IMG/VR virus record: IMGVR_UViG_3300046170_000364
Span: 1 to 56,266 of that record
Source: a virus
Taxonomy: Duplodnaviria; Caudoviricetes
Strand: one strand, 5' to 3'
Length of the DNA: 56,266 nucleotides
In this document: positions 1 through 56,266 of the stretch, one piece after another
Numbering within the stretch: the first letter of the stretch is position 1
Layout of the letters: the number at the start of each line of letters is the position of its first letter
Program-made: the position numbers and the translations under genes
Notes under the pieces: generated by a model
Database searches by the model: none
What the model was told of the DNA's origin: nothing
Seen by the model: only the letters and a program-made list of their open reading frames with translations

Positions 1-12
1 AAGGTATTCGGA
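1..12. other. Left genome end; putative filled-in 12-nt cohesive (cos) end
   Basis: AAGGTATTCGGA matches the last 12 nt (AAGGTATTCTGA, 56255-56266) at 11/12; lies just upstream of lambda-type terminase genes. Confidence 0.7.
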
Positions 13-154
13 TCGCACCATAAAAGTAGGCAATACGCTGCAAAGTTGTTTCGATAATGCAAGACACACCTCGCCCAGTAACCGAAATAGCGAAATCGGA
101 TATTTTATCATTTTTATTCTTATCGCGCTATCTTCGTATTATCGTATTTGAATC

Positions 155-712
155 ATGGCTCTCATTAGCAGGTCCGAAGCCGCACGCGCATTGGGCGTAT
201 CGCCTGAAGCTGTCTACGCAGCAGTAAAAAGCGGAAGATTATCGGTCAAGAAAGACGCATATGGCAAGCCTGTTGTGGATAGCGAAACAATGCGAGAGGA
301 ATGGGCCAAAAACACGCAGACGAGAATCGGTATCGGCCCTAAAGCCGCTGGCCCAGGCAAGGAGAAGAAGCCTTTGCGCAGTCGCGAGGAGAGGATGGCT
401 TCAGGATCGGAGCAGCCAAGGATCAGCAAGACCCAGGAGTCGATCCCTGACTATGACGAATCTCGCGCTCGAACGGAGCATTTAAAAGCAGAGCTGCTCG
501 AACTTGATCGACAGCAAAAAGAGGGACTCTTGGTCAAAGCAGAAGACATTGCGCTTGAGTGGTCAGAAATTATCACTCGCGCAAGAACGAAGCTATTAGG
601 GATACCAACCAAGGCGAAACAACGAATACCAGACTTAGATACAGACGCTATTGGTGTTTTAGATGATATTGTGCGCGAAGCCTTAGAAGATTTAGCTGGT
701 GACAGCGAATAA
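155..712 (+). CDS. terS: Terminase small subunit (Nu1-like)
   Basis: N-terminal HTH (SRSEAARALGVSPEAVYAAVKSGRL), coiled coil (YDESRARTEHLKAELLEL), directly upstream of and overlapping the gpA-like gene. Confidence 0.85.
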   Translation: MALISRSEAARALGVSPEAVYAAVKSGRLSVKKDAYGKPVVDSETMREEWAKNTQTRIGIGPKAAGPGKEKKPLRSREERMASGSEQPRISKTQESIPDYDESRARTEHLKAELLELDRQQKEGLLVKAEDIALEWSEIITRARTKLLGIPTKAKQRIPDLDTDAIGVLDDIVREALEDLAGDSE

Positions 713-2562
713 CGTAGAGAAACTAAGAAAGTCAGCCGCTTTAGCGTTTAAACCGCCAAAGAAGATGACTTTAAGCGAGTGGGCGGACTCTTATGCCTAC
801 TTAAGCGCAGAATCGAGCGCAGAAGGCGGAAGATGGCACACGCTGCCTTACCAGAAGGGGATAATGGATGCGATCACGAATCCCAAGATCGAGCAGATCA
901 GCGTGATGAAAAGTGCCCGTGTCGGGTACAGCAAAATTCTTAATCACGTCGCGGCCTTTCATATTCATCAGGATCCGTGCCCGATCATGATTGTGCAGCC
1001 CACCATTGAGGATGCACAGGGCTATTCAAAGGAAGAGATCGCGCCAATGTTGCGTGACACGCCTTGCCTCAAGGGTGTAGTGAGCGAGGCCAAGTCAAAA
1101 GACGGAGCCAACACGATCCTGCAGAAGCAGTTTCCTGGCGGGAGCCTGAGTCTGGTGGGCGCTAACAGTCCGCGTGGCTTCAGGCGGGTCAGTAGGCGAG
1201 TGGTGCTATTTGATGAGGTTGACGGCTACCCACCCTCAGCTGGTACTGAAGGGCGACCAGATCAAGCTTGGCATTAGGCGTACTGAGTATTACTGGAACA
1301 GAAAAATCGTGGCGGGGTCCACTCCAACGGTTAAGGACTTCAGCCGTGTCGAGCGAATGTTTCTGCAGGGTGATCAGAGGCGTTATTTCGTGCCGTGCCC
1401 TGATTGCGGTCATATGCAGTATTTGAAATGGGCAAATATGAAGTGGCACGACAACGACCCTGACACGGCTAGTTACTGCTGCGAAAGCTGTGGCGTATGG
1501 ATCCCGGCAGCGAAGAAGCGTTGGATGGTTGAACGCGGTGAGTGGCGGCCCACCGCGCCTGGTAATGGTAAGCATGTTTCGTTCCACATTTGGGCGGCGT
1601 ACAGCTACAGCCCAAACGCAAGCTGGTCAACTCTGGTCGAGGAGTTTCTTGATGCGAAAAACGACGCAGAGCAGCTGAAGACATTCGTGAACACTGTTCT
1701 GGGCGAGACGTGGGAAGACGAGTATGCGTCGAAGGTTAATGCCGACGGTCTCAGCGAACGTTCAGCTGATGAAAAGGTACAAGCAGGGCGTGGTGCCTGC
1801 AGAGGCATTGTTGCTCACTGTTGGCTGTGATACGCAGGACGACCGCTTGTCGCTCAGTGTTTGGGGATGGGGCCGCGAGGAGCAAGGGCTGGTTGATCGA
1901 CAGGGTGAAAATTTACGGCGACCCGTCGCGGAAAGACGTGTGGAAGCAGTTGGACGAGATTGTGCAGACGCCTTACAAGTCTGAGGATGGTCGTGAGTTG
2001 AAGCCAATAGTGGTAGCCATTGATAGCGGCGGCCACCACACCAGCGAGGTGTATCAGTACGCAAGGGAACGTCAGAGCTTGGGCGTCGTTGCGATCAAGG
2101 GCATGTCAACCAAGAACAAGCCGCCAATTGGCAAGGCAAGCAAGGTTGACCTGAACGCGCAGGGCAAAACGCTCAAGAAAGGGAGCTCAGGTTTTCCCTG
2201 TTGGATCGGACACGATCAAGTCACTTCTGTTCGGCAGGCTGAAGCACAACGATGTCGGCCCAGGGTATTTGCATTTTTATCCAACAGTCGAGAAAGATTA
2301 TTTTGAAGAATTGACGGCAGAAAAGCAGATCCTTAAGTACAAGAATGGGTTCCCTGTGAGGGTTTGGGTCAAAAGCAGCAGTGCAAGAAACGAGGCGTTG
2401 GACGAGCTTGTCTACGCTTACGCGGCATTAAATCGTGTGTATCAAATCAAAGACCGCAGGACGTTATGGGATCAGATGGAAAGAACCCCTGAAGAACAGA
2501 AAGAGTCCAAGCGTGCAGTTTCGGCTAAGCGAACTCAGAAAAGTTTCGTTAATCAGTGGTAA
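699..2562 (+). CDS. terL: Terminase large subunit (lambda gpA family), split over four ORFs by indels
   Basis: Walker A-like KSARVGYS, VLFDEVDGYP, STPT, CPDCGH zinc motif, DTQDDRL, AIDSGGH and RNEALD, in order across ORFs 699-1277, 1174-1830, 1821-2306 and 2269-2562. Confidence 0.95.
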
Positions 2563-2597
2563 GAGTTAGACTGCTCAATATCAAGTGACTTATGTAG

Positions 2598-3189
2598 ATG
2601 GCAATCCCTCCATCCATAACAAGCGGCGTGGATGCGGTATGGGTTGATGCCGAGACTGTTGACGTGTTTGGCGATGCTGTAACCAGCTCCACTCACTCTC
2701 TGGTCTATTACTTTCGCCTTAACACCAATTCGCAGGGCTTAACGGCAACGGCGGTTGCTTACAACAGCGGCTGGAAGACTACGCTGACTGCTGCCGCGAC
2801 TGGTTCAGCAGACCCCAGTCCTAGCTGGTTTTTTCAAGCTGTTCTCACGAAGACCGGTGATAGCACTGTTCAGGAATACAGCCGAGGCCAGATTGAGATT
2901 CGCCCTTCTTTGGCGTATACGGGCACACCTGGAGCGTTTGACGGCAGGACGCAGGCTCAACAGGACTTGGATGCAGTAAAAGCAGCCATCAGGTCCATCG
3001 TTTCTGGCGGCGCTGTCTCTGAGTATAAAATCGGGAAGTCGTAATTTAAAGCGATACGATCTCTCAGGAATTAATCGAACTTGAGTCAAGATTAAAGTCT
3101 ATCGTGGCTAAAGGAGAATAAAGCCAAACTGATTGCCTCAGGGCCTTGGCGATCCACATAATCTCTACGTTCGATTTAACGGAAGCTGA
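2598..3189 (+). CDS. Head-tail joining / head completion protein (gpW-like C-terminus), frameshifted near the 3' end
   Basis: Between terL and portal; C-terminal LDAVKAAIRSIVSGGAVSEYKIG followed in shifted frames by RNLKRYDL-like sequence; stop at 3187-3189 overlaps the portal ATG. Confidence 0.6.
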
Positions 3190-4674
3190 TGGGACTTCGT
3201 ACACGATTTCTAAGAACGCTGGGGCTCCAGCGAGTGCCACGGGATCAGCCTCGTCGCCGTCGCCGTAGCTATGCGGGTGCGATTGTTTCGCGTCTTACTA
3301 GCGACTGGATGAGCACTAGGGCCAGTGCTGATGCCGAGATTCGGAACAGCCTGAGCAAGCTGCGCGACCGTTCGCGTGAGATGGTGCGGAATAATCCGTA
3401 TGCAAAGCAGGCGAAGCGCACCACTCAAGTCAATGTCGTTGGCAGTGGTATCAAGCTCCAGTCCCAGGTTCAGCAGGTTCGTGGCCGGAAACCCAGTGAA
3501 GCGATTAATCGCCTCATTGAAGAGAAGTGGCATTTATGGACCCGTGCGCAGTATTGCGATGTTGCGGGGCGACATAGCTTCCACATGATGGAATGGCTGG
3601 CGACTGGTGCTTTACCTGAATCAGGCGAAGCGTTGTTTCGCATCATCCGGCGTCCGTTTGGGGGCAGCAGGGTGCCATTGGCCCTTGAGATGATCGAGTC
3701 TGATGTGCTTGATGAGGAGTATCAGGGACCAACGCTCGCGAAGCTCAATGAGTGGAGGATGGGCGTTGAGATCAACGAATGGGGTCGCCCTGTTCGTTAT
3801 GCGTTCTTAACTCGTCATCCTGGCGACTATTGGTTCCAGAATGCACCTCAGAAAGGTGACAAGCATGTTTTCCTGCCTGCGGAAGACGTAATTCACTTGT
3901 TTCTTCCAGAGCGTCCGCAACAGCATCGCGGAGTGCCCTGGTTCCATTCAGTGATGGCTGATGCTCATCAGTTGCAGGGTTACGAAGAAGCCGCTGTGAT
4001 TCGCGCCCGTGCTGGTGCTTCTGTAATGGGATTTGTCACAAGCCCAGAGGGTGAGCTTGAGGGCGATGATGTCGAAGCTGATCGCAGAATTAGCGAGTTT
4101 GAGCCTGGGATGTGGAAGTATCTGGAGCCTGGTCAGAATGTTGAGCGTTCCAAACATCAGCTCGCCTGATCAGCAGTACGAGATGTTTGTGAAGAATAAG
4201 GTTCGGCGTTTTGCGTCAGGTTTTGGTTGTTCTTACGAGACGTTATCGCGTGATTTCAGCGAGACGAATTACAGCAGCAGCCGGTTGAGTTTGCTTGAAG
4301 ATCGTGAGCACTGGAAGGTTATTCAGTCTTATTTGATCGAAAACTTTCATAATCGGGTATTCCGCGAGTGGCTTGACTTAGCTGTATTGGCTGGTGAGCT
4401 TCCGTTCGATGATTACGATTCACGTCCTGAGCGTTATGACACTCCGCGATGGATGGCTCGCGGATGGGATTGGGTTGATCCATTGAAGGAAGCAAAAGCT
4501 TATCGCCAGATGGAGCAGGCTGGTTACATGACCAAGGCTCAGATCGTCGCGAAGCTTGGCGGAGACTTCTTTGACAACCTCACTGAGTTCTCTCGTGAAC
4601 AGCAAGCAGCCGAAGAGCTTAACGTTGAGCTTGATCGTGACATTATTGATGAACTCCCAGAGGAGGTTGAGTGA
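3189..4674 (+). CDS. Portal protein, lambda family (frameshift near 4145)
   Basis: LRDRSREMVRNNPYA, GVEINEWGRPVRY, QHRGVPWF, NYSSSRLSLLE and WVDPLKEA motifs. Confidence 0.93.
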
Positions 4675-7131
4675 TGCCTGCAATGCCAACTGAAGGTATG
4701 CGCGAAGAAGCGCAACGTTATAGAGATTGGAAAGAGGATGGCCGCGATGGTGGTACTGAAGTAGCCGCTCGTCGCGCCACTCAAATTCTCAGCGGCAACG
4801 AACTCAGTGATGACACAATCGTCGAGATGAGTGCTTGGTTTGCTCGCCACGAAGTAGACAAAAAGGCTGAGGGGTTCAGCCCTGGAGAGGAAGGTTATCC
4901 TTCTCCAGGCCGTGTTGCCTGGGCTGCCTGGGGTGGTGACGCTGGCAAGGCTTTTTCTGATCGCACTGTTGAATCCATGGACCGCTCAATCGATGAAGAG
5001 ACCAGGGCCGAACCTGACGGCCTGAAGGTTGGTGATTTTGTTCGCTGGAGTTCGTCTGGCGGCAGCGCACAAGGCAAGATCACAAGAATTGTTCGCGATG
5101 GTCAGATCGACGTTCCTGATAGCGAGGTTGTCATCAATGGCGAAGAAGATGACCCTGCAGCTTTAATTCAAATTTATCGCGAAGGCGATGATGGCTGGGA
5201 ACAAACTGATGTTTATGTAGGACATAGATTCAGTACACTGACAAAGATCGAAGCCTTACGCGCAATGGAACTTACTTCGGAGGTGCCTGATGTTGTTGCA
5301 GAAGAGAGTTCTAAAAAAGAATTGTCTCGCGATCTTGAAGGTACAAAATTCAAGCGTGTTGAAGCGACAAGTTTCAACATGGTTGACGAAAGGAGCATGG
5401 AATTTCCATTCAGCTCTGAATATCCCGTGGCTCGTTACTTTGGAAACGAGATCTTGAGCCATGGCATGGAGTCTGCGAATCTTTCGCGACTCAATGATGG
5501 CGCACCGCTTCTTTATAACCATGATCCAGATCGCATGATCGGCGTTGTCGAACGTGCTTGGGTTGATGGTGAGAAGAAACGCGGTTACGCCAAGGTGCGC
5601 TTTTCGCGCAATAAATTTGCGCAAGAAGTGCTCCAAGACGTTCGCGATGGAATCCTTCGCGGCGTTTCTTTCGGCTACTCCATTGATAAAATGGAGGAGC
5701 GTGAAGATGGCCTCGTAGCTACCAATTGGTCGCCTTACGAGGTTTCGTTAGCTGTTATCCCAGCTGACCCCACTGTCGGAGTTGGGCGTTCTCTTGAGAT
5801 CGACGACTCTGACCTAAATGTTGAGGTTGAGCGTTCTTTACAGGACGCCGACCCTGACACTGCGGCTTCGACCGCATCTCCCGTAAACACAGTGACTGAA
5901 GTCATGGAAAGCACCACAACTGATGTGGAGGTGATCCGGTCTGAGGCCGTAGAGGCCGAACGTAACCGGATTGCATCCATCAACAAACTCGGCGAGCGTC
6001 ATAACCTCTCCGATCTTGCACGCGAATTGATCTCCGGCGGCCAGTCTGTCGATGAGGCTCGCGCTGCTGTCCTCGAAAAAATCGGAACTCAACCCGTGGA
6101 ACACAGCATCACCGCCAACGACATCGGCCTCTCTGATAAGGAGACCCGTAGCTTCAGCTTCGTCAAAGCTCTGAACTATCTCTCTAACCAGGGTGATGCT
6201 CAGGCTCGTCGCGATGCAGCATTTGAAATCGAAGTTGGCGAGGCTGCTGCCAAGCAGTACGAGCGTTCTTCAAACGGCATCGTTATTCCTAACGAAGTCC
6301 TCCGTCGCGACTTGGTTGTAGGTACACCTACAGCTGGTGGCGACTTGGTTGACGACGTGCTTCTGGCTGGAAGCTTCATCGACCTGCTTCGTAACCGCTT
6401 GTCAATCGCTCAGGCTGGCGCAACGATGCTGACCGGGCTGCAGGGCAATGTGTCAATTCCCGCGTCTGACTTCTGCTGCGACTGCTTACTGGGTTGGCGA
6501 GAACGCTTCTCCTAGCGAGTCTCAGCAGGCCATCGATCAGGTCAATATGACACCCAAGACCGTGGGTGCATTTGTTGATTATTCAAGGCGTCTTCTGCTT
6601 CAAAGCAGCATCGACGTTGAAGGCATGGTTCGCAACGACCTTGCCCGTGTGATCGCACTGGAAATCGACCGCGCTGCCATCTACGGCACCGGCTCTTCCA
6701 ACCAGCCTCAAGGCTTGACCAACGTGAGCGGTATTGGCTCCGAGACCCTTACGGGCACCGGCACCTTCACTGAGTACATCGCGATGGAGACCGACGTTGC
6801 TGCAGCCAACGCTGATGCTGGCGCTCTTCGTTACATCGTCAACGCCACCACTCGTGGCGGCCTGAAAGGCACCAAGAAGGACGCTGGAAGCGGCGAGTTC
6901 GTCTTCGCTGATAACGAGATCAACGGTTATCCCGTGATCGTTTCCAACCAGCTTGCTTCTAACGACGCACTGTTCGGTGACTTCTCCATGTTCATCATGG
7001 GCATGTGGTCTGGCTTGGATCTCACTGTTGATCCTTACGCTGGCGCTACTGCTGGCACCGTTCGCGTCATCGCTCTTCAGGATGTTGACTTTGCTGTCAA
7101 GCAGCCTTCTGCCTTCTGCTTCGCTAGCTGA
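4671..7131 (+). CDS. Fused N-terminal domains + HK97-type prohead protease + scaffold + major capsid protein (frameshift near 6460)
   Basis: Protease motifs PLLYNHD, VSFGY, PYEVSLAVIPADPTVGVGR; HK97 capsid motifs P(R)LTSAATAYWVGE, IYGTGSSNQPQG, LFGDFS, VDPY. Confidence 0.92.
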
Positions 7132-7136
7132 AGCTC

Positions 7137-7379
7137 ATGAGAGTTGAAATCACACGCAATGTGATGATCAACGGGGAGCCTGTGAAAGCAGGCTCTTTTG
7201 TTGAAGTCGAACAAGGCATTGCCACACTGCTGATTAACAGTGATAAGGCCAAAGTGGCCGCAGATCTTAAGCCGCTTGCTGAGGCCGCTCCATCGTGCCC
7301 TCCGAAGGCACCGTCCTGTCCGCCTAAGCCTCCTGCACGGCGTGCCAGTAAAAAGCAAACCCTTGGAGAAGACCAATGA
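7137..7379 (+). CDS. Small head-associated hypothetical protein
   Basis: Short ORF directly after capsid gene, Pro/Lys-rich tail, coupled to next gene. Confidence 0.6.
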   Translation: MRVEITRNVMINGEPVKAGSFVEVEQGIATLLINSDKAKVAADLKPLAEAAPSCPPKAPSCPPKPPARRASKKQTLGEDQ

Positions 7380-7747
7380 CCATCCTTTCTGTTGGCTTAG
7401 AAAAGCTTTCGCATTTTGCGTTAGCACCAACAGCTTCACGAACTTCTGCTCTTGACGGAACAGCTGTTGACCTGAATGACTACGAAGGCGACATTTGCGT
7501 AATTCTCGATGTCGAGAATGGCGGAACTTCAACTTTGGATGTCAAGATTCAATCGGCTGACACGTCTGGTGGAACTTACTCTGACGTTACCGATGCTGCG
7601 TTTACTCAAGTGAGCACGAGCGCAAGTAAGCAGACGTTAGTTTTTGACAAAGGAAGCGCAAAGCGTTTCATCAAGGCTGTTTCAACAGTATCTACTTCAA
7701 CCCACACCTATAGCGTCAATGCTTTTGGTGCTCTGAAGTACGCCTGA
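7376..7747 (+). CDS. Putative head decoration/cement protein
   Basis: 123-aa beta-rich Ser/Thr-rich ORF after the capsid gene and before a terminator. Confidence 0.5.
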   Translation: MTILSVGLEKLSHFALAPTASRTSALDGTAVDLNDYEGDICVILDVENGGTSTLDVKIQSADTSGGTYSDVTDAAFTQVSTSASKQTLVFDKGSAKRFIKAVSTVSTSTHTYSVNAFGALKYA

Positions 7748-7758
7748 TAGCTGTATGT

Positions 7759-7779
7759 GCCCGGTTCGTCCGGGCTTTT
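7759..7779 (+). terminator. Rho-independent terminator after head genes
   Basis: GCCCGG-TTCGT-CCGGGC followed by TTTT. Confidence 0.7.
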
Positions 7780-7782
7780 CTC

Positions 7783-8072
7783 ATGGCATTTACAGAAGAC
7801 TTAAGCGTTTTTTTGAGTAGTGCTGATTTTGCTGTTCCTGTTGTTGCTGGCTCCACTACTGGGCTAGGGATACTGGACATGCCAAGCGAGATCATTGCTG
7901 ACGGAGTGGTGCTCACAACTGATTACAAGCTGACGTGTGAATCGTCAAAGTTTGGTGGCTTGTTGCATAGCGATGCAGTGTCAGTTGATGGAGTGAACTA
8001 CACTGTCAGGACGTGCAAGTCTTGTTCGACGACGGCAAGTTCGTCGAGTTGATGCTGATGAAGGACTCATGA
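7783..8072 (+). CDS. Head-tail adaptor (FII-like), frameshifted near the 3' end
   Basis: MAFTEDLSVF..DF..GILDMPSE..VDGVNYTVR; position in the neck module. Confidence 0.6.
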
Positions 8073-8392
8073 CCATTGAAATTGGTTATTTCGCTGACAA
8101 CTCTAAGAACATTCATTTCTGGGATCCTCTCACGGCTGATGGCTCAACGCCTGCGGTGAAGATCGCTGGCATTAACTTTGTATTTGTTCATAAGATTGTT
8201 GGTGCAAATGTAACTGTTATTGACGAGGGGTCTTTAAATGGGACTGATTGGTTTCCTCTTGAGTCTCATTCTCATTCTGGTAGCGGTATCGACGCTCATT
8301 TTTACTCCAACTCTCCTGTACTTTATGTCAGATGCACTGCGAGTAATGTATCCAATAGCGAATCTTTCTACGGCTCTGTGATGTGTGACTGA
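8069..8392 (+). CDS. Hypothetical virion protein
   Basis: 107-aa ORF coupled to both neighbours (ATGA/TGATG overlaps). Confidence 0.6.
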   Translation: MTIEIGYFADNSKNIHFWDPLTADGSTPAVKIAGINFVFVHKIVGANVTVIDEGSLNGTDWFPLESHSHSGSGIDAHFYSNSPVLYVRCTASNVSNSESFYGSVMCD

Positions 8393-8824
8393 TGACTACT
8401 AGACGCGAGCAAATCTTGGCACAGATCGCCACAACCGTTAGCCAGCACGGCTGGAGTTAATGGGAGGGTGTATCGGTCAGCGAGTGACCGGCAGCTGCCA
8501 GGGCCTGAGACGCCAATGATCGTGATCGAGCCCGTAAATGATGTCGCACAGCAGCAAACATCATTACCAAAACTTGACTGGACAATGCGGGTAAGAATAG
8601 TCGTAATCACAAGGTCAACAACTCCTTACACGGATGCGGATTCAGTGATTGAATCGATGCACTCAAAAATAATGGCTGACTTGACTGTTGGAGGATATGC
8701 AATTGATGTGCAGCCCGTGCTAACAAGCTTTGAGTTTCTTGATGCAGACCAACCTGCTGGGGTCTTTTCTAATGAGTACGACGTTAAATACAGAACAGCA
8801 TTAGCAGACCTTACTGTCTACTAA
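8392..8824 (+). CDS. Tail terminator / tail completion protein (frameshifted near the 5' end)
   Basis: Starts MTTRREQILAQIA at 8392 and continues into ORF 8468-8824; lies just before the tail tube gene. Confidence 0.65.
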
Positions 8825-8849
8825 GGTTTAAGCAGTTGCAAGGATTACG

Positions 8850-9086
8850 ATGAAAGACGAGTACAGCGGTCAAGGTGGGTCGTATCTTCTCGATCCAGAA
8901 ACCGGAAAACGCACTCTGATTCAGCGAACACTTCCCGCCGACCCCCAACAAGAAAATGGCACCACTTCTTCTACGGAAACGACTGATTCTGATCGAAACA
9001 GAGTCGAGCTACGGAGTCGATCCGACTCCAACAGGAACCGACGCGGTTTTGGTGAGAGATCTGAACATCACCCCACAGCAGAGTGA
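8850..9086 (+). CDS. Small hypothetical protein (GQGGSYLLDPETGKR motif)
   Basis: AAGGA RBS-like sequence upstream; 3' part overlaps the tail tube gene. Confidence 0.5.
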   Translation: MKDEYSGQGGSYLLDPETGKRTLIQRTLPADPQQENGTTSSTETTDSDRNRVELRSRSDSNRNRRGFGERSEHHPTAE

Positions 9087-9894
9087 TGTTGTTAATCGTG
9101 ATCTGATTCGTCCTTATCTTGGAGCATCAGAGCAGCTTCTTGCCAACACTCGCGTTGAATGCACGTTCAGCGTTGAGCTAGCAGGATCTGGTACTGCTGG
9201 CACTGCTCCGCAGTACGGCAAGGCGCTTCAAGCTTGCGGCCTTAGTGAAACGGTGGCTGCTGGTACTAGCGTGACTTACGCACCAGTAAGTTCAAATTTC
9301 AGCTCAGTCACCATTCACTACAACATTGATGGCGTTCGTCACAAAGTGACCGGTGCTAGAGGAACATTCACTTTGAATGGATCTGTTGGAGAAATCCCTT
9401 CGATTGATTTTACTTTCACTGGGATCTATAACGCTCCTGACGATTCGGCACTGCCTAGCGTTACTTACGCAAACCAGGCAACACCGCTGATCTTTAAGAA
9501 CGGCAACACAGACACATTCTCCTTACTGTCTTACTCTGGCTGCTTGCAGTCAATCAGTCTAGACATCGGCAATTCTGTTGTTTACCGAGAGTTGATTGGT
9601 TGCACGAAGGAAGTGCTGATCACTGATCGCAGTGCAAGCGGTAGCGTGAGCCTTGAGATGATCTCGATTGCCACGAAGGACTACTTCACTGCTGCTTTGA
9701 CTGACAACACGCTTGGCGACTTGACGTTCCAGCATGGCACCACTGCTGGGAACATTGTTGATTTTTCGAGCAGTCAAATCGACATTGGTGATGTGAGCTA
9801 TGCCGACCAAGACGGCATTGCGATGCTGAACATCCCATACACCGCGATTCCCTCAACAGCAGGGAATGATGAGTTCAGCTTGGTGTACACTTGA
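8956..9894 (+). CDS. Major tail tube protein
   Basis: 312 aa with IETESSYGVDP, FSVELAGSGTAGTAPQYG and GARGTF; followed by a terminator and chaperone/TMP genes. Confidence 0.85.
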   Translation: MAPLLLRKRLILIETESSYGVDPTPTGTDAVLVRDLNITPQQSDVVNRDLIRPYLGASEQLLANTRVECTFSVELAGSGTAGTAPQYGKALQACGLSETVAAGTSVTYAPVSSNFSSVTIHYNIDGVRHKVTGARGTFTLNGSVGEIPSIDFTFTGIYNAPDDSALPSVTYANQATPLIFKNGNTDTFSLLSYSGCLQSISLDIGNSVVYRELIGCTKEVLITDRSASGSVSLEMISIATKDYFTAALTDNTLGDLTFQHGTTAGNIVDFSSSQIDIGDVSYADQDGIAMLNIPYTAIPSTAGNDEFSLVYT

Positions 9895-9914
9895 TCTGAC
9901 GAGATGGGCTCCTG

Positions 9915-9943
9915 AGGCCGTGTTGGAGAGCACGGCCTTTTTT
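9915..9943 (+). terminator. Rho-independent terminator
   Basis: AGGCCGTG-TTGGAGAG-CACGGCCT followed by a T run. Confidence 0.8.
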
Positions 9944-9977
9944 ATTGCTGTAAGCTAATTGCAGTTAAATTTGCTCA

Positions 9978-10304
9978 ATGGCTTTCGTTCGCAAAAAGGT
10001 CAAAACTTTTAAATGGCCTGTAACCGTGGAAGAACCTGCTGACGGTGGGGTCTTTGATGACTCTAGTTTTGACGCAGTATTCAAAAGAGTTCCACGGTCT
10101 GAGTTCCAAAAGCTTGCGGATAAAGGCGATCTTGACTTGCTTAAAGCAGTGATGACTGGATGGGAAGGAATCGAGGATGAAGACGGCAAGCCGTTGCCGT
10201 TCTCCCAAGCAGCAATGAAAGAATTTGCTGATGACCCATATTGGATTCGTGGTGTCCTGAAGGCTTACACCGAAACGTTTGAAGGCGCGAAACTGGGAAA
10301 CTAA
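9978..10304 (+). CDS. Tail assembly chaperone (gpG-like)
   Basis: Between tube and TMP; GWEGIEDEDGKPLPFS motif; ends with G-GGA-AAC-TAA. Confidence 0.85.
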   Translation: MAFVRKKVKTFKWPVTVEEPADGGVFDDSSFDAVFKRVPRSEFQKLADKGDLDLLKAVMTGWEGIEDEDGKPLPFSQAAMKEFADDPYWIRGVLKAYTETFEGAKLGN

Positions 10305-10650
10305 AAGATGCCGTCAAGTATTGGGCGAATGGCGGCAAAAGAGTAGAGGACAAGAGTGCAGATGACGCTGCGGCATTTGGATTGAAGCCGCAGCGTCAGG
10401 CCGCTCCTGAAAGAGGAGCACTTTGAGGTATGGGAAGAAAACTGGGATGCGTTGATGATGTTCTTGCGGATGCAAACGCAATGGACCGTCACCGATGGGA
10501 GGTTACGTTGGATTGAAGTATGAGGTTTTGCTAGGTGCGTCAGGGCTGATGTCCCTTTATGATGTAAGAAATCCCCGTGAGATGCTGGAGAGCCTTCAAG
10601 TAATGGAAGCTGCTGCACTCTCTGAGCTGAACAAGAAAGATGGCAAGTAA
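10295..10650 (+). CDS. Tail chaperone gpT-like extension (DUF1799-like), reached by -1 frameshift; carries extra indels
   Basis: The -1 frame from GGGAAAC reads LKDAVKYWANGG..., then in shifted frames FEVWEENWDALMMFLRMQTQW...GLKYEV...LQVMEAAALSELNKKDGK*. Confidence 0.75.
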
Positions 10651-13600
10651 GACTGTTTCGCCTGTTGATATTGTACTTAAAGTAAGTGGCAGCGAAAAGC
10701 TGCAAAAATTAAACAGCTCGTTTCGCGATCTATCAAAGCAGCTCAACAAGCTTTCAGCCGGAGACCTTCAGAAGGCAACTGATGATGTACGAAAGTTTGC
10801 TGCAGAGGCCGGTAATAGCGAAGCAACAATAAAAGGTCAGATCAAGGCGTTTGAAGGCTTGCGCGAACAAGGCCGCTATGGGCGGCAAGGTTTACCGTGA
10901 GCTTGGGAAAGGTATTGTCGATCTCAAGGCTTCACTGGACGGGCTTGGTGCGAAATCACAGGCTCAGGCGAAGCGACTTGCGGAGATTGGCACAAGTGCT
11001 AAATCCTCTGTCTCTCAAATAAAAGACGCCACTGAAAAGCTAAAGCTTCTTTCAAAAGAAGCCAGGACAGGCTCTGACGCATTTGCTCGGCTGAAGGGCA
11101 ACATTGTGGACATGGGGGAAGCGCTAGAACTAGCAGAAGCCAAGGCTAAAAAGCAAAAAGAAATATCTAACTTGCTCAATGGCACGTTACGCAAAAGTTC
11201 AACCCTTATTGGCTTGCAAGCCAAGGCTTACAGAGAAAGGATTGCCGTAACAGAAAAAGAAATTCAATCTATTGATTTACTGTCAAGTAAAGAGAGGTCT
11301 ACAGCAGCAAATACAGAGAAAAGGATTCGTCTGGAAGAGAAGCTTCAAGGGCAGCTTCTTAAGGTCGCTCAGACTGGATACCTTGAGTTTGTTGCGTCTA
11401 GTCGTAGTGAGACTATTAAGCTAGCGGAGGCTTTTAGCAACACAGACAAAAGCATTGCGTCCTTTGGAGTAAGACTAAAAGCTCTTGATCAAGATTTTGG
11501 TAAACTTCCAAACACTACAGCAGGACTTAACCAAAAGCTAGCAGAGCTAAAAATTGAGCTTAACAATACTGTCAGATCAAGCTCTGACTACACCCGTGTT
11601 TCCAATGAAATTATTGGTATTCAGAAAGAGCTTTCTAAAGAGACAGGTGAAAGTGCGCAAGCGTTTGAAAGGCTGAACAGAGCGCAAGAAGGAGCCGAGC
11701 GTAGAGCCGCCAAGTTTGCAGGCGTAGGCGAATATGTCGCTGGATTGTCCAGTTTAGGGGCTGGGACCGCTACGCGCCGTCCTGAGGACTATGCGACAAG
11801 CACTCGCCGTGGAGAACCGCTTGTAGGACAAATGCGCTCTAGGGAGGGCTTTCCGCAAGCCTATAGAGATCCCGACTCTAAGGGAGCAATGATTTCGCCT
11901 GGTTCTGGTACTAGGCAGTCTAAGCGTTTGTTTGATCAGACATACAAAACGAAAGAAGAAACTCAAAAACTAGCTGCTGAACAAAAAAACCTAGAAACTG
12001 TTTTTGATTCAGTAATTGATTCCTATCGGCAAGGATTGGGAAAAATTCAGCAACAGCAGCAAAAACGTCATGACGATTTAATGTCGCAGGTTGCAGAAGA
12101 GGATGCAGCCCAGCAAGAGTCTTTTAATGAGCAAGTTAAAAGAGAAGAAAACGCTTTTCAGCAAGAGCTGAAACGGCGCGACATTTTGCTGCAAGCGCGA
12201 AAGTCAGCTGAATCTGCGTTAGGTCTTGGCGGTAGAGACGACATCTCGTCTCTGTATCAGGGAATCATTGGGCTTTCTACCGCTGACATCAGGCGTCAGC
12301 AGCAGATGATGGGCAAGTCCGCTACCGATGTTTTTAATGACATTGCTACGGGGTTTAGCAAAGGCGGTCAGGCCGTTGACCTTAAGGGCAAGAGCACCGA
12401 CATTGGCGACAGCATTGCCGAAGGCGTTTCAAAAGGCGCTTCGAGTTCAAGCGAAATAAGCAAAGGTGCCAAAAGCTTTGCGGAAAAACTGATCAATGCT
12501 TATAAAGCTGCTTTTGGCATCAAGAGTCCATCTAAGCGTACTGAACAAAAAATTGGCATCCCTCTAGGGCTGGGCATTATTCGCGGCCTTTTGTCTGCTC
12601 TCAAGTCTGGGAAAAAAGAGATTCAGCGAGAGATTGAATCAATTGCAGATCCTGTTATCAACAAGTCTCGCCAACCGCGTCGCTTGATTGGGACTGTAAA
12701 TCAACCAATAGCAACATTTACGGGTTATGGCACCAAGTCTCGGCCTGCTGATCGAAGCTACCGACCGCTGGGGAAATCTCCTGTAAATCTTGACTCAGAA
12801 ATTGATCGAATGTTTGATCGGTTTAGGGCAAGCATAGCTGCGCTGACTACTGACGCAGAAATTTACTACAACCTCTTGCAGAGGCTTCCTACTTCTCGAA
12901 TCACGACAACCCTGGCAGACTTAGCAAACAAAAGGTCTACGGCATTACAGGTCAGTGGGTTCATGGAGACCCAGCGACAAATTGGACCTGGAGATCTTGA
13001 ACGCGAAATTGCATCCAGCGTTGCTGGGTACATGAAAGAGCTTCGTGCGCCAAATCCATGGGTCGGAATAGCCGGTGATTACAAAACATTCATAAATTCA
13101 GTTTCTACAGAAACACGCCGCTTAAGAAGCGATATTCCTGCGCTTCCCCCGTCGAAAGTGGCAGGCTTGCTGCCTCCGGCGGCTGGCTTGACACCCGCGC
13201 AGCAAGCGCGAGCCTCCGCTGCTTATAGCAGGTCTGATGAAAGGTCCAGGCGTGTATTTGAAGAAGATGCTTTGCGGGGGAGCGGACAGCCGCGTTCTCT
13301 TTCCAGCGGAGCAGGAGGCCGTGGCGGCGGCCCTGCGAAAAACGCTACCGCAAGTGCAGGTGACAGTTTCAAGGAATTAAATACAACCCTTCGTAAATTT
13401 GGCCGACTTAGCGATAGAAGTACAGCAGACGTTCGTGAGCTGGGGGCGAGTCTTGGGATGCTTGGCGAAACGCTTTCACCCCTTGATGCTGATTTCAAGA
13501 AAGTCAACAGAGCTATTGCCGATCAAACAGGATTGATTGAAAAGGAGCTTCAAAAACGCAGTCGCACTCGCCGCAGGTTTTCACCCGGCAAGGCCGCCCA

Positions 13601-16502
13601 GGTCGCTGGTGCAACGATCTCCGGTGGTATTTTCGGTGGACCTGAAGGGTTCCTGGGTGGCGCAATTGGTGGCGCAGTTGGTGGTGTTGGCGGGTTCTTT
13701 TGCTGGTGCTGCACTTGGCGCTCAGGTAGGACAGCTCAGGCAGCAGCTTGGTGGGTTTGCTGAGTATGCGGCGAGCATTGAGAAACTCAAAATTGCGTTG
13801 AATGGTATTGCAGGTGACGCAAGTAATTACAACCGAGCACTGCAAGCCGCTGCTGATGTCACAAAAGAATTAAATATTCCACAAGAAGTTGCTATCAGAG
13901 GCATCACTCGACTTACAGCAGCAGTAAAAGGTGCTGGTGGTGGCATTGCTGATGCAGAGCTTGCGTTCAAGAACATCAACTCTGCAATTATTGCTACGGG
14001 TGGCGGTGCAGAGCAGGTTGAAGGAGCCGTAACTGCGCTCGTTCAGATTTTCTCGAAGGGCAAAGTCAGCGCAGAAGAGATCAATCAAATTGCAGAAAGA
14101 CTGCCTGGCACATTTAACAAAATTGCTGAAGCGTCAGGTAGGACCGGCCCAGAGCTGACAAAAGCCTTGCAAAAAGGCGAGGTGGGGCTGAATGACCTGA
14201 TGAAGTTCTTGGTTCAACTGGGTGGTGAATACGGTGAATTGGCGGAAAAGATTGCCGGGTCTTCCGAGTCAGCTGGAGCAAGGTTGACGGTTGCGTATAA
14301 CAAGATGCGGATTGAAATAGGCAAAGCACTTCAGCCGATTGGCGCTGAGTTTCAAGAGGCGTTTACTGATTTTGTTGAAAACATTACCCCTACGCTTGTC
14401 GCGACACTTCCTAAACTTGGTGCAATTTTCCTAGAAGTGGCGAAAAACCTAGACGTATTGGCGGCAGCTGCTACTGCGGCAGGATTGGCTATGGGCATAA
14501 TCGCAGCAAAAGCTGCTGTGATAAAAGCAAAAGGGATTATTGCATTGTTCAAGGGCATTGCTGCTTCTGCCACTGCTGCAGGAGTAGCGGTAAAAGGCTT
14601 GTCAGCTGCCGTGCTTCTTAATCCTTGGGTTCTTCTTGCAGCAGGGGTGACAGCTGCGACTGTTGGCGTAGTGAAATACTACCAAGGGCAGAAAGAGCTA
14701 AACGAGCTTCTGGATGAAGGGAAGGGCAGCACTGAAACAATTAAGGCAAAAATGCAAGAATATAGAGATGAGATAACGAAAGCTACTGCCAAGCTAAAAG
14801 GCATAAACGGTGAACAAAAAGCCACGGGTCGTCAGGCGAACGCCTTGAAAACCAAGATAGCAGAACTCAGAAGCGAACTTAATCGACTGGACGGAACTTA
14901 TAAGATCAGGATTAAATTTGAATCAAAAGGCTTTAAGTTTGACGACAAAAACGAGATGGTGGAGTTTACCTCTGGAGGTATAGTCTACGGCGGACCGAAA
15001 GGCGCTAGGGCTAAGGCTTTGCGAAGAGTGGACGGGACTCCCCTTGAAGGCTTAACCGACTACGGTTCTCCTGGCGATGAAGATGACAAAGGCAAAGATA
15101 AGGGCATTGGCAAGGTCAGGAAGTCTCAGCTGCCTCAACTCCAAGACAAGTACGACTCGCTGATTCGATCCGGCCCACTGGCGGACATTCAAAGATTTCA
15201 GATCGCAAATTCACTTGCCCTAGTTCGAGCACAAAAAGATAACAATACAGAGCTGGTTTACACAATAAAAAATAACGCTATAAATCTTGACTTCGGGGAG
15301 AAAGAGCTTGAACTAAAAAACAAATACCTAGATGCTATGAATGCTGCGAACAAAACGGAGGATATTGCAGAACGTCAATTGCAAGAAAGAATTGCAGAAT
15401 TGGAGCGAGACCTTGGTCTTGAAAAGCTTATTGTTTCGGCAAATGGTCAGCTACTAGCCCTTAAGCAAGACCAAGCTATTGCATCGGAAATAATCGCCAA
15501 AGCGTCCGAAGACGAGTTGTTTAACTTACGCGATCAGCTTGGCTTGGTGACAAACGAGCAGAGAATTGAAAGATTCAGGCAGTCAAGGATAGACGCAGGG
15601 GATCCAAACGCTGAACAGCAAACTGATCTGTTCCGCCAAACAATAGATCCAACGTTGACGGAAGGGTTGAGCCAAAACATTCGCAGTTTGAAAAAAGAAC
15701 TGGAAGATCTAGTAAATCCAATCAATCAAATCACTGGCGCAGCAAACGCTATTGGCAGTGCATTCTCTCAGTCGTTTACGGATGCAATCAGTGGATCCAA
15801 AAGCGCAAAAGAAGCATTGGCTGATTTCTTTCAAGAGTGTTGGCAGTTATTTCTTGGATATGGCGGGGCAGATTATTGCGAAGATGGTGACAATAGGCGA
15901 TTTTAAATACTGCTGTTAAGTTGCTGCCTGGTGGTGGTGGATTCAACCTTGAGAGCACATCGCTAGGAGCAGGTGGTGGTGAAGTTGGCGGGATCGGAAC
16001 TTTAGGGCCAAACTTCGGCATCGCTCAACGCGCCGCAGGCGGCCCAGTTAGCGCAAACGAGCCCTACATCGTGGGCGAACGTGGAATGGAGCTTTTTGTT
16101 CCTTTCCAACAAGGCACTATCATTTCAAACGAAGACCTAGAAGCGCAGATGCGCGATACTCGTTCTGCAGATGTGGCATTTTCTAGCGGTAATAGGTTCC
16201 AACGTGGGGGTGACTTAAGTGTCAGTAACAGCTTCCAACAATTGCAATCAGTAAGTCTGCCGTTTACGCGCAATGCCGAGCAGTCATCAATGGTTGCAGC
16301 CGAACGCGAAACAGCACAAGCAATAAACAACCCCGCACCACTTAACGTACGCTTTGAGTCACAGGTAATAAATGGCGTTGAATACGTTACGACAGAACAG
16401 CATCGTCAGGGCATGGCTCAGGCGGCTGAACGCGGCAGATCGCTGACACTCTCGGCTTTACAAGGTAGTGTTAAAACAAGGAAAAAAGTAGGACTTAGCT
16501 AA
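10640..16502 (+). CDS. Tape measure protein (~1950 aa, split over four ORFs)
   Basis: Long helical Ala/Gly/Lys/Glu-rich sequence; tape-measure domain ALVQIFSKGKVSAEEINQIAERLPG; C-terminal AAGGPVSANEPYIVGERGMELFVP. Confidence 0.92.
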
Positions 16503-16975
16503 TGAGCGCATTTGCCTTCGTCAACTATGCACGGTTTATGCAGGACTCGTCCACACCAACCGTTTACGCCTATCAAAATTTTTCAGTCAATTTAACAAGA
16601 ACTTACAGCGGAGTCACATATAGCTTTCTGCCCTTTGCTGTTTCGACTGGTGCAGGCAGTAAGGGCGGCGACCGATCCGAAGCAGTGCTAGGCGCTGCCA
16701 CTAACGAAATCAGCGTAAACATTTTTGCAGAAGCCGTTCAAAGCCGATGGTTGTTGGATCTAAAAACGGTCAGCCTCGATGTGACGAATTTTAGTGATGT
16801 TGCACTGATTCGATCTGAGCTATGGCGTGTCGCGAGTTACGACATGGATACAGAGAAAGTGATGCTAAAACTAACGTCACCGCTGGATGCCGTTGCATCT
16901 GACGTTCCAAGGCGCGTTTTGAATACCAAAATCGTTGGGGCGTTACCAACATCTGGTTCATTGGTGGTTAGCTGA
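16502..16975 (+). CDS. Minor tail protein
   Basis: Directly after TMP; YQNF...YSFLPF motif; coupled. Confidence 0.65.
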   Translation: MSAFAFVNYARFMQDSSTPTVYAYQNFSVNLTRTYSGVTYSFLPFAVSTGAGSKGGDRSEAVLGAATNEISVNIFAEAVQSRWLLDLKTVSLDVTNFSDVALIRSELWRVASYDMDTEKVMLKLTSPLDAVASDVPRRVLNTKIVGALPTSGSLVVS

Positions 16976-17355
16976 TGATTGACTGGAAGCCGTGGGTCGG
17001 CCTGCCTCATGCATTCGGTGAGCATCCACAGCATGGCTTGGGCGCTGATTGCGTCGTCATGGTCTGGGCGATATTGGATTCCGTTGGCGTTTATCATCCG
17101 CCGTTTGATTACAAGTGGATGGAATTAGCAACTGCAGGTAAATGGGAAGAATTGCAGGCGCTATGGAATGAAGCAACGGAGGTATTGCCAGAAATGGAAG
17201 AGCATGCAGTCTGCATGTTTGAAAATGGCGCAAGCGGTCTTGGTGTCGGTATCGTAGTAGAGAACGGCGTTTTAGTTGTCCATCACAAGCGTGGCGTGTG
17301 CTGGTTGCCGCCACGAGCCATGCGAGAATCTCAGTATCGTCGATTTGTGAAATGA
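16975..17355 (+). CDS. NlpC/P60-like tail tip assembly protein (gpK-like)
   Basis: WVGLPHAFG..GADC motif; position in tail tip module. Confidence 0.6.
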   Translation: MIDWKPWVGLPHAFGEHPQHGLGADCVVMVWAILDSVGVYHPPFDYKWMELATAGKWEELQALWNEATEVLPEMEEHAVCMFENGASGLGVGIVVENGVLVVHHKRGVCWLPPRAMRESQYRRFVK

Positions 17356-20300
17356 GCAGCTTACTTCCATCTGATAAGTATCTTGCCTCGATGCTGGGGC
17401 TAACTGATGAGGAGTATTCCTGGTTTAAGGCTGAGGTGCGAAAGCGCAGCGCAGAAGCTCCTGAACCTGCTGTTATTGCAGGGCTTGAAATAGGCGCAAT
17501 TATTGCAATCGCCAATTTAGTAATTGGCGTTGGCCTAACTGTTGTTTCGACGCTGCTAAGACCAAAGCCATCATTTGACCAAAACGAACCAGGCAGACCA
17601 CCTGAATTAAGGGCGACAAGTAGCGGCGGCCAAACAACAACACAGAACCAACGCTTTGCACCAAGATATGGCTTCAATTCAACGCAAGAGATATCCACTT
17701 TAGGATCAATTATTCCGCTTGTTTATACAAATAAAGAAACGATTGCATCTATTGTCTATGGCGGCGTTCGAGTTAATACGCAGCTGCTCTGGTCGCAAAT
17801 TTATAGCCTGGGTGGATCGCAGATGCTACGGGCGATCTTTCTGGTCGGTGAGGGACCAATAGCCGCTATTGAGCCCAGCAATTTTGCGTCTGGTGGCAAT
17901 ACTTTAACTAGCTATGACTTTGGCAATACAACTGCCAACCAGATTGGTTCGAGGATGGCAGTATACGCAAGATATGCAAGTGGTCTTACAACTCGTATTG
18001 CACCAGGAGATCACGTTTACGGGCGAAGTGCAAGCGAAGACATAGGAAATAGCAGCAACTTAGCCGGTTCAGAAGTGTTTGGCGTTCGTGTCGGAAATAA
18101 TATAACTCAGCATTTTTCCGCGACTCAGAAGCCAGCTAACCAGACAACATTTGGTGTGTACGCTTTTTGCGGCAATGATTTTGGGATGCGTCCTAACCCG
18201 ACGTTTGAGCCGCAGGTACGGGCACAGCTGCTACCTGAAGGCGACGAGGGAAAGACTGAAGTTAAATGCGTATTAGACGAGGCAAAATACGCAAGCCGCA
18301 AAAAGGCTCAAGCATTTTATGGATCGCGCAGCGGGATCACGTCTTCAGGGCTGGGAGCTATCGGTGGCACAACCACTTATAAGCTTTTTTCTTCAAGTGA
18401 CAAGGACACTATTTTTAGTCGTGACATTGAAGATCTTACAAATACAGGTTCATGGGTAATCGAAAAAGAGCTAATTACTGCAGAAACTCCAGCGGGTTAT
18501 GTAAAGCAGTTTGATACAGGATCGGGCTCCAACAAAAAGGCTGTTTCTCGTTTCAAAAGCAGCAACATTGAAAATTTAGCTCAAAGCCTTCTAAACAGGC
18601 TGAGTGTAAGCATTACTACAGTAGTTGTAGGCAATAGCGTTACTGTTGCATGGCCGGGAACTACCAGAATTGACCCCACAAACGTAGGAGGATCAAATAA
18701 GGCATATATTGCCGTGAATATTTCTTTTAATAGCAGCGGTCTGGACAGCATTAGTAACAACGACGCAGTTGACACAGAGCTTGAATTACTCAAGGCAAGT
18801 AAGTTTAAGCTTAGATTTAAAAATGATCTTACCGCTGACGATCCCGAAGATGACATAAAAGTAGTTCAGTTTCACAAAATCCTTATAGAAGACGACACCC
18901 AGCAAGAAATCGGGCTTACAGCTCCTTCTACAAGCACAACAAGCATTGACGGGACAACTGTTCTTACTTCTGTTACGTTTCCACAGCTTGACGTTACAAC
19001 ATCTCAGGTGTATCCAAAGTTTAAATTTGATCGTAATACTGCGACTTGGCAGGGTCCAGGGACGACTAGCAACTCATTCACTTTTGTAAGTTGGTTTTCT
19101 ATTAAAGACGCATATGTCGAGAAATGCAAGGACATTGCCTCTGTCGTCGCAGGCCGTCAACAAAGCTGGGATGATTCTATTGTTGTAGGAGAGTTGTATA
19201 AAATTGGTACTGGATTGGCAATTTGTACTAACAGAACCAATGGACCATTTAAGTCTGAAGTTGACGGAGCGACACTAACTGTTGAGGCAACATTCAAAAC
19301 AGTCCGTACCGGAGTCGTTACCACAAATAGTCAATCACAAATAGAAAAAGACGGCGACACATGGCTTAACCAGTTGCTTGCTGGTAGTGGTCCTGAGCCT
19401 CGTAATGTCGCAACAACTGATGGCCATATTATGCGTTGTGCTATTGCAAGCGTATCAACAACAAGGCCGTGTAAAACAGTTGAGTTTGGCATCAGATCTA
19501 CCTTAGGCACACGCATTAACGGGCTAACTAATTTTGACACTTCCAAAGGTTATGACGAGTGCGATAACCGCGCGTGCTTGGATTACAAAGGAAATATTTT
19601 AAACGAAGGCACGGTTTTATACACTGACATACATTCTTCAAACCTTGTCTCAACAACTACTGAACGGTATAGTTTTTTCTACATTAGCTATCGAGTTGCC
19701 GGAACTTCTGGAGCATTTACCCGCCTAAATAACGCATACGGGATTCGGGGCGCAACGTCACAACAAATATTTAATTACATTCAGCTTGATATGCCTAGCG
19801 TCAAGCAATGGGAGTTCCAGATTGAACCGCTTACGGGATACGAAGTTCGCAATCATGTAACAAGTAATTTATACGTTTTAGACGCAAGTTACATATTTGG
19901 AACTACCCAACTGGTTTCGGAAACAGGTGGCATTAGCGTGCTGTTTACAGGCGTACAAATCACAAAAAGTGCAGACACGTTTGCGATCAGCATTGGCCGC
20001 AGACCATCCGCTGAGGGGCAATTAAACTACCCACAAACAGATGCAGATTTCAGCAACGGCGATACTTCGTTAATAGACACTTGGGGCAAATTGGCTGAAA
20101 GTTTTGTGTATGAAGAAATTACATCTTCTGCCGAGACAGGGCCAGAACATGAAATTGTTTACATTAATGAGATAGTACCAAACTCTACTCAAGCAAATTA
20201 CGACAACCTCGCATTAGTAGGCGTCAACATAAATTCGTCAGTGGAATGGCAACAATTCAATCAATTTAGTTGTTACGTGACTGGCGGTAAAACCTGCCGT

Positions 20301-21340
20301 CAACTGCGAAGCAAGCTTAGCTGTAGGAGCAACGCATTTGCTTCCAGATATTGTGCTGGATTTAATGACCAACAGTACCTATGGGAGAGGCGATTTAATT
20401 ACCTGACGACATGGTGAATTTCCCTGAGTTTACAGCTGCAGCTAATTGGTGTTACTCCCGCAAATATTTCTTTGACGGTGTAATAGCTGACAAGATTAAC
20501 ATTCGTCAATGGTGCGCTGATGTTGCAGCAACACACCTGTTAATTTTTGGCGAGTCTGACGGCAAGTTTTTCCTGCGTCCAGCTCTGCAGTTCGATGCTG
20601 TGGCAATCACGGGCCTGTTTACTGCAGGCAATATCGTCGAAAATAGCTTCAAGCTTCAGTATTTTGATCCTGAAGAACGCGACCCGATCCAGGTGTCGGT
20701 TCGTTACCGCGAAGAACGCGCAAGCACAAACCTGGATAATCCAGGAATGTTCCCGACCGTTCGCGAAGTGTTGGTGCGTGAATCATCAGCGAGCGAGACG
20801 GTATCTCTAGAAACCATTGATATGTCTGACTATTGCACCAGCCGACAACATGCCATTGATGCTGCAAAATTCGTTATCAGGATGAGGCGCATCCCTACTC
20901 ATACTGTTTCGTTCACAACAACGCATGAGGGCGTTTTGATGGCAATGGCACCAGGCGATTACATCAAAGTCGGGATGGACGCTACTGAGTACGACGAGTT
21001 CAATAACGGAGTCGTAACTCCTGAGGGTGCATTGGTCAGTACAACATCATTAGCTGACGGTTCCTATGCCGTAATTGCTTGGAACGGTGACGCTGATACA
21101 GCACCAGCTGACACCACGCTGGTTGTTAGCAACAGCGGCAAGACAGCGACACCTACGGGAGTTGTATTCACAGTTAAGCTTCCCAGCACACAGGTTCGCA
21201 CCTACCAGATTGAGCGCATAACGCCAACTGAAGAGGGCACGTTTACAATTGACGCAGTGCACATGCCAACCAACAGCTCAGACATCCTTGAGCTAGCCGA
21301 TGGCTTCGACACCGCTGGTAACTGGAGCATTCAAGACTGA
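17352..21340 (+). CDS. Tail tip / central fibre protein (gpJ-like hub), frameshifted near 20310-20410
   Basis: ~1330 aa; RFAPRYGFNSTQEISTLGSIIPLVY; C-terminal YFFDGVI..GKFFLRP..MAPGDYIKV. Confidence 0.75.
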
Positions 21341-21747
21341 TGGCGACAACATTTCCCAGCATTGCACCAACAAGACGCAGATTTGTTGCACCAACATGGC
21401 CCACTAAAACGCAAACTTCTCAATCCGGCGTGATCACCCGTAGGCTCTGGGGCAGCAGGCCGAGCCAAGCCAAACTTAGCCTGACATTCGGCAACATCAG
21501 CGACACCAACACAGCAGCAATCCTCAGCGCATATAACAGCGCAAAAGGCTCAGTTGATAGTCTGACTTTGCCGACACAGATATTTGCTGGAGCGGATGCC
21601 GCCTTAAAAAGCTGGCTGAATGCCAGCGCGACAGGGGCAGGATTGTTGTGGTCTTTTAGCGAAGGATCACCACCACAAGTCGAGAGTGTTTACCCAGGTC
21701 GCTCCAATGTGGCTGTCGAGTTGACTGCAGAGCTTAGAATGAATTAA
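21340..21747 (+). CDS. Minor tail protein (distal-tail-like)
   Basis: FPSIAPTRRRF...LSLTFGNISD...PPQVESV; coupled to the tail tip gene. Confidence 0.55.
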   Translation: MATTFPSIAPTRRRFVAPTWPTKTQTSQSGVITRRLWGSRPSQAKLSLTFGNISDTNTAAILSAYNSAKGSVDSLTLPTQIFAGADAALKSWLNASATGAGLLWSFSEGSPPQVESVYPGRSNVAVELTAELRMN

Positions 21748-21761
21748 ATCTCAGTGTAGTC

Positions 21762-22178
21762 ATGTCAGTACGGACAGCCGCAACCGCGCAATTAGGCTTC
21801 AGTGCAGCGGGCACCGGCACATACACAACCATCGCAAAAGTGCGTAACATCACGTTAGACATTAACCGCGATGCGTTGGAAACAACTGGCATCGGCGAGA
21901 CAGATCGCACCTACGCCTACGGTATCCGTGGGACAAGCGGCAGTGGCACGCTGCTGTACGATTCCGCTGACACTGGCACTACCGCCATAATCAACCAGAT
22001 CCTCGCCGAGACTGAAGCTCTTTCAACCATACAGCTAACGCTCGACACCAACAGCGCCGCTGGCACGATCACGGGTTCTGTCCTGATCACCGCAACCGGC
22101 GCATCCGTAAGCGTGGGTGATCTGATCACCGTGCCGATCAGTTTCACGATGTCTGGCAAGCCCGCTGGCAACTTCTGA
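21762..22178 (+). CDS. Tail-tube-like minor tail protein
   Basis: IAKVRNITLDINRDALETTGIGET..GSGTLLYD..ISFTMSG resembles siphophage tube-protein signatures. Confidence 0.6.
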   Translation: MSVRTAATAQLGFSAAGTGTYTTIAKVRNITLDINRDALETTGIGETDRTYAYGIRGTSGSGTLLYDSADTGTTAIINQILAETEALSTIQLTLDTNSAAGTITGSVLITATGASVSVGDLITVPISFTMSGKPAGNF

Positions 22179-23215
22179 TGGCAATACTCGGCAACGGTGG
22201 CATTCTTGAACTAAGCCGTGAATGGCCGGAGCCTAGGGCTTTGGCTCCTAATGCGCTGAATACTGCTACTGCAACTTTATCTATTGATGATCCCCGTTAT
22301 TGGACTGGGGATCGGGTCATTATTGCGGCTGAGGGCGGTCTGCCGATTGACGCCAATGGAGATGGTTACGCCGACAACCCAGGCGGACACGGTATTTACT
22401 ACGGCAGCATTTACGATCTTGGCCCTGCTCGCGTCCATGTGACTGCTCCAAGTGCTGATTACTACCAATCAACTAATACGGTCCCGTTTTATAACACTGC
22501 GGCCACTACTGGATTAACGACACAGGCTGACGTTTACATCAATATGGACGACTTGGATCGTGCCAAGCTTTACAACAATGCGATTTCAGCTTATAACGCA
22601 GATTCTGGTCAGATCGTTGAGCTAAAAAGCGTCAATACTGAAAACCTTGTTATCACACGTTATAGCGACGCACCCGGATACTCCAATGCCATTAACTCTG
22701 CTGCATCCAGCATTAAGCCGCTAACACTGCCATCAACTAGTCAAAAGCTAGAAGATGTGATCACGGTGCCGTCTGGAGTGACTGCCGTTGCAAGCGACCC
22801 TGATTCCAGAGGCTGGCTTGTTCAATGCGACCTGCAGGAATGGGCACTCAGTGTTGATGCAGACAATTTAGACATGACTGCCATCGGCGAAACATTTGGC
22901 GAGAGCGCGAAATCACTGGTGCGCGGCGCTGGTTCGCTTACGTTCTTGGTTGATCAGCGCCATGTGGATGGAGATCAAAGCAGCATGACATTATTGAGGT
23001 TAGTCATGCTGACGGAAAAGCAAGCTAAGTCGAACGCCAAGTTCTACCTGTTTAAAGACCGCAGTTCAGTACTGCCCCAGGTAGGTTCCACTGCTTACTA
23101 CGACTGCGATATTCTGCTAACGAACACACGCCTTAACGTAAAAGCCACCGACATCATCTCCGGCAGCAGTGACTTTGTGGCAACAGGAGAGATTGCGATA
23201 AAATTCCAACCTTGA
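22178..23215 (+). CDS. Tail protein with a tube-like C-terminal half
   Basis: EWALSVDADNLDMTAIGETF..GAGSLTF..DFVATGEI parallels the preceding gene. Confidence 0.55.
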   Translation: MAILGNGGILELSREWPEPRALAPNALNTATATLSIDDPRYWTGDRVIIAAEGGLPIDANGDGYADNPGGHGIYYGSIYDLGPARVHVTAPSADYYQSTNTVPFYNTAATTGLTTQADVYINMDDLDRAKLYNNAISAYNADSGQIVELKSVNTENLVITRYSDAPGYSNAINSAASSIKPLTLPSTSQKLEDVITVPSGVTAVASDPDSRGWLVQCDLQEWALSVDADNLDMTAIGETFGESAKSLVRGAGSLTFLVDQRHVDGDQSSMTLLRLVMLTEKQAKSNAKFYLFKDRSSVLPQVGSTAYYDCDILLTNTRLNVKATDIISGSSDFVATGEIAIKFQP

Positions 23216-23254
23216 TAGACTAGCTTTACTGGTTAGAAGAAGGATTTTAAGCCT

Positions 23255-26200
23255 GTGTCGTCGCTAGAACTTGCAGGCGCTACCGGCGCTTTAGACAATA
23301 TCAATGCAACGCAGGCTGAGTTCCGAGTTCAGATTGCAGCCCTCAACGACTTAATGCGTCAGGTTGCTGGTACTGCCAACGTGGCAGCCGGTAGCACTGA
23401 AATGGTGGACCCGCTAACAGCGCCGTTCACGTTATATGTCAACCCATACATTGGAGAGGATACGTTTGCCGGTGGTTCGTACAACACCTATGAAGCCCCC
23501 GGTGGCAGTACAGACGAAGAAATAATCGAAGCCAAACTAAAACGCCTAGATAAACAACGCCTTACCTGTGGCTTTAGTCCTCAGCGTCCATTTAAAACTA
23601 TTAACCGCGCAGTAATTGAAGCTGCGATTATTACTAGCAAAGACTGGTACACAATTACAGACCCGAAAGCGCATCTTGACTGTGTCTCAATCGTTATTGC
23701 CCCAGGCGTTCACACTATTTATAACGATCCAGGCACTGGCACGCCTATTACTTGGTCGATGGGTATGAGCCGACACCTGCAGACCTAATCAAATTCAATC
23801 CGACTGACGGTGGGGTATTACTGCCACGAGGGTGCAGCCTGTGCGGTCCTGACTTACGCAAATGCACATTCCGCCCGACTTATGTCCCAACTCCTGCTGA
23901 CGAACTTGCAGACCGCAGCAATCGTAGTGAGATCTTCAAAGTTACCGGAACGGGCTACTTTTTTGGCTTCTCGATTTTTGACAAAATAAATACGACAACT
24001 AGCCATCATTTGCTGTCTGCTTTTGGTTTCGCTAGTGAGACGGAACTCGATGCGTTTTACACAAAGATCCGCACCTACGTTGGTAGCCCTGCAAATTTAA
24101 GCGATGCGATAGCCGTTACCCGTGACACTGAATATAAAATTGTTGGCCCAATTGAGGGTACACCAACTTCAGCGTGGGACACGACCCAATCAGCATCACC
24201 GTACGTTTTTAACTGCTCGATCCGTTCTGAGTACGGCCTAGGCGGCATTCACGCTGATGGAGCGAAGGTTGAGGGCTTGAAGTCAATGGTGACCGCTAAT
24301 TTCACTGGCGTTTCACTTCAAAAAGACATGAGCTGCTGGGAGCTTTATAGCGGCGGTACATGGGTCGAAATGCCTGATTATGAAACTTATATCAGCAGCG
24401 ATCCAAATAATGTTCGGATGAAGCCAGCGCGGCGTAGCTTACATATTCGCGCTATTAATAACGCCTTTATCCAAGAAGTCTCAATTTTTGCAATTGGGCA
24501 AGGAATCCACCATGCAACTGAAAGTGGAGCTGAAGTAAGCATTACTAACAGCAACTCTTCCTTTGGTGGTTGTGTCGCATTATCTAGCGGTTACAAAACA
24601 GAAGCATTTGGTATCGATTCTGAATGGCGTTTTGCTTACTTTAATGTACCACTAAATATCAGCGAAAAAACCGGCAACGTCCAAAAATATTTTCTTGGCA
24701 CAATCAGCAATTATGCAGATGGCCAATTTCGCTTCGACATGGCGCAAGACCTAGTTGCGGCTGATGGCTCTACAACAGTGCCAAAGATTCTTGGCGATCT
24801 GGGTTACACCTTGCGCGAAGACAGCTATGTATGGGTTGAAAATCCCAATGGCACGGACTGGCGAGCACAATTAAATGCTAGTGCCTGGAGTACTAGCGAC
24901 CCTAATCGCATTTACTTGAAGGCTAACTCGCCACTTCAAGATGAAGATAATGTCAGCCCAGGCATATCGGTAAGCTCAGTAATTAACCGAGCAATTGGCC
25001 GTCGAGTCTATGTTCGTCGCTTGGTAGACACCCGCACAGCATCTGAACGCCGGTTAAGTATCGGCATGTTTGCAGTGCAGGAATCTACTCGCGTGGTACA
25101 GCGCGACTACATCTTGCAGCTTGATCCAACAGCACCAGTTCTGGTCGGTGATGTTGACCCTTACGTGAATGGCACGTTACCTACAAGTGATCCGTTGGCA
25201 GTTACCACTGTCGCGCAAAAGGACATTTCTGGAACGGACTTCCCGCAGTTCAGCTCTACCTACAAAGGGATGGAGATCCAGCTACGTCGTACCAATCCAG
25301 CCGTAAGCTACGCGGCCAGTACTTTTTATCGCGAGGGCACAACTGCTATCTACGCAGAAAAGCATTTTACGGCTTTGCGTGATGTGACTACGCCTAGCTC
25401 TGGTGGTCCTAATCCAACGGATTGGCAGGAGTCATTTGTTCACATGCCTAGCAGTTTCAGCCCAGACGAAAAGCTAGATAATCAAAGCTATACAATTACG
25501 CTCGATGATGATACTGAAAATAGTCAGTTCAGTACGACGCTAGGCTTTGATTTTTCAACGCTTTGGACTACGAGTGCAGGCGCTGGCACCGTTACTGAGT
25601 CGATTCAAAATCAGTACCAGACAAGTAATGATTATCAAGGTGCTTATACGCTTTTGAGGGCGCTAGGTTTCAGCGTGGCCGCAAGTCATGCAGCATTACA
25701 GCCAAGAGTAACTGATGCCCGGATTCGTAAAGTTAATAGTACTGCAGACTTCCCTACTGCTCCATCAGGTGGTTTAGCGACAGCACGAAACGCTTGGGCA
25801 GCTGAGTTTTGTAGGCCATCAGTTTTAAGATTATTTGCTCACGCCTTTGAATGGGCCGGAACGCTGAATTACAGCAAGGCGTTTCCAGCTGTACAGCAAC
25901 AATTAACCCCGTTAAATAAGTTTAGCTACTACTTTACCAACAAACTTGGGGGCCGTGTTTATCCCTCTGGTTTCAATGAAGAGGGCTACATCGTCAAGAG
26001 CACCGGCATCGAAGATCTAAATACCGGTCAAGAGCAAAGCCTAACAGCACTGGCCAGCGTTGAAGAAGATCCGGTTACAGAGTTTCCATCTGGCATCAGT
26101 GCTCAGGGCGAAAGTTTCTTTAACGATATTAAGATCCAAGGCGAAGCAGAATTTACTCTTAGTGCTGATCTGTCTACAGCTGAAAACTCACTTGGGCCTG

Positions 26201-26763
26201 TATCACTAGCAACCATTGAAGATGTTCAAGGCGCTGCAAAGGCTGTAAATGATGCAAGCATTCTGGACAACAACCAGCCGAAAGTAATCACAAACCTCAG
26301 CCTAAATTACTGGCGTGAGTACAACGCATTACTGAGCGGCAAGGTCTTTAGTTTTGAAGCTGGCACTGATGCTGATGAGGTGCCCGTGTCTGGGATGCTG
26401 GGTCGTATGGCATTTGTTGATGAATGGTGCGGCTACGCTCAAGGCGGTGGTGCTGTTACACAAGCAACTAGCAAAGCTACGGGCGCAACATTGAACACAC
26501 CATGCGGCCAGATCACAATGAACGGGGCTGCACTTGCTGCAGGTACTGCTGTTTCCTTTACACTGACTAATAGCCAGATTAGTCCGCAAGATGTTATTGC
26601 TGTCAGCATTAAATCCGGCGCTACGGCTGGCGCTTATTCGGTCAGTACGTTGGACATCGCAAGCGGTTCGGTAAAGATTGCACTGCGAAACCTTACCGCT
26701 GGGTCACTGTCTGAAGCGGTGGTTCTGAACTACGTAATCATCAAGTCCACCACAACCGCCTGA
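23255..26763 (+). CDS. Tail fibre/spike protein (~1170 aa, frameshift near 23755)
   Basis: RPFKTINRAVIEA, LLPRGCSLCGPDLRK and SPYVFNCSIRSEYGLGG, a beta-helix-like fibre signature; C-terminal GGAVTQATSKATGATLN domain. Confidence 0.75.
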
Positions 26764-26772
26764 TTTTCTGCT

Positions 26773-29369
26773 ATGGCCATCAAGGAACTGTTTTACGACA
26801 ACCGCCCACGGGTTTTGTTAGATCCGCGTGCATCGCAGCGCATCGATCCACGGTTTACGTTTACGCGGGATTCCACTGGCACCTATGTAGACAGTGATGG
26901 TCTGATTAAGACTGCTGCTGTTGATGAGCCACGATTTGATCGTGACCCCGTAACTGGTGAGTCCTTGGGGTTGTTGATTGAAGAGGAGAGGACCAACTTA
27001 GTGACTAACAGTGAAACTTTTCTTTTTGTACCTTTGGGAACCAATCCACCAAGTATATCCACGGTGTCTAATCAAGTCCTTCCTAGTGGTGAAATAGGTT
27101 CTGTCAAATTTGTTGTTTATAGCAGTGGGGATACTCGTGCCCGTTTAAGAGTAAATGGTTCTTTTACTGGGACTTATCGGGGTAGTATTTACTGGAAGTT
27201 AAAAGATGGTGGCACCTGGGCAAGGTACGACAGACCCGCTGACAATGCTGGAAGTTTTTTGTATTCTGACTTCAGTCCAGTAATGCTTGGTATTCCTAAT
27301 GGATCTGAAGTTTATTTTACTTTTGGGCAGATTGAATTAGGTTCCTTCCCAACCTCCTACATCCCCACATCCGGCAGCACCGTAACGCGCGCCGCAGACC
27401 TTCTTTCGACTGAAGCCCCACTACCTGCTACTGGTTCGCTTTACATCGACGCCCGCGCCATCAGCGCCAACGAGAATGACACGCTGCTTTCTCTCAAGAA
27501 CAGCAGCAACGACAAGATTGATCTCGCATATCTTTCCAACACTGCTACTTACAATTCGCTGGCGCTAATTGCCAATTATGACGGTACTAGCAAATCATCA
27601 CTGCCATTGCCGGTGCCAACCACCGACCGCGAACGCAATATCATCACCTACGGCACTAATAACTATCAATACGGACGTGACTCCTCACGTTTTGCCCCTT
27701 CATTAAGCAGTGCAATACCCACTGGCCTGAACAAGCTATCGATTGGCCACGATGCCGTAGATCCCACCAAGGCGTTTAACGGCTACATCAACACTGTTTA
27801 TGCCTGGTCCGGTGAGCTGACACCTGAAGTCGCAGAGGCATTGGTACGAGGTGAAATCGACGCCATTAATGCCGATACTTACAGCCCAACTGGCCCAGCG
27901 GGATCATTAGCACTGGTAATTAACACTCAAGGCGTTGAGGCTGACGGCGAAAAGACGTTTACTTTGCCTGCCGAGAGTGTCGCCAATGACAACGATATTG
28001 TGATCACATGGGGCGATGGCACTGAATCCGGCCTCGATGGCGCCTGCTGCGGAACTAGGCGCTGTCGGCTTGACGCACGATTACCCAGCCGCCGGTATCT
28101 ACCCTGTTTTCGTAGAAGGGCAGCTGCAAAATATCAAATACAACAACATCAGTAACGCAGGAGATTTGGTGTTGATCGCCGCCTGGGGCACTGGCGACAT
28201 GTTCACATCACCGAGCACGATGAACGGTGCTTTTTACGGCTGCAGCCAGATGGATTTCAGCAGTTCTGCACGCATCACAAACAGACCTGATACAAGTGCT
28301 GTTACCGACTGGGAAAATGCGTTCCGCGATTGCAGCAGTATTACTGGAACTTTCCCGTCTTTTGATTTCACCGCAGCTACGAACTTCACAAGCACATGGA
28401 ATGGATGCAGTAGTTTGGCTTCTATGCCAGCGATCTTTAGTCGCTGATGGTGACGTAACACAAAACGTGACAAACTTCTCCAGCGCCTGGAACGACTGCA
28501 GCGGGCTGACCAGCTTCCCGCTAATCGTTACATCTGAAGGCACTGACTTCTCCAGCGCCTGGAACGGCTGCAGCGGGCTGACCAGCTTCCCGCTAATCGA
28601 TACATCTGAAGGCACTGACTTCTCCAACGCCTGGAACGGCTGCAACAGCCTCACTAGCTTTCCATTGATTAATACATCTTTAGGTACAAATTTCAACGGT
28701 GCTTGGGACGGCTGCAACAGCCTCACTAGCTTTCCATTGATTAATACATCTTTAGGTACAAATTTCAACGGTGCTTGGAGCGGCTGCACCAGCCTCACTA
28801 GCTTTGCGTTAATCGATACATCTTCAGGTACAAATTTCAGCGGTGCTTGGACCAACTGCTTCAACCTCACTAGCTTTCCGTTAATCGATACATCTTCAGG
28901 TACAAGTTTCGCCAGTACTTGGAACATCTGCAGCGGCCTCACTAACTTTCCGTTAGTCGATACATCTTCAGGTACAAATTTCACCCGTACTTGGCGCAGC
29001 TGCAGCAGCCTCACTAGCTTTCCATTGATTAATACATCTTCAGGTACAAATTTCACCTTTGCTTGGAGCGGCTGCAGCAGCCTCACTGATTTTCCCGCTA
29101 GCTTCTTTGATTCATGGGCCGGGACACCCGTTGATGAGTGCTTTTATCAAACTTGGAATGGTTGCACCAGCCTCACAGCGACTTCAGTCGATAACATCCT
29201 TGTTTCAATTGCTGGCTCCGGTGTTTCCGCACCTAGCGGCACCGGCACTGACGATAAAAAGATCACAATCGACTATGACGGCACAACCCTCCCAGGCACT
29301 ACAGCCACAGCAATCACCACCCTTAAGTCCCGTAACTGGGAAATCTACCTGAACGACGTTCTCCAATGA
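26773..29369 (+). CDS. Tail fibre / receptor-binding protein with lectin-like N-terminal part and BspA/DUF285-like 24-aa repeats (two frameshifts)
   Basis: FTFTRDSTGTYVDSDG..PRFD..GLLIEEERTNL..FPTSYIPTSGSTVTRAAD; PKD-like ITWGDG; repeats FxxAWxxCxxLTSFPLIDTSxGTN. Confidence 0.75.
28473..29100 (+). repeat. About nine coding 72-bp (24-aa) tandem repeats
   Basis: Directly visible near-identical units, e.g. aat ttc aac ggt gct tgg gac ggc tgc aac agc ctc act agc ttt cca ttg att aat aca tct tta ggt aca. Confidence 0.95.
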
Positions 29370-29941
29370 CCTACTTTCTGCGCTTCACTGACGAGTCCAC
29401 CTTTCGCACCGCTTGCAATGATGCTGGGCTTTGGATTGACGACAACAATCCACGGCCTGCTTTGCTCTCACATACGCACACCATGGATGTGCTTGGCCCA
29501 TTAGTACAAGTCTCATTTACAGGCAACACCATTAATTGGAGCGAAGAGGATGAAGGCATCATTTTCAATGTTGCTTTAAACGATGACAAAACCGGTTGGG
29601 TTTATAACGCAACTGCTACTGAACATTCAGAGCTTTTGCTTGCAAGTTACAACGTTAATTTCTCAGATCAAATAAACGGTAATTACGATTCTGCGGTGCT
29701 TGAAGCCACCATGGAAAATGGAACCCTATCTGTTGATCGTTTAATTTTTGATGAAGACGATCCAGAAAAGGTAATTGGCCGTGAACCTGCGACTAATACA
29801 AGCGATAACCTCGGCCCAACATTTGACGCTTGGCACGTCAACGCTAAATTCACAACAGGCTTGCCTGATGGCTGGGACGCTTACCTAGTACAGCCAAGCT
29901 CCGCAGTCCGTATTTTCGCTGGAGACCAACAGCCACAATGA
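29366..29941 (+). CDS. Hypothetical protein (possible fibre assembly/accessory factor)
   Basis: 191-aa ORF coupled to the fibre gene; YFLRFTDE...WHVN...PSSAVRIFAG. Confidence 0.6.
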   Translation: MTYFLRFTDESTFRTACNDAGLWIDDNNPRPALLSHTHTMDVLGPLVQVSFTGNTINWSEEDEGIIFNVALNDDKTGWVYNATATEHSELLLASYNVNFSDQINGNYDSAVLEATMENGTLSVDRLIFDEDDPEKVIGREPATNTSDNLGPTFDAWHVNAKFTTGLPDGWDAYLVQPSSAVRIFAGDQQPQ

Positions 29942-30072
29942 CGCCAAGGGAACTAGAGAACTGGGCAAAAATTAAAAAAGCTCTTGAGGCCGCAGAGAAA
30001 ACCGACTGCATGTTTTACAAACGTGCAGTGGCGATTTTATCTGGTAGGCCAGACCCTTTAGACTTGAAATAA
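29938..30072 (+). CDS. Small hypothetical protein (44 aa, not in ORF track)
   Basis: Manual translation MTPRELENWAKIKKALEAAEKTDCMFYKRAVAILSGRPDPLDLK*; ATGA overlap with the upstream stop. Confidence 0.65.
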   Translation: MTPRELENWAKIKKALEAAEKTDCMFYKRAVAILSGRPDPLDLK

Positions 30073-30086
30073 CAAGGCTAGGATTC

Positions 30087-30353
30087 GTGATTGAAATTTA
30101 CGCTGCGATCCTAGGTGCGTCCCTTGGTATAGCTGGGATGAGTGTCTCTGGGTTTACTAGGCGAACCAGCGAAAGCCGTGAAGCGGTTATTCGCCTCACC
30201 GCTGGTGTCGAGTCTATTGCGACAAAACTTGAAGACTTACATCAGGACATGAAGGCGGAAAAAGTTCAGGCCAATGCTGATCGCCGTGAAATTTACGAAC
30301 GCCTGAATGATCACGGGAACCGTATAAGTGTCCTAGAAGCCGGAAAGGATTAG
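30087..30353 (+). CDS. Membrane-anchored coiled-coil protein in lysis module
   Basis: N-terminal hydrophobic helix followed by a coiled coil. Confidence 0.6.
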   Translation: MIEIYAAILGASLGIAGMSVSGFTRRTSESREAVIRLTAGVESIATKLEDLHQDMKAEKVQANADRREIYERLNDHGNRISVLEAGKD

Positions 30354-30379
30354 AATTTGTCTGAACTGATGGATTACCG

Positions 30380-30529
30380 ATGAGCATCGAAGAAATCTTG
30401 GCATCACCAGTTACATGGATCGTTATAGCAGCAGCTTCTGAAGTCATCGCGCTATCCCCCTTGCGTGAAAACAGCCTGGTGCAGCTTATCTTCCATGCAC
30501 TCGCGTCGTTAAAAGAAAAAAAGCGCTGA
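30380..30529 (+). CDS. Putative holin-like membrane protein (49 aa, not in ORF track)
   Basis: MSIEEILASPVTWIVIAAASEVIALSPLRENSLVQLIFHALASLKEKKR*; hydrophobic with basic C-terminus; upstream of endolysin. Confidence 0.6.
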   Translation: MSIEEILASPVTWIVIAAASEVIALSPLRENSLVQLIFHALASLKEKKR

Positions 30530-30744
30530 TCCCCGCTGACGGGCGGTGGTTGCTGAGATTCTCGACAAGATCACCGCTCGAAGGCGTAAGGCGAGAAATT
30601 AAACGTCGCAAATTCGAGGCAACGCTAAAGCCAAGGGTTGACGCTGAGGTTGAGCGATGGCATGAATCACAGCCACCAGCAATGCCGCCACCAACCCAAA
30701 TAGACGATCTACACATCAAATCACCCCGGAATGACGAATATTAA
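30517..30744 (+). CDS. Hypothetical ORF, possibly a -1 frameshift extension of the holin-like gene
   Basis: The -1 frame is open from A-AAA-AAG: KKALIPADGRWLLRFSTRSPLEG...; its own start is only a TTG at 30550. Confidence 0.5.
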   Translation, partial: KKALIPADGRWLLRFSTRSPLEGVRREIKRRKFEATLKPRVDAEVERWHESQPPAMPPPTQIDDLHIKSPRNDEY

Positions 30745-31780
30745 GCCGATCACGCTTGAGCAGCTTTTCCGTTACTACAAAGCGCTGCCGCATCAGGCCG
30801 CAGCAATTCAAGAGTTAGAGGCGGATCTAAGCAAAAACGGCTATGAAATCGCGATGCGTCGCGATCGGGTCTGGTTTGCAACATGGAGCCAATCAGGGAA
30901 GCAACCAGATCCACCACAGGCATTTGACAACACTTGGGACGGAGTTCTCGCTGCGGCCAGACATGCCGGGGCAAAGTTTCCCGATGTCGCAGCAGCTCAA
31001 TGGGCACTTGAAAGTGGATGGGGCGAACACACGTCGGGGAAACACAATTACTTCGGATTGAAGGGATCCGGCACAGCCGCAACCACGCGGGAGTTTTTGG
31101 GCGGGCAATGGGTCACGATCACCGACAAGTTCATCGATTTTCCATCGCTGGCTGCCTGCATCGAGTATCTTGTGTCGCGCTGGTATAAGGACTATCGGCA
31201 GCATCATGGCGTGAACCGAGCCATGACACGCGATGAATGCGCGCAGCTGCTTGTGAGCGAGGGCTACGCCACCGACCCTGAATACGCCAGCAAGTTGGTC
31301 TCAATCATGGATAGAGCTGCAGTCAAGAGTAAGCCTGCAGAAGAGAAACCACGCGAGATTGCGAAAATACGGCCCGGCTCACCATTCAGCACCCGGCTGA
31401 CCCCGCATATCACGCTGGGTGAATTTGCGCTCGGTCGAGAGGAACGGCGTTTTGAGCACCAGTATCAGGTTGATATGGCCGCTGAGCTGGCGGCATTCCT
31501 AGAGCGTGTCCGCGTCAAGTTTGGGAACAAGCCGATCGTTATCACGTCTGGCTACAGACCACCAGCAATCAATCGATCAGTCGGCGGAGCTAGCGGGTCA
31601 GAGCACTTGTATCCACCAGGCGCTGGCGCTGTGGATTTTTATGTGCAAGATACTGACATTTATGCTGTACAAGAATGGTGTGACCAAAATTGGCCATACA
31701 GTCTCGGTTATGGTGCAAACCGTGGATTTGTCCACCTCGGCATAAGAAAAGGCGGTCCAAGAGTACGCTGGGATTACTGA
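30731..31780 (+). CDS. Endolysin: GH73 glucosaminidase + peptidase M15A
   Basis: AAQWALESGWG, HNYFGLK and GYATDPEYASKL (GH73); ITSGYRPPAINRSVGGASGSEH..AVD..FVHL (M15). Confidence 0.9.
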   Translation: MTNIKPITLEQLFRYYKALPHQAAAIQELEADLSKNGYEIAMRRDRVWFATWSQSGKQPDPPQAFDNTWDGVLAAARHAGAKFPDVAAAQWALESGWGEHTSGKHNYFGLKGSGTAATTREFLGGQWVTITDKFIDFPSLAACIEYLVSRWYKDYRQHHGVNRAMTRDECAQLLVSEGYATDPEYASKLVSIMDRAAVKSKPAEEKPREIAKIRPGSPFSTRLTPHITLGEFALGREERRFEHQYQVDMAAELAAFLERVRVKFGNKPIVITSGYRPPAINRSVGGASGSEHLYPPGAGAVDFYVQDTDIYAVQEWCDQNWPYSLGYGANRGFVHLGIRKGGPRVRWDY

Positions 31781-31791
31781 TCGCTTCGTTC

Positions 31792-32310
31792 ATGACTGTG
31801 CTTTCTGATCTTGAGATTGTTTCACTGTGCTCCAGCGGAGCGATCGAAGACTGGTCTAAAGATCTGATCAACCCGGCCTCGCTTGATGTAAGGCTGGGCA
31901 GTGGATTGATGATTGAAGTCGCAGGGCAGAAAGACCTGCTCCATGTTGACATCTCCAGCCGGACAGAAAAGAATCCTTATCGGTTGACCCCAGGCGAGTT
32001 CGTCTTGGCCGAGACTCACGAAACTTTTAAAAAAATACCTGATCACATTTGTGCTCAGTTTGCGCTGAAATCAAGCAGGGCTAGGGAGGGATACGAAAAC
32101 CTTCTTGCCGGGTGGATAGATCCAGGCTTCTGCAACAGCAAACTTACCCTTGAATTAGTGAATGTAAGGCGTCATTACGACCTTCCGCTATACCCTGGCT
32201 TGAAAATAGGGCAGATCATCTTTATGAGGATGAGCGAGGTTCCTCTGAAAAGTTACTCGAAAACGGGTCGCTATAACGGCGACGTAGGGGTCCAGGGCAG
32301 TAAAGGTTAA
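31792..32310 (+). CDS. dcd: dCTP deaminase
   Basis: INPASLDVRLG, PGEFVLAET, KSSRAREG, AGWIDPGF, LTLEL and KIGQ motifs; likely start MTVLSD at 31792. Confidence 0.92.
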   Translation: MTVLSDLEIVSLCSSGAIEDWSKDLINPASLDVRLGSGLMIEVAGQKDLLHVDISSRTEKNPYRLTPGEFVLAETHETFKKIPDHICAQFALKSSRAREGYENLLAGWIDPGFCNSKLTLELVNVRRHYDLPLYPGLKIGQIIFMRMSEVPLKSYSKTGRYNGDVGVQGSKG

Positions 32311-32380
32311 GCTACCCTCTTGGCTACCATTAGGAAGCCTGATGACGGCAGTGAGTGACAGCTGAGTTCAGGCAGTGTCG

Positions 32381-32986
32381 AAGAAGCAGTCTGTGCCGGG
32401 AGTACCTCAGCACAGACCTAATGAAGCATGAAAAAAATGGATGGGTATGCGATCCTCACATGTGCCCCCGGAGGGTGCCGGAAAGTAATAATTCTTATCA
32501 AGTCGAAAAACGCTATCTGACAACAGCGAGAATCATGTTTCTAACCTCGGCCAAAGAGGACCAAGACCTGAAGAGTTTAGTGAAATATTTGCATCAAGAC
32601 TTGAAGAGTTGACAGAAGAAATAGTAAGTTTTGACTTAGAAGTTGTGCCGTTAAATGGCGGTTTTATTGGTCATGAGATCATAGGCTCTGAACTTGTACC
32701 TAAAAAAGCAAGCAAACACAGATTCAGAAAGCAGATTTTAGACGAATGGGATAATTGCTGCGCCTACTGCGGCCAGCCCGGTGACACCTTGGATCACATC
32801 CTTGCTAGATCTAAAGGCGGCAGTATGAGCGTCACTAACAATCTCTTATGCTGCTGCAGGTTTTGCAACGGATCCAAGAGCGATAAACCTGTATGGGAAT
32901 GGTTTAGGGCGCAGCCTTTTTGGAGTCAAGAACGTGAAGACCATATCAAATACTGGATGGAGCATGGAACTTTGGATCAGCCATAG
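32381..32986 (+). CDS. HNH endonuclease (N-terminal part probably joined by an indel near 32570)
   Basis: CAYCG..TLDHILARSKGG..NLLCCCRFCNGSK in 32609-32986. Confidence 0.8.
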
Positions 32987-33154
32987 AAGGCATCATGTGA
33001 TACAAATAAGTCTTTGCACGACAGAAATCATCTGAATACCTGCAAACAGCTCCCCCTCGGCTGCAAGATCGGTAGTAGACGCCTTGCGTGCTGTCATTTA
33101 AAACCTCAATATAAAAACCATTGCCAAAATCTATAGCCCAGCTGGGTACATCAG
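32977..33154 (-). CDS. Small hypothetical protein (boundaries uncertain)
   Basis: Region between HNH and the 33151 gene; the 32946-33224 frame reads AIDFGNGFYIEV..GVYYRSCSRGGAVCRYSDD. Confidence 0.35.
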
Positions 33155-33459
33155 TCGTTGATCCAAAAAGCTGAACATTGGCTCGCAAATCTTCCGCCAC
33201 TTGATTTCCCCTCCGCAAAACCAAGGCTGCATTCTGATTGTACTAACCTCCAGTGCAGGCACTGCCAGCAATATGGTTTCGGATTAGCGACTGCACGCAA
33301 ATCAGCATAAAGTTGCTCGCCCTGCAATATTGCGCTTTCGACATCTGTTGCATTTAAAGCTATCTCAAAAGTGTCGTATTCAGTGGTAATGGTTGCAAGC
33401 CATTCTCCGGTTTTGTCGGAAATATTTAATTTGCCAGAGTGAGAGCGATGACTTGTCAT
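33151..33459 (-). CDS. Hypothetical Cys-rich protein
   Basis: CWQCLHW..CSLGF..ASQC zinc-like motif. Confidence 0.65.
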   Translation of the reverse strand: MTSHRSHSGKLNISDKTGEWLATITTEYDTFEIALNATDVESAILQGEQLYADLRAVANPKPYCWQCLHWRLVQSECSLGFAEGKSSGGRFASQCSAFWIND

Positions 33460-33629
33460 TTGAGACGATCAAGAAATGAGGCTTTTAACTCTTGCGCTGA
33501 CGCACGTGCGTCTGACTCAGTTTGCTCTGGATTGCCCCAATAAACAACTTTTCCGTCAAAATACCAAGGGGTGAAGTATGAATCAACCCCATATGCGATT
33601 AGTTTTACGCCTGTGCCTGAAGCGTCCAT
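33456..33629 (-). CDS. Small hypothetical protein (57 aa, not in ORF track)
   Basis: MDASGTGVKLIAYGVDSYFTPWYFDGKVVYWG...; ATGA overlap with the next gene. Confidence 0.6.
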   Translation of the reverse strand: MDASGTGVKLIAYGVDSYFTPWYFDGKVVYWGNPEQTESDARASAQELKASFLDRLK

Positions 33630-33747
33630 AGTGAGTGCTAGAGTCCTTGTTCAACTTGATTCCGAGGAGTCATCTTGTCCCGATGCGCATGGGGAGCGCA
33701 TCAACTAAGCCATGCAGGCGCGAGAGCCGGTGGCATCCCCTCTTAAT

Positions 33748-34044
33748 TCAGTCGTGATTTAAGATCACGTCTTGCTCTAAGGACTGAAGCTCTGAAGCAG
33801 CGCATAGTCTCATTTGGTCGTGCTCGGATGATGAGTTGAAGCCATCCCAGCGAACGGCGAGATACTTGCGCTGATGGCCGTCTTTTCTTGTCTTGGTCCT
33901 AAGCTCTGTTACCGTGCCAATCCTCGACGAATATCGACGCTGATTCTCTGGCTTAACAGCAATGCCAAGATGAATGCGAGGTTTTTCCGCAACTCGATCA
34001 CCAACGGAGAACTTGAACGGTGTGCGGCGTGATGCTTTTGTCAT
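33748..34044 (-). CDS. Hypothetical SH3/Tudor-like protein
   Basis: FKFSVGDRVAE..GTVTE..YLAVRWDG; ATG at 34044 overlaps the thyX stop. Confidence 0.65.
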   Translation of the reverse strand: MTKASRRTPFKFSVGDRVAEKPRIHLGIAVKPENQRRYSSRIGTVTELRTKTRKDGHQRKYLAVRWDGFNSSSEHDQMRLCAASELQSLEQDVILNHD

Positions 34045-34766
34045 GGCGCTAAACGAGCTTTGCCCCAGCGATTTTTTGTGTACCAGTCGTGAACTGGTGG
34101 GATCCACTCTGCGAAATGCGGCATCATCAACTGGCACATCTGATGAATTTCTATCTGCGCATCTGCCTTGCCCCGCAGGTCGAGGAAGTGCATAAGGCTG
34201 CGCAGGTTGAACGTTACGACAAAATGCTGTCGGTAATCAAACGGCAGCACTCCTCTAGCCTGCTCCTCTGATATGCCAGCATCAAGAGCTTCCTTATAAC
34301 GCCGGGCTGAATCCTCGCAGTGCTGCAGATCCTTGGCCCGTAGTCGCTCGTCGTATGTATATCGCTTGCCCTGCCTGTTGATGTAATCACCAACAGGCCG
34401 CAGGTAAAAAGCTTCCTCGACATCGACAACGCCCTCAGCCACAGCAGCGATTCGCTGGCCGGTATAGCGCATGGACTGAACGTCCCAGCTGGTGCCCACC
34501 CTGTGAGTCCGAGCTTGTTGGATTACCGAGTGAGGGAAATAGCCAACAGCAAATGTGATACTGGCGTGTTCCAGTGGGCCGTAATGGCCGCGACCTCCCA
34601 AAAGCAGGTGCTTTACGATTCGATCACCAGCGTCTGGCTCGCTCAGTGGTTCGTCATGGAAGACCCAGCCCTCGCTGTAGTCCTGATGCATCGCCTGCCA
34701 GCAAAGTGTTGCAGGATCCTTGGTCTGACTTAAAACGCCAATCTGGAAATAAGGTTCAATTTGCAT
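34041..34766 (-). CDS. thyX: Flavin-dependent thymidylate synthase
   Basis: GHYGPLEH, QARTHRVGTSWDVQSMRY (RHRxxS...SxRY), EQARGVLP, NLRSLMHFLDLR, AQIEI. Confidence 0.95.
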   Translation of the reverse strand: MQIEPYFQIGVLSQTKDPATLCWQAMHQDYSEGWVFHDEPLSEPDAGDRIVKHLLLGGRGHYGPLEHASITFAVGYFPHSVIQQARTHRVGTSWDVQSMRYTGQRIAAVAEGVVDVEEAFYLRPVGDYINRQGKRYTYDERLRAKDLQHCEDSARRYKEALDAGISEEQARGVLPFDYRQHFVVTFNLRSLMHFLDLRGKADAQIEIHQMCQLMMPHFAEWIPPVHDWYTKNRWGKARLAP

Positions 34767-34923
34767 CGTTCATCTCCTGTAATAATTTTTTCAGTTCTTC
34801 GTCTTCCATTGAATCTACAGCTGACAGGAAGCCAGCTGTTATAGCTTGCACAAGACGTTGAGGGCTAACAATGGCTAGCAGCGCAAACTGCAAGCGAGTG
34901 TAAACGCCAAATTTAATTTTCAT
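34756..34923 (-). CDS. Small hypothetical protein (55 aa)
   Basis: Manual translation MKIKFGVYTRLQFALLAIVSPQRL...; fills the gap in a coupled operon. Confidence 0.55.
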   Translation of the reverse strand: MKIKFGVYTRLQFALLAIVSPQRLVQAITAGFLSAVDSMEDEELKKLLQEMNDAN

Positions 34924-35084
34924 TGGTCATGCATCTCCAGTACATGTTGAATCCCGCGAATGTAGCCGTCCCAGTAACGGGAATCGCCTTGGCGGCGTTG
35001 AAGACTTTTCTCATAGTTGTTGTAGCCGTCAATCAAAAGACCTTTGACTGACTCGATACTGACTTCAAGTTGCTTTTCATTCAT
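34920..35084 (-). CDS. Small hypothetical protein
   Basis: MNEKQLEVS...YWDGYIRGIQHVLEM. Confidence 0.6.
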   Translation of the reverse strand: MNEKQLEVSIESVKGLLIDGYNNYEKSLQRRQGDSRYWDGYIRGIQHVLEMHDQ

Positions 35085-35466
35085 TGGATTCTGATCGAGC
35101 GATTGTTGAAGCTTCGTTTTGGATCTTTTTGAGTGCCGTAGGGCCAAGTTCTTCCAGAAGAATGCGTAGAAAGTGATCCTGATACCGCTGGTCGTAACCT
35201 TTGGGCAAAGGCTTTTTAATACTCTCAATCTTAGTCGCAAACTGCATTGAGATTCTTAGTTTTTTCTTTGCCCGGTACTCCCATTCACTATCCGGGGCGT
35301 GCCCGTACTTCTTCTCGAAAGTTGACACTTCGTCGAGTTGAGTACGGATGTCATCGATGCAACCAATAAGCTCTTCGTAGAACTTGTTTAATTCGCTTGT
35401 TTCTAGGAAAGGAAGCTCGGTAGTTAAGACTGGTCTTGCGAGTGAGTTGCTGTTGTAAATTGCCAT
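35077..35466 (-). CDS. Hypothetical protein
   Basis: 129-aa helical ORF in the leftward operon. Confidence 0.65.
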   Translation of the reverse strand: MAIYNSNSLARPVLTTELPFLETSELNKFYEELIGCIDDIRTQLDEVSTFEKKYGHAPDSEWEYRAKKKLRISMQFATKIESIKKPLPKGYDQRYQDHFLRILLEELGPTALKKIQNEASTIARSESNE

Positions 35467-35495
35467 TTTAAAATAAGGGGCAGAAATACTGCCCC
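35467..35495 (-). terminator. Rho-independent terminator
   Basis: GGGGCAG-5 nt-CTGCCCC hairpin followed by TTATTTT on the minus strand. Confidence 0.65.
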
Positions 35496-35504
35496 GATAA
35501 GGGT

Positions 35505-35873
35505 TTAGAAGAAGTCGTCTACAACGTTGCCGTCAGTGGCCTTGGCCACAGACTGTGCAGCGTCGTTGACAGCGCCTTCAGCGTTTTTCTCGTATTTGTA
35601 GTGAGGCTTGAAGCTTAGGCTGATGTAATTCTTGCCGCTTGCTGATTGCCTCTTCCAACCGCTGATGGCAAGAGGAATTTCATTGCGCTCACCAATAGGC
35701 TTGCCTTGCATGATGTACTCAGCTAGCTGGTAAGCCTGAGAGGCAGAAATGTTCACGACGCCCTCACAGCTTGGATACTGGGTTTGAGGGTTGAACTTGT
35801 CTTTCAACCGAGCTTTAATGTCCTCAGCGGTCTGAGGGAACAAGGCACCGTTTACTGAAAATGAATCGGTCAT
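35505..35873 (-). CDS. Putative single-stranded DNA-binding protein
   Basis: GALF..P..G..LAISGWKRQSASGKNYISLSF; acidic-aromatic C-terminus VVDDFF; in the recombination cluster. Confidence 0.55.
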   Translation of the reverse strand: MTDSFSVNGALFPQTAEDIKARLKDKFNPQTQYPSCEGVVNISASQAYQLAEYIMQGKPIGERNEIPLAISGWKRQSASGKNYISLSFKPHYKYEKNAEGAVNDAAQSVAKATDGNVVDDFF

Positions 35874-36145
35874 GATTTTGCTTTACAGATGATGTAGCAG
35901 CCGTTTTTGGCTGCATCGGACTGAACTGAATACCTGTAGTTGTCAGACTCCTTGGTCATGCGACCAGCAATCTGAGCAATGGTGCTTGCTTTGTAGCCTT
36001 CGTCAAGCTCCTTGCAGTAATAAAGAACGAAAAGACTGGTCTCAGGCGTTAAAGCAGCAATTTGCTCCCGCAATGGAGTGGTTTTACTGTGTCGGCTTGT
36101 GCGTGCTGGAATATCAGCAGCACTGAGAACTTTAATAGAAGACAT
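35870..36145 (-). CDS. Hypothetical protein
   Basis: 91-aa coupled ORF. Confidence 0.6.
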   Translation of the reverse strand: MSSIKVLSAADIPARTSRHSKTTPLREQIAALTPETSLFVLYYCKELDEGYKASTIAQIAGRMTKESDNYRYSVQSDAAKNGCYIICKAKS

Positions 36146-36171
36146 AAAGGTCTTGGCTTGCGAAAAACACT

Positions 36172-36729
36172 TTAACTCAAGCTTGCGATTTTAGCAATAA
36201 GCTGACTGCATTCTTCCTCTGAAAGGTCGTTGGAAGCTCTGAGTTCAAGAATGCGCTGGCGAATCGAATCAAGCTGTGACGGGTCAGCCTCTTCGATCTT
36301 TTTCATTGCAGGCTTGAATACACCTGTAGGGTGCAGCTTCTGCACAATTTTGCGGCGCTTGGGCGGTACCCAGGCACAGCTGATTTCTGCGTCAATCTCA
36401 GGGCTCCCATAGATGCGAATGCAGGGTTCATTTTTGCGAAGCGGGTGAGGCATGACCTGATTGGTCGCGTAAAAAGTGACGCGCTTCCCAGGCCACAAAG
36501 CCACATCGTTACCAAAAAGCTTGATCAATGGAATGGCATTGATTTTGGCCAATGTCAGTTCAGGGTTGATTTCCTGAAACGACATGATCGTCTGCAGCTT
36601 GGGCTCCTGATCGTCGAAGGCCACTTCGGCTGTGCGAACACCCTTTACAGTCAGCGTCATGCGGCCAGAAGCAGGGAACATGAATGCCTTTAGCCAAGGC
36701 TCATTCATTAAGTCACCTACAAATTCCAT
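36172..36729 (-). CDS. Hypothetical protein, possible recombination partner of the exonuclease
   Basis: Coupled to the RecE-like gene; LAKINA..LFG..WPGKRVTFY..CIRI. Confidence 0.55.
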   Translation of the reverse strand: MEFVGDLMNEPWLKAFMFPASGRMTLTVKGVRTAEVAFDDQEPKLQTIMSFQEINPELTLAKINAIPLIKLFGNDVALWPGKRVTFYATNQVMPHPLRKNEPCIRIYGSPEIDAEISCAWVPPKRRKIVQKLHPTGVFKPAMKKIEEADPSQLDSIRQRILELRASNDLSEEECSQLIAKIASLS

Positions 36730-37559
36730 CAGATTCCCTCCAGCAGATCAGAAACGTCAGTGTCATTCGCTGGATCATCAACTTGGAACCAGCGTGGAGC
36801 TTCCATCGTATTAATGCCCCACGATGGCCATTCATTAGTGCCACGGCAAGCTTTGATGCCTGCGATGGCATCGTTACGACGCTGACGACCAACCTCTAGT
36901 AGCTCATCGCTAATGATGTTCACCGAATAGTTGAACGGATAAGCCCACTCGTAAGCCAGCAGCACAATTTGCTTTGGATAAGCACCGTGGCGGTCTCGGA
37001 ACCCCTCAGCATAGTGACTTGCTTGGAGATCGTACCCAAGTGCAAACGACTGCCTAGCAAAATCGCGTGGGTTAGCACTCCGGGCTTTCTTTAGGTCCAC
37101 AAGCAAACCGTCTTCTGGTTGCTCCAGATCAGGCAGATAGCGGCACTCAACATCGTTTTCTGCATCGTGCCAAAAGTGAGGCACCTGCCCTGAGCCTTGC
37201 AGAAACTCAGAAGCAATCGGATCATTCTTTAGTTTGCTGACAATCAGCTGGGCAGTGTGGTGCCATTCCTCAGTGATCAGATCTGCACACTTGGAGCGGG
37301 CAAGTTCTTGAGCCTCTGCCCAGATTTCCTTGCCTGCCCTTGAGCGTCGGTCCACCTTGGGAACGACTACATATTTACGACTGAACTTTTCGGGCTCTGT
37401 GATCAAACAGTCAACCAATGAGCCCTGGCGCATTGCGTCAGAAGGCACCATCGGTATACGGTCTGGATCTTCGTAAGCAGCCCAAAAATCGGCTGCGGTG
37501 CCGCAAGCGTATTTCTTAAGCTTGCTAGCTGATAAGGCGGGATGATCGTGATAATTCAT
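36729..37559 (-). CDS. Exonuclease VIII / RecE-like PD-(D/E)xK nuclease
   Basis: YHDHPALSASKLK, AMRQGSLVDCLITEP, CRYLPD, LVDLKK, YDLQASHY. Confidence 0.85.
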   Translation of the reverse strand: MNYHDHPALSASKLKKYACGTAADFWAAYEDPDRIPMVPSDAMRQGSLVDCLITEPEKFSRKYVVVPKVDRRSRAGKEIWAEAQELARSKCADLITEEWHHTAQLIVSKLKNDPIASEFLQGSGQVPHFWHDAENDVECRYLPDLEQPEDGLLVDLKKARSANPRDFARQSFALGYDLQASHYAEGFRDRHGAYPKQIVLLAYEWAYPFNYSVNIISDELLEVGRQRRNDAIAGIKACRGTNEWPSWGINTMEAPRWFQVDDPANDTDVSDLLEGI

Positions 37560-37750
37560 TGGTTTGGTAATTCAAGTTCCATTTCAATCCAGTAATGGCG
37601 CATTTCGCCATCACCAACCAGTAGACGTGCATCTTCAATCAGATCTTCATCAGTGCCGCCGGGGTAGCCGATCACGCACCAAGTGCCGTCTTCAGCGGAA
37701 GCAGCCAAGGCTCGCACCTTGACCGCTACAGGTACAGCTTCTCTTGTCAT
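37556..37750 (-). CDS. Hypothetical protein
   Basis: 64-aa coupled ORF. Confidence 0.5.
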   Translation of the reverse strand: MTREAVPVAVKVRALAASAEDGTWCVIGYPGGTDEDLIEDARLLVGDGEMRHYWIEMELELPNQ

Positions 37751-37797
37751 TCAAAAACGCAACGATGTTTGCAAGACAAATAATACCACTATTTCGA

Positions 37798-38481
37798 CTA
37801 CTCGGCAATGGAAACGGAAAAGCCCAACGCAGCAGCTTCATGCTCTGTCATCTTCTTCGCCCACATCTTTGGTACGAGGTTATTCCAGGTGAATCCCGCG
37901 TCTTTACAGCGTTGGCGCTGGTCGTACCCCAGATTGCTGACGTAGACGTGCCGGGGCAGCAGGGCGTCCTCAATCAGCTGCTCAAGTTGCGGCTCCCGCT
38001 TCATCACCTCGGCCAGGTAGATGCAGTCGGTCAGCGCACGGTGGGCTTGCCAGACCGGCACCCCGTAATCGATACAAAGGGACACCACAGAGCTGCGACC
38101 CTTCTTGCTGTTCAGTGGCCACTGAATATCGTCCATTGAGCAGATCCACTGCAATGGCATCGATGGCAGTGAGCCCTGCCCCCCAAACCACTGCCGGTCA
38201 AACACCGCATTGTGAGCCACCGCGTAATCAGCCTCAGACACCATGGCCCAAAATGATGCTGCCATCGGGCCTGTCAGGTCCGGCGCTTTCATCGTCAAAG
38301 CAGGCTGAATGCGATTCACAAACTCAGCCTCGTTTGTCAACGAAGGCAGCAAAAACGAAATCTGACAAATGACTGATCGCAAATCAACGTCAAACAGCAC
38401 AGCTCCCAGCTCAATCACCGTGCTGTCGGCTGGAGTCAAGCCAGTCGTTTCCGTATCGATGATCAAAAGCTTCATACTCAT
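37798..38481 (-). CDS. DnaQ-like DEDDh 3'-5' exonuclease
   Basis: IIDTETTGL, VAHNAVFD, AHRALTDC. Confidence 0.9.
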   Translation of the reverse strand: MSMKLLIIDTETTGLTPADSTVIELGAVLFDVDLRSVICQISFLLPSLTNEAEFVNRIQPALTMKAPDLTGPMAASFWAMVSEADYAVAHNAVFDRQWFGGQGSLPSMPLQWICSMDDIQWPLNSKKGRSSVVSLCIDYGVPVWQAHRALTDCIYLAEVMKREPQLEQLIEDALLPRHVYVSNLGYDQRQRCKDAGFTWNNLVPKMWAKKMTEHEAAALGFSVSIAE

Positions 38482-38555
38482 GGGGGTTCAGTCTCCAGTG
38501 ATAAATTTCAAGTAATCGTTTGTCTGATTCTGCAATCAGAAGTTCGGCCTCAGCG

Positions 38556-38768
38556 TTAGTCATTGATAAGGCAAAGAGAGAACAGCGTCTTGGACCTGCC
38601 TTTGAGCTTCTTCAACGCCCCGTGATAGCTCATTGCGTCAATAACCTCAACGTGCTCCAATCCGCTTTTTTCGCGAAAGGTTGCTTCAAACCGCCTCATC
38701 TTGGAAGCTTCTACCCTCCCAGGAGATTCTTCGATACCAGCATCACGCATCATTTTGCTCCAATCCAT
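38556..38768 (-). CDS. Hypothetical protein
   Basis: MDWSKMMRDAGIEESPGR... Confidence 0.5.
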   Translation of the reverse strand: MDWSKMMRDAGIEESPGRVEASKMRRFEATFREKSGLEHVEVIDAMSYHGALKKLKGRSKTLFSLCLIND

Positions 38769-38994
38769 AATCCCTGAGCGTTGCCAACACTGCATCAATC
38801 ATCTTCGAGCTGGCGTGATAATGACCGCCACGACACTTGGCCAAATTGCGATCAATGACAAACTCAGAAGTGAAATACAAATAATTGCACGATCTGCATT
38901 TGATTTGACGGGTAACAGTGCCGCGATGAGATTGCCGGGTCGAGAGAACCTTTTTAGTTCCCCTCCCGGAAGCGCCGCAATTCGGGCAGATCAA
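38743..38994 (-). CDS. NrdR-like zinc-ribbon protein
   Basis: MICPNCG..KVLSTR..TRQIKCRSCNYLYFTSE. Confidence 0.7.
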   Translation of the reverse strand: MICPNCGASGRGTKKVLSTRQSHRGTVTRQIKCRSCNYLYFTSEFVIDRNLAKCRGGHYHASSKMIDAVLATLRDYGLEQNDA

Positions 38995-39167
38995 AAGCTG
39001 CGCTCCTGAAATTTGACAACTGATTCAGGAATCAGTAGCCGATAATTTTGGCAGTTGCGATGGATCCGGGAAGCCTTATGTATTGCCTGTTTCTCAGATC
39101 GAGCCAATACCTCAACATACTGCCGTTCTTGACCGGGGGACTCGCAAGCCACGCAGAAATAAAGCAT
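38991..39167 (-). CDS. Small hypothetical protein (58 aa)
   Basis: Manual translation MLYFCVACESPGQERQYVEVLARSEKQAIHKA...; coupled at both ends. Confidence 0.5.
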   Translation of the reverse strand: MLYFCVACESPGQERQYVEVLARSEKQAIHKASRIHRNCQNYRLLIPESVVKFQERSF

Positions 39168-39421
39168 CAATTGTTCTCCTGTGGGCGCATGTAGCTTTTG
39201 AAGTTATTGACAAAAGCTCTAACTTCATTATTAGCCTCAGCACCGTGACCACGGCATACGAAATCTTCTAAGAAATCCTCAAGCTTTTTTTGATCCTGAT
39301 CCAACTGCCAATCAGCAGCGGCTCGCATGTCGCATTTAAATATGATTGGAACAGAATAGTCGTAGTGACGTATATTTGCAGCAATCTTTTCGATGATCTC
39401 TTCAGTTAGTGGGTGAGTCAT
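39167..39421 (-). CDS. Hypothetical phage protein
   Basis: MTHPLT...DMRAAADWQL...MRPQEN. Confidence 0.65.
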   Translation of the reverse strand: MTHPLTEEIIEKIAANIRHYDYSVPIIFKCDMRAAADWQLDQDQKKLEDFLEDFVCRGHGAEANNEVRAFVNNFKSYMRPQENN

Positions 39422-39528
39422 GAGTTGCTCTTGATAGAAAGCGGGTAGAGTTGATTGATTGCCTCAATACATTCGACGCCGTTTGCGCTTTGGTAGTGCG
39501 CGGGAAAGTTGACAGAATCAGTCATCAT
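39418..39528 (-). pseudogene. Truncated DUF3310-like remnant (36 aa)
   Basis: MMTDSVNFPAHYQSANGVECIEAI resembles the DUF3310 N-terminus (DxVNHPxHY..ECIEAI), then stops. Confidence 0.5.
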
Positions 39529-40274
39529 GAGTCCTCCTGTGTGGTGGTGATGGGGGCTTCCTTGATCAGCCTGAGCAGAGTGTCCCGCTGTCTGCGGCGA
39601 GCGGCTATTTTGGGGTTAAGGGCGTCAGCGAAGCGTGCAGCCCAAGCAACCATGCCAGCAGCACTGGCAGCAGCCCAAGCAGCACTGGCGTCGGCAGCCT
39701 TGGCGTCGGCAGCCTTGGCGTCGGCAGCCTTGGCATCCCTGGCATCCCTGGCAGCACTGGCAGCGTCAACAGCAGCGTCAATAGCAGCCCTGACAGCACC
39801 GACAGCGTCGGCAGCGTCGGTATCTCTAATATCCCAGACAGCAGCGTCGGCAGCCTCAACAGCCTGGGTAGGCCATTCCTTACCCTCCGACAACAAGTCC
39901 ATCCCCGCGATAACAGGGTCGATCGCCGCTTGAACGTCAGCGGGAACCGGCGGCAGTGAACGCAACTCTGCGGCGAGGAATTGCCATCCTACTAGCGTCA
40001 AATTTTTGCTGTTGCATCCAATCGCAGCAGGCAGCGCAGCGAAGAGACTAGGCGCTTCGCTCGGAGGCAGTCCCTCGAAGATCGACTCCGCTACACGGCT
40101 GACCATTCGTGGGATCCCGTATTCCCGCTCGATATATGCGGGGTTATCCACCCCGTTAGCCAGACATCCAATGAAGCAGGTCCTGTAGCTACCTTGCATG
40201 ACGCGATCAGCTATGACGTGAGCTGCAACTTCAGCTTGTAGTTGGTGAAAATTCTTAGTGATCACTAGTTGCAC
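39525..40274 (-). CDS. Hypothetical protein with Ala-rich low-complexity tract
   Basis: 249-aa ORF; CFIGCL, GIP..AESIFEGLP; AADAK x3. Confidence 0.7.
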   Translation of the reverse strand: MQLVITKNFHQLQAEVAAHVIADRVMQGSYRTCFIGCLANGVDNPAYIEREYGIPRMVSRVAESIFEGLPPSEAPSLFAALPAAIGCNSKNLTLVGWQFLAAELRSLPPVPADVQAAIDPVIAGMDLLSEGKEWPTQAVEAADAAVWDIRDTDAADAVGAVRAAIDAAVDAASAARDARDAKAADAKAADAKAADASAAWAAASAAGMVAWAARFADALNPKIAARRRQRDTLLRLIKEAPITTTQEDS

Positions 40275-40699
40275 TCCGGCTCTGAAAGGTCTTCAACCGT
40301 ATCGTCACATTGCCTTTCAAGACTTTTGATCTTGAAACGTTGCGTCTCTATTTCATTGCGAAGACGCTTGATGCTTTCTTCAAACTTTTCCTTTTGCCTG
40401 GCAAAAGAAACCAAGACTTCGGGAGTGCAAATTTCAAACGACTTGTCAAGAACGGCACTATTAGGCGGGACGACAATATACTCAGGGTCACCTGTGCGAC
40501 CCTCTAACTTAACCTTGTCAGCCAACAAGACAGTCATTTCAGGCTCGACTACCCCAGGCCGAGTCCATGAGTCCTCGTAAAAAATCGCATTTTTTTCCAG
40601 CATTAGCGCCAACTGCTTCAGCGAATCGGAGCAGCTGTCGTCGCTAGGAATATGGATAGCGATATGCGTTGCGCCATTTGTTTTAATGAGTGCAAACAT
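40265..40699 (-). CDS. Hypothetical protein
   Basis: 144-aa ORF with C-terminal coiled coil. Confidence 0.65.
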   Translation of the reverse strand: MFALIKTNGATHIAIHIPSDDSCSDSLKQLALMLEKNAIFYEDSWTRPGVVEPEMTVLLADKVKLEGRTGDPEYIVVPPNSAVLDKSFEICTPEVLVSFARQKEKFEESIKRLRNEIETQRFKIKSLERQCDDTVEDLSEPECN

Positions 40700-40721
40700 A
40701 GATTTGTTGATGTGGGCTCCG

Positions 40722-41069
40722 CTAGTCTAGCAGTATGGATTGGGCTTCGTCAACCGATCTCGCAATTCCTGCGATTCCGCCTGCGTTTCGGATGTGCTCG
40801 ATGAATGCCTTCTGCTGTTCAGTCGCCCGCCCCTTGGCAGTTTTGACCTCCACAGCTGCGAAGACCGGCACCTCCTTTCCAACCATCTCTGGCGTAATCG
40901 TCACCTTCCGGTAGCCAATCAGGTCACTACCACCAGGGCTCCCCACACCAAATTGCACATACCTGCCAGTCCTTGGATCTGGCAAGCTCCCGCTGTTATT
41001 CCTCCAAAGCCTCACTGGGCCGCGACTACACGCCAGTCTGATCTCTTGCTGGATTTTGCTTTCGCTCAA
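40722..41069 (-). CDS. VRR-NUC domain nuclease
   Basis: SESKIQQEI, WRNNSG, GGSDLIG, AVEVKTAKGRATEQQKAF. Confidence 0.9.
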   Translation of the reverse strand: MSESKIQQEIRLACSRGPVRLWRNNSGSLPDPRTGRYVQFGVGSPGGSDLIGYRKVTITPEMVGKEVPVFAAVEVKTAKGRATEQQKAFIEHIRNAGGIAGIARSVDEAQSILLD

Positions 41070-41070
41070 A

Positions 41071-42464
41071 TCAGAAATGGCGCGATGCCATTATTTTCTT
41101 CGCCCATGGTACTGGGTATTTGTAACCTCGACTTTTGCCTAGTTCAATCAATTGCTCCAGCGTTTTAGCTCTACCCTGCTCCGCACGTTTAGCAATATGG
41201 GCTTTTTGCTTTTGCAGTCTCTCCAAGGCAGCCGCCTGTCTTGAATCAATCTCACCCAATTCACCATCAACCTCGGCTGGGCCACCACGATTCGGAGCCG
41301 GATACCGATAGCCGCATTCAGGGCAAACCGGCGCTGGAACATGAGCACAGAAACAAGCAGGACACTGCCTGACGGGAGGTGCCTGCTCGCCTCGCCTCTT
41401 CCGTCCCTCCAGGCTCCATTGCCGTTCCATGTCCGGGGGACCGTGCTCGAAAATCGAACCGGCATGATCCAGCACGGTTAAATGCTGCTTGCCACTGTCC
41501 GGCGACGTTCGCAGGCCGCGACCAATCGATTGCAGATAGAAAGTCAAGCTCTTAGTTGGCCGTAGCAAAATAATGCACTCGATCTGCGGCACATCGACAC
41601 CAGCCACCCACAGCTGGGCATTGCAAACAACCTGCAAGCTGCCGTCCCTAAGGCCAGTCAGCGCCGCGACTCTCTCTGATCGCTTGCTCTTGCCTGAAAT
41701 TGCAACAGGCCTTGTAGCCCTGAGCCTGGAACTCAGCAGCAACATGCTCGGCATGGCTGATCGAAGTGCAGAATGCCACTGCTCTCTTGCCGTCACAATG
41801 CTTCTGGTAATGCTTGATCACATCACCCGTGATGGTCGAACGGTCCATCTCACCATCGATGTCCGACTGCCTGTAGTCACCAGGCCTGCATCCTTAGCCC
41901 GGTCAGGTCCGGTCGATGTGGCGCGAAATACTTGATCGGGGCCAAAAGCCCCTCTTGGATTAATGCGTTAGTGCTGCATGTCGGCACGATCTCATCAAAG
42001 ATCTCGCCCAATCCCTTGCCGTCCAATCTGCATGGAGTGCCGGTCAGCCCCAGCAGCGGTGGGTTGCCAATCTTGCCCATCACCTTGAGATAGGTCGTGG
42101 CCACGGCCAGATGGCACTCATCCACAATCACAAGGTCAGGTGGCGGGAACCCATCACGCCTCGCAGCAGTTTGAACGCTCACGACCTGAACCCGGCGGTG
42201 ATACTCCATTGGCTTGCCAGCAGCAATCTCACCAAAAGGGATCTTCACCGAACGCAGCCGGTTAGCCGTGTCATCCAAAATCTCCCTCAGATGAGCAAGG
42301 AACCAGACAGTCTTGCCCTTATCGAGCGCAGACTGGATAATCGCTGCACTGGTATGAGTTTTGCCGAAGCCAGTAGCAGCACACAGAATCGGAGCCCGAT
42401 ACCCAGACCGATACGCAATCCTGATGTCATTTATCGCCTGAACTTGGCGGGGGCGGAGGGTCAT
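41071..42464 (-). CDS. Superfamily 2 DExH helicase with C-terminal zinc finger (frameshifted)
   Basis: LRPRQ, ATGFGKT, IVDECH, GLTGTP, GVDVP, YLQSIGRGLR, CPAC..CPEC. Confidence 0.92.
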
Positions 42465-43219
42465 GCCTCGTCCCTATCAAGTTGCAACAGGCGCAGCGAT
42501 TCAGTGGCAAACTTTCTGACCGACTCCGCTTCGCGAGCAACTTCTTCCAATGTCTCCCTGATACTAGGATTGCCATCCTTGGCCAACTGTCTTTCAGCTG
42601 CCATTACGTCTTGATAAACAATACCTCGCCCGAAGCGAAACTCCTTTGACGCTGCTCTCATTGTTTTCTCTAACGGAATTTGGATTTCTTTCAATGCCGC
42701 TACAATCTTCAGCCGATCTTTGCTGCTTTTGCTTTCACGCTTTACAAGAGCTTTCATGTGATCGTTGAGTTCGCCTGTTGGCGTAACAGGTTGATCATTA
42801 ACAGGTGGCCCCTGTGTGGCCTCAAACTCGCTCTCATTGCTATTTCTGCTGTTTATCTCTTTTGCAATAGTCTTGTTGCCACGCCCGTATTTACTAGCAA
42901 TAGTTTTAATACCCATTCCGGCCTGATAGTCCGCCCACCAATGATCACGTTCAGCTTGATCAGCTTTTTTAGGTTTAGCTGGTGCGCTTTCTGACGGAAC
43001 GGTGTCTATGCTAACTTTAGCATGGACACCGTTTTTGCTTAGTCGGTTTCTAAGCGTCTGCCTATTTACTTTGAAAAGTTTAGCAGCAGCATATTCTGAC
43101 ATTTTGCCTGTCTGCACTGCAGCAATAGCGTTTTCCATTACTTGTTCTATTGATGTTCTACTTGCCAACATTTCAACGAGCTTGCAGTCGTCTCCGCATT
43201 TAGGCTCTTCGCTGTTCAT
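42461..43219 (-). CDS. HTH DNA-binding protein (two HTH-like segments)
   Basis: MSEYAAAKLFKVNRQTLRNRL and MGIKTIASKYGRGNKTI. Confidence 0.7.
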   Translation of the reverse strand: MNSEEPKCGDDCKLVEMLASRTSIEQVMENAIAAVQTGKMSEYAAAKLFKVNRQTLRNRLSKNGVHAKVSIDTVPSESAPAKPKKADQAERDHWWADYQAGMGIKTIASKYGRGNKTIAKEINSRNSNESEFEATQGPPVNDQPVTPTGELNDHMKALVKRESKSSKDRLKIVAALKEIQIPLEKTMRAASKEFRFGRGIVYQDVMAAERQLAKDGNPSIRETLEEVAREAESVRKFATESLRLLQLDRDEA

Positions 43220-43224
43220 GGAAT

Positions 43225-43246
43225 AAAAAACCCGCTTAAAAGCGGG
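43225..43246 (-). terminator. Rho-independent terminator
   Basis: CCCGCT-4 nt-AGCGGG followed by TTTTTT on the minus strand. Confidence 0.65.
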
Positions 43247-43273
43247 GTGATAAAGTTCAATTTAGGAATGAAG

Positions 43274-44263
43274 TCAGAAGCATCGCTCAATCACTGTGGG
43301 TGACAACGCTCTAGCGACTTTTCCCGCTTTTGATCCGTTTTGAGGGTCATGCTGTGCAGTAACAACTGCCAGCGGAAGAGCTGCCTTGACGGATGACATT
43401 ACTTTTTCAAACCTTCCAGGCTTGTCTGCCTTGATCCATTTGAGAAAAGTGCCTCCTTCTGGCCTTGCTCTCTCAAGCTGATTCCAGAGACTATTACCTG
43501 CGTCGGAATACTGCGCGGGGGTAAAATGATTCAAGTCAAGATCTGCTGCTAAAAGTTTTACATAGCAAGAGAAGGCTGCCTTAAAGTCTTTAGCGTTCCC
43601 TGCGTGCAAGATTGAATCTTGAATGCTTTCGCAGCTAAATAGTTCAACTCCACTCGTAGAACCAACCCTTTCACGAATCTCTGCGCGAGAAAAATCCCTA
43701 GAGCCAGTATTGGCTGAAATAATTCGAGCCTGTACCTCTTGTTGAAGAGAGCAATTAATAACCGAGCAACGTACCTTTACGCTTTGATAACCATTAAAGC
43801 CAGCTGCTTTTAACATTATTTGCAACGCTAATGTGCGGTGACGGCCTGACGTAATGATTGGGCCAATAACTGATCCTGCTTGTAAGTCGTGAATGTAAGC
43901 GACTTCAATATCTTCCATCAGCCTTTTCTCTCTACCGCCTCCTGACTTGCGGATTAGCCCGTACCGCCCAAACAAGATGTCATTAACCGCTGAAGGGTCA
44001 ACGGCTTGAGCTGTTACTTCGTGCTTTGAACTTTCAGCTAGTTCGGCGAAAGTAAAACAACGTAGAGCAGAACCACCGTCCGGTTTTTGAACTTGAAACT
44101 CGCTTTCTAAGCTTTGAGTCGAAGAAACAACTCTTTGGATGTTTTTCTTTAGCTCAGAGGAGCCTGCCTTTGAACTGTTTAAAGCCTCAGTGGCTTTTTT
44201 GATCACAGGAGCGAGAGACGGGATCAAGCAGGGGTCGTAGTTGGTTGAAGTGCTGGCGTTCAT
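43274..44263 (-). CDS. ParB/Srx(DGQHR)-like domain protein
   Basis: PIITSGRHRTLAL followed by ARIISANTGSRDFSRAE, resembling the ParB N-terminal GxxR motif and downstream N..R..S helix. Confidence 0.5.
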   Translation of the reverse strand: MNASTSTNYDPCLIPSLAPVIKKATEALNSSKAGSSELKKNIQRVVSSTQSLESEFQVQKPDGGSALRCFTFAELAESSKHEVTAQAVDPSAVNDILFGRYGLIRKSGGGREKRLMEDIEVAYIHDLQAGSVIGPIITSGRHRTLALQIMLKAAGFNGYQSVKVRCSVINCSLQQEVQARIISANTGSRDFSRAEIRERVGSTSGVELFSCESIQDSILHAGNAKDFKAAFSCYVKLLAADLDLNHFTPAQYSDAGNSLWNQLERARPEGGTFLKWIKADKPGRFEKVMSSVKAALPLAVVTAQHDPQNGSKAGKVARALSPTVIERCF

Positions 44264-44333
44264 TTGAACTCAGTAAACGAAAGGACTGAGCTAAAATGGA
44301 AAGCGGATAGGCAAACCATTTAGCCATTGCATG

Positions 44334-44358
44334 ACCCCGATTGGCGTCGGGGTTTTTT
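44334..44358 (+). terminator. Terminator-like hairpin in the divergent intergenic region
   Basis: ACCCCGA-TTGGCG-TCGGGGT followed by TTTTT. Confidence 0.55.
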
Positions 44359-44524
44359 CATGCTGCAAGAACCATAACAGCAAAACGCCTGTGTTGTCGA
44401 ATTTGCGGTATATACCCGCCATCGGAGTGTGCGCACAAAGAATTATGACCCCAATGTTGTGTACACGTATATACACGCCAACCTCGCAGCTTTCGTGTAC
44501 TCTCAGTCCCTACAACAAAATTAG

Positions 44525-47193
44525 ATGCCTAACTCTGTTCTTATCGACTGGTCAATCACCGATGACTTCCTTGAAGCCATCGGTCGCAGCACCGGCCCCA
44601 TAGTTGTTGCTGTTTACCCCTCAGATCCGTCGCGGCCTTGCATCCACATCAAGGCGGACGCAGAGGACCTGCCGCGAAACAAAATCGAACGCATCCTCGC
44701 TCGTAACTCAGGCAGCAGTCTTGGCTTTGTAGTAAACCCACCCTCAGACCAGCCTGCCGTATGGGGCACCAAGCCAGAGCACATCAACCGGGCTGGTGAG
44801 ATTAAAGCTTGGGGCGCATCCAATGCCCACATCGAGCACGCAATCGCCTGCTTTGCAGAGTGCGACGGCAATCTCGACCGCGAAGCTCAAGCGGCACTGC
44901 CCGCAATGGCTGGCCTCCCGGAACCAACGGTCTCGGTCTGGACTGGTGGCAAATCCCTCCACCATTACTGGCTGTTCACCCCAGGCCAAGAGCCGGACAT
45001 CCAAGATTTCTCGGACTTGCAGCGCCGGATCGCCACGGCAATCGAGATTGTTGCGCCTGACTCCAAGCCAGACAAGGCGATCTCTAACGCATCTCGCGTC
45101 ATGCGCCTGCCCGGTGGTATCCACCCCAGTACTGGCGAACGCACGGTTATCGCCTCGACCAGAACTGAAACATTCACCCCAGACGAGATCGGTGCTGCTG
45201 CTCCAACGATTCTTCAACGTGGCACCCGCCCAGCAGAACCGTCTCATCACTGGTTTTCTAAACTCCCACCCGCAGAGCAGCGCACACTTGCTGTTGAAAT
45301 CCTCCGTGATTACATCCCACTCCGCACTGAAGCAGGCCAAGGCACCTATCCAACCTGCTTCGCCTGCCTCGCTGCTCTAACTCACCATTTCGGACAGTCA
45401 CTTGCACAGGACATCGTTCTGGAAGCTGACTGGCAATCACCCGGCACATGGGAGCCAGCCAAAAAGATCCTTTCAATCGGTGATGCACCAATCAGGGCGT
45501 CAATCAGCAGGCTGATCAACACCGCAATAGCAAACGGCTGGGAATTACCCCAAAATGTTGATACCGAAGAGCCAAACGAAGCACCAGAAGAACATCATGC
45601 AGTCATACCTTTTCAGTTTCTTGGTTATGAACATGGCAAGCATTACTACATGCCTAGAGCAAGTTCACAAGCAATTGAACTGACAATATCGTCACATACT
45701 AAACTGCACCTAATTTCGCTAACAAGCTCCTTAGAGTTCTGGCAGCGCAACTTCACAGTCAACGACAAGCTTGACTGGGATCTTGCTACCGAATGGCTAA
45801 TGCAAGAATCACACAAAAAAGGTGTATTTGATCCTGATCGTATTAGAGGCCGTGGTGCTTGGGTAGATGCTAATCGCGTTATCTTTCACCTTGGCATGAG
45901 AATGATAGTTGATAATCGCGAGCAAAAAGTATCAGACGGAATATCGAGTTACTACTTTTACGAACACGCCAAACCCCTTGATGGGCCTAGTGAAATCCCG
46001 TTAGAAGACGATGTTTCGGTTCAGCTTTTTAGACTTGCAAAGTCTTTCTCTTGGGAATCACCTTCCTATGCGTTCCTGCTTGCTGGCTGGGTTGCTCTTG
46101 CTCCTATCTGTGGCGCACTTGAGTGGCGCTCACATATCTGGGTCACCGGAGGTAAGGGCACGGGTAAGACAACAATCCTCAGTCGTTTCCTTAAGCCTTT
46201 GCTAGGCGGCATTTATCAATCAGCCACAGGTGGAACCACTGAACCTGGCCTTCGCGCTGCTCTCCGGTCTGATGCAATCCCTGTACTGTTCGATGAATTT
46301 GAGCAGAACGACTCCCGCGAAAAACAAAATCGCGACAACGTTCTAGCAATGGCAAGGATCGCATCATCGGAAGGCGGCAAAATCATTAAGGGCTCTGCTG
46401 GTGGTGGTGCCGCTAATCAATACGAAATCCGCTCCATGTTCTGTGTTTCATCAATCAATGCTTCCTTAGTGCAAGGCGCTGATCGTGATCGCTTCTGTGT
46501 CCTTACCTTGCAGAAGGGCGAGGGGGACTGGCTCCCGCTTGAGGCACAGATCGCCAAGCTCTGTACTCCCGAAACAGGTCGCAGCCTGGTGGCACGAACA
46601 CTGGCACGGGTGCCGACTATTAGGGCCAATGCGCGGAAGTTTGCAGCGGCCCTAGCTGATCGAGCACGGTCAGCGTTTTGGTGATCAACACGGCACCCTG
46701 CTCGGCAGGTGCATTCAGCCTGCTCCCAGGCAGTGATCGTGAGCTGTCTGATGTAGAGGCTGCTGAGTTTTGCGCTGGCATCGACTGGACATCACAGCGG
46801 CGCGATGAACGTGACGCTGATGAGGATCAATGCCTTGCGCGGATCCTTGAGTCAATGATCGCCGTGGAGGGCGGCAGAAGGTTCACGATCATGAATCTTG
46901 TCGAGAGTCTTTGCGGTCCCAAAATGGGAACTATTGAAGGTTCTGATGAAACTGCGGAAAAAGTTCTTGGCAGATATGGAATCAGACTTATGTCCGGTTC
47001 GATGATGATTGCTAATTCAAATACGAATTTAGAACGGCTTTTGAATGAGACAGCATGGTCTGGAGGGGCTCACAAGCAAGCACTGAAGCGGGTTTTCGGG
47101 GCTTCAGGCTCCACAGGAATGGTGAGATTCTGCGGAAGTAAGTCATCTAGGGCTACAGTGATTCCACTGACGGCAATTATCGACACGGATTAG
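44525..47193 (+). CDS. Primase-helicase (RepB-like primase + P-loop helicase), frameshift near 46660-46680
   Basis: FAECD, WTGGKSLHHYW, SRVMRLPGGIH; Walker A GGKGTGKT; Walker B VLFDEFE. Confidence 0.88.
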
Positions 47194-47200
47194 CCCAAAC

Positions 47201-47475
47201 CCCAGTCATACCAACCTGTATCACTTTAGCGATACATCGATACACGACCGATACGCCGACATCCACTGCGGCGCAAGGGTTGTATCGATGTATCGCTTTT
47301 TTGTGCCCACGAGTAAGTATGTGTGTGTAAGTAAGAGAGAGTAATATATATAATATATATTTATTGATACATTTATTATTATTGATACATCCCAGTCATA
47401 CCAGGGGGTTTGCCCGTATCACCCCCCGATACGTTTGTATACGTTCACTGCGGCGCAAGGGATCTCGGCGATACG
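47201..47475. other. Putative replication origin
   Basis: Non-coding, directly after primase-helicase; AT-rich core (47341-47390); direct repeats CCCAGTCATACCA x2, CACTGCGGCGCAAGGG x2, TTATTGATACAT x2; 17-bp inverted repeat; many GATAC/GTATC. Confidence 0.7.
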
Positions 47476-47510
47476 GTGCCTAAAAAAAGCCTTCCAGCTA
47501 GCCTTATCTC

Positions 47511-48269
47511 ATGCCAATCACCTTCGACGCTGAAGAAATAACCGGCAAGCTGGATGCCATCAGGCTCACCCAGCTTCCATTCGCTGCATCAAGAGCAGCT
47601 AACCAACTCGGCTGGGAGCTAAAGAACTCGGCGTGGCCTGCTTTTGCTAGGAGGGCCTTCAATCTGCGCGAAGGCAGCCCCGTGCCATTTACGACTGGTG
47701 GGGGAGGAGTTGTTGGTGGGCTTCTTTACAAGCACAACACTGGCGAGGCGAAAGTCAAGATCAGCCTTGACCGTCCTGCGCCAAAGGGCCAAGATCCTGC
47801 CCGCTACCTATCCCCTGGGGAGACTGGCGGACAGATTTACAAGACACGCTTTTCCCGAGCCTTGAGCCTCAAGGGAATAATGCCATCACAGTTCCAATAC
47901 GCAGCGCCGCTGATACTAAGCAAGGGTTTTGAAGGGCAAGTGAGCAATAAGCGAATCAATGCGGGGTATTACAAAACCATTTTGACGAGGCTCGAAGGGG
48001 ACTCAGCAAGGGGAAGCCGGGGAAGCAAGTTCGCTGGCTACAGGTTTTTCTCTGTACCTGATGCAAGAAAATCAAGCACTTCCGGTCGAAACTTGAATCC
48101 AGGTATTTACAGAGCGCAAGGCCGTGGCGAGCTGCAACAGCTTTTTAGTTATCTGGACAAGATGCCATCGGTTTCGTCTCGGTGGTCCTTCGAGGAATTT
48201 GCAGAGCGTGAATCTTTGCCCATACTGGAGCGCATACTCCCCCAGTTCATTGAGGAAGCCTTGAAGTGA
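47511..48269 (+). CDS. Putative tail completion / morphogenesis protein (gpZ-like)
   Basis: QLPFAASRAANQL..AF...PVPFT N-terminal motif; basic protein; PGIY. Confidence 0.5.
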   Translation: MPITFDAEEITGKLDAIRLTQLPFAASRAANQLGWELKNSAWPAFARRAFNLREGSPVPFTTGGGGVVGGLLYKHNTGEAKVKISLDRPAPKGQDPARYLSPGETGGQIYKTRFSRALSLKGIMPSQFQYAAPLILSKGFEGQVSNKRINAGYYKTILTRLEGDSARGSRGSKFAGYRFFSVPDARKSSTSGRNLNPGIYRAQGRGELQQLFSYLDKMPSVSSRWSFEEFAERESLPILERILPQFIEEALK

Positions 48270-48448
48270 TCGAGCCGTGCCAGCAGAGCGAGTTTTTTAT
48301 GGAGCGGCTCAGGAGGCAGTCACAGGGGATGAGCCGCGAAGAGCTGCTGGTCGTGGTCGATACTTTGAGCCGCTTGTACTGCACCACAAAGAGTGGAGCT
48401 AACTGGTTAGCCAAAGAAGCCGCCAAGAATTTGTCAGCAGGTTGTTGA
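48266..48448 (+). CDS. Small hypothetical protein
   Basis: 60-aa coupled ORF. Confidence 0.55.
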   Translation: MIEPCQQSEFFMERLRRQSQGMSREELLVVVDTLSRLYCTTKSGANWLAKEAAKNLSAGC

Positions 48449-48472
48449 CACGCTGCGCTTAAGAGCTATATT
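48445..48472 (+). promoter_or_regulatory. Sigma70-type promoter for early genes
   Basis: TTGACA-16 nt-TATATT, 27 bp upstream of the ligase-like ATG. Confidence 0.55.
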
Positions 48473-48499
48473 GCCGTTGCAAACAAAAATGCGTTTTAG

Positions 48500-49251
48500 A
48501 TGCCTTCCATTGCTTCGCTAAGAAAACAGGTCAAACAAGCTGATGACGCCTACAGGTCTGGCAATGCGCTCATGAGTGACCAAGACTTTGACCAACTTGC
48601 CGCTGACCTCAGAGCGGTTGCGCCGTTCGCTCCTGAGCTAATGCTCCCCGGGGGCGGGTCTCATCTTTTGAGCCTAAACAATGGCGACAGAGAGGAGCTA
48701 GCCCACTGGCTCTCCATGAGCGGCGCACAGGAGCCTCTGTGCGTGTCGGAAAAGGTTGATGGGTGTGCAATTGCCATTCGCTACGTTTCAGGCCGCTTAG
48801 AGGCCGCCTGGACGCGATCTGGTGCTGACGCTACTGCTTTGGTTGCTCGTGTTGCTCCAAAAAAGCTCTCACAGCGTCTCTCCATTGAGGTTCGCGGCGA
48901 GTTGTACGACTCGGTGACTGGCAAGCAAAGCGTTCCTGCTCAAGCCTTTGCGTAAGGCCGAATCACACTGGCGACGGACTGGGCTTTATCGCCTACACCC
49001 TTGTTGATGCTGATGGCGATGAGTTCTTGACGCTTGAGCGTTTAGCGACTCTTGGATTCGACACCGTGTCAGCTGTTTGCTGTACTACTGTCGCTGACGT
49101 GATCGCTTGTCATCGCCAGTGGAAAGCTGGATGCTTTGGCCGCTCAGAGCTTCCTACTGACGGCATCGTCATCAGGATTGCTGACCACGCAGCGCAGCAA
49201 GCTCTGGGCTGTAACAGCAAGGCTCCCAATTATGCTTTCGCTATGAAGTGA
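48500..49251 (+). CDS. NAD-dependent DNA ligase adenylation domain only (indels near 48945-48965)
   Basis: Domain Ia (DDAYRSGNALMSDQDFD), LLSLNN, EKVDG, IEVRGEL, LGFIAY, PTDGIVI, PNYAFAMK*. Confidence 0.85.
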
Positions 49252-49508
49252 TGGGCTTGACTATGCACTGGTGCACCCGGTTCTGGGAGCGATTCGCTAT
49301 CGGGATACTTGTTAGATCCAGAAACATCTCTCTACTTGCCTTCAAGGACCGAGACCTGGATCAGGTGATCATGGCTGGCTCAAAAGACGATCCTGCCGCT
49401 ATGGCGTTCATACAGGCCAACACTCCTAGTGATGAGCGCTATGCGGACCCAGACAGTTTGATGCTGGAACGCTTATTTCATGCTCCCGATGGGGAGAAAC
49501 CAAACTAA
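49248..49508 (+). CDS. Hypothetical protein
   Basis: 86-aa coupled ORF. Confidence 0.55.
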   Translation: MMGLTMHWCTRFWERFAIGILVRSRNISLLAFKDRDLDQVIMAGSKDDPAAMAFIQANTPSDERYADPDSLMLERLFHAPDGEKPN

Positions 49509-49513
49509 AAAAC

Positions 49514-49714
49514 ATGCAAACAGTTCACCTCAAAAAGTCCCATGACTTCGCAATTTTCATCGAAAACCACGGAGGAAGCTGGTTTGAAATCTCAGGGCAA
49601 GGTCGCGTCGCCCTCACTCCCGGCAGGTACATCAGCGCCTCCGACGCTAAGGACAAAATTCAAAGTCTGCGCTCAATGGGTTACAAGCGACAGCAACTCG
49701 CCAGTGATTCGTGA
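49514..49714 (+). CDS. Hypothetical protein
   Basis: 66-aa ORF with A-rich leader. Confidence 0.55.
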   Translation: MQTVHLKKSHDFAIFIENHGGSWFEISGQGRVALTPGRYISASDAKDKIQSLRSMGYKRQQLASDS

Positions 49715-49818
49715 AATCGTTGGAACGATCAGCTGCATGGCTGTAATTACTTACGTTTCCGGCTACACGTTTGGAACTTGGTTTCACAAGACTAAAAAAC
49801 AACTAACAGCAAAAAGCA

Positions 49819-50349
49819 ATGACTCGATTAATCGGACTGTATAGCCATGCTCCCGGCTCTGGGAAGACCACTGTTGCGTGGATGTGCGGAGGTTACAAAA
49901 GGTTGTCTTTTGCTGATCCGCTGCGAAAGTTCTCGGCCCAAATTCTTTCGTCTATTGGGTACGACGGCGTTGCCTGCTTGAGGGACAATAAGGAGGACAA
50001 AATTGTTGAGCTTGGTGTCTCCCCTCGCCAGATGATGCAAACGCTGGGCACTGAGTGGGGCCGGTCTTGTATTCACCCTGACCTCTGGGTCATGGTCGCC
50101 TCATGGGCTGCGATTAAGCAGTTGAAGAGTGGGCGAAATGTTGTTTTTGATGATGTGCGCTTTCCGAACGAAGCGGAAATGATCCGCAGGCTGGGCGGTG
50201 AGCTATGGCTTGTGGACCGGCCTGGTGTCCATTACGACGGAGACCATTCGAGCGAAGGCGCTTTGGCGGATGTTTTACCTGATGCGGTGGTTCATAACAG
50301 CGGAACTTTTAGTCACCTCCGTGAAGTGGTTGCTGGATTGCTCGAATGA
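49819..50349 (+). CDS. Deoxynucleoside monophosphate kinase
   Basis: LIGLYSHAPGSGKTT, SFADPLR, PRQMMQTLGTEWGR, VVFDDVRFPNE, HSSE. Confidence 0.92.
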   Translation: MTRLIGLYSHAPGSGKTTVAWMCGGYKRLSFADPLRKFSAQILSSIGYDGVACLRDNKEDKIVELGVSPRQMMQTLGTEWGRSCIHPDLWVMVASWAAIKQLKSGRNVVFDDVRFPNEAEMIRRLGGELWLVDRPGVHYDGDHSSEGALADVLPDAVVHNSGTFSHLREVVAGLLE

Positions 50350-50450
50350 CACTCACTATCAATTTTCTTGTATCTGGCTTTTGCTTATGGCTTGCTTTGG
50401 TCGCATTATTCCTTTTCTAATTGTCACTTTTTTTGTTTCTATTGCTTTAC

Positions 50451-50666
50451 ATGAACATGCCCTTATTTTTCCTGCTAGCACTGGTCACGGGGCCACCTAT
50501 CCAGCGAGTCGGTGAGACCTGTCCGCTGGGGTACTGGCGAAGCGGTGGATACTGTGTGGTTTCGCCTGGGGCCGTTGAGGTTCGAGATACGCTGCCAAAC
50601 CCGACTTTTGATACCTGCCCCGTGGGTTGGTATCGGGCGAAGGGTTATTGCCTGAGGACTCGCTAG
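50451..50666 (+). CDS. Small secreted/membrane Cys-rich protein
   Basis: Hydrophobic N-terminus; two TCPxGY/W..GYC repeats. Confidence 0.6.
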   Translation: MNMPLFFLLALVTGPPIQRVGETCPLGYWRSGGYCVVSPGAVEVRDTLPNPTFDTCPVGWYRAKGYCLRTR

Positions 50667-50675
50667 AGTCAAGCC

Positions 50676-50843
50676 ATGACAGGATTCAAATCAGAAGCCG
50701 CTGCTGCAGCACATGAGCAGTACATGAGGAGTGTTCACCTCGACGTTTTGTACGAGTTAGACGGCAGGGATAAGCCTGATCACCCGTTCAGGGGTTGTTA
50801 CACGGGTTTGTGGGAAATGTACGGGGAAAAGCATGACAGTTGA
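50676..50843 (+). CDS. Small hypothetical protein (55 aa, not in ORF track)
   Basis: MTGFKSEAAA..LDVLYELDGRDKPDHPFRGCYTGLW. Confidence 0.6.
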   Translation: MTGFKSEAAAAAHEQYMRSVHLDVLYELDGRDKPDHPFRGCYTGLWEMYGEKHDS

Positions 50844-51048
50844 AATTGCTAACACTGAGGACGGGCTTGGCTTGATCGTTCGCGTATGCGAAGATTCGAT
50901 TTGCCTTACCGGTTTTTGTAGCAGTATGCACCTCGTTGAAAAGAAAGCCAATGAGCTGCGAGCTGCTATCCGAAAAAAAACTGCTAAGGCATTTGCCGAG
51001 ATCCAACAGCTAGAAGCTGAAGCGATGGGAGCACCTGCTCCGCAATGA
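50833..51048 (+). CDS. Hypothetical protein
   Basis: 71-aa ORF in a coupled run. Confidence 0.6.
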   Translation: MTVEIANTEDGLGLIVRVCEDSICLTGFCSSMHLVEKKANELRAAIRKKTAKAFAEIQQLEAEAMGAPAPQ

Positions 51049-51272
51049 GCGCACAGACCGAGCAGCAGCGTCTCGAAATGCCTGCTCATCCTCTGCCTGT
51101 ATTTGAGCGGAATCAAGACGTAAGAATTTTCATGGGTGCAGGCTGGGCTAAAGGCAAGGTCATTCGTTCCGATTTAGACGGCTGCACGGTTCGGCTTCCT
51201 CAACTCCAGAGGACCGTCCGCGTTCGCGATGCTCGTAACATCTCTTTTCTTCCATCAAAACAGGACTGCTAG
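51045..51272 (+). CDS. Hypothetical SH3-like protein
   Basis: VRIFMGAGWAKGKV..CTVRL..DARN. Confidence 0.6.
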   Translation: MSAQTEQQRLEMPAHPLPVFERNQDVRIFMGAGWAKGKVIRSDLDGCTVRLPQLQRTVRVRDARNISFLPSKQDC

Positions 51273-51298
51273 CCAAAATGCGTTTAATGGTGTATGAT
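51270..51298 (+). promoter_or_regulatory. Sigma70-type promoter candidate
   Basis: TAGCCA-17 nt-TATGAT upstream of the 51347 gene. Confidence 0.4.
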
Positions 51299-51346
51299 TG
51301 ATTTGTCGGCGGGTTTCGTCGGCGTTTTTCTTTTTTTTTTTAATCC

Positions 51347-51769
51347 ATGACTAAATTCATTCCCGTAAACGCAGCACTTAATGCTCTGTCAGCAGCTGGC
51401 CATGAGGTAAGCAAGAGAGGCCGATTAAACGGTGGTGTTGCGCAGCTAGGCAGTCCTTCGTATTTCATTGACGGAAATCCCTGCAGCTTAAGTGAAGTAC
51501 GCAGAATGGTCTCTGAGCTTGGGCTTGAGAAGGAAGTCAAAAAATCTCATCAAAAGCCAAAAAGAGAGATTGAGATAATTTCTGAAGCTGTTTCTCGAAA
51601 TGAATGGTGCAAGTCCAGAAACACTTGCATTTGTACTCATGGTGAAAGGCATTTTGATGGTCGAGTTTACTACAGAATCTTTCAAGACAGTAAAGACGGT
51701 TCCAGTAAATCTTATGCAATGACAATTCAAAGAATCAGGGACTGGGCTGAACGCAACAAGGTTATTTGA
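51347..51769 (+). CDS. Hypothetical protein
   Basis: 140-aa ORF. Confidence 0.6.
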   Translation: MTKFIPVNAALNALSAAGHEVSKRGRLNGGVAQLGSPSYFIDGNPCSLSEVRRMVSELGLEKEVKKSHQKPKREIEIISEAVSRNEWCKSRNTCICTHGERHFDGRVYYRIFQDSKDGSSKSYAMTIQRIRDWAERNKVI

Positions 51770-51879
51770 TAGGTGACCTGCAAGCCTCCGGTTTTTACCG
51801 TGGGACTTGCACACACCCGGTTTTTAGGGGGCATGGGACTTGCAAGGGGTCGGTTTTCTTTATGTTTTCACACACAAAT

Positions 51880-51906
51880 GCACACACAAATATGTGTGTG
51901 CTTTTT
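51880..51906 (+). terminator. Terminator-like hairpin
   Basis: GCACACACA-AATA-TGTGTGTGC followed by TTTTT. Confidence 0.6.
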
Positions 51907-52170
51907 AATGAATTGCCTGACCGAGAAAAATATTTCCTGAGCTATTCGCACAAGTCCAACAAAAAAATCGTTCTTGCGAACACTTCTTAATAGACAAATA
52001 AGGTCACTAAATATCATAATCCTAACTCGATGCGAGTTAGCATCAAATAGCGATACCTTGCTTTAGATTTAACAATCACTATTTTTAACATTGCTAAACG
52101 CATTGTTTAAGCAAACTCAAAAAGTAGGTGTTAGCGACTCTGTGAGTTTGTTGTTAATAGTGTTGTTTAG

Positions 52171-52941
52171 TTAGTGATGTTCACCGCCCCGGTGGGTTAG
52201 TGATGCTCACCGCCCCGGTGGGTTAGTGATGCTCACCGCCCCGGTGGGTTAGTGATGTTCACCGCCCCGGTGGGTTAGTGATGTTCACCGCCCCGGTGGG
52301 TTAGTGATGCTCACCGCCCCGGTGGGTTAGTGATGCTCACCGCCCCGGTGGGTTAGTGATGCTCACCGCCCCGGTGGGTTAGTGATGTTCACCGCCCCGG
52401 TGGGTTAGTGATGCTCACCGCCCCGGTGGGTTAGTGATGTTCACCGCCCCGGTGGGTTAGTGATGTTCACCGCCCCGGTGGGTTAGTGATGTTCACCGCC
52501 CCGGTGGGTTAGTGATGCTCACCGCCCCGGTGGGTTAGTGATGCTCACCGCCCCGGTGGGTTAGTGATGTTCACCGCCCCGGTGGGTTAGTGATGTTCAC
52601 CGCCCCGGTGGGTTAGTGATGTTCACCGCCCCGGTGGGTTAGTGATGTTCACCGCCCCGGTGGGTTAGTGATGCTCACCGCCCCGGTGGGTTAGTGATGC
52701 TCACCGCCCCGGTGGGTTAGTGATGCTCACCGCCCCGGTGGGTTAGTGATGTTCACCGCCCCGGTGGGTTAGTGATGTTCACCGCCCCGGTGGGTTAGTG
52801 ATGTTCACCGCCCCGGTGGGTTAGTGATGTTCACCGCCCCGGTGGGTTAGTGATGTTCACCGCCCCGGTGGGTTAGTGATGCTCACCGCCCCGGTGGGTT
52901 AGTGATGCTCACCGCCCCGGTGGGTTAGTGATGCTCACCGC
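52171..52941. repeat. Tandem array 1: 29 full + 1 partial 26-bp units TTAGTGATG[T/C]TCACCGCCCCGGTGGG
   Basis: Counted by hand; no spacers; one dimorphic position; internal CACCG-CCC-CGGTG inverted repeat. Confidence 0.98.
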
Positions 52942-53092
52942 AAGTTGCCACCGGGGGCCGTGTCCTTAGCAACGGGGCCGCCCTGCAAACCGTCCACCGG
53001 TCCTTAACGCTTGCTTGCCAGTGGCGGGGGCATGCCCCTATAAAGGGTGAGCGATCGAAGCAACGATCGAAAATTAAATTGAAACCGAATCC

Positions 53093-53311
53093 ATGCACGC
53101 TCACACCTCTTCCGCCCTTCGCTTCTTTGGCTTTGGCGCAGCTGCAACCGGGGCCGTTCTGATTCACCTTGCTCTGGTGTCGGCTGCGATCCTTCCCATG
53201 GATTCCGAGGCATCCCGCAAGGGCTTAGGTGAATTCATTCAGGCTTCTTTGGCCACCGTGGCGATCGGCGCTGCTGCCGGTTCAATTGGCACGGCTGCAA
53301 AGCGCAGCTAA
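53093..53311 (+). CDS. Small membrane protein
   Basis: Two hydrophobic segments; AT-rich leader. Confidence 0.55.
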   Translation: MHAHTSSALRFFGFGAAATGAVLIHLALVSAAILPMDSEASRKGLGEFIQASLATVAIGAAAGSIGTAAKRS

Positions 53312-53342
53312 TCACTTAACCCTAATTTTTTTCTTTAAAACA

Positions 53343-54053
53343 ATGTCAAACACTTGTCACCCTTACGATCCCTCTACCGTTAACGCTAGGGAGTTTATCT
53401 CGGGTTTGCACCCCCGCCATTCTCGCGCTGGCGTGATAGTGAGCTATCGGGGGCCTACTAATAAGCGGGGCGCAGTTTGGCACGGTTCAATTAAGCGAAA
53501 CGCTAACGAAAGGGCGATCACCGCCACCGTCCCCAGCTATGACGGCCCCGATTCTGCAGCCAAAGCCGTGCTAGTTAAGGCAGACCTGAACTGGCGTCTC
53601 CTGCCCGCCGCATGCTTAGACGGCGGTGATCGTTACGCTTACGCTGCAGAATTGGCCCCCGGCGAAGGGGCCGCCCTTGCACAGGGTGAGCGGGGCATTC
53701 TGGCGATGCATGCATGCCAGTTGATGGGGCATCGCACGGCCCCCTACGGATCGGCCCGTATTGTTGCCGACATGGCCACCGGGCAGCGCAGACCCGAGCC
53801 CATCGTGGCGGGGTGGCGAAAGGGCCACCCGATCCTCGAGACCGTAACGGTCAGGGATCATTTGTGGCGGGATCTTTTTACGCTGAACGATAGCTTCGCA
53901 CCGATTCACGCTATGGCCTGTGCAAGGGCCGCCGGTTGGATTCTGTCGGCTGATTCTCTCGATCTTGCTAAGAAGTGGGTTGATGAATTGGGGCAGACCC
54001 CCGACGCTGCCGGGGTGGCCATTGCTCGCACAGCTTGGGAAGCCCGATCATGA
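53343..54053 (+). CDS. Hypothetical protein
   Basis: Likely start MSNTCHPY after an AT-rich leader; YRGPTNKRGA motif. Confidence 0.65.
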   Translation: MSNTCHPYDPSTVNAREFISGLHPRHSRAGVIVSYRGPTNKRGAVWHGSIKRNANERAITATVPSYDGPDSAAKAVLVKADLNWRLLPAACLDGGDRYAYAAELAPGEGAALAQGERGILAMHACQLMGHRTAPYGSARIVADMATGQRRPEPIVAGWRKGHPILETVTVRDHLWRDLFTLNDSFAPIHAMACARAAGWILSADSLDLAKKWVDELGQTPDAAGVAIARTAWEARS

Positions 54054-54283
54054 TCCGGCCCGGTGATCGAGTTCGGTACTCATCCAAATATTGTCGACAA
54101 TTGGGGGCCGTGTCGGGGTGGCTGCCCTCAGCGCGGGGCACTGTTACCCGCCTATGGGGGACCGGTGATCGATTAGCTGCGATCACATGGGACTATCACC
54201 CCGACGGCCCCGGCAGTCAGGGCGGGGCGGGAGTTGACGTGTTGCAACGGCTCACCCCGTCGGGGTGGCGGCCCCGTTCCTGA
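54050..54283 (+). CDS. Small SH3-like hypothetical protein
   Basis: IRPGDRVRY..RGTVT..AITWD; ATGA coupling. Confidence 0.6.
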   Translation: MIRPGDRVRYSSKYCRQLGAVSGWLPSARGTVTRLWGTGDRLAAITWDYHPDGPGSQGGAGVDVLQRLTPSGWRPRS

Positions 54284-54312
54284 TTCTTCTTTAAAAATCT
54301 TCTATTAATTCA

Positions 54313-55422
54313 ATGATCATGCAAACCGCACCAACTGCCCGTAAGAATGCCCCCTTAGGGCTGCCCGGTGACGTGTCAACTCTATTGGGCCGTTATGACT
54401 TAACCCTGTCGGGGCTGTTGACCGATTCAAACCCCAAGCTGGTAAAGGGGGAAGGCCGGGCCGTGATTCTGCATCACTTGCCCGCCGACGCTTTGGCCCG
54501 TGCTTTGGATTCTGACAACGGCGGCCCGGTGGCTGCCCGTAATTATCTGCCCGATGTGGCGGCCCTTGCGGCCCGGAACGGAATGATCACGGCGGGCTTA
54601 AGGCACAACGGTTGCCCGTGGAAGACTCCCGCATGTTCCCGTGATTGTCTCGCTTTTAGTGGTAGGGGTGGGCTTGGAACAGTGCCCGCCGAGGCAAGGG
54701 CTAGACGCACTTTGGCAATGATCGCCGACCCCGTAGCGTATGGGCGGGCCGTGCTTTGGGCGATAGCTTGGCATCACCGCCGGGCAGCTGATGAGGGCGA
54801 GAGACTGGCCGTAAGGTTACGGGGCACCGATGAGGGCCCCGTTATGGGATGGCACCGGCTCAGACTGCCGATCACTGCATCGGAATCTATGCAGCTTGCC
54901 CGACGGTTTGGCTTAAGTGTGCCCGTTGCCGGTGGCCCCCGTGATCCCGACGGCGGGGCCACACTCGCCGATCTCGCGGGGCACCTAGCCACCTTCTACG
55001 ACTATTCCAAAGCGCCACTACGGGGGCCGCTAGGTTTGGAAGCGCAGCGGGCAGCCGGTTGGGACGTAACCGCAAGTATGGCCCCCGATGCCCCCGACGC
55101 TGCCCGCCGTGTTATTGACGCGGCCCGTGCTGGGTTCCGGGTGGCGGTGCCCGTAGCATTAAAGAAGGGGCAGCGCATCCCGCAAGCGATCACGTTTAGG
55201 GCGCAGGATCGCCAGCCGTTAACACTGGCTACGGTTGACGGTGACGCCCATGATCACCGTTATCGGGAACCGGGCGGGGTGGCGGTGATCCTGAGGCAGA
55301 AACGATCAAGGGGGGGGCAGGGTTCCGGCTCACCTTTCTTCTTAAATGCCCCCGACGCCCCCCGCCGTGATCAAGGGATATCGACGGATCTTCCCGACGG
55401 GGTGGCTCTCTCTTACTGGTGA
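54313..55422 (+). CDS. gp88-like phage protein with Cx6Cx3C motif (possible Fe-S / radical-SAM-like)
   Basis: SNPKLVK, CPWKTPACSRDCLAFSGRG, AVRLRGTDE, FYDYSK, VDGDAHDHRY; family recognised from memory, not searched. Confidence 0.65.
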   Translation: MIMQTAPTARKNAPLGLPGDVSTLLGRYDLTLSGLLTDSNPKLVKGEGRAVILHHLPADALARALDSDNGGPVAARNYLPDVAALAARNGMITAGLRHNGCPWKTPACSRDCLAFSGRGGLGTVPAEARARRTLAMIADPVAYGRAVLWAIAWHHRRAADEGERLAVRLRGTDEGPVMGWHRLRLPITASESMQLARRFGLSVPVAGGPRDPDGGATLADLAGHLATFYDYSKAPLRGPLGLEAQRAAGWDVTASMAPDAPDAARRVIDAARAGFRVAVPVALKKGQRIPQAITFRAQDRQPLTLATVDGDAHDHRYREPGGVAVILRQKRSRGGQGSGSPFFLNAPDAPRRDQGISTDLPDGVALSYW

Positions 55423-55438
55423 TCTAAGCCCCTAAACT

Positions 55439-55502
55439 GCCCCGGCCCTACCGGGCTTTTTATTGCTTGCCCCTATTGCCTGGCCCGGTGATAGGGGCTT
55501 TT
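55439..55502 (+). terminator. Tandem terminators closing the terminal cassette
   Basis: CCCGG-CCCTA-CCGGG then CTTTTT; then GCCCCTATTGCC-6 nt-GGTGATAGGGGC then TTTT. Confidence 0.75.
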
Positions 55503-55505
55503 AAT

Positions 55506-56052
55506 GCCCTGGCGGCTGATCGCCCTGGCGGCTGATCGCCCTGGCGGCTGATCGCCCTGGCGGCTGATCGCCCTGGCGGCTGATCGCCCTGGAGCTGATC
55601 GCCCTGGCGGCTGATCGCCCTGGCGGCTGATCGCCCTGGAGCTGATCGCCCTGGAGCTGATCGCCCTGGAGCTGATCGCCCTGGAGCTGATCGCCCTGGA
55701 GCTGATCGCCCTGGCGGCTGATCGCCCTGGAGCTGATCGCCCTGGAGCTGATCGCCCCTGGAGCTGATCGCCCTGGAGCTGATCGCCCTGGAGCTGATCG
55801 CCCTGGAGCTGATCGCCCTGGCGGCTGATCGCCCTGGCGGCTGATCGCCCTGGCGGCTGATCGCCCTGGCGGCTGATCGCCCTGGAGCTGATCGCCCTGG
55901 AGCTGATCGCCCTGGAGCTGATCGCCCTGGAGCTGATCGCCCTGGAGCTGATCGCCCTGGAGCTGATCGCCCTGGAGCTGATCGCCCTGGAGCTGATCGC
56001 CCTGGAGCTGATCGCCCTGGAGCTGATCGCCCTGGAGCTGATCGCCCTGGAG
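55506..56052. repeat. Tandem array 2: 35 full + 1 partial units GCCCTGG[A/CG]GCTGATC (15/16 bp)
   Basis: Counted by hand: 12 CG-type and 23 A-type units (one with an extra C); no spacers. Confidence 0.98.
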
Positions 56053-56227
56053 ATATATCGTAAAATCCTATTCTTAAATCAATGCTCTACTTTATACAAT
56101 CTATTAATCGTAGTAAAATATTGTTGACAATAGCAATCTGATAAAAATATATTTTTAAGAAAAATAATTTATAGATTTATATCGTAGGATTGACTATGTA
56201 TTACTAATAAAAACTAAAAATTTTTAA

Positions 56228-56234
56228 GGGTCCT
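56228..56234 (+). other. cosQ-like packaging termination site
   Basis: GGGTCCT is identical to lambda cosQ and ends 20 bp before the terminal 12-mer. Confidence 0.6.
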
Positions 56235-56254
56235 ATGTAACACTAACCACTGCG

Positions 56255-56266
56255 AAGGTATTCTGA
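56255..56266. other. Right genome end; putative cos 12-mer
   Basis: AAGGTATTCTGA versus AAGGTATTCGGA at positions 1-12. Confidence 0.7.

Follow-up and report, generated by a model that had tools for sequence, protein, structure and literature searches.

Two unrelated tandem-repeat arrays bordering a GC-rich gene cassette at the right cos end of a cyanophage-like siphovirus genome

The stretch of DNA analysed here (56,266 nucleotides, hereafter the window) is a whole genome, the complete 56.3-kb genome of a cyanophage-like siphovirus of the lambda-type cos kind; the hosts of its nearest isolates are Synechococcus and Roseobacter. The window is considered complete because 12 nt are common to both of its ends, because a relative (L003) crosses the junction directly into terS/terL, and because the contigs of relatives end at the homologous position in 7 of the 12 ends inspected. 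The right physical end (56255..56266, plus strand, as are all features below) reads AAGGTATTCTGA, and the start of the window (1-12) reads AAGGTATTCGGA; the two are identical at 11/12 positions and represent a putative cohesive end. Immediately following the left end are terS (155-712; phrog_57, 8.9e-26) and a lambda-type terL (fragments from 699; phrog_15, 1.7e-81). The window sequence contains indel errors, and its terL is split into five frame pieces, in contrast to the intact terL of L003, to which the fragments are 60-86% identical. When the L003 terL is used as a query, it finds 854 phage records, among which Escherichia phages are the commonest.

The right end resembles that of lambda in several respects. 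The heptamer GGGTCCT (56228..56234), a putative cosQ, lies 20 nt ahead of the 12-nt overlap, as compared with 23 nt from the right end in lambda, and GGGTCC is found at that place in most of the relatives' ends. As in lambda, the overlap is 12 nt long and terS and then terL follow the left end, whereas the cohesive-end sequence itself is unrelated and the site is preceded, 200 bp to its left, by a minisatellite of about 550 bp. Ahead of the heptamer is an AT-rich flank (56053..56227) with a promoter-like site that points across cos to terS (56124-56153, TTGACA-18-TATATT, near-consensus at 11/12); the relatives' contig ends also have an AT-rich stretch ahead of GGGTCC.

The module considered in this work is the final 4.5 kb of the genome (51770-56266) and contains what would be the last transcription unit ahead of cos. 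It lies between the early arm and cos and closes a DNA-metabolism arm that encodes a primase (44525-46684) and a dNMP kinase (49819-50349). The last gene ahead of it, ORF-A (140 aa, 51347..51769), has only weak Lsr2-type matches (Pfam E 0.0021; PHROG 0.091). Its N-terminal approximately 55 aa resemble the first cassette gene of the relatives L003 and L009; the likeness to the L003 gene is not significant by BLASTP (40% over 58 aa, E 0.26), and that to L009 was seen by eye. The leader (51770-52169) is AT-rich, and its predicted folding beats 100/100 shuffled sequences (z -4.18). Close to its start are three direct 23-nt repeats, GACYTGCA-N6/7-CGGTTTT, spaced at 29 and 33 nt (element M1, 51775..51859); GGGACTTGC-type repeats, in 2-5 copies with a period of 21-34 bp, are present upstream of the cassette in many relatives. 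Next is a terminator-like perfect 22-nt hairpin (9 pairs, loop of 4; 51880..51901) followed by a T run, and then AT-rich DNA (51902..52169) with a promoter-like site at 51991-52020 (TAGACA-18-CATAAT, 10/12), a kind of site that is no commoner in this region than in shuffles.

Array 1 (52170..52941) consists of 29.7 copies of a 26-bp unit (Tandem Repeats Finder, period 26, 98% matches). A 25-mer of the unit is found 29 times exactly, as against 0 expected. The only variable base is T in 16 units and C in 13, with one further unit cut, and it lies in the N3 spacer of the dyad GTGA-N3-TCAC; the unit contains a second dyad, CACCG-N3-CGGTG. The array ends 75 bp upstream of a sigma-70-like promoter motif. 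Arrays of period 26 are found in the same place in the relatives L009 (10 copies), L011 (5.9 copies, cut by the contig end), L013, L033 and L053. The units of the window and L009 are identical at 19/26 positions, whereas 12.0 +/- 1.2 would be expected by chance and 19 was the highest value among 5000 null trials. The ORF4 proteins of these two phages are only 50% identical, and blastn between them aligns three coding pieces and the arrays, with no other non-coding DNA. The remaining four 26-bp arrays match the window unit at 10-13/26 positions, no better than chance, and no array was detected in L006 and L007, though both carry ORF3 homologues. Among the array units of 20 loci there is no common hexamer (the largest count is 6, as against 6.1 +/- 0.9 in shuffles).

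The cassette between the arrays begins with a candidate promoter, TTGCCA-18 nt-TATAAA followed by GGG (53015..53047). This motif occurs at the equivalent place in the window, L003, L009 and L019, which account for the only 4 matches in the 939,130 nt of the loci with both strands counted; L008 has a variant, recognised by eye. The consensus scan did not call this promoter because the last base of its -10 element is A. The preliminary description listed four co-oriented GC-rich genes, of which the co-orientation and the GC content stand. ORF2 (236 aa, 53343..54053; 22 homologues), ORF3 (77 aa, 54050..54283; 56-67% identical to homologues in L006, L007 and L009) and ORF4 (369 aa, 54313..55422) are confirmed by homologues; the hydrophobic ORF1 (72 aa, 53093..53311) is unconfirmed as a gene, since it has no tblastn match in 53 related loci, and it has no significant Pfam or PHROG family. 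The start of ORF3 overlaps the stop of ORF2 (ATGA). ORF2 matches no Pfam, PHROG or NCBIfam family, and its AlphaFold model (pLDDT 80.1) contains a strand-strand-strand-helix order twice. The GC content of the cassette is 0.61, 11 points above the 0.50 of the rest of the genome, and its GC3 is 0.59-0.65, whereas ten other genes have values of 0.37-0.55. The cassette is closed by two terminator-like hairpins (55441-55455 and 55469-55498; fold z -3.75 over 55441..55498), both with a T run behind them.

ORF4 belongs to the GP88 family (Pfam PF17338; 40.9 bits against a cut-off of 24.4, E 2.8e-10), with only residues 84-171 matching the profile well, and to phrog_1617 (3.9e-21), and has 568 homologues. 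Its fold matches in BFVD are GP88-domain proteins (to E 7e-13; model pLDDT 82.6). Three cysteines, C101-x6-C108-x3-C112, are invariant and lie about 50 residues past the first strand. In both spacing and position they depart from the radical SAM motif, CX3CX2C after the first strand. In a wide structural search with VIA-align, the top 20 rows are radical SAM enzymes, the best of them 3c8f_A (Z 6.2, rmsd 4.7 over 187 residues), a score in the range that the tool calls common. Foldseek against pdb gave nothing at E <= 0.001, and Pfam no radical SAM match at E <= 1. A possible role for ORF4 is that of an Fe-S enzyme with nucleic acid as its substrate.

Array 2 (55506..56052) consists of 35.6 copies of a 15/16-bp unit, GCCCTGG(A/CG)GCTGATC (Tandem Repeats Finder, period 15, 97% matches, 1% indels). 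A 14-mer of the unit occurs 35 times inside the array, and there is one more site outside it, with 2 mismatches (0.47 expected). The 35 parsed units comprise 12 sixteen-mers and 23 fifteen-mers, and one more unit has an extra C. No open reading frame of at least 40 aa overlaps either array, and unique spacers of the CRISPR type are absent from both: each unit is followed directly by the next in the same orientation, with a fixed step of 26 bp or 15/16 bp. Both arrays were also found in three metagenome runs from three studies (X1, X2 and X3), at most one of which is the source sample. In each run, the cassette is on a contig of roughly 2.5 kb with both arrays at the contig ends, and unit-length contigs with both alleles have a many-fold higher word depth. 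The arrays are thus not artefacts. All four neighbour combinations of the array-2 alleles are seen as separate short contigs in X1 and X2, and the allele proportions differ between these two runs. In X3, a contig with 9 differences over 557 nt of the ORF4 end then carries a different tandem unit at the same spot. This replacement of the unit in a near-identical strain argues against a sequence-specific signal there. It had been proposed that selection maintains the non-coding repeats; this is supported for array 1, as diverged phages have kept its unit but no other part of the leader. The anatomy given in the preliminary description, from the leader through the two arrays, cassette, terminators, AT-rich flank and heptamer to cos, was otherwise borne out, and the module truly lies at the right cos end.

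For the analysis of array placement, relatives were gathered by using ORF4 as the anchor gene (53 loci, of which 42 are non-redundant and were used for the counts). Upstream of the anchor gene there are 67 arrays in 109.6 kb (0.61 per kb; 34/39 loci) and just downstream 14 in 22.5 kb (0.62 per kb; 11/40 loci), whereas the far flanks contain 1 in 64.1 kb and 2 in 130.7 kb (0.015-0.016 per kb). The check suggested earlier, whether arrays recur beside the cassette in relatives, thus has a positive outcome: they crowd its borders, about 40-fold over the flanks. Only 9/36 relatives have them on both sides. Downstream arrays occur mostly in a clade with terS next to ORF4. In 9 loci terS follows ORF4 within 400-800 bp, 7 further contigs end at cos right after ORF4, and in L003 the stretch from ORF4 to cos contains five spaced GCTGATATC motifs. 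In a second clade, ORF4 is followed at a distance of 2-3.5 kb by a gene for ribonucleotide reductase (8/8 loci tested), and no terS was found by tblastn in these 8 loci. The arrays therefore go with the cassette and not with the DNA end, and the earlier proposal that they take part in DNA entry, as an injection pause in a first-entry module, gains no support.

Beyond the anatomy, conservation, placement and polymorphism established above, we tentatively favour, with somewhat less than even confidence, the interpretation that array 1 is an iteron or operator array that has expanded and controls an accessory operon, and that array 2 is a hypervariable minisatellite. The comparison with relatives suggests that the arrays are part of the operon rather than of the DNA end, probably as control sites to which a protein binds. 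The GC-rich accessory operon would run from its own promoter to its own terminators. Each 26-bp unit, with its dyad GTGA-N3-TCAC, would be a site for a dimeric sequence-specific DNA-binding protein, and array 1 a control or insulating element for the sigma-70-like promoter of the operon; binding, regulatory effect and the timing of operon expression are what we infer here. Array 2 would be a fast-turnover minisatellite with no conserved unit, at most a spacer or insulator, occupying the non-coding DNA that separates the late-promoter/cos region from the terminators of the operon. Recent expansions by slippage or unequal exchange may account for the very high copy numbers, with the expanded copies preserved by what appears to be a long-read-type assembly of the window. 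Most of the copy numbers for relatives derive from assemblies in which repeats may be collapsed, so expansion in this strain could partly be an assembly difference.

Some observations count against reading array 1 as a control array. Family and fold searches gave no significant match to a DNA-binding family or fold for ORF-A, ORF2 or ORF3, and thus identified no binding protein among them; thirty sites far exceed the need of a regulator; and the promoter is a motif that the consensus scan missed. The AT-rich stretch beside the iterons also fits a replication origin. The array-less L006 and L007, the chance-level similarity of the other 26-bp units and the lack of a common hexamer belong here as well.

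Among known systems, the closest are the iteron and operator arrays, such as the lambda ori iterons, plasmid iterons and the centromere repeats upstream of partition operons. In these, too, dyad-containing units of about 20 bp follow one another head to tail just ahead of a promoter, with AT-rich DNA alongside, and the units are kept within a lineage and diverge between lineages; the 26-bp unit with its dyads falls in the range of about 17-26 bp for such arrays. In contrast, there are 30 copies here rather than a handful, the far end of the operon has an array of its own with an unrelated unit, and no cognate protein or initiator was recognised (no ParA, ParB or Rep family match). In particular, searches of Pfam, PHROGs and NCBIfam found no pair of a ParA/ParM/TubZ-type NTPase and a centromere-binding protein among the four ORFs, of which distant forms are possible. 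The cassette is also reminiscent of the morons of lambdoid phages, which are independent promoter-gene-terminator units of odd base composition: it has its own promoter-like site and terminators, a GC content 11 points higher, and a place between the early arm and cos. Unlike a moron, it has an elaborate upstream control region, and its anchor gene is kept and GC-rich in all 53 relatives, which were collected via that gene (ORF4 GC averages 0.68 against about 0.52 across the loci), and is therefore an old resident rather than a recent pick-up.

A simpler alternative, which we consider unlikely but deserving of some weight, is that both arrays are near-neutral minisatellites, generated where GC-rich non-coding DNA at the margins of a compositional island underwent slippage, and persisting as filler of a length that a cos phage tolerates or needs. 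Near-identical copies with a single dimorphic site fit recent expansion. A copy and allele make-up that varies between samples, the replacement of the array-2 unit in a close strain, and the lack of any hexamer common to 20 loci also speak for this alternative. Moreover, large contigs of relatives are 55.4-58.3 kb long, so that with 1.3 kb of repeat the window stays inside the family range. This alternative does not explain, however, why the array-1 unit and the 26-bp period are kept across diverged phages when the neighbouring non-coding DNA is not, and it would require a purely mutational cause for the 40-fold crowding at the cassette borders. It is rather improbable that the leader and array 1 form a replication origin. 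In lambda ori and iteron plasmids, initiator-bound iterons lie next to an AT-rich unwinding region, and here the iterons, with their dyads, adjoin an AT-rich stretch of about 270 bp, in a module that closes the DNA-metabolism arm and, in the second clade, is near ribonucleotide reductase. The turning point of the cumulative GC skew is nevertheless near 46 kb, where the primase lies and gene direction switches, and not at 52 kb; the module contains no DnaA box (TTWTNCACA; 0 in 51770-56266 and 1 in the whole window, as against 4.7 expected); and no initiator-like protein is encoded beside the array according to Pfam, PHROGs and NCBIfam. Many iterons are known from plasmid biology to titrate the initiator, and thirty would be expected to do so.

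The preliminary description itself proposed that the right end enters the cell first, with the cassette as a first-expressed anti-host unit and the arrays serving to pause injection, protect the end or act as decoys; we regard this as very unlikely. The right cos end is of the lambda type, and lambda DNA leaves with its last-packaged right end in front; the cassette has a host-type promoter motif and its own terminators. The founding member of GP88, gene 88 of mycobacteriophage L5 (192 bits), is likewise the second-last gene at a right cos end (49663-50382 of 52297), less than 2 kb from it. The L5 gene, which belongs to the early leftward operon, differs in that it encodes 239 aa rather than 369 aa and points away from the end, with only one short, weak tandem repeat (2.7 copies) nearby. 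In T5, the stop signal has a DnaA-box pattern and lies in untranslated DNA with many repeats and palindromes, and the first-step-transfer region is, as here, a small gene set at the genome end beside repeat-rich untranslated DNA (10.1101/866236). The DnaA boxes of T5 form a fixed set inside a long terminal repeat, whereas the window has simple perfect arrays, no terminal repeat longer than 12 nt and a module without DnaA boxes; in addition, the cassette contains no A1/A2-like match in Pfam or PHROGs. Against first entry are also the module lying away from terS in the second clade, the rarity of arrays on both sides, and an array-2 unit that differs even between close strains. Furthermore, with the right end leading, the promoter would enter after the genes, just before array 1, and a pause at array 2 would leave nothing expressible. 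Nor is the supposed disarming of the host upheld: searches of Pfam and PHROGs placed none of the cassette proteins in a known family for anti-defence or host shut-off. A role in packaging, in which array 2, with or without ORF4, binds the terminase or an accessory factor to the left of cos and aids termination, seems to us the least credible. Accessory genes do adjoin cos in other phages, for example that of the HK97 HNH protein, and the nearness of terS or cos to ORF4 in the 9 and 7 loci above, the concentration of downstream arrays in the terS-adjacent clade and the spaced GCTGATATC motifs of L003 are in its favour. Since the array-2 unit differs between near-identical strains and no motif is common to relatives, specific recognition by a conserved terS (50-70% identical among relatives) is unlikely, and the second-clade module exists away from terS.

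While we favour the control-array interpretation, there is a broader view, to which we give very little credence: GP88-family cassettes, in this genome as in mycobacteriophage L5, may be the leading-end genes of cos siphoviruses, with the arrays and GC-richness as DNA-level devices, either roadblocks or decoys, by which the entering end is held or shielded. If true, a lambda-type phage would have an entry that is protected or proceeds in two steps, which to our knowledge has not been described. The host polymerase would express the cassette from the first kilobases to enter, and protein-loaded arrays would shield the end, for example from end-degrading nucleases, until the cassette acts.

The terminal module of the window (51770-56266) contains every element listed in the preliminary description, from the AT-rich leader through two arrays and a four-gene cassette to the cos end. 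TRF places array 1 at 52170-52941, with 29.7 units of 26 bp, and array 2 at 55506-56052, with 35.6 units of 15 or 16 bp. Both arrays are unique in the genome and far above chance expectation, and each is dimorphic at a single site. The alleles follow one another as TCCTTCCCTCTTTCCTTTTCCCTTTTTCCC in array 1 and as LLLLLSLLSSSSSLSSSSSSLLLLSSSSSSSSSSS in array 2 (L, 16-mer; S, 15-mer); like alleles stand in runs, which fits block-wise expansion. The array 1 unit carries two dyads, GTGA-N3-TCAC and CACCG-N3-CGGTG, and in L009, one of the relatives collected through ORF4, the unit matched the same core on both strands. The sole variable base of array 1 in the window lies inside the 3-nt spacer of GTGA-N3-TCAC, which would be the position of least sensitivity for a dimeric protein. 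The leader (51770-52169) is AT-rich, folds better than 100 of 100 shuffled sequences, and contains three repeats with a GGGACTTGC core at 51775-51859. A search of 50500-56266 against Rfam (E <= 1) returned no family, and a tRNA and tmRNA search found none.

The preliminary description had allowed that the arrays might be read artefacts, and three seawater metagenome runs from three studies (X1-X3), at most one of which is the source sample, bear on this point. These runs contain 61-87% of the sampled words of 51300-56266, and their contigs were compared with 52880-55570, that is, the cassette and the inner array edges only. In X1 and X2, the cassette is a single contig (2,488 and 2,558 nt, respectively) whose left end lies inside array 1 and whose right end, at 55397 (X1) or 55444 (X2), is at the very end of ORF4 or just past it, leaving a gap of 60-110 nt to array 2; array 2 itself is present as separate short contigs only. 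The array units form contigs of their own (36-56 nt): those of array 1 are one-letter variants, and those of array 2 (44, 45, 45 and 46 nt) represent all four pairings of neighbouring alleles. The word depth of the array 1 unit contigs is 82-103 against 10.8 for the cassette contig in X1, and 50-56 against 4.3 in X2; these depths are not copy numbers and are taken only as evidence that other samples contain the units as real, repeated and dimorphic sequences. The arrays thus hold up as genuine, since their units recur in this form in contigs of other samples. The depths of the array 2 combinations differ between X1 and X2, which indicates a polymorphic array. One 590-nt contig of X3 shows 9 differences across 557 nt of the ORF4 end and then enters a different tandem unit (about 14 bp) exactly at the start of array 2 (behind 55504), so that a near-identical strain bears another repeat in its place. 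Further unit variants occur at other loose contig ends of X3. Since the arrays confined the cassette to contigs of ~2.5 kb in X1 and X2, two independent runs, short-read catalogues may misreport this region and the genome ends. Relative to both the window and the X1 contig, the X2 contig has one extra C at window position 53530, within ORF2; either the strains differ here or one of the assemblies is in error. In addition, an oligo-dT marine RNA library (X19) contains two 151-nt contigs identical to 54472-54622 and 54633-54783, in the middle of ORF4, which could be transcript or carried-over DNA; such libraries may contain DNA, and missing cover elsewhere is uninformative.

A profile of ORF4 (54313-55422) collected 53 viral loci, forming 42 clusters at 95% DNA identity, in which we counted TRF arrays with a score >= 60 and a period >= 12. 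Between -3500 and -400 upstream of ORF4 there are 67 arrays in 109.6 kb (34 of 39 loci with an array), and from 0 to +600 after it 14 arrays in 22.5 kb (11 of 40 loci), against one array in 64.1 kb of the far upstream flank (1 of 28 loci) and two in 130.7 kb of the far downstream flank (2 of 31 loci). The expectation that arrays recur on both sides of the cassette is therefore borne out in part: arrays crowd at the cassette borders compared with the far flanks, but only 9 of the 36 loci with enough sequence on both sides have them on both, the remainder having arrays upstream only (22), downstream only (1) or none (4). These figures are lower bounds, because the assemblies of many relatives probably collapse or break at repeats. 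L011 begins inside a 26-bp array, and six contigs (L030, L040, L041, L042, L043 and L055) of a second clade, in which the module lies away from terS, start at or <=400 nt before the ORF4 homologue, just upstream of which assemblies seem to break.

The upstream region has a recurring order. The first element consists of 2-5 repeats with the GGGACTTGC core. In many relatives it is followed by 3-8 tandem palindromes of the type TAGTACAAATGTACTA (L013 4792-4857, L014 4301-4373, L020 3942-4012, L033 4113-4178, L045 3955-4049, L053 4447-4519, and others), which presumably fit the cyanobacterial LexA-box consensus; the window is without them and has a single 22-nt hairpin at 51880-51901 instead. The third element, in closer kin of the window, is a period-26 array (10 copies in L009, 5.9 in L011, 3 in L013, 2.3 in L033 and 2.4 in L053). 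The array 1 units of the window and L009 are identical at 19 of 26 positions, against a null of 12.0 +/- 1.2 (best rotation of shuffled units; maximum 19 in 5000 trials). The ORF4 proteins of the two are only 50% identical, and when the two regions are compared by sensitive blastn, the arrays are the sole non-coding DNA that aligns, along with three coding pieces. The units of L011 and L013 agree at 21 of 26 positions, and the remaining pairs are near chance. From these comparisons array 1 looks constrained, whereas array 2 has the opposite pattern: its unit is replaced in a close strain, and no conserved array 2 unit was found among the relatives. No core is common to all arrays.

Array 1 ends 75 bp before a promoter-like site (TTGCCA, 18 nt, TATAAA) at 53015-53044. 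An extended form of this motif stands at the same place in L003, L009 and L019, with only four matches in 939 kb when both strands of the loci are counted; L008 has a variant recognized by eye. Four co-oriented ORFs lie between the arrays, and two terminator-like hairpins stand after ORF4. Homologues were found for ORF2 (53343-54053), ORF3 (54050-54283) and ORF4, and none for ORF1 (53093-53311) in the 53 loci. The GC content of the cassette is 0.61 against 0.50 in the rest of the genome, with an excess in all three codon positions (GC3 0.59-0.65 against 0.37-0.55). Over the 53 loci, ORF4 has a mean GC content of 0.68 with backbones of 0.40 and 0.63 alike, and every relative keeps a GC island that exceeds the backbone by 15 points, a clean case in which to ask whether base composition is itself under selection.

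ORF4 encodes a GP88-family protein with 568 metagenomic relatives; the family namesake is gene 88 of mycobacteriophage L5 (match 1.4e-56), which is also the second-last gene before a right cos end. The ORF4 model is confident (pLDDT 82.6) and has no clear match to solved structures. In an exhaustive structural alignment the top rows are radical SAM enzymes at Z 5-6.2, a range that the tool calls common, and the protein has three invariant cysteines whose spacing is not the radical SAM motif; it is a possible Fe-S enzyme, nothing more. A PDB sequence profile search with the ORF4 alignment gave no match at E <= 1, and the ESM Atlas gave only viral DUF7227 or unnamed clusters for ORF4 and no usable match for ORF2. 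The context of the family in other phages is DNA metabolism, as in Caulobacter phage Sansa, where methyltransferases and a helicase adjoin it, and in the second clade, where ribonucleotide reductase is nearby. The ORF2 model (pLDDT 80.1) has two strand-strand-strand-helix units flanking a helical hairpin, and no match was found in fold searches or in Pfam (14 aligned members, E <= 5); its structural-alignment list was filled by the hairpin, so that the small sheets were barely tested. An AP2-type DNA-binding domain (GCC-box reader) at the ORF2 N-terminus was dropped as unsupported, with no AP2-like row in either fold search; GCCGCC is not enriched in the array units (4 loci against 2.7 +/- 1.5). 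No match was found for ORF3, a small and mainly conserved protein. ORF-A (51347-51769) precedes the leader; over its N-terminal ~55 aa it is similar to the beginning of the first cassette gene of L003 (568-1545) and L009 (about 3666 to 4619), although not significantly (E 0.26); that gene runs on into a long Ala/Pro-rich tail, and in the window ORF1 stands in its place.

We think that the window is a complete genome. The record (56,266 bp) is classed as linear with an estimated completeness of 71%; it nevertheless carries both physical ends, and so offers a check on completeness estimates. terS (155-712) begins 154 bp after the window start and is followed by terL, the portal gene and a fused protease-capsid gene. 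The first 12 nt of the window (AAGGTATTCGGA) repeat the last 12 nt (AAGGTATTCTGA) with one difference, and the L003 sequence is continuous from the cassette across the homologous junction to terS and an intact terL (617 aa). Among 12 contig ends inspected just beyond ORF4 in relatives, seven (L005-L010 and L013) are at the homologous position and share the pattern ...GGGTCC, about 25 nt, CGAGGTnnTTCGrr. Because independent assemblies stop at the same non-repeated base, a physical DNA end is the best explanation. GGGTCCT, which we take to be the heptamer named cosQ, lies at 56228-56234, 20 nt ahead of the 12-nt overlap; in lambda, this heptamer stands 23 nt from the right end. The AT-rich stretch after array 2 contains a promoter-like site near consensus (TTGACA-18-TATATT, 56124-56153), a predicted late-type promoter that points across cos into terS and would be active only once the ends are joined. 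The late operon of lambda likewise works only after joining of the ends.

In the window's clade, terS lies 400-800 bp after ORF4 in 9 loci, and 7 more contigs end at cos. In the second clade, all 8 loci tested have a gene for ribonucleotide reductase 2-3.5 kb past ORF4, and tblastn found no terS. The second-clade loci retain the upstream repeats and the GC island away from terS, so the repeats travel with the cassette. Of the two clades, only that of the window has the module coupled to the DNA end. With the terL of L003 as query, 854 phage records were retrieved, most commonly Escherichia phages; the nearest isolates by terL and capsid are the Synechococcus phages S-LBS1, S-CBS1 and S-CBS3 and Roseobacter CRP phages, at 41-48% identity. 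Judged by these isolates, relatives of Synechococcus or Cyanobium are likely hosts. No near-identical DNA was found in the phage collection, and the only two matches in the genome collection are metagenome-bin contigs (one Cyanobacteriota, one Gammaproteobacteria), which are weak for naming a host.

The terL of the window (699-2562) is in five frame pieces compared with that of L003, and the portal, helicase and ligase genes also appear split (3189-4674, 41071-42464 and 48500-48955). The split genes are probably indel errors of a long-read assembly; such an indel load is typical of assemblies of this kind and explains the read-through of arrays of 550-770 bp. ORF calls elsewhere in the window need care given these errors. 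A third large tandem array (28470-29087, 72 bp x 8.6 copies, 85% identity) is found within overlapping ORFs that directly follow the tail-fibre genes; its period of 24 codons points to a repeated protein module. A cluster of short GC-rich tandem repeats (39656-39820; periods 9-15, 2-4.7 copies) also lies inside overlapping ORFs, on both strands. Genes resembling dCTP deaminase (31690-32310), thymidylate synthase (34041-34766) and dNMP kinase (49819-50349) co-occur, a combination that in phages goes along with modified pyrimidines in the DNA.

The module is conserved, and the arrays are non-random features of it. The best joint reading, which we hold tentatively and with rather less than even confidence, is that array 1 would be a candidate iteron or operator array, expanded ahead of an accessory operon, with array 2 as a hypervariable minisatellite. 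An account of both as neutral minisatellites, with the replaced unit of array 2 on one side and the matching array 1 units on the other, seems unlikely. That the module holds a replication origin appears quite unlikely. An octamer of the array 1 unit, TGTTCACC, is reminiscent of P4 origin repeats; a literature search found nothing in support of this lead, and it was set aside. For the 719-aa primase, neither Pfam nor NCBIfam gave a family. A Chi-like reading of GGTGG-type motifs depends on the host and was also set aside.

The preliminary description had proposed a first-entry module, in which the arrays would act as an injection pause, an end-protection signal or a decoy while the cassette disarms the host. 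This has some appeal, since gene 88 of L5, the founding member of GP88, likewise stands at a right end. However, the module is independent of cos, array 2 is not conserved, DnaA boxes are absent from the module, and the promoter would enter after the genes; we consider the proposal very unlikely. A packaging role is given hardly any weight.

Literature searches found no paper on PF17338, and nothing relevant by title or abstract on tandem repeats, cos site, siphovirus and iterons; in the mycobacteriophage papers examined, "gp88" is an unrelated lysin of phage SWU1 or merely a PCR target in D29. Within the topics searched, no description of the present module was found. The module combines a conserved promoter-like motif, a co-evolving repeat and a putative regulator, ahead of a gene of the GP88 family. 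If array 1, our candidate iteron or operator array, is a working binding platform, the module would be a compact study system in a widespread marine and freshwater phage family.

Follow-up and report, generated by a model that had tools for sequence, protein, structure and literature searches.

The window analysed here is an entire IMG/VR virus record of 56,266 bp, and PHROG and Pfam scans identify it as a siphophage genome. From the left end onward it carries genes for the small and large terminase subunits, portal, protease-capsid, tail proteins and endolysin, and the nucleotide-metabolism and replication genes are located on the opposite strand. A primase-helicase (44525-47193), a ligase fragment and a dNMP kinase lie ahead of a long non-coding tandem array near the right end, hereafter Array 1. 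The last 12 nt of the window (56255-56266) repeat positions 1-12 with one mismatch, a terminal redundancy that marks a putative cos-type junction; one related genome (G001) begins at the same base as the window, and a second (G002) reads across the junction with a single copy of it (L014:1-20; L290:100-125). As read from these sequences, the window ends fit cos-type cohesive ends, which would place Array 1 at 3.3 kb and a second array (Array 2) at 214 bp from the right end. The genome in this record is thus probably complete, although CheckV puts it at 71%. Its base-level accuracy is imperfect, considering that 11 single-base insertions relative to G001 were found within 1250-6456, most of which lengthen a short run. 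As a result, the large terminase gene is broken in three and the portal and protease-capsid genes are each broken in two, whereas all of them are whole in G001; the insertions are probably sequencing errors of a long-read assembly. The primase-helicase is also divided between two ORFs (44525-46684 and 46678-47193). A further repeat of 72 bp x 8.6 (85% matches) at 28470-29087, within ORFs 28227-29369 (+) and 28208-29086 (-), is probably a 24-aa repeat of a tail-region protein. In the phage collection, no megablast match to 44000-56266 and no tblastn match to the GP88-family protein described below were detected. The best isolate match of the G001 terminase is that of Synechococcus phage S-LBS1 (46% identical), whose record has no comparable right-end module and whose paper mentions no repeats, LexA or CRISPR.

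Array 1 lies within a non-coding stretch (51770-53092) that separates a 140-aa gene (51347..51769, +) from the right-end module. The N-terminus of the 140-aa product (GHEVSKRGR) resembles the Lsr2 DNA-binding motif, with a Pfam Lsr2_DNA-bd score (E 0.0021, 17.8 bits) under the cutoff of 26.9, and a homologous N-domain opens the first post-array gene in L018, L116 and other loci (L018:568-1500; L116:2670-2760). Such an Lsr2-like domain (GHxVS/TxRGR) is found either before the leader (window, G002) or in the first gene past the array promoter (36/137 loci). The non-coding stretch begins with three copies of a motif of about 30 bp, GACYTGCA-N6-8-CGGTTTT, read in the sequence at 51772..51857 (+), and in relatives the corresponding position holds three to five comparable motifs of 21-24 bp in tandem. 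Motifs of this GGGACTTGC...CGGT type, 21-30 bp long and in three to five copies, follow the last pre-leader gene (L154:4125-4215; L143:3556-3659; window), and may be either terminators or a further protein-binding array. They are followed by a terminator-like hairpin with a T run (51880..51906, +; a 9-pair stem at 51880-51901, then TTTTT) and by a conserved AT-rich leader (51907..52172). The leader contains a promoter-like site (51991-52020) whose -35 region is unconserved in G002, and its homology with G002 (L020) extends to 52175 and ends there. Past Array 1, a GC-rich spacer of 73 bp (52942..53014), partly conserved with L017/L018, leads to a predicted sigma-70-like promoter, TTGCCA-18-TATAAA (53015..53044, +). 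The pattern TTGNNN-16..19-TAWWWA occurs 73-200 bp past the array in 12 of the 24 loci with such arrays.

The right-end module itself (53093..55422, +) consists of genes for products of 72 aa, 236 aa (53343-54053), 82 aa (54035-54283) and 369 aa (54313-55422), the last of which belongs to the GP88 family (PF17338), a family very common in aquatic metagenomes. The module is missing from G002 and is found in L017/L018. G+C content is 58-66% in the region 53000-56000 but about 50% elsewhere in the genome, a contrast compatible with the module having come in as a cassette from higher-GC relatives such as L017/L018. The GP88-family protein has three invariant cysteines (C101, C108 and C112). Its confidently predicted model gave nothing at E 0.001 or better in Foldseek, and in a wide fold search radical-SAM enzymes were best at Z 5-6, possibly reflecting only a common arrangement; judged from the model, the protein has the look of an enzyme, its fold weakly resembling that of radical-SAM proteins. 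Array 2 (55506..56052) comprises 35.6 units of 15 or 16 bp, whose variants GCCCTGGAGCTGATC and GCCCTGGCGGCTGATC occur in runs, and related short arrays are located 3' of the GP88-family gene in many relatives. At the place of Array 2, G002 and many relatives have CCTGGAG-type or 33-34-bp arrays, some with GGTGATCACC. The G002 contig is broken inside its own Array-2-like repeat, and both of its ends lie inside an array of the CCTGGAG / 33-34-bp kind.

Tandem Repeats Finder places Array 1 at 52170-52941, with a period of 26, 29.7 copies, 98% matches and no indels. It is built from 30 copies of the dyad AGTGATGYTCACC with 29 copies of a 13-bp spacer between them. When the unit is written with a single Y position it gives 29 matches without any mismatch, on the + strand every time, followed by an 18-nt partial unit that closes the array. 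The dyad GTGA-TGY-TCAC forms both the first and the last element of the array, the variable base being the dyad centre. The first-pass annotation had described an array of 26-bp units carrying 16 T and 14 C alleles in a given order, non-coding, with an overlapping GTGA-N3-TCAC dyad, and all of this was borne out: the allele order is exactly as described, the array contains no ORF of at least 40 aa, and the dyad is readable in the sequence. The order of T and C looks random, without pattern (12 runs against about 15.9 +/- 2.7 expected at random, by hand arithmetic). The 12-mer GTGATGYTCACC occurs exactly 30 times in the array and outside it only as two one-mismatch copies, and none of 100 shuffles reached 32 matches at up to one mismatch. 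Across the whole window no tRNA and no Rfam match at gathering score (0 covariance-model matches) were detected. In a scan of genome contigs, GGTGATGCTCACCNCCCC gave one match per stretch among the at least 120 stretches listed, which come from diverse bacteria; by a hand estimate, these single matches among those listed are about the chance number for the pattern length and collection size.

Array 1 is not an invention of the assembly and stands independently of it. We examined Logan contigs from three runs of seawater DNA, each belonging to a different study (X1-X3), of which X1 may be the window's own source, and array depth was 5-10 times that of the flanks in all three (flank depth 9.5, 6.2 and about 1-2; summed array bins 454, 209 and 24.8). 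Contigs of array units in X1 have depths of 53-103, and one X1 contig joins an array unit to the right flank, as in the window. The read comparison, which covered the left flank and two units of the array, revealed one C>T place within 52181-52221 in X1, and we take this to be the dimorphic base.

Comparison with close relatives shows that array and downstream module are exchanged as a set, independently of the primase and the leader. G001, a short-read assembly, ends inside the same 26-bp array, with all alleles T in the 127 bp present, and has a 16-bp x 11 array directly before it; its primase is only 39% identical to that of the window. G002 has a primase that is 98% identical and the same leader up to window position 52175, and past the leader there follow an array of 25 bp x 6.1 whose sequence is unrelated, a promoter resembling that of the window and a set of unrelated genes. 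L017/L018 share the module genes (about 53-57% for the GP88-family protein and about 36-43% for the 236-aa gene), and the window's unit shares its core ACCGCCCCGG(G)TGGG(G)T with their 35-bp array. G001 also has an extra 233-aa gene ahead of its arrays (L009:6753-7454), which has no Pfam match and whose product contains a YPNYNQLMP motif that presumably recalls the sliding-clamp beta subunit.

To place Array 1 in a wider context, loci were collected with an alignment of 26 GP88-family homologs, yielding 137 loci (80 metagenome and 57 viral), 109 of which have at least 1500 bp upstream of the GP88-family gene and were counted. The family has more than 568 homologs, the longest contig being only 1-4 kb for many of those listed. 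A tandem array is present within 3.2 kb upstream of the GP88-family gene in 64 of the 109 loci and absent in 45; 15 arrays touch the contig start, and short-read assemblies lose such arrays, which may partly explain the loci without one. Upstream periods cluster at 15-16, 21 and 24-26, with 29 arrays at 24-26, and 30/109 loci have an array of period 23-27 in the slot. Arrays are found in this position in loci whose GP88-family identities span 44-94%. Units clearly related to that of the window (GCTCACC type) were found in 11 loci, with 3-10 copies where the array lies wholly within the contig, so that copy number among relatives ranges from 3 to 30. These arrays start with GGTGAT and mostly end with GCTCACC, i.e., n spacers lie between n+1 dyads GGTGA-TGC-TCACC, and 19 of 36 alignment columns are invariant among the related units. 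All nine related unit types from other arrays have C at the variable position, which indicates that T is the derived allele. The array of L042 was left out owing to its ambiguous orientation (14 vs 16 of 26 identities, by hand count). In L096:2521-2634 two unit variants strictly alternate (ABAB), giving a true period of 52 bp, about five helical turns. When module genes were compared by tblastn and clustering in search of a partner gene, none was seen to follow the array family: neither the 236-aa gene, the 82-aa gene nor the first gene after the promoter tracks it. L034 and L041 have a GCTCACC-type array, yet no tblastn match for the 236-aa and 82-aa genes, and the first gene past the promoter varies among loci of one array type. 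One apparently universal module-gene cluster was set aside as probably a single-linkage artefact on Ala/Pro-rich sequence.

The slot occupied by Array 1 collects tandem rows of predicted sites for DNA-binding regulators. The cyanobacterial LexA consensus is RGTACNNNDGTWCB / AGTACWNWTGTACT according to the portion of PMC3091678 used here. Perfect matches to it occur in 27 of 286 loci scanned, all of them GP88-related, and lie within 3.2 kb upstream of the GP88-family gene in 26 of the 109 counted loci. The 16-bp arrays of relatives (TAGTACATTTGTACTA) contain the LexA box, and such boxes stand in tandem in L140, L160, L155 and elsewhere. The 16-bp x 11 array of G001 is near-consensus LexA and resembles the PCC 7002 recA box as given in that portion of PMC3091678. 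For Pho boxes, the part of PMC1906773 drawn on here describes a layout of three or more 8-bp CTTAACCT-like boxes with 3-bp linkers; this array layout was found in L154 only, which has about 20 Pho-box-like units CTTAACYT at an 11-bp period (15 overlapping pattern matches). Host PhoB binds cyanophage promoters, and predicted Pho boxes in phages are called unreliable, in the sections of PMC10976474 consulted. A limited literature search found no paper on tandem LexA-box or Pho-box arrays in cyanophages. The comparison with cyanobacterial regulator motifs proposed in the first-pass annotation gave a divided result: LexA and Pho boxes are present in relatives, but the window's own unit matches neither, with no match to RGTACNNNDGTWCB in the window and no Pho box in the 26-bp unit. 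The predicted boxes in relatives, together with the 46% terminase match to S-LBS1, point to cyanobacteria as probable hosts.

The leading idea of the first-pass annotation was a structured RNA or ssDNA, in which the + strand, transcribed or exposed as single strand, would form a chain of hairpins acting as a sponge for proteins, as a decoy resembling CRISPR repeats or as a precursor to be processed into 26-nt units. An 8-pair hairpin is possible in each unit on the + strand, where both alleles pair, and a promoter-like site lies 150 bp upstream of the array. The stem CACCG-CCC-CGGTG is readable with its G.T, Y.G and T.G extensions, but the predicted fold of five units consists of long-range pairings between units and not of a chain of local hairpins. 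The preference claimed for the + strand was reversed when both strands were folded: five + strand units gave -54.5 kcal/mol (z -1.87; 9/200 shuffles as good), no better than shuffles, and the - strand folded better, at -59.1 kcal/mol (z -4.56; 0/200 shuffles as good). Among the arrays of three syntenic relatives, only that of L116 folds far better than shuffles (z -7.3), a point in favour of the hairpins, and it folds well on both strands; those of L020 (z -0.72/-0.65) and L083 (z +1.66/-0.07) are no better than shuffles on either strand. The proposal had committed itself beforehand to a stem conserved in homologous arrays. We aligned 12 distinct unit types from 8 related arrays and counted pairs, and for the inner stem neither compensatory changes nor conservation was found: pair A15-U25 is broken in 8/12 unit types and G18-C22 in 5/12, and the claimed helix has 83% of cells paired, with 336/500 shuffles reaching the observed pairing and covariation. 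The four outer stem pairs are invariant in the 12 unit types and hence uninformative. A shifted 4-pair helix and the GTGA/TCAC dyad showed no covariation above shuffles in the same 12 unit types, and dyad pair 7-15 is broken in 4/12. With the inner stem unconserved, the - strand better folded and no Rfam match, the structured-nucleic-acid idea fails on several sides. Array 1 is not CRISPR-like because its units abut without spacers (29 consecutive unit starts in 26-bp steps), which tells against a decoy, and in the genome scan the at least 120 stretches listed had one unit match apiece. A terminator-like hairpin precedes the leader, and the -35 region of the leader site is unconserved in G002, both of which count against this idea; an RNA run (X24, oligo-dT, share 0.05) with nothing on 50000-52221 says nothing either way. 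We therefore consider a hairpin chain highly improbable. The comparative sequence evidence favours instead the alternative raised in the same annotation, a putative DNA operator array.

Three further explanations of Array 1 were considered. The array might be a functionless, fast-evolving minisatellite, in which slippage or unequal recombination at a module boundary expands any dyad unit and the slot tolerates the result. Its near-perfect copies with two variants in runs are what recent expansion would leave, and Array 2 has the same appearance; the homology of the window with G002 breaks off precisely at the array, copy number ranges widely among relatives, and no partner gene was found. However, recurrence at the same place over GP88-family identities of 44-94% with a preferred period of 24-26, the 19/36 invariant columns in related units and the recognisable regulator sites in the slot would not be expected from random slippage, and we regard this explanation as unlikely. 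Rather less likely, in our estimation, is a replication element, i.e., origin iterons or a cis region like the ori/crr of P4 beside an AT-rich unwinding region. Array 1 comes after replication genes (primase-helicase, ligase fragment and dNMP kinase) and adjoins the AT-rich leader, so that the window does show repeated sites by an AT-rich region, as iteron origins do. Moreover, its T-allele units contain TGTTCACC, the P4 type-1 ori repeat; this exact 8-mer is present in 12 of the 16 P4 repeats, taken from the P4 record's own annotation. On the other side, the primase-helicase is not detectably P4 alpha-like (best BLASTP E 0.15, in the Walker A loop only), and the primase is uncoupled from the array, being 98% identical in G002 with another array and 39% identical in G001 with the same one. 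The nine related unit types give TGCTCACC or AGCTCACC and not the P4 8-mer, and a 26-bp period, unlike the roughly 22 bp typical of iterons, does not make up whole helical turns.

The least probable explanation, to which we give little credence, is a role in DNA entry or end protection, such as a T5-like pause site or a Chi-like stack against host exonuclease, bordering the 3.3 kb that would enter the cell first. It would suit the cos-type ends, with the terminase genes at the left end; by analogy with lambda, the right end would be the first to enter. A predicted promoter of its own serves the module lying between Array 1 and the end, and the strand whose 3' terminus is at the right end carries a G-rich motif. 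The stop region of T5 is likewise untranslated and full of repeats and palindromes, according to the part of 10.1101/866236 used here. Nevertheless, the unit differs between phages that are otherwise 98% alike, unlike a host-nuclease signal, and the LexA and Pho boxes found in this slot suggest transcription regulators instead.

Considering its position, anatomy and sequence conservation, we suggest, with the balance of probability evenly poised, that Array 1 is a double-stranded array of candidate protein-binding sites. Each docking site would be the 13-bp dyad AGTGA-TGY-TCACC, 30 of which are spaced 26 bp apart, suited to a dimeric DNA-binding protein. A dimer usually makes no base contacts at the dyad centre, and the T/C difference, being located there, is most simply neutral. 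Array 1 would then fill a fast-changing slot in the control region of the right-end module, in a putative order of terminator-like repeats, AT-rich leader, array, about 75 bp, sigma-70-like promoter, module genes, Array 2 and cos end. Through very high avidity, such binding may govern how active the nearby promoter is; or else the array, multiplied by genome replication, may soak up a host or phage regulator. Both the binding of a protein to this unit and the effect of such binding are presumed here. The anatomy, the synteny, the swapping of array and module and the recognisable host-regulator sites in the relatives' slot are direct observations. The status of the window's own unit as a regulator site rests on analogy by position, because it matches neither the LexA nor the Pho box.

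Several observations count for the binding-site reading. The slot is conserved and its content is not, as G002 illustrates; the motif is confined to the array, and primary sequence is conserved among related units; the left half of the dyad opens the arrays and the right half closes them; and periods are clustered, regulator boxes occur in the slot and a promoter is conserved downstream. Counting against it are the negative search for a partner gene, a copy number of 30 that is far beyond the need of one promoter, the broken dyad pair 7-15 in 4/12 unit types and the limited share of loci (30/109) with a 23-27-bp array. A bolder and rather unlikely extension of the binding-site reading is that widespread aquatic siphophages, probably cyanophages, carry an exchangeable slot by an end-proximal early promoter, loaded with arrays of host-regulator sites (LexA, Pho and other factors) that serve as DNA sponges. 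On entry, and more so after replication, such arrays might pull a regulator off the host chromosome and thereby rewire host stress regulons, and the early module of the phage might be tied to the same regulator signal. If so, the 30-copy array of the window, as the largest example, would reveal the site of a further regulator. If these rows are indeed binding sites, host stress signalling (the SOS response, phosphate limitation and one or more further pathways) would be read or drained by repeated DNA without a gene product, and rows swapped like cassettes would be a cheap and evolvable means of host takeover that gene-centred annotation misses. Since such arrays break short-read assemblies, the right-end module is routinely lost from viral genome bins. 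The 26-bp unit offers a concrete bait for its binding protein.

Tandem arrays of binding sites are already known as iterons, centromeres and operators; for an exchangeable slot of high-copy host-regulator arrays by an end-proximal phage promoter, a limited literature search found no precedent. In the sopC centromere of F, a 43-bp unit is repeated 12 times in tandem, and SopB binds the inverted repeat that every unit contains. Array 1 is like centromeres of this type in being a long tandem row of near-identical non-coding units with a short dyad, as double-stranded DNA, but differs in its location upstream of a promoter at the genome end and in the lack of plasmid-prophage hallmarks. ParA/ParB or ParM/ParR-like genes gave no PHROG or Pfam match among the 40 window ORFs scanned. 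With the type-1 ori/crr repeats of P4, Array 1 shares TGTTCACC in its T-allele units and a multicopy non-coding region after replication genes, but the P4 repeats are dispersed and in both orientations, whereas the window has a perfect tandem array and no P4-alpha-like protein. Known LexA and Pho boxes, including those of cyanophage promoters, have the same motifs as the relatives' slot, some in tandem, in the portions of PMC3091678, PMC1906773 and PMC10976474 used. These known cases number 1-3 per promoter, whereas the relatives' arrays contain 4 to about 20, and the unit of the window fits neither box. The iss region of T5, as far as described in the part of bioRxiv 10.1101/866236 used, is also a large, untranslated, repeat-rich border of the early-gene segment that enters first, and is proposed there to bind the host DNA-binding protein DnaA. 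It differs in consisting of complex DnaA boxes and palindromes within a long terminal repeat and not of a perfect 26-bp tandem array, and the phage of the window is not known to enter in two steps. Finally, the tandem repeats of Borgs resemble the phage arrays in being perfect, recent and fast-evolving, in part intergenic, and carried by a mobile element, in the sections of PMC9605863 and 10.1101/2022.05.18.492195 used. Borg repeats are described in those sections as genome-wide and often within genes, whereas the phage arrays are located in one or two fixed slots.
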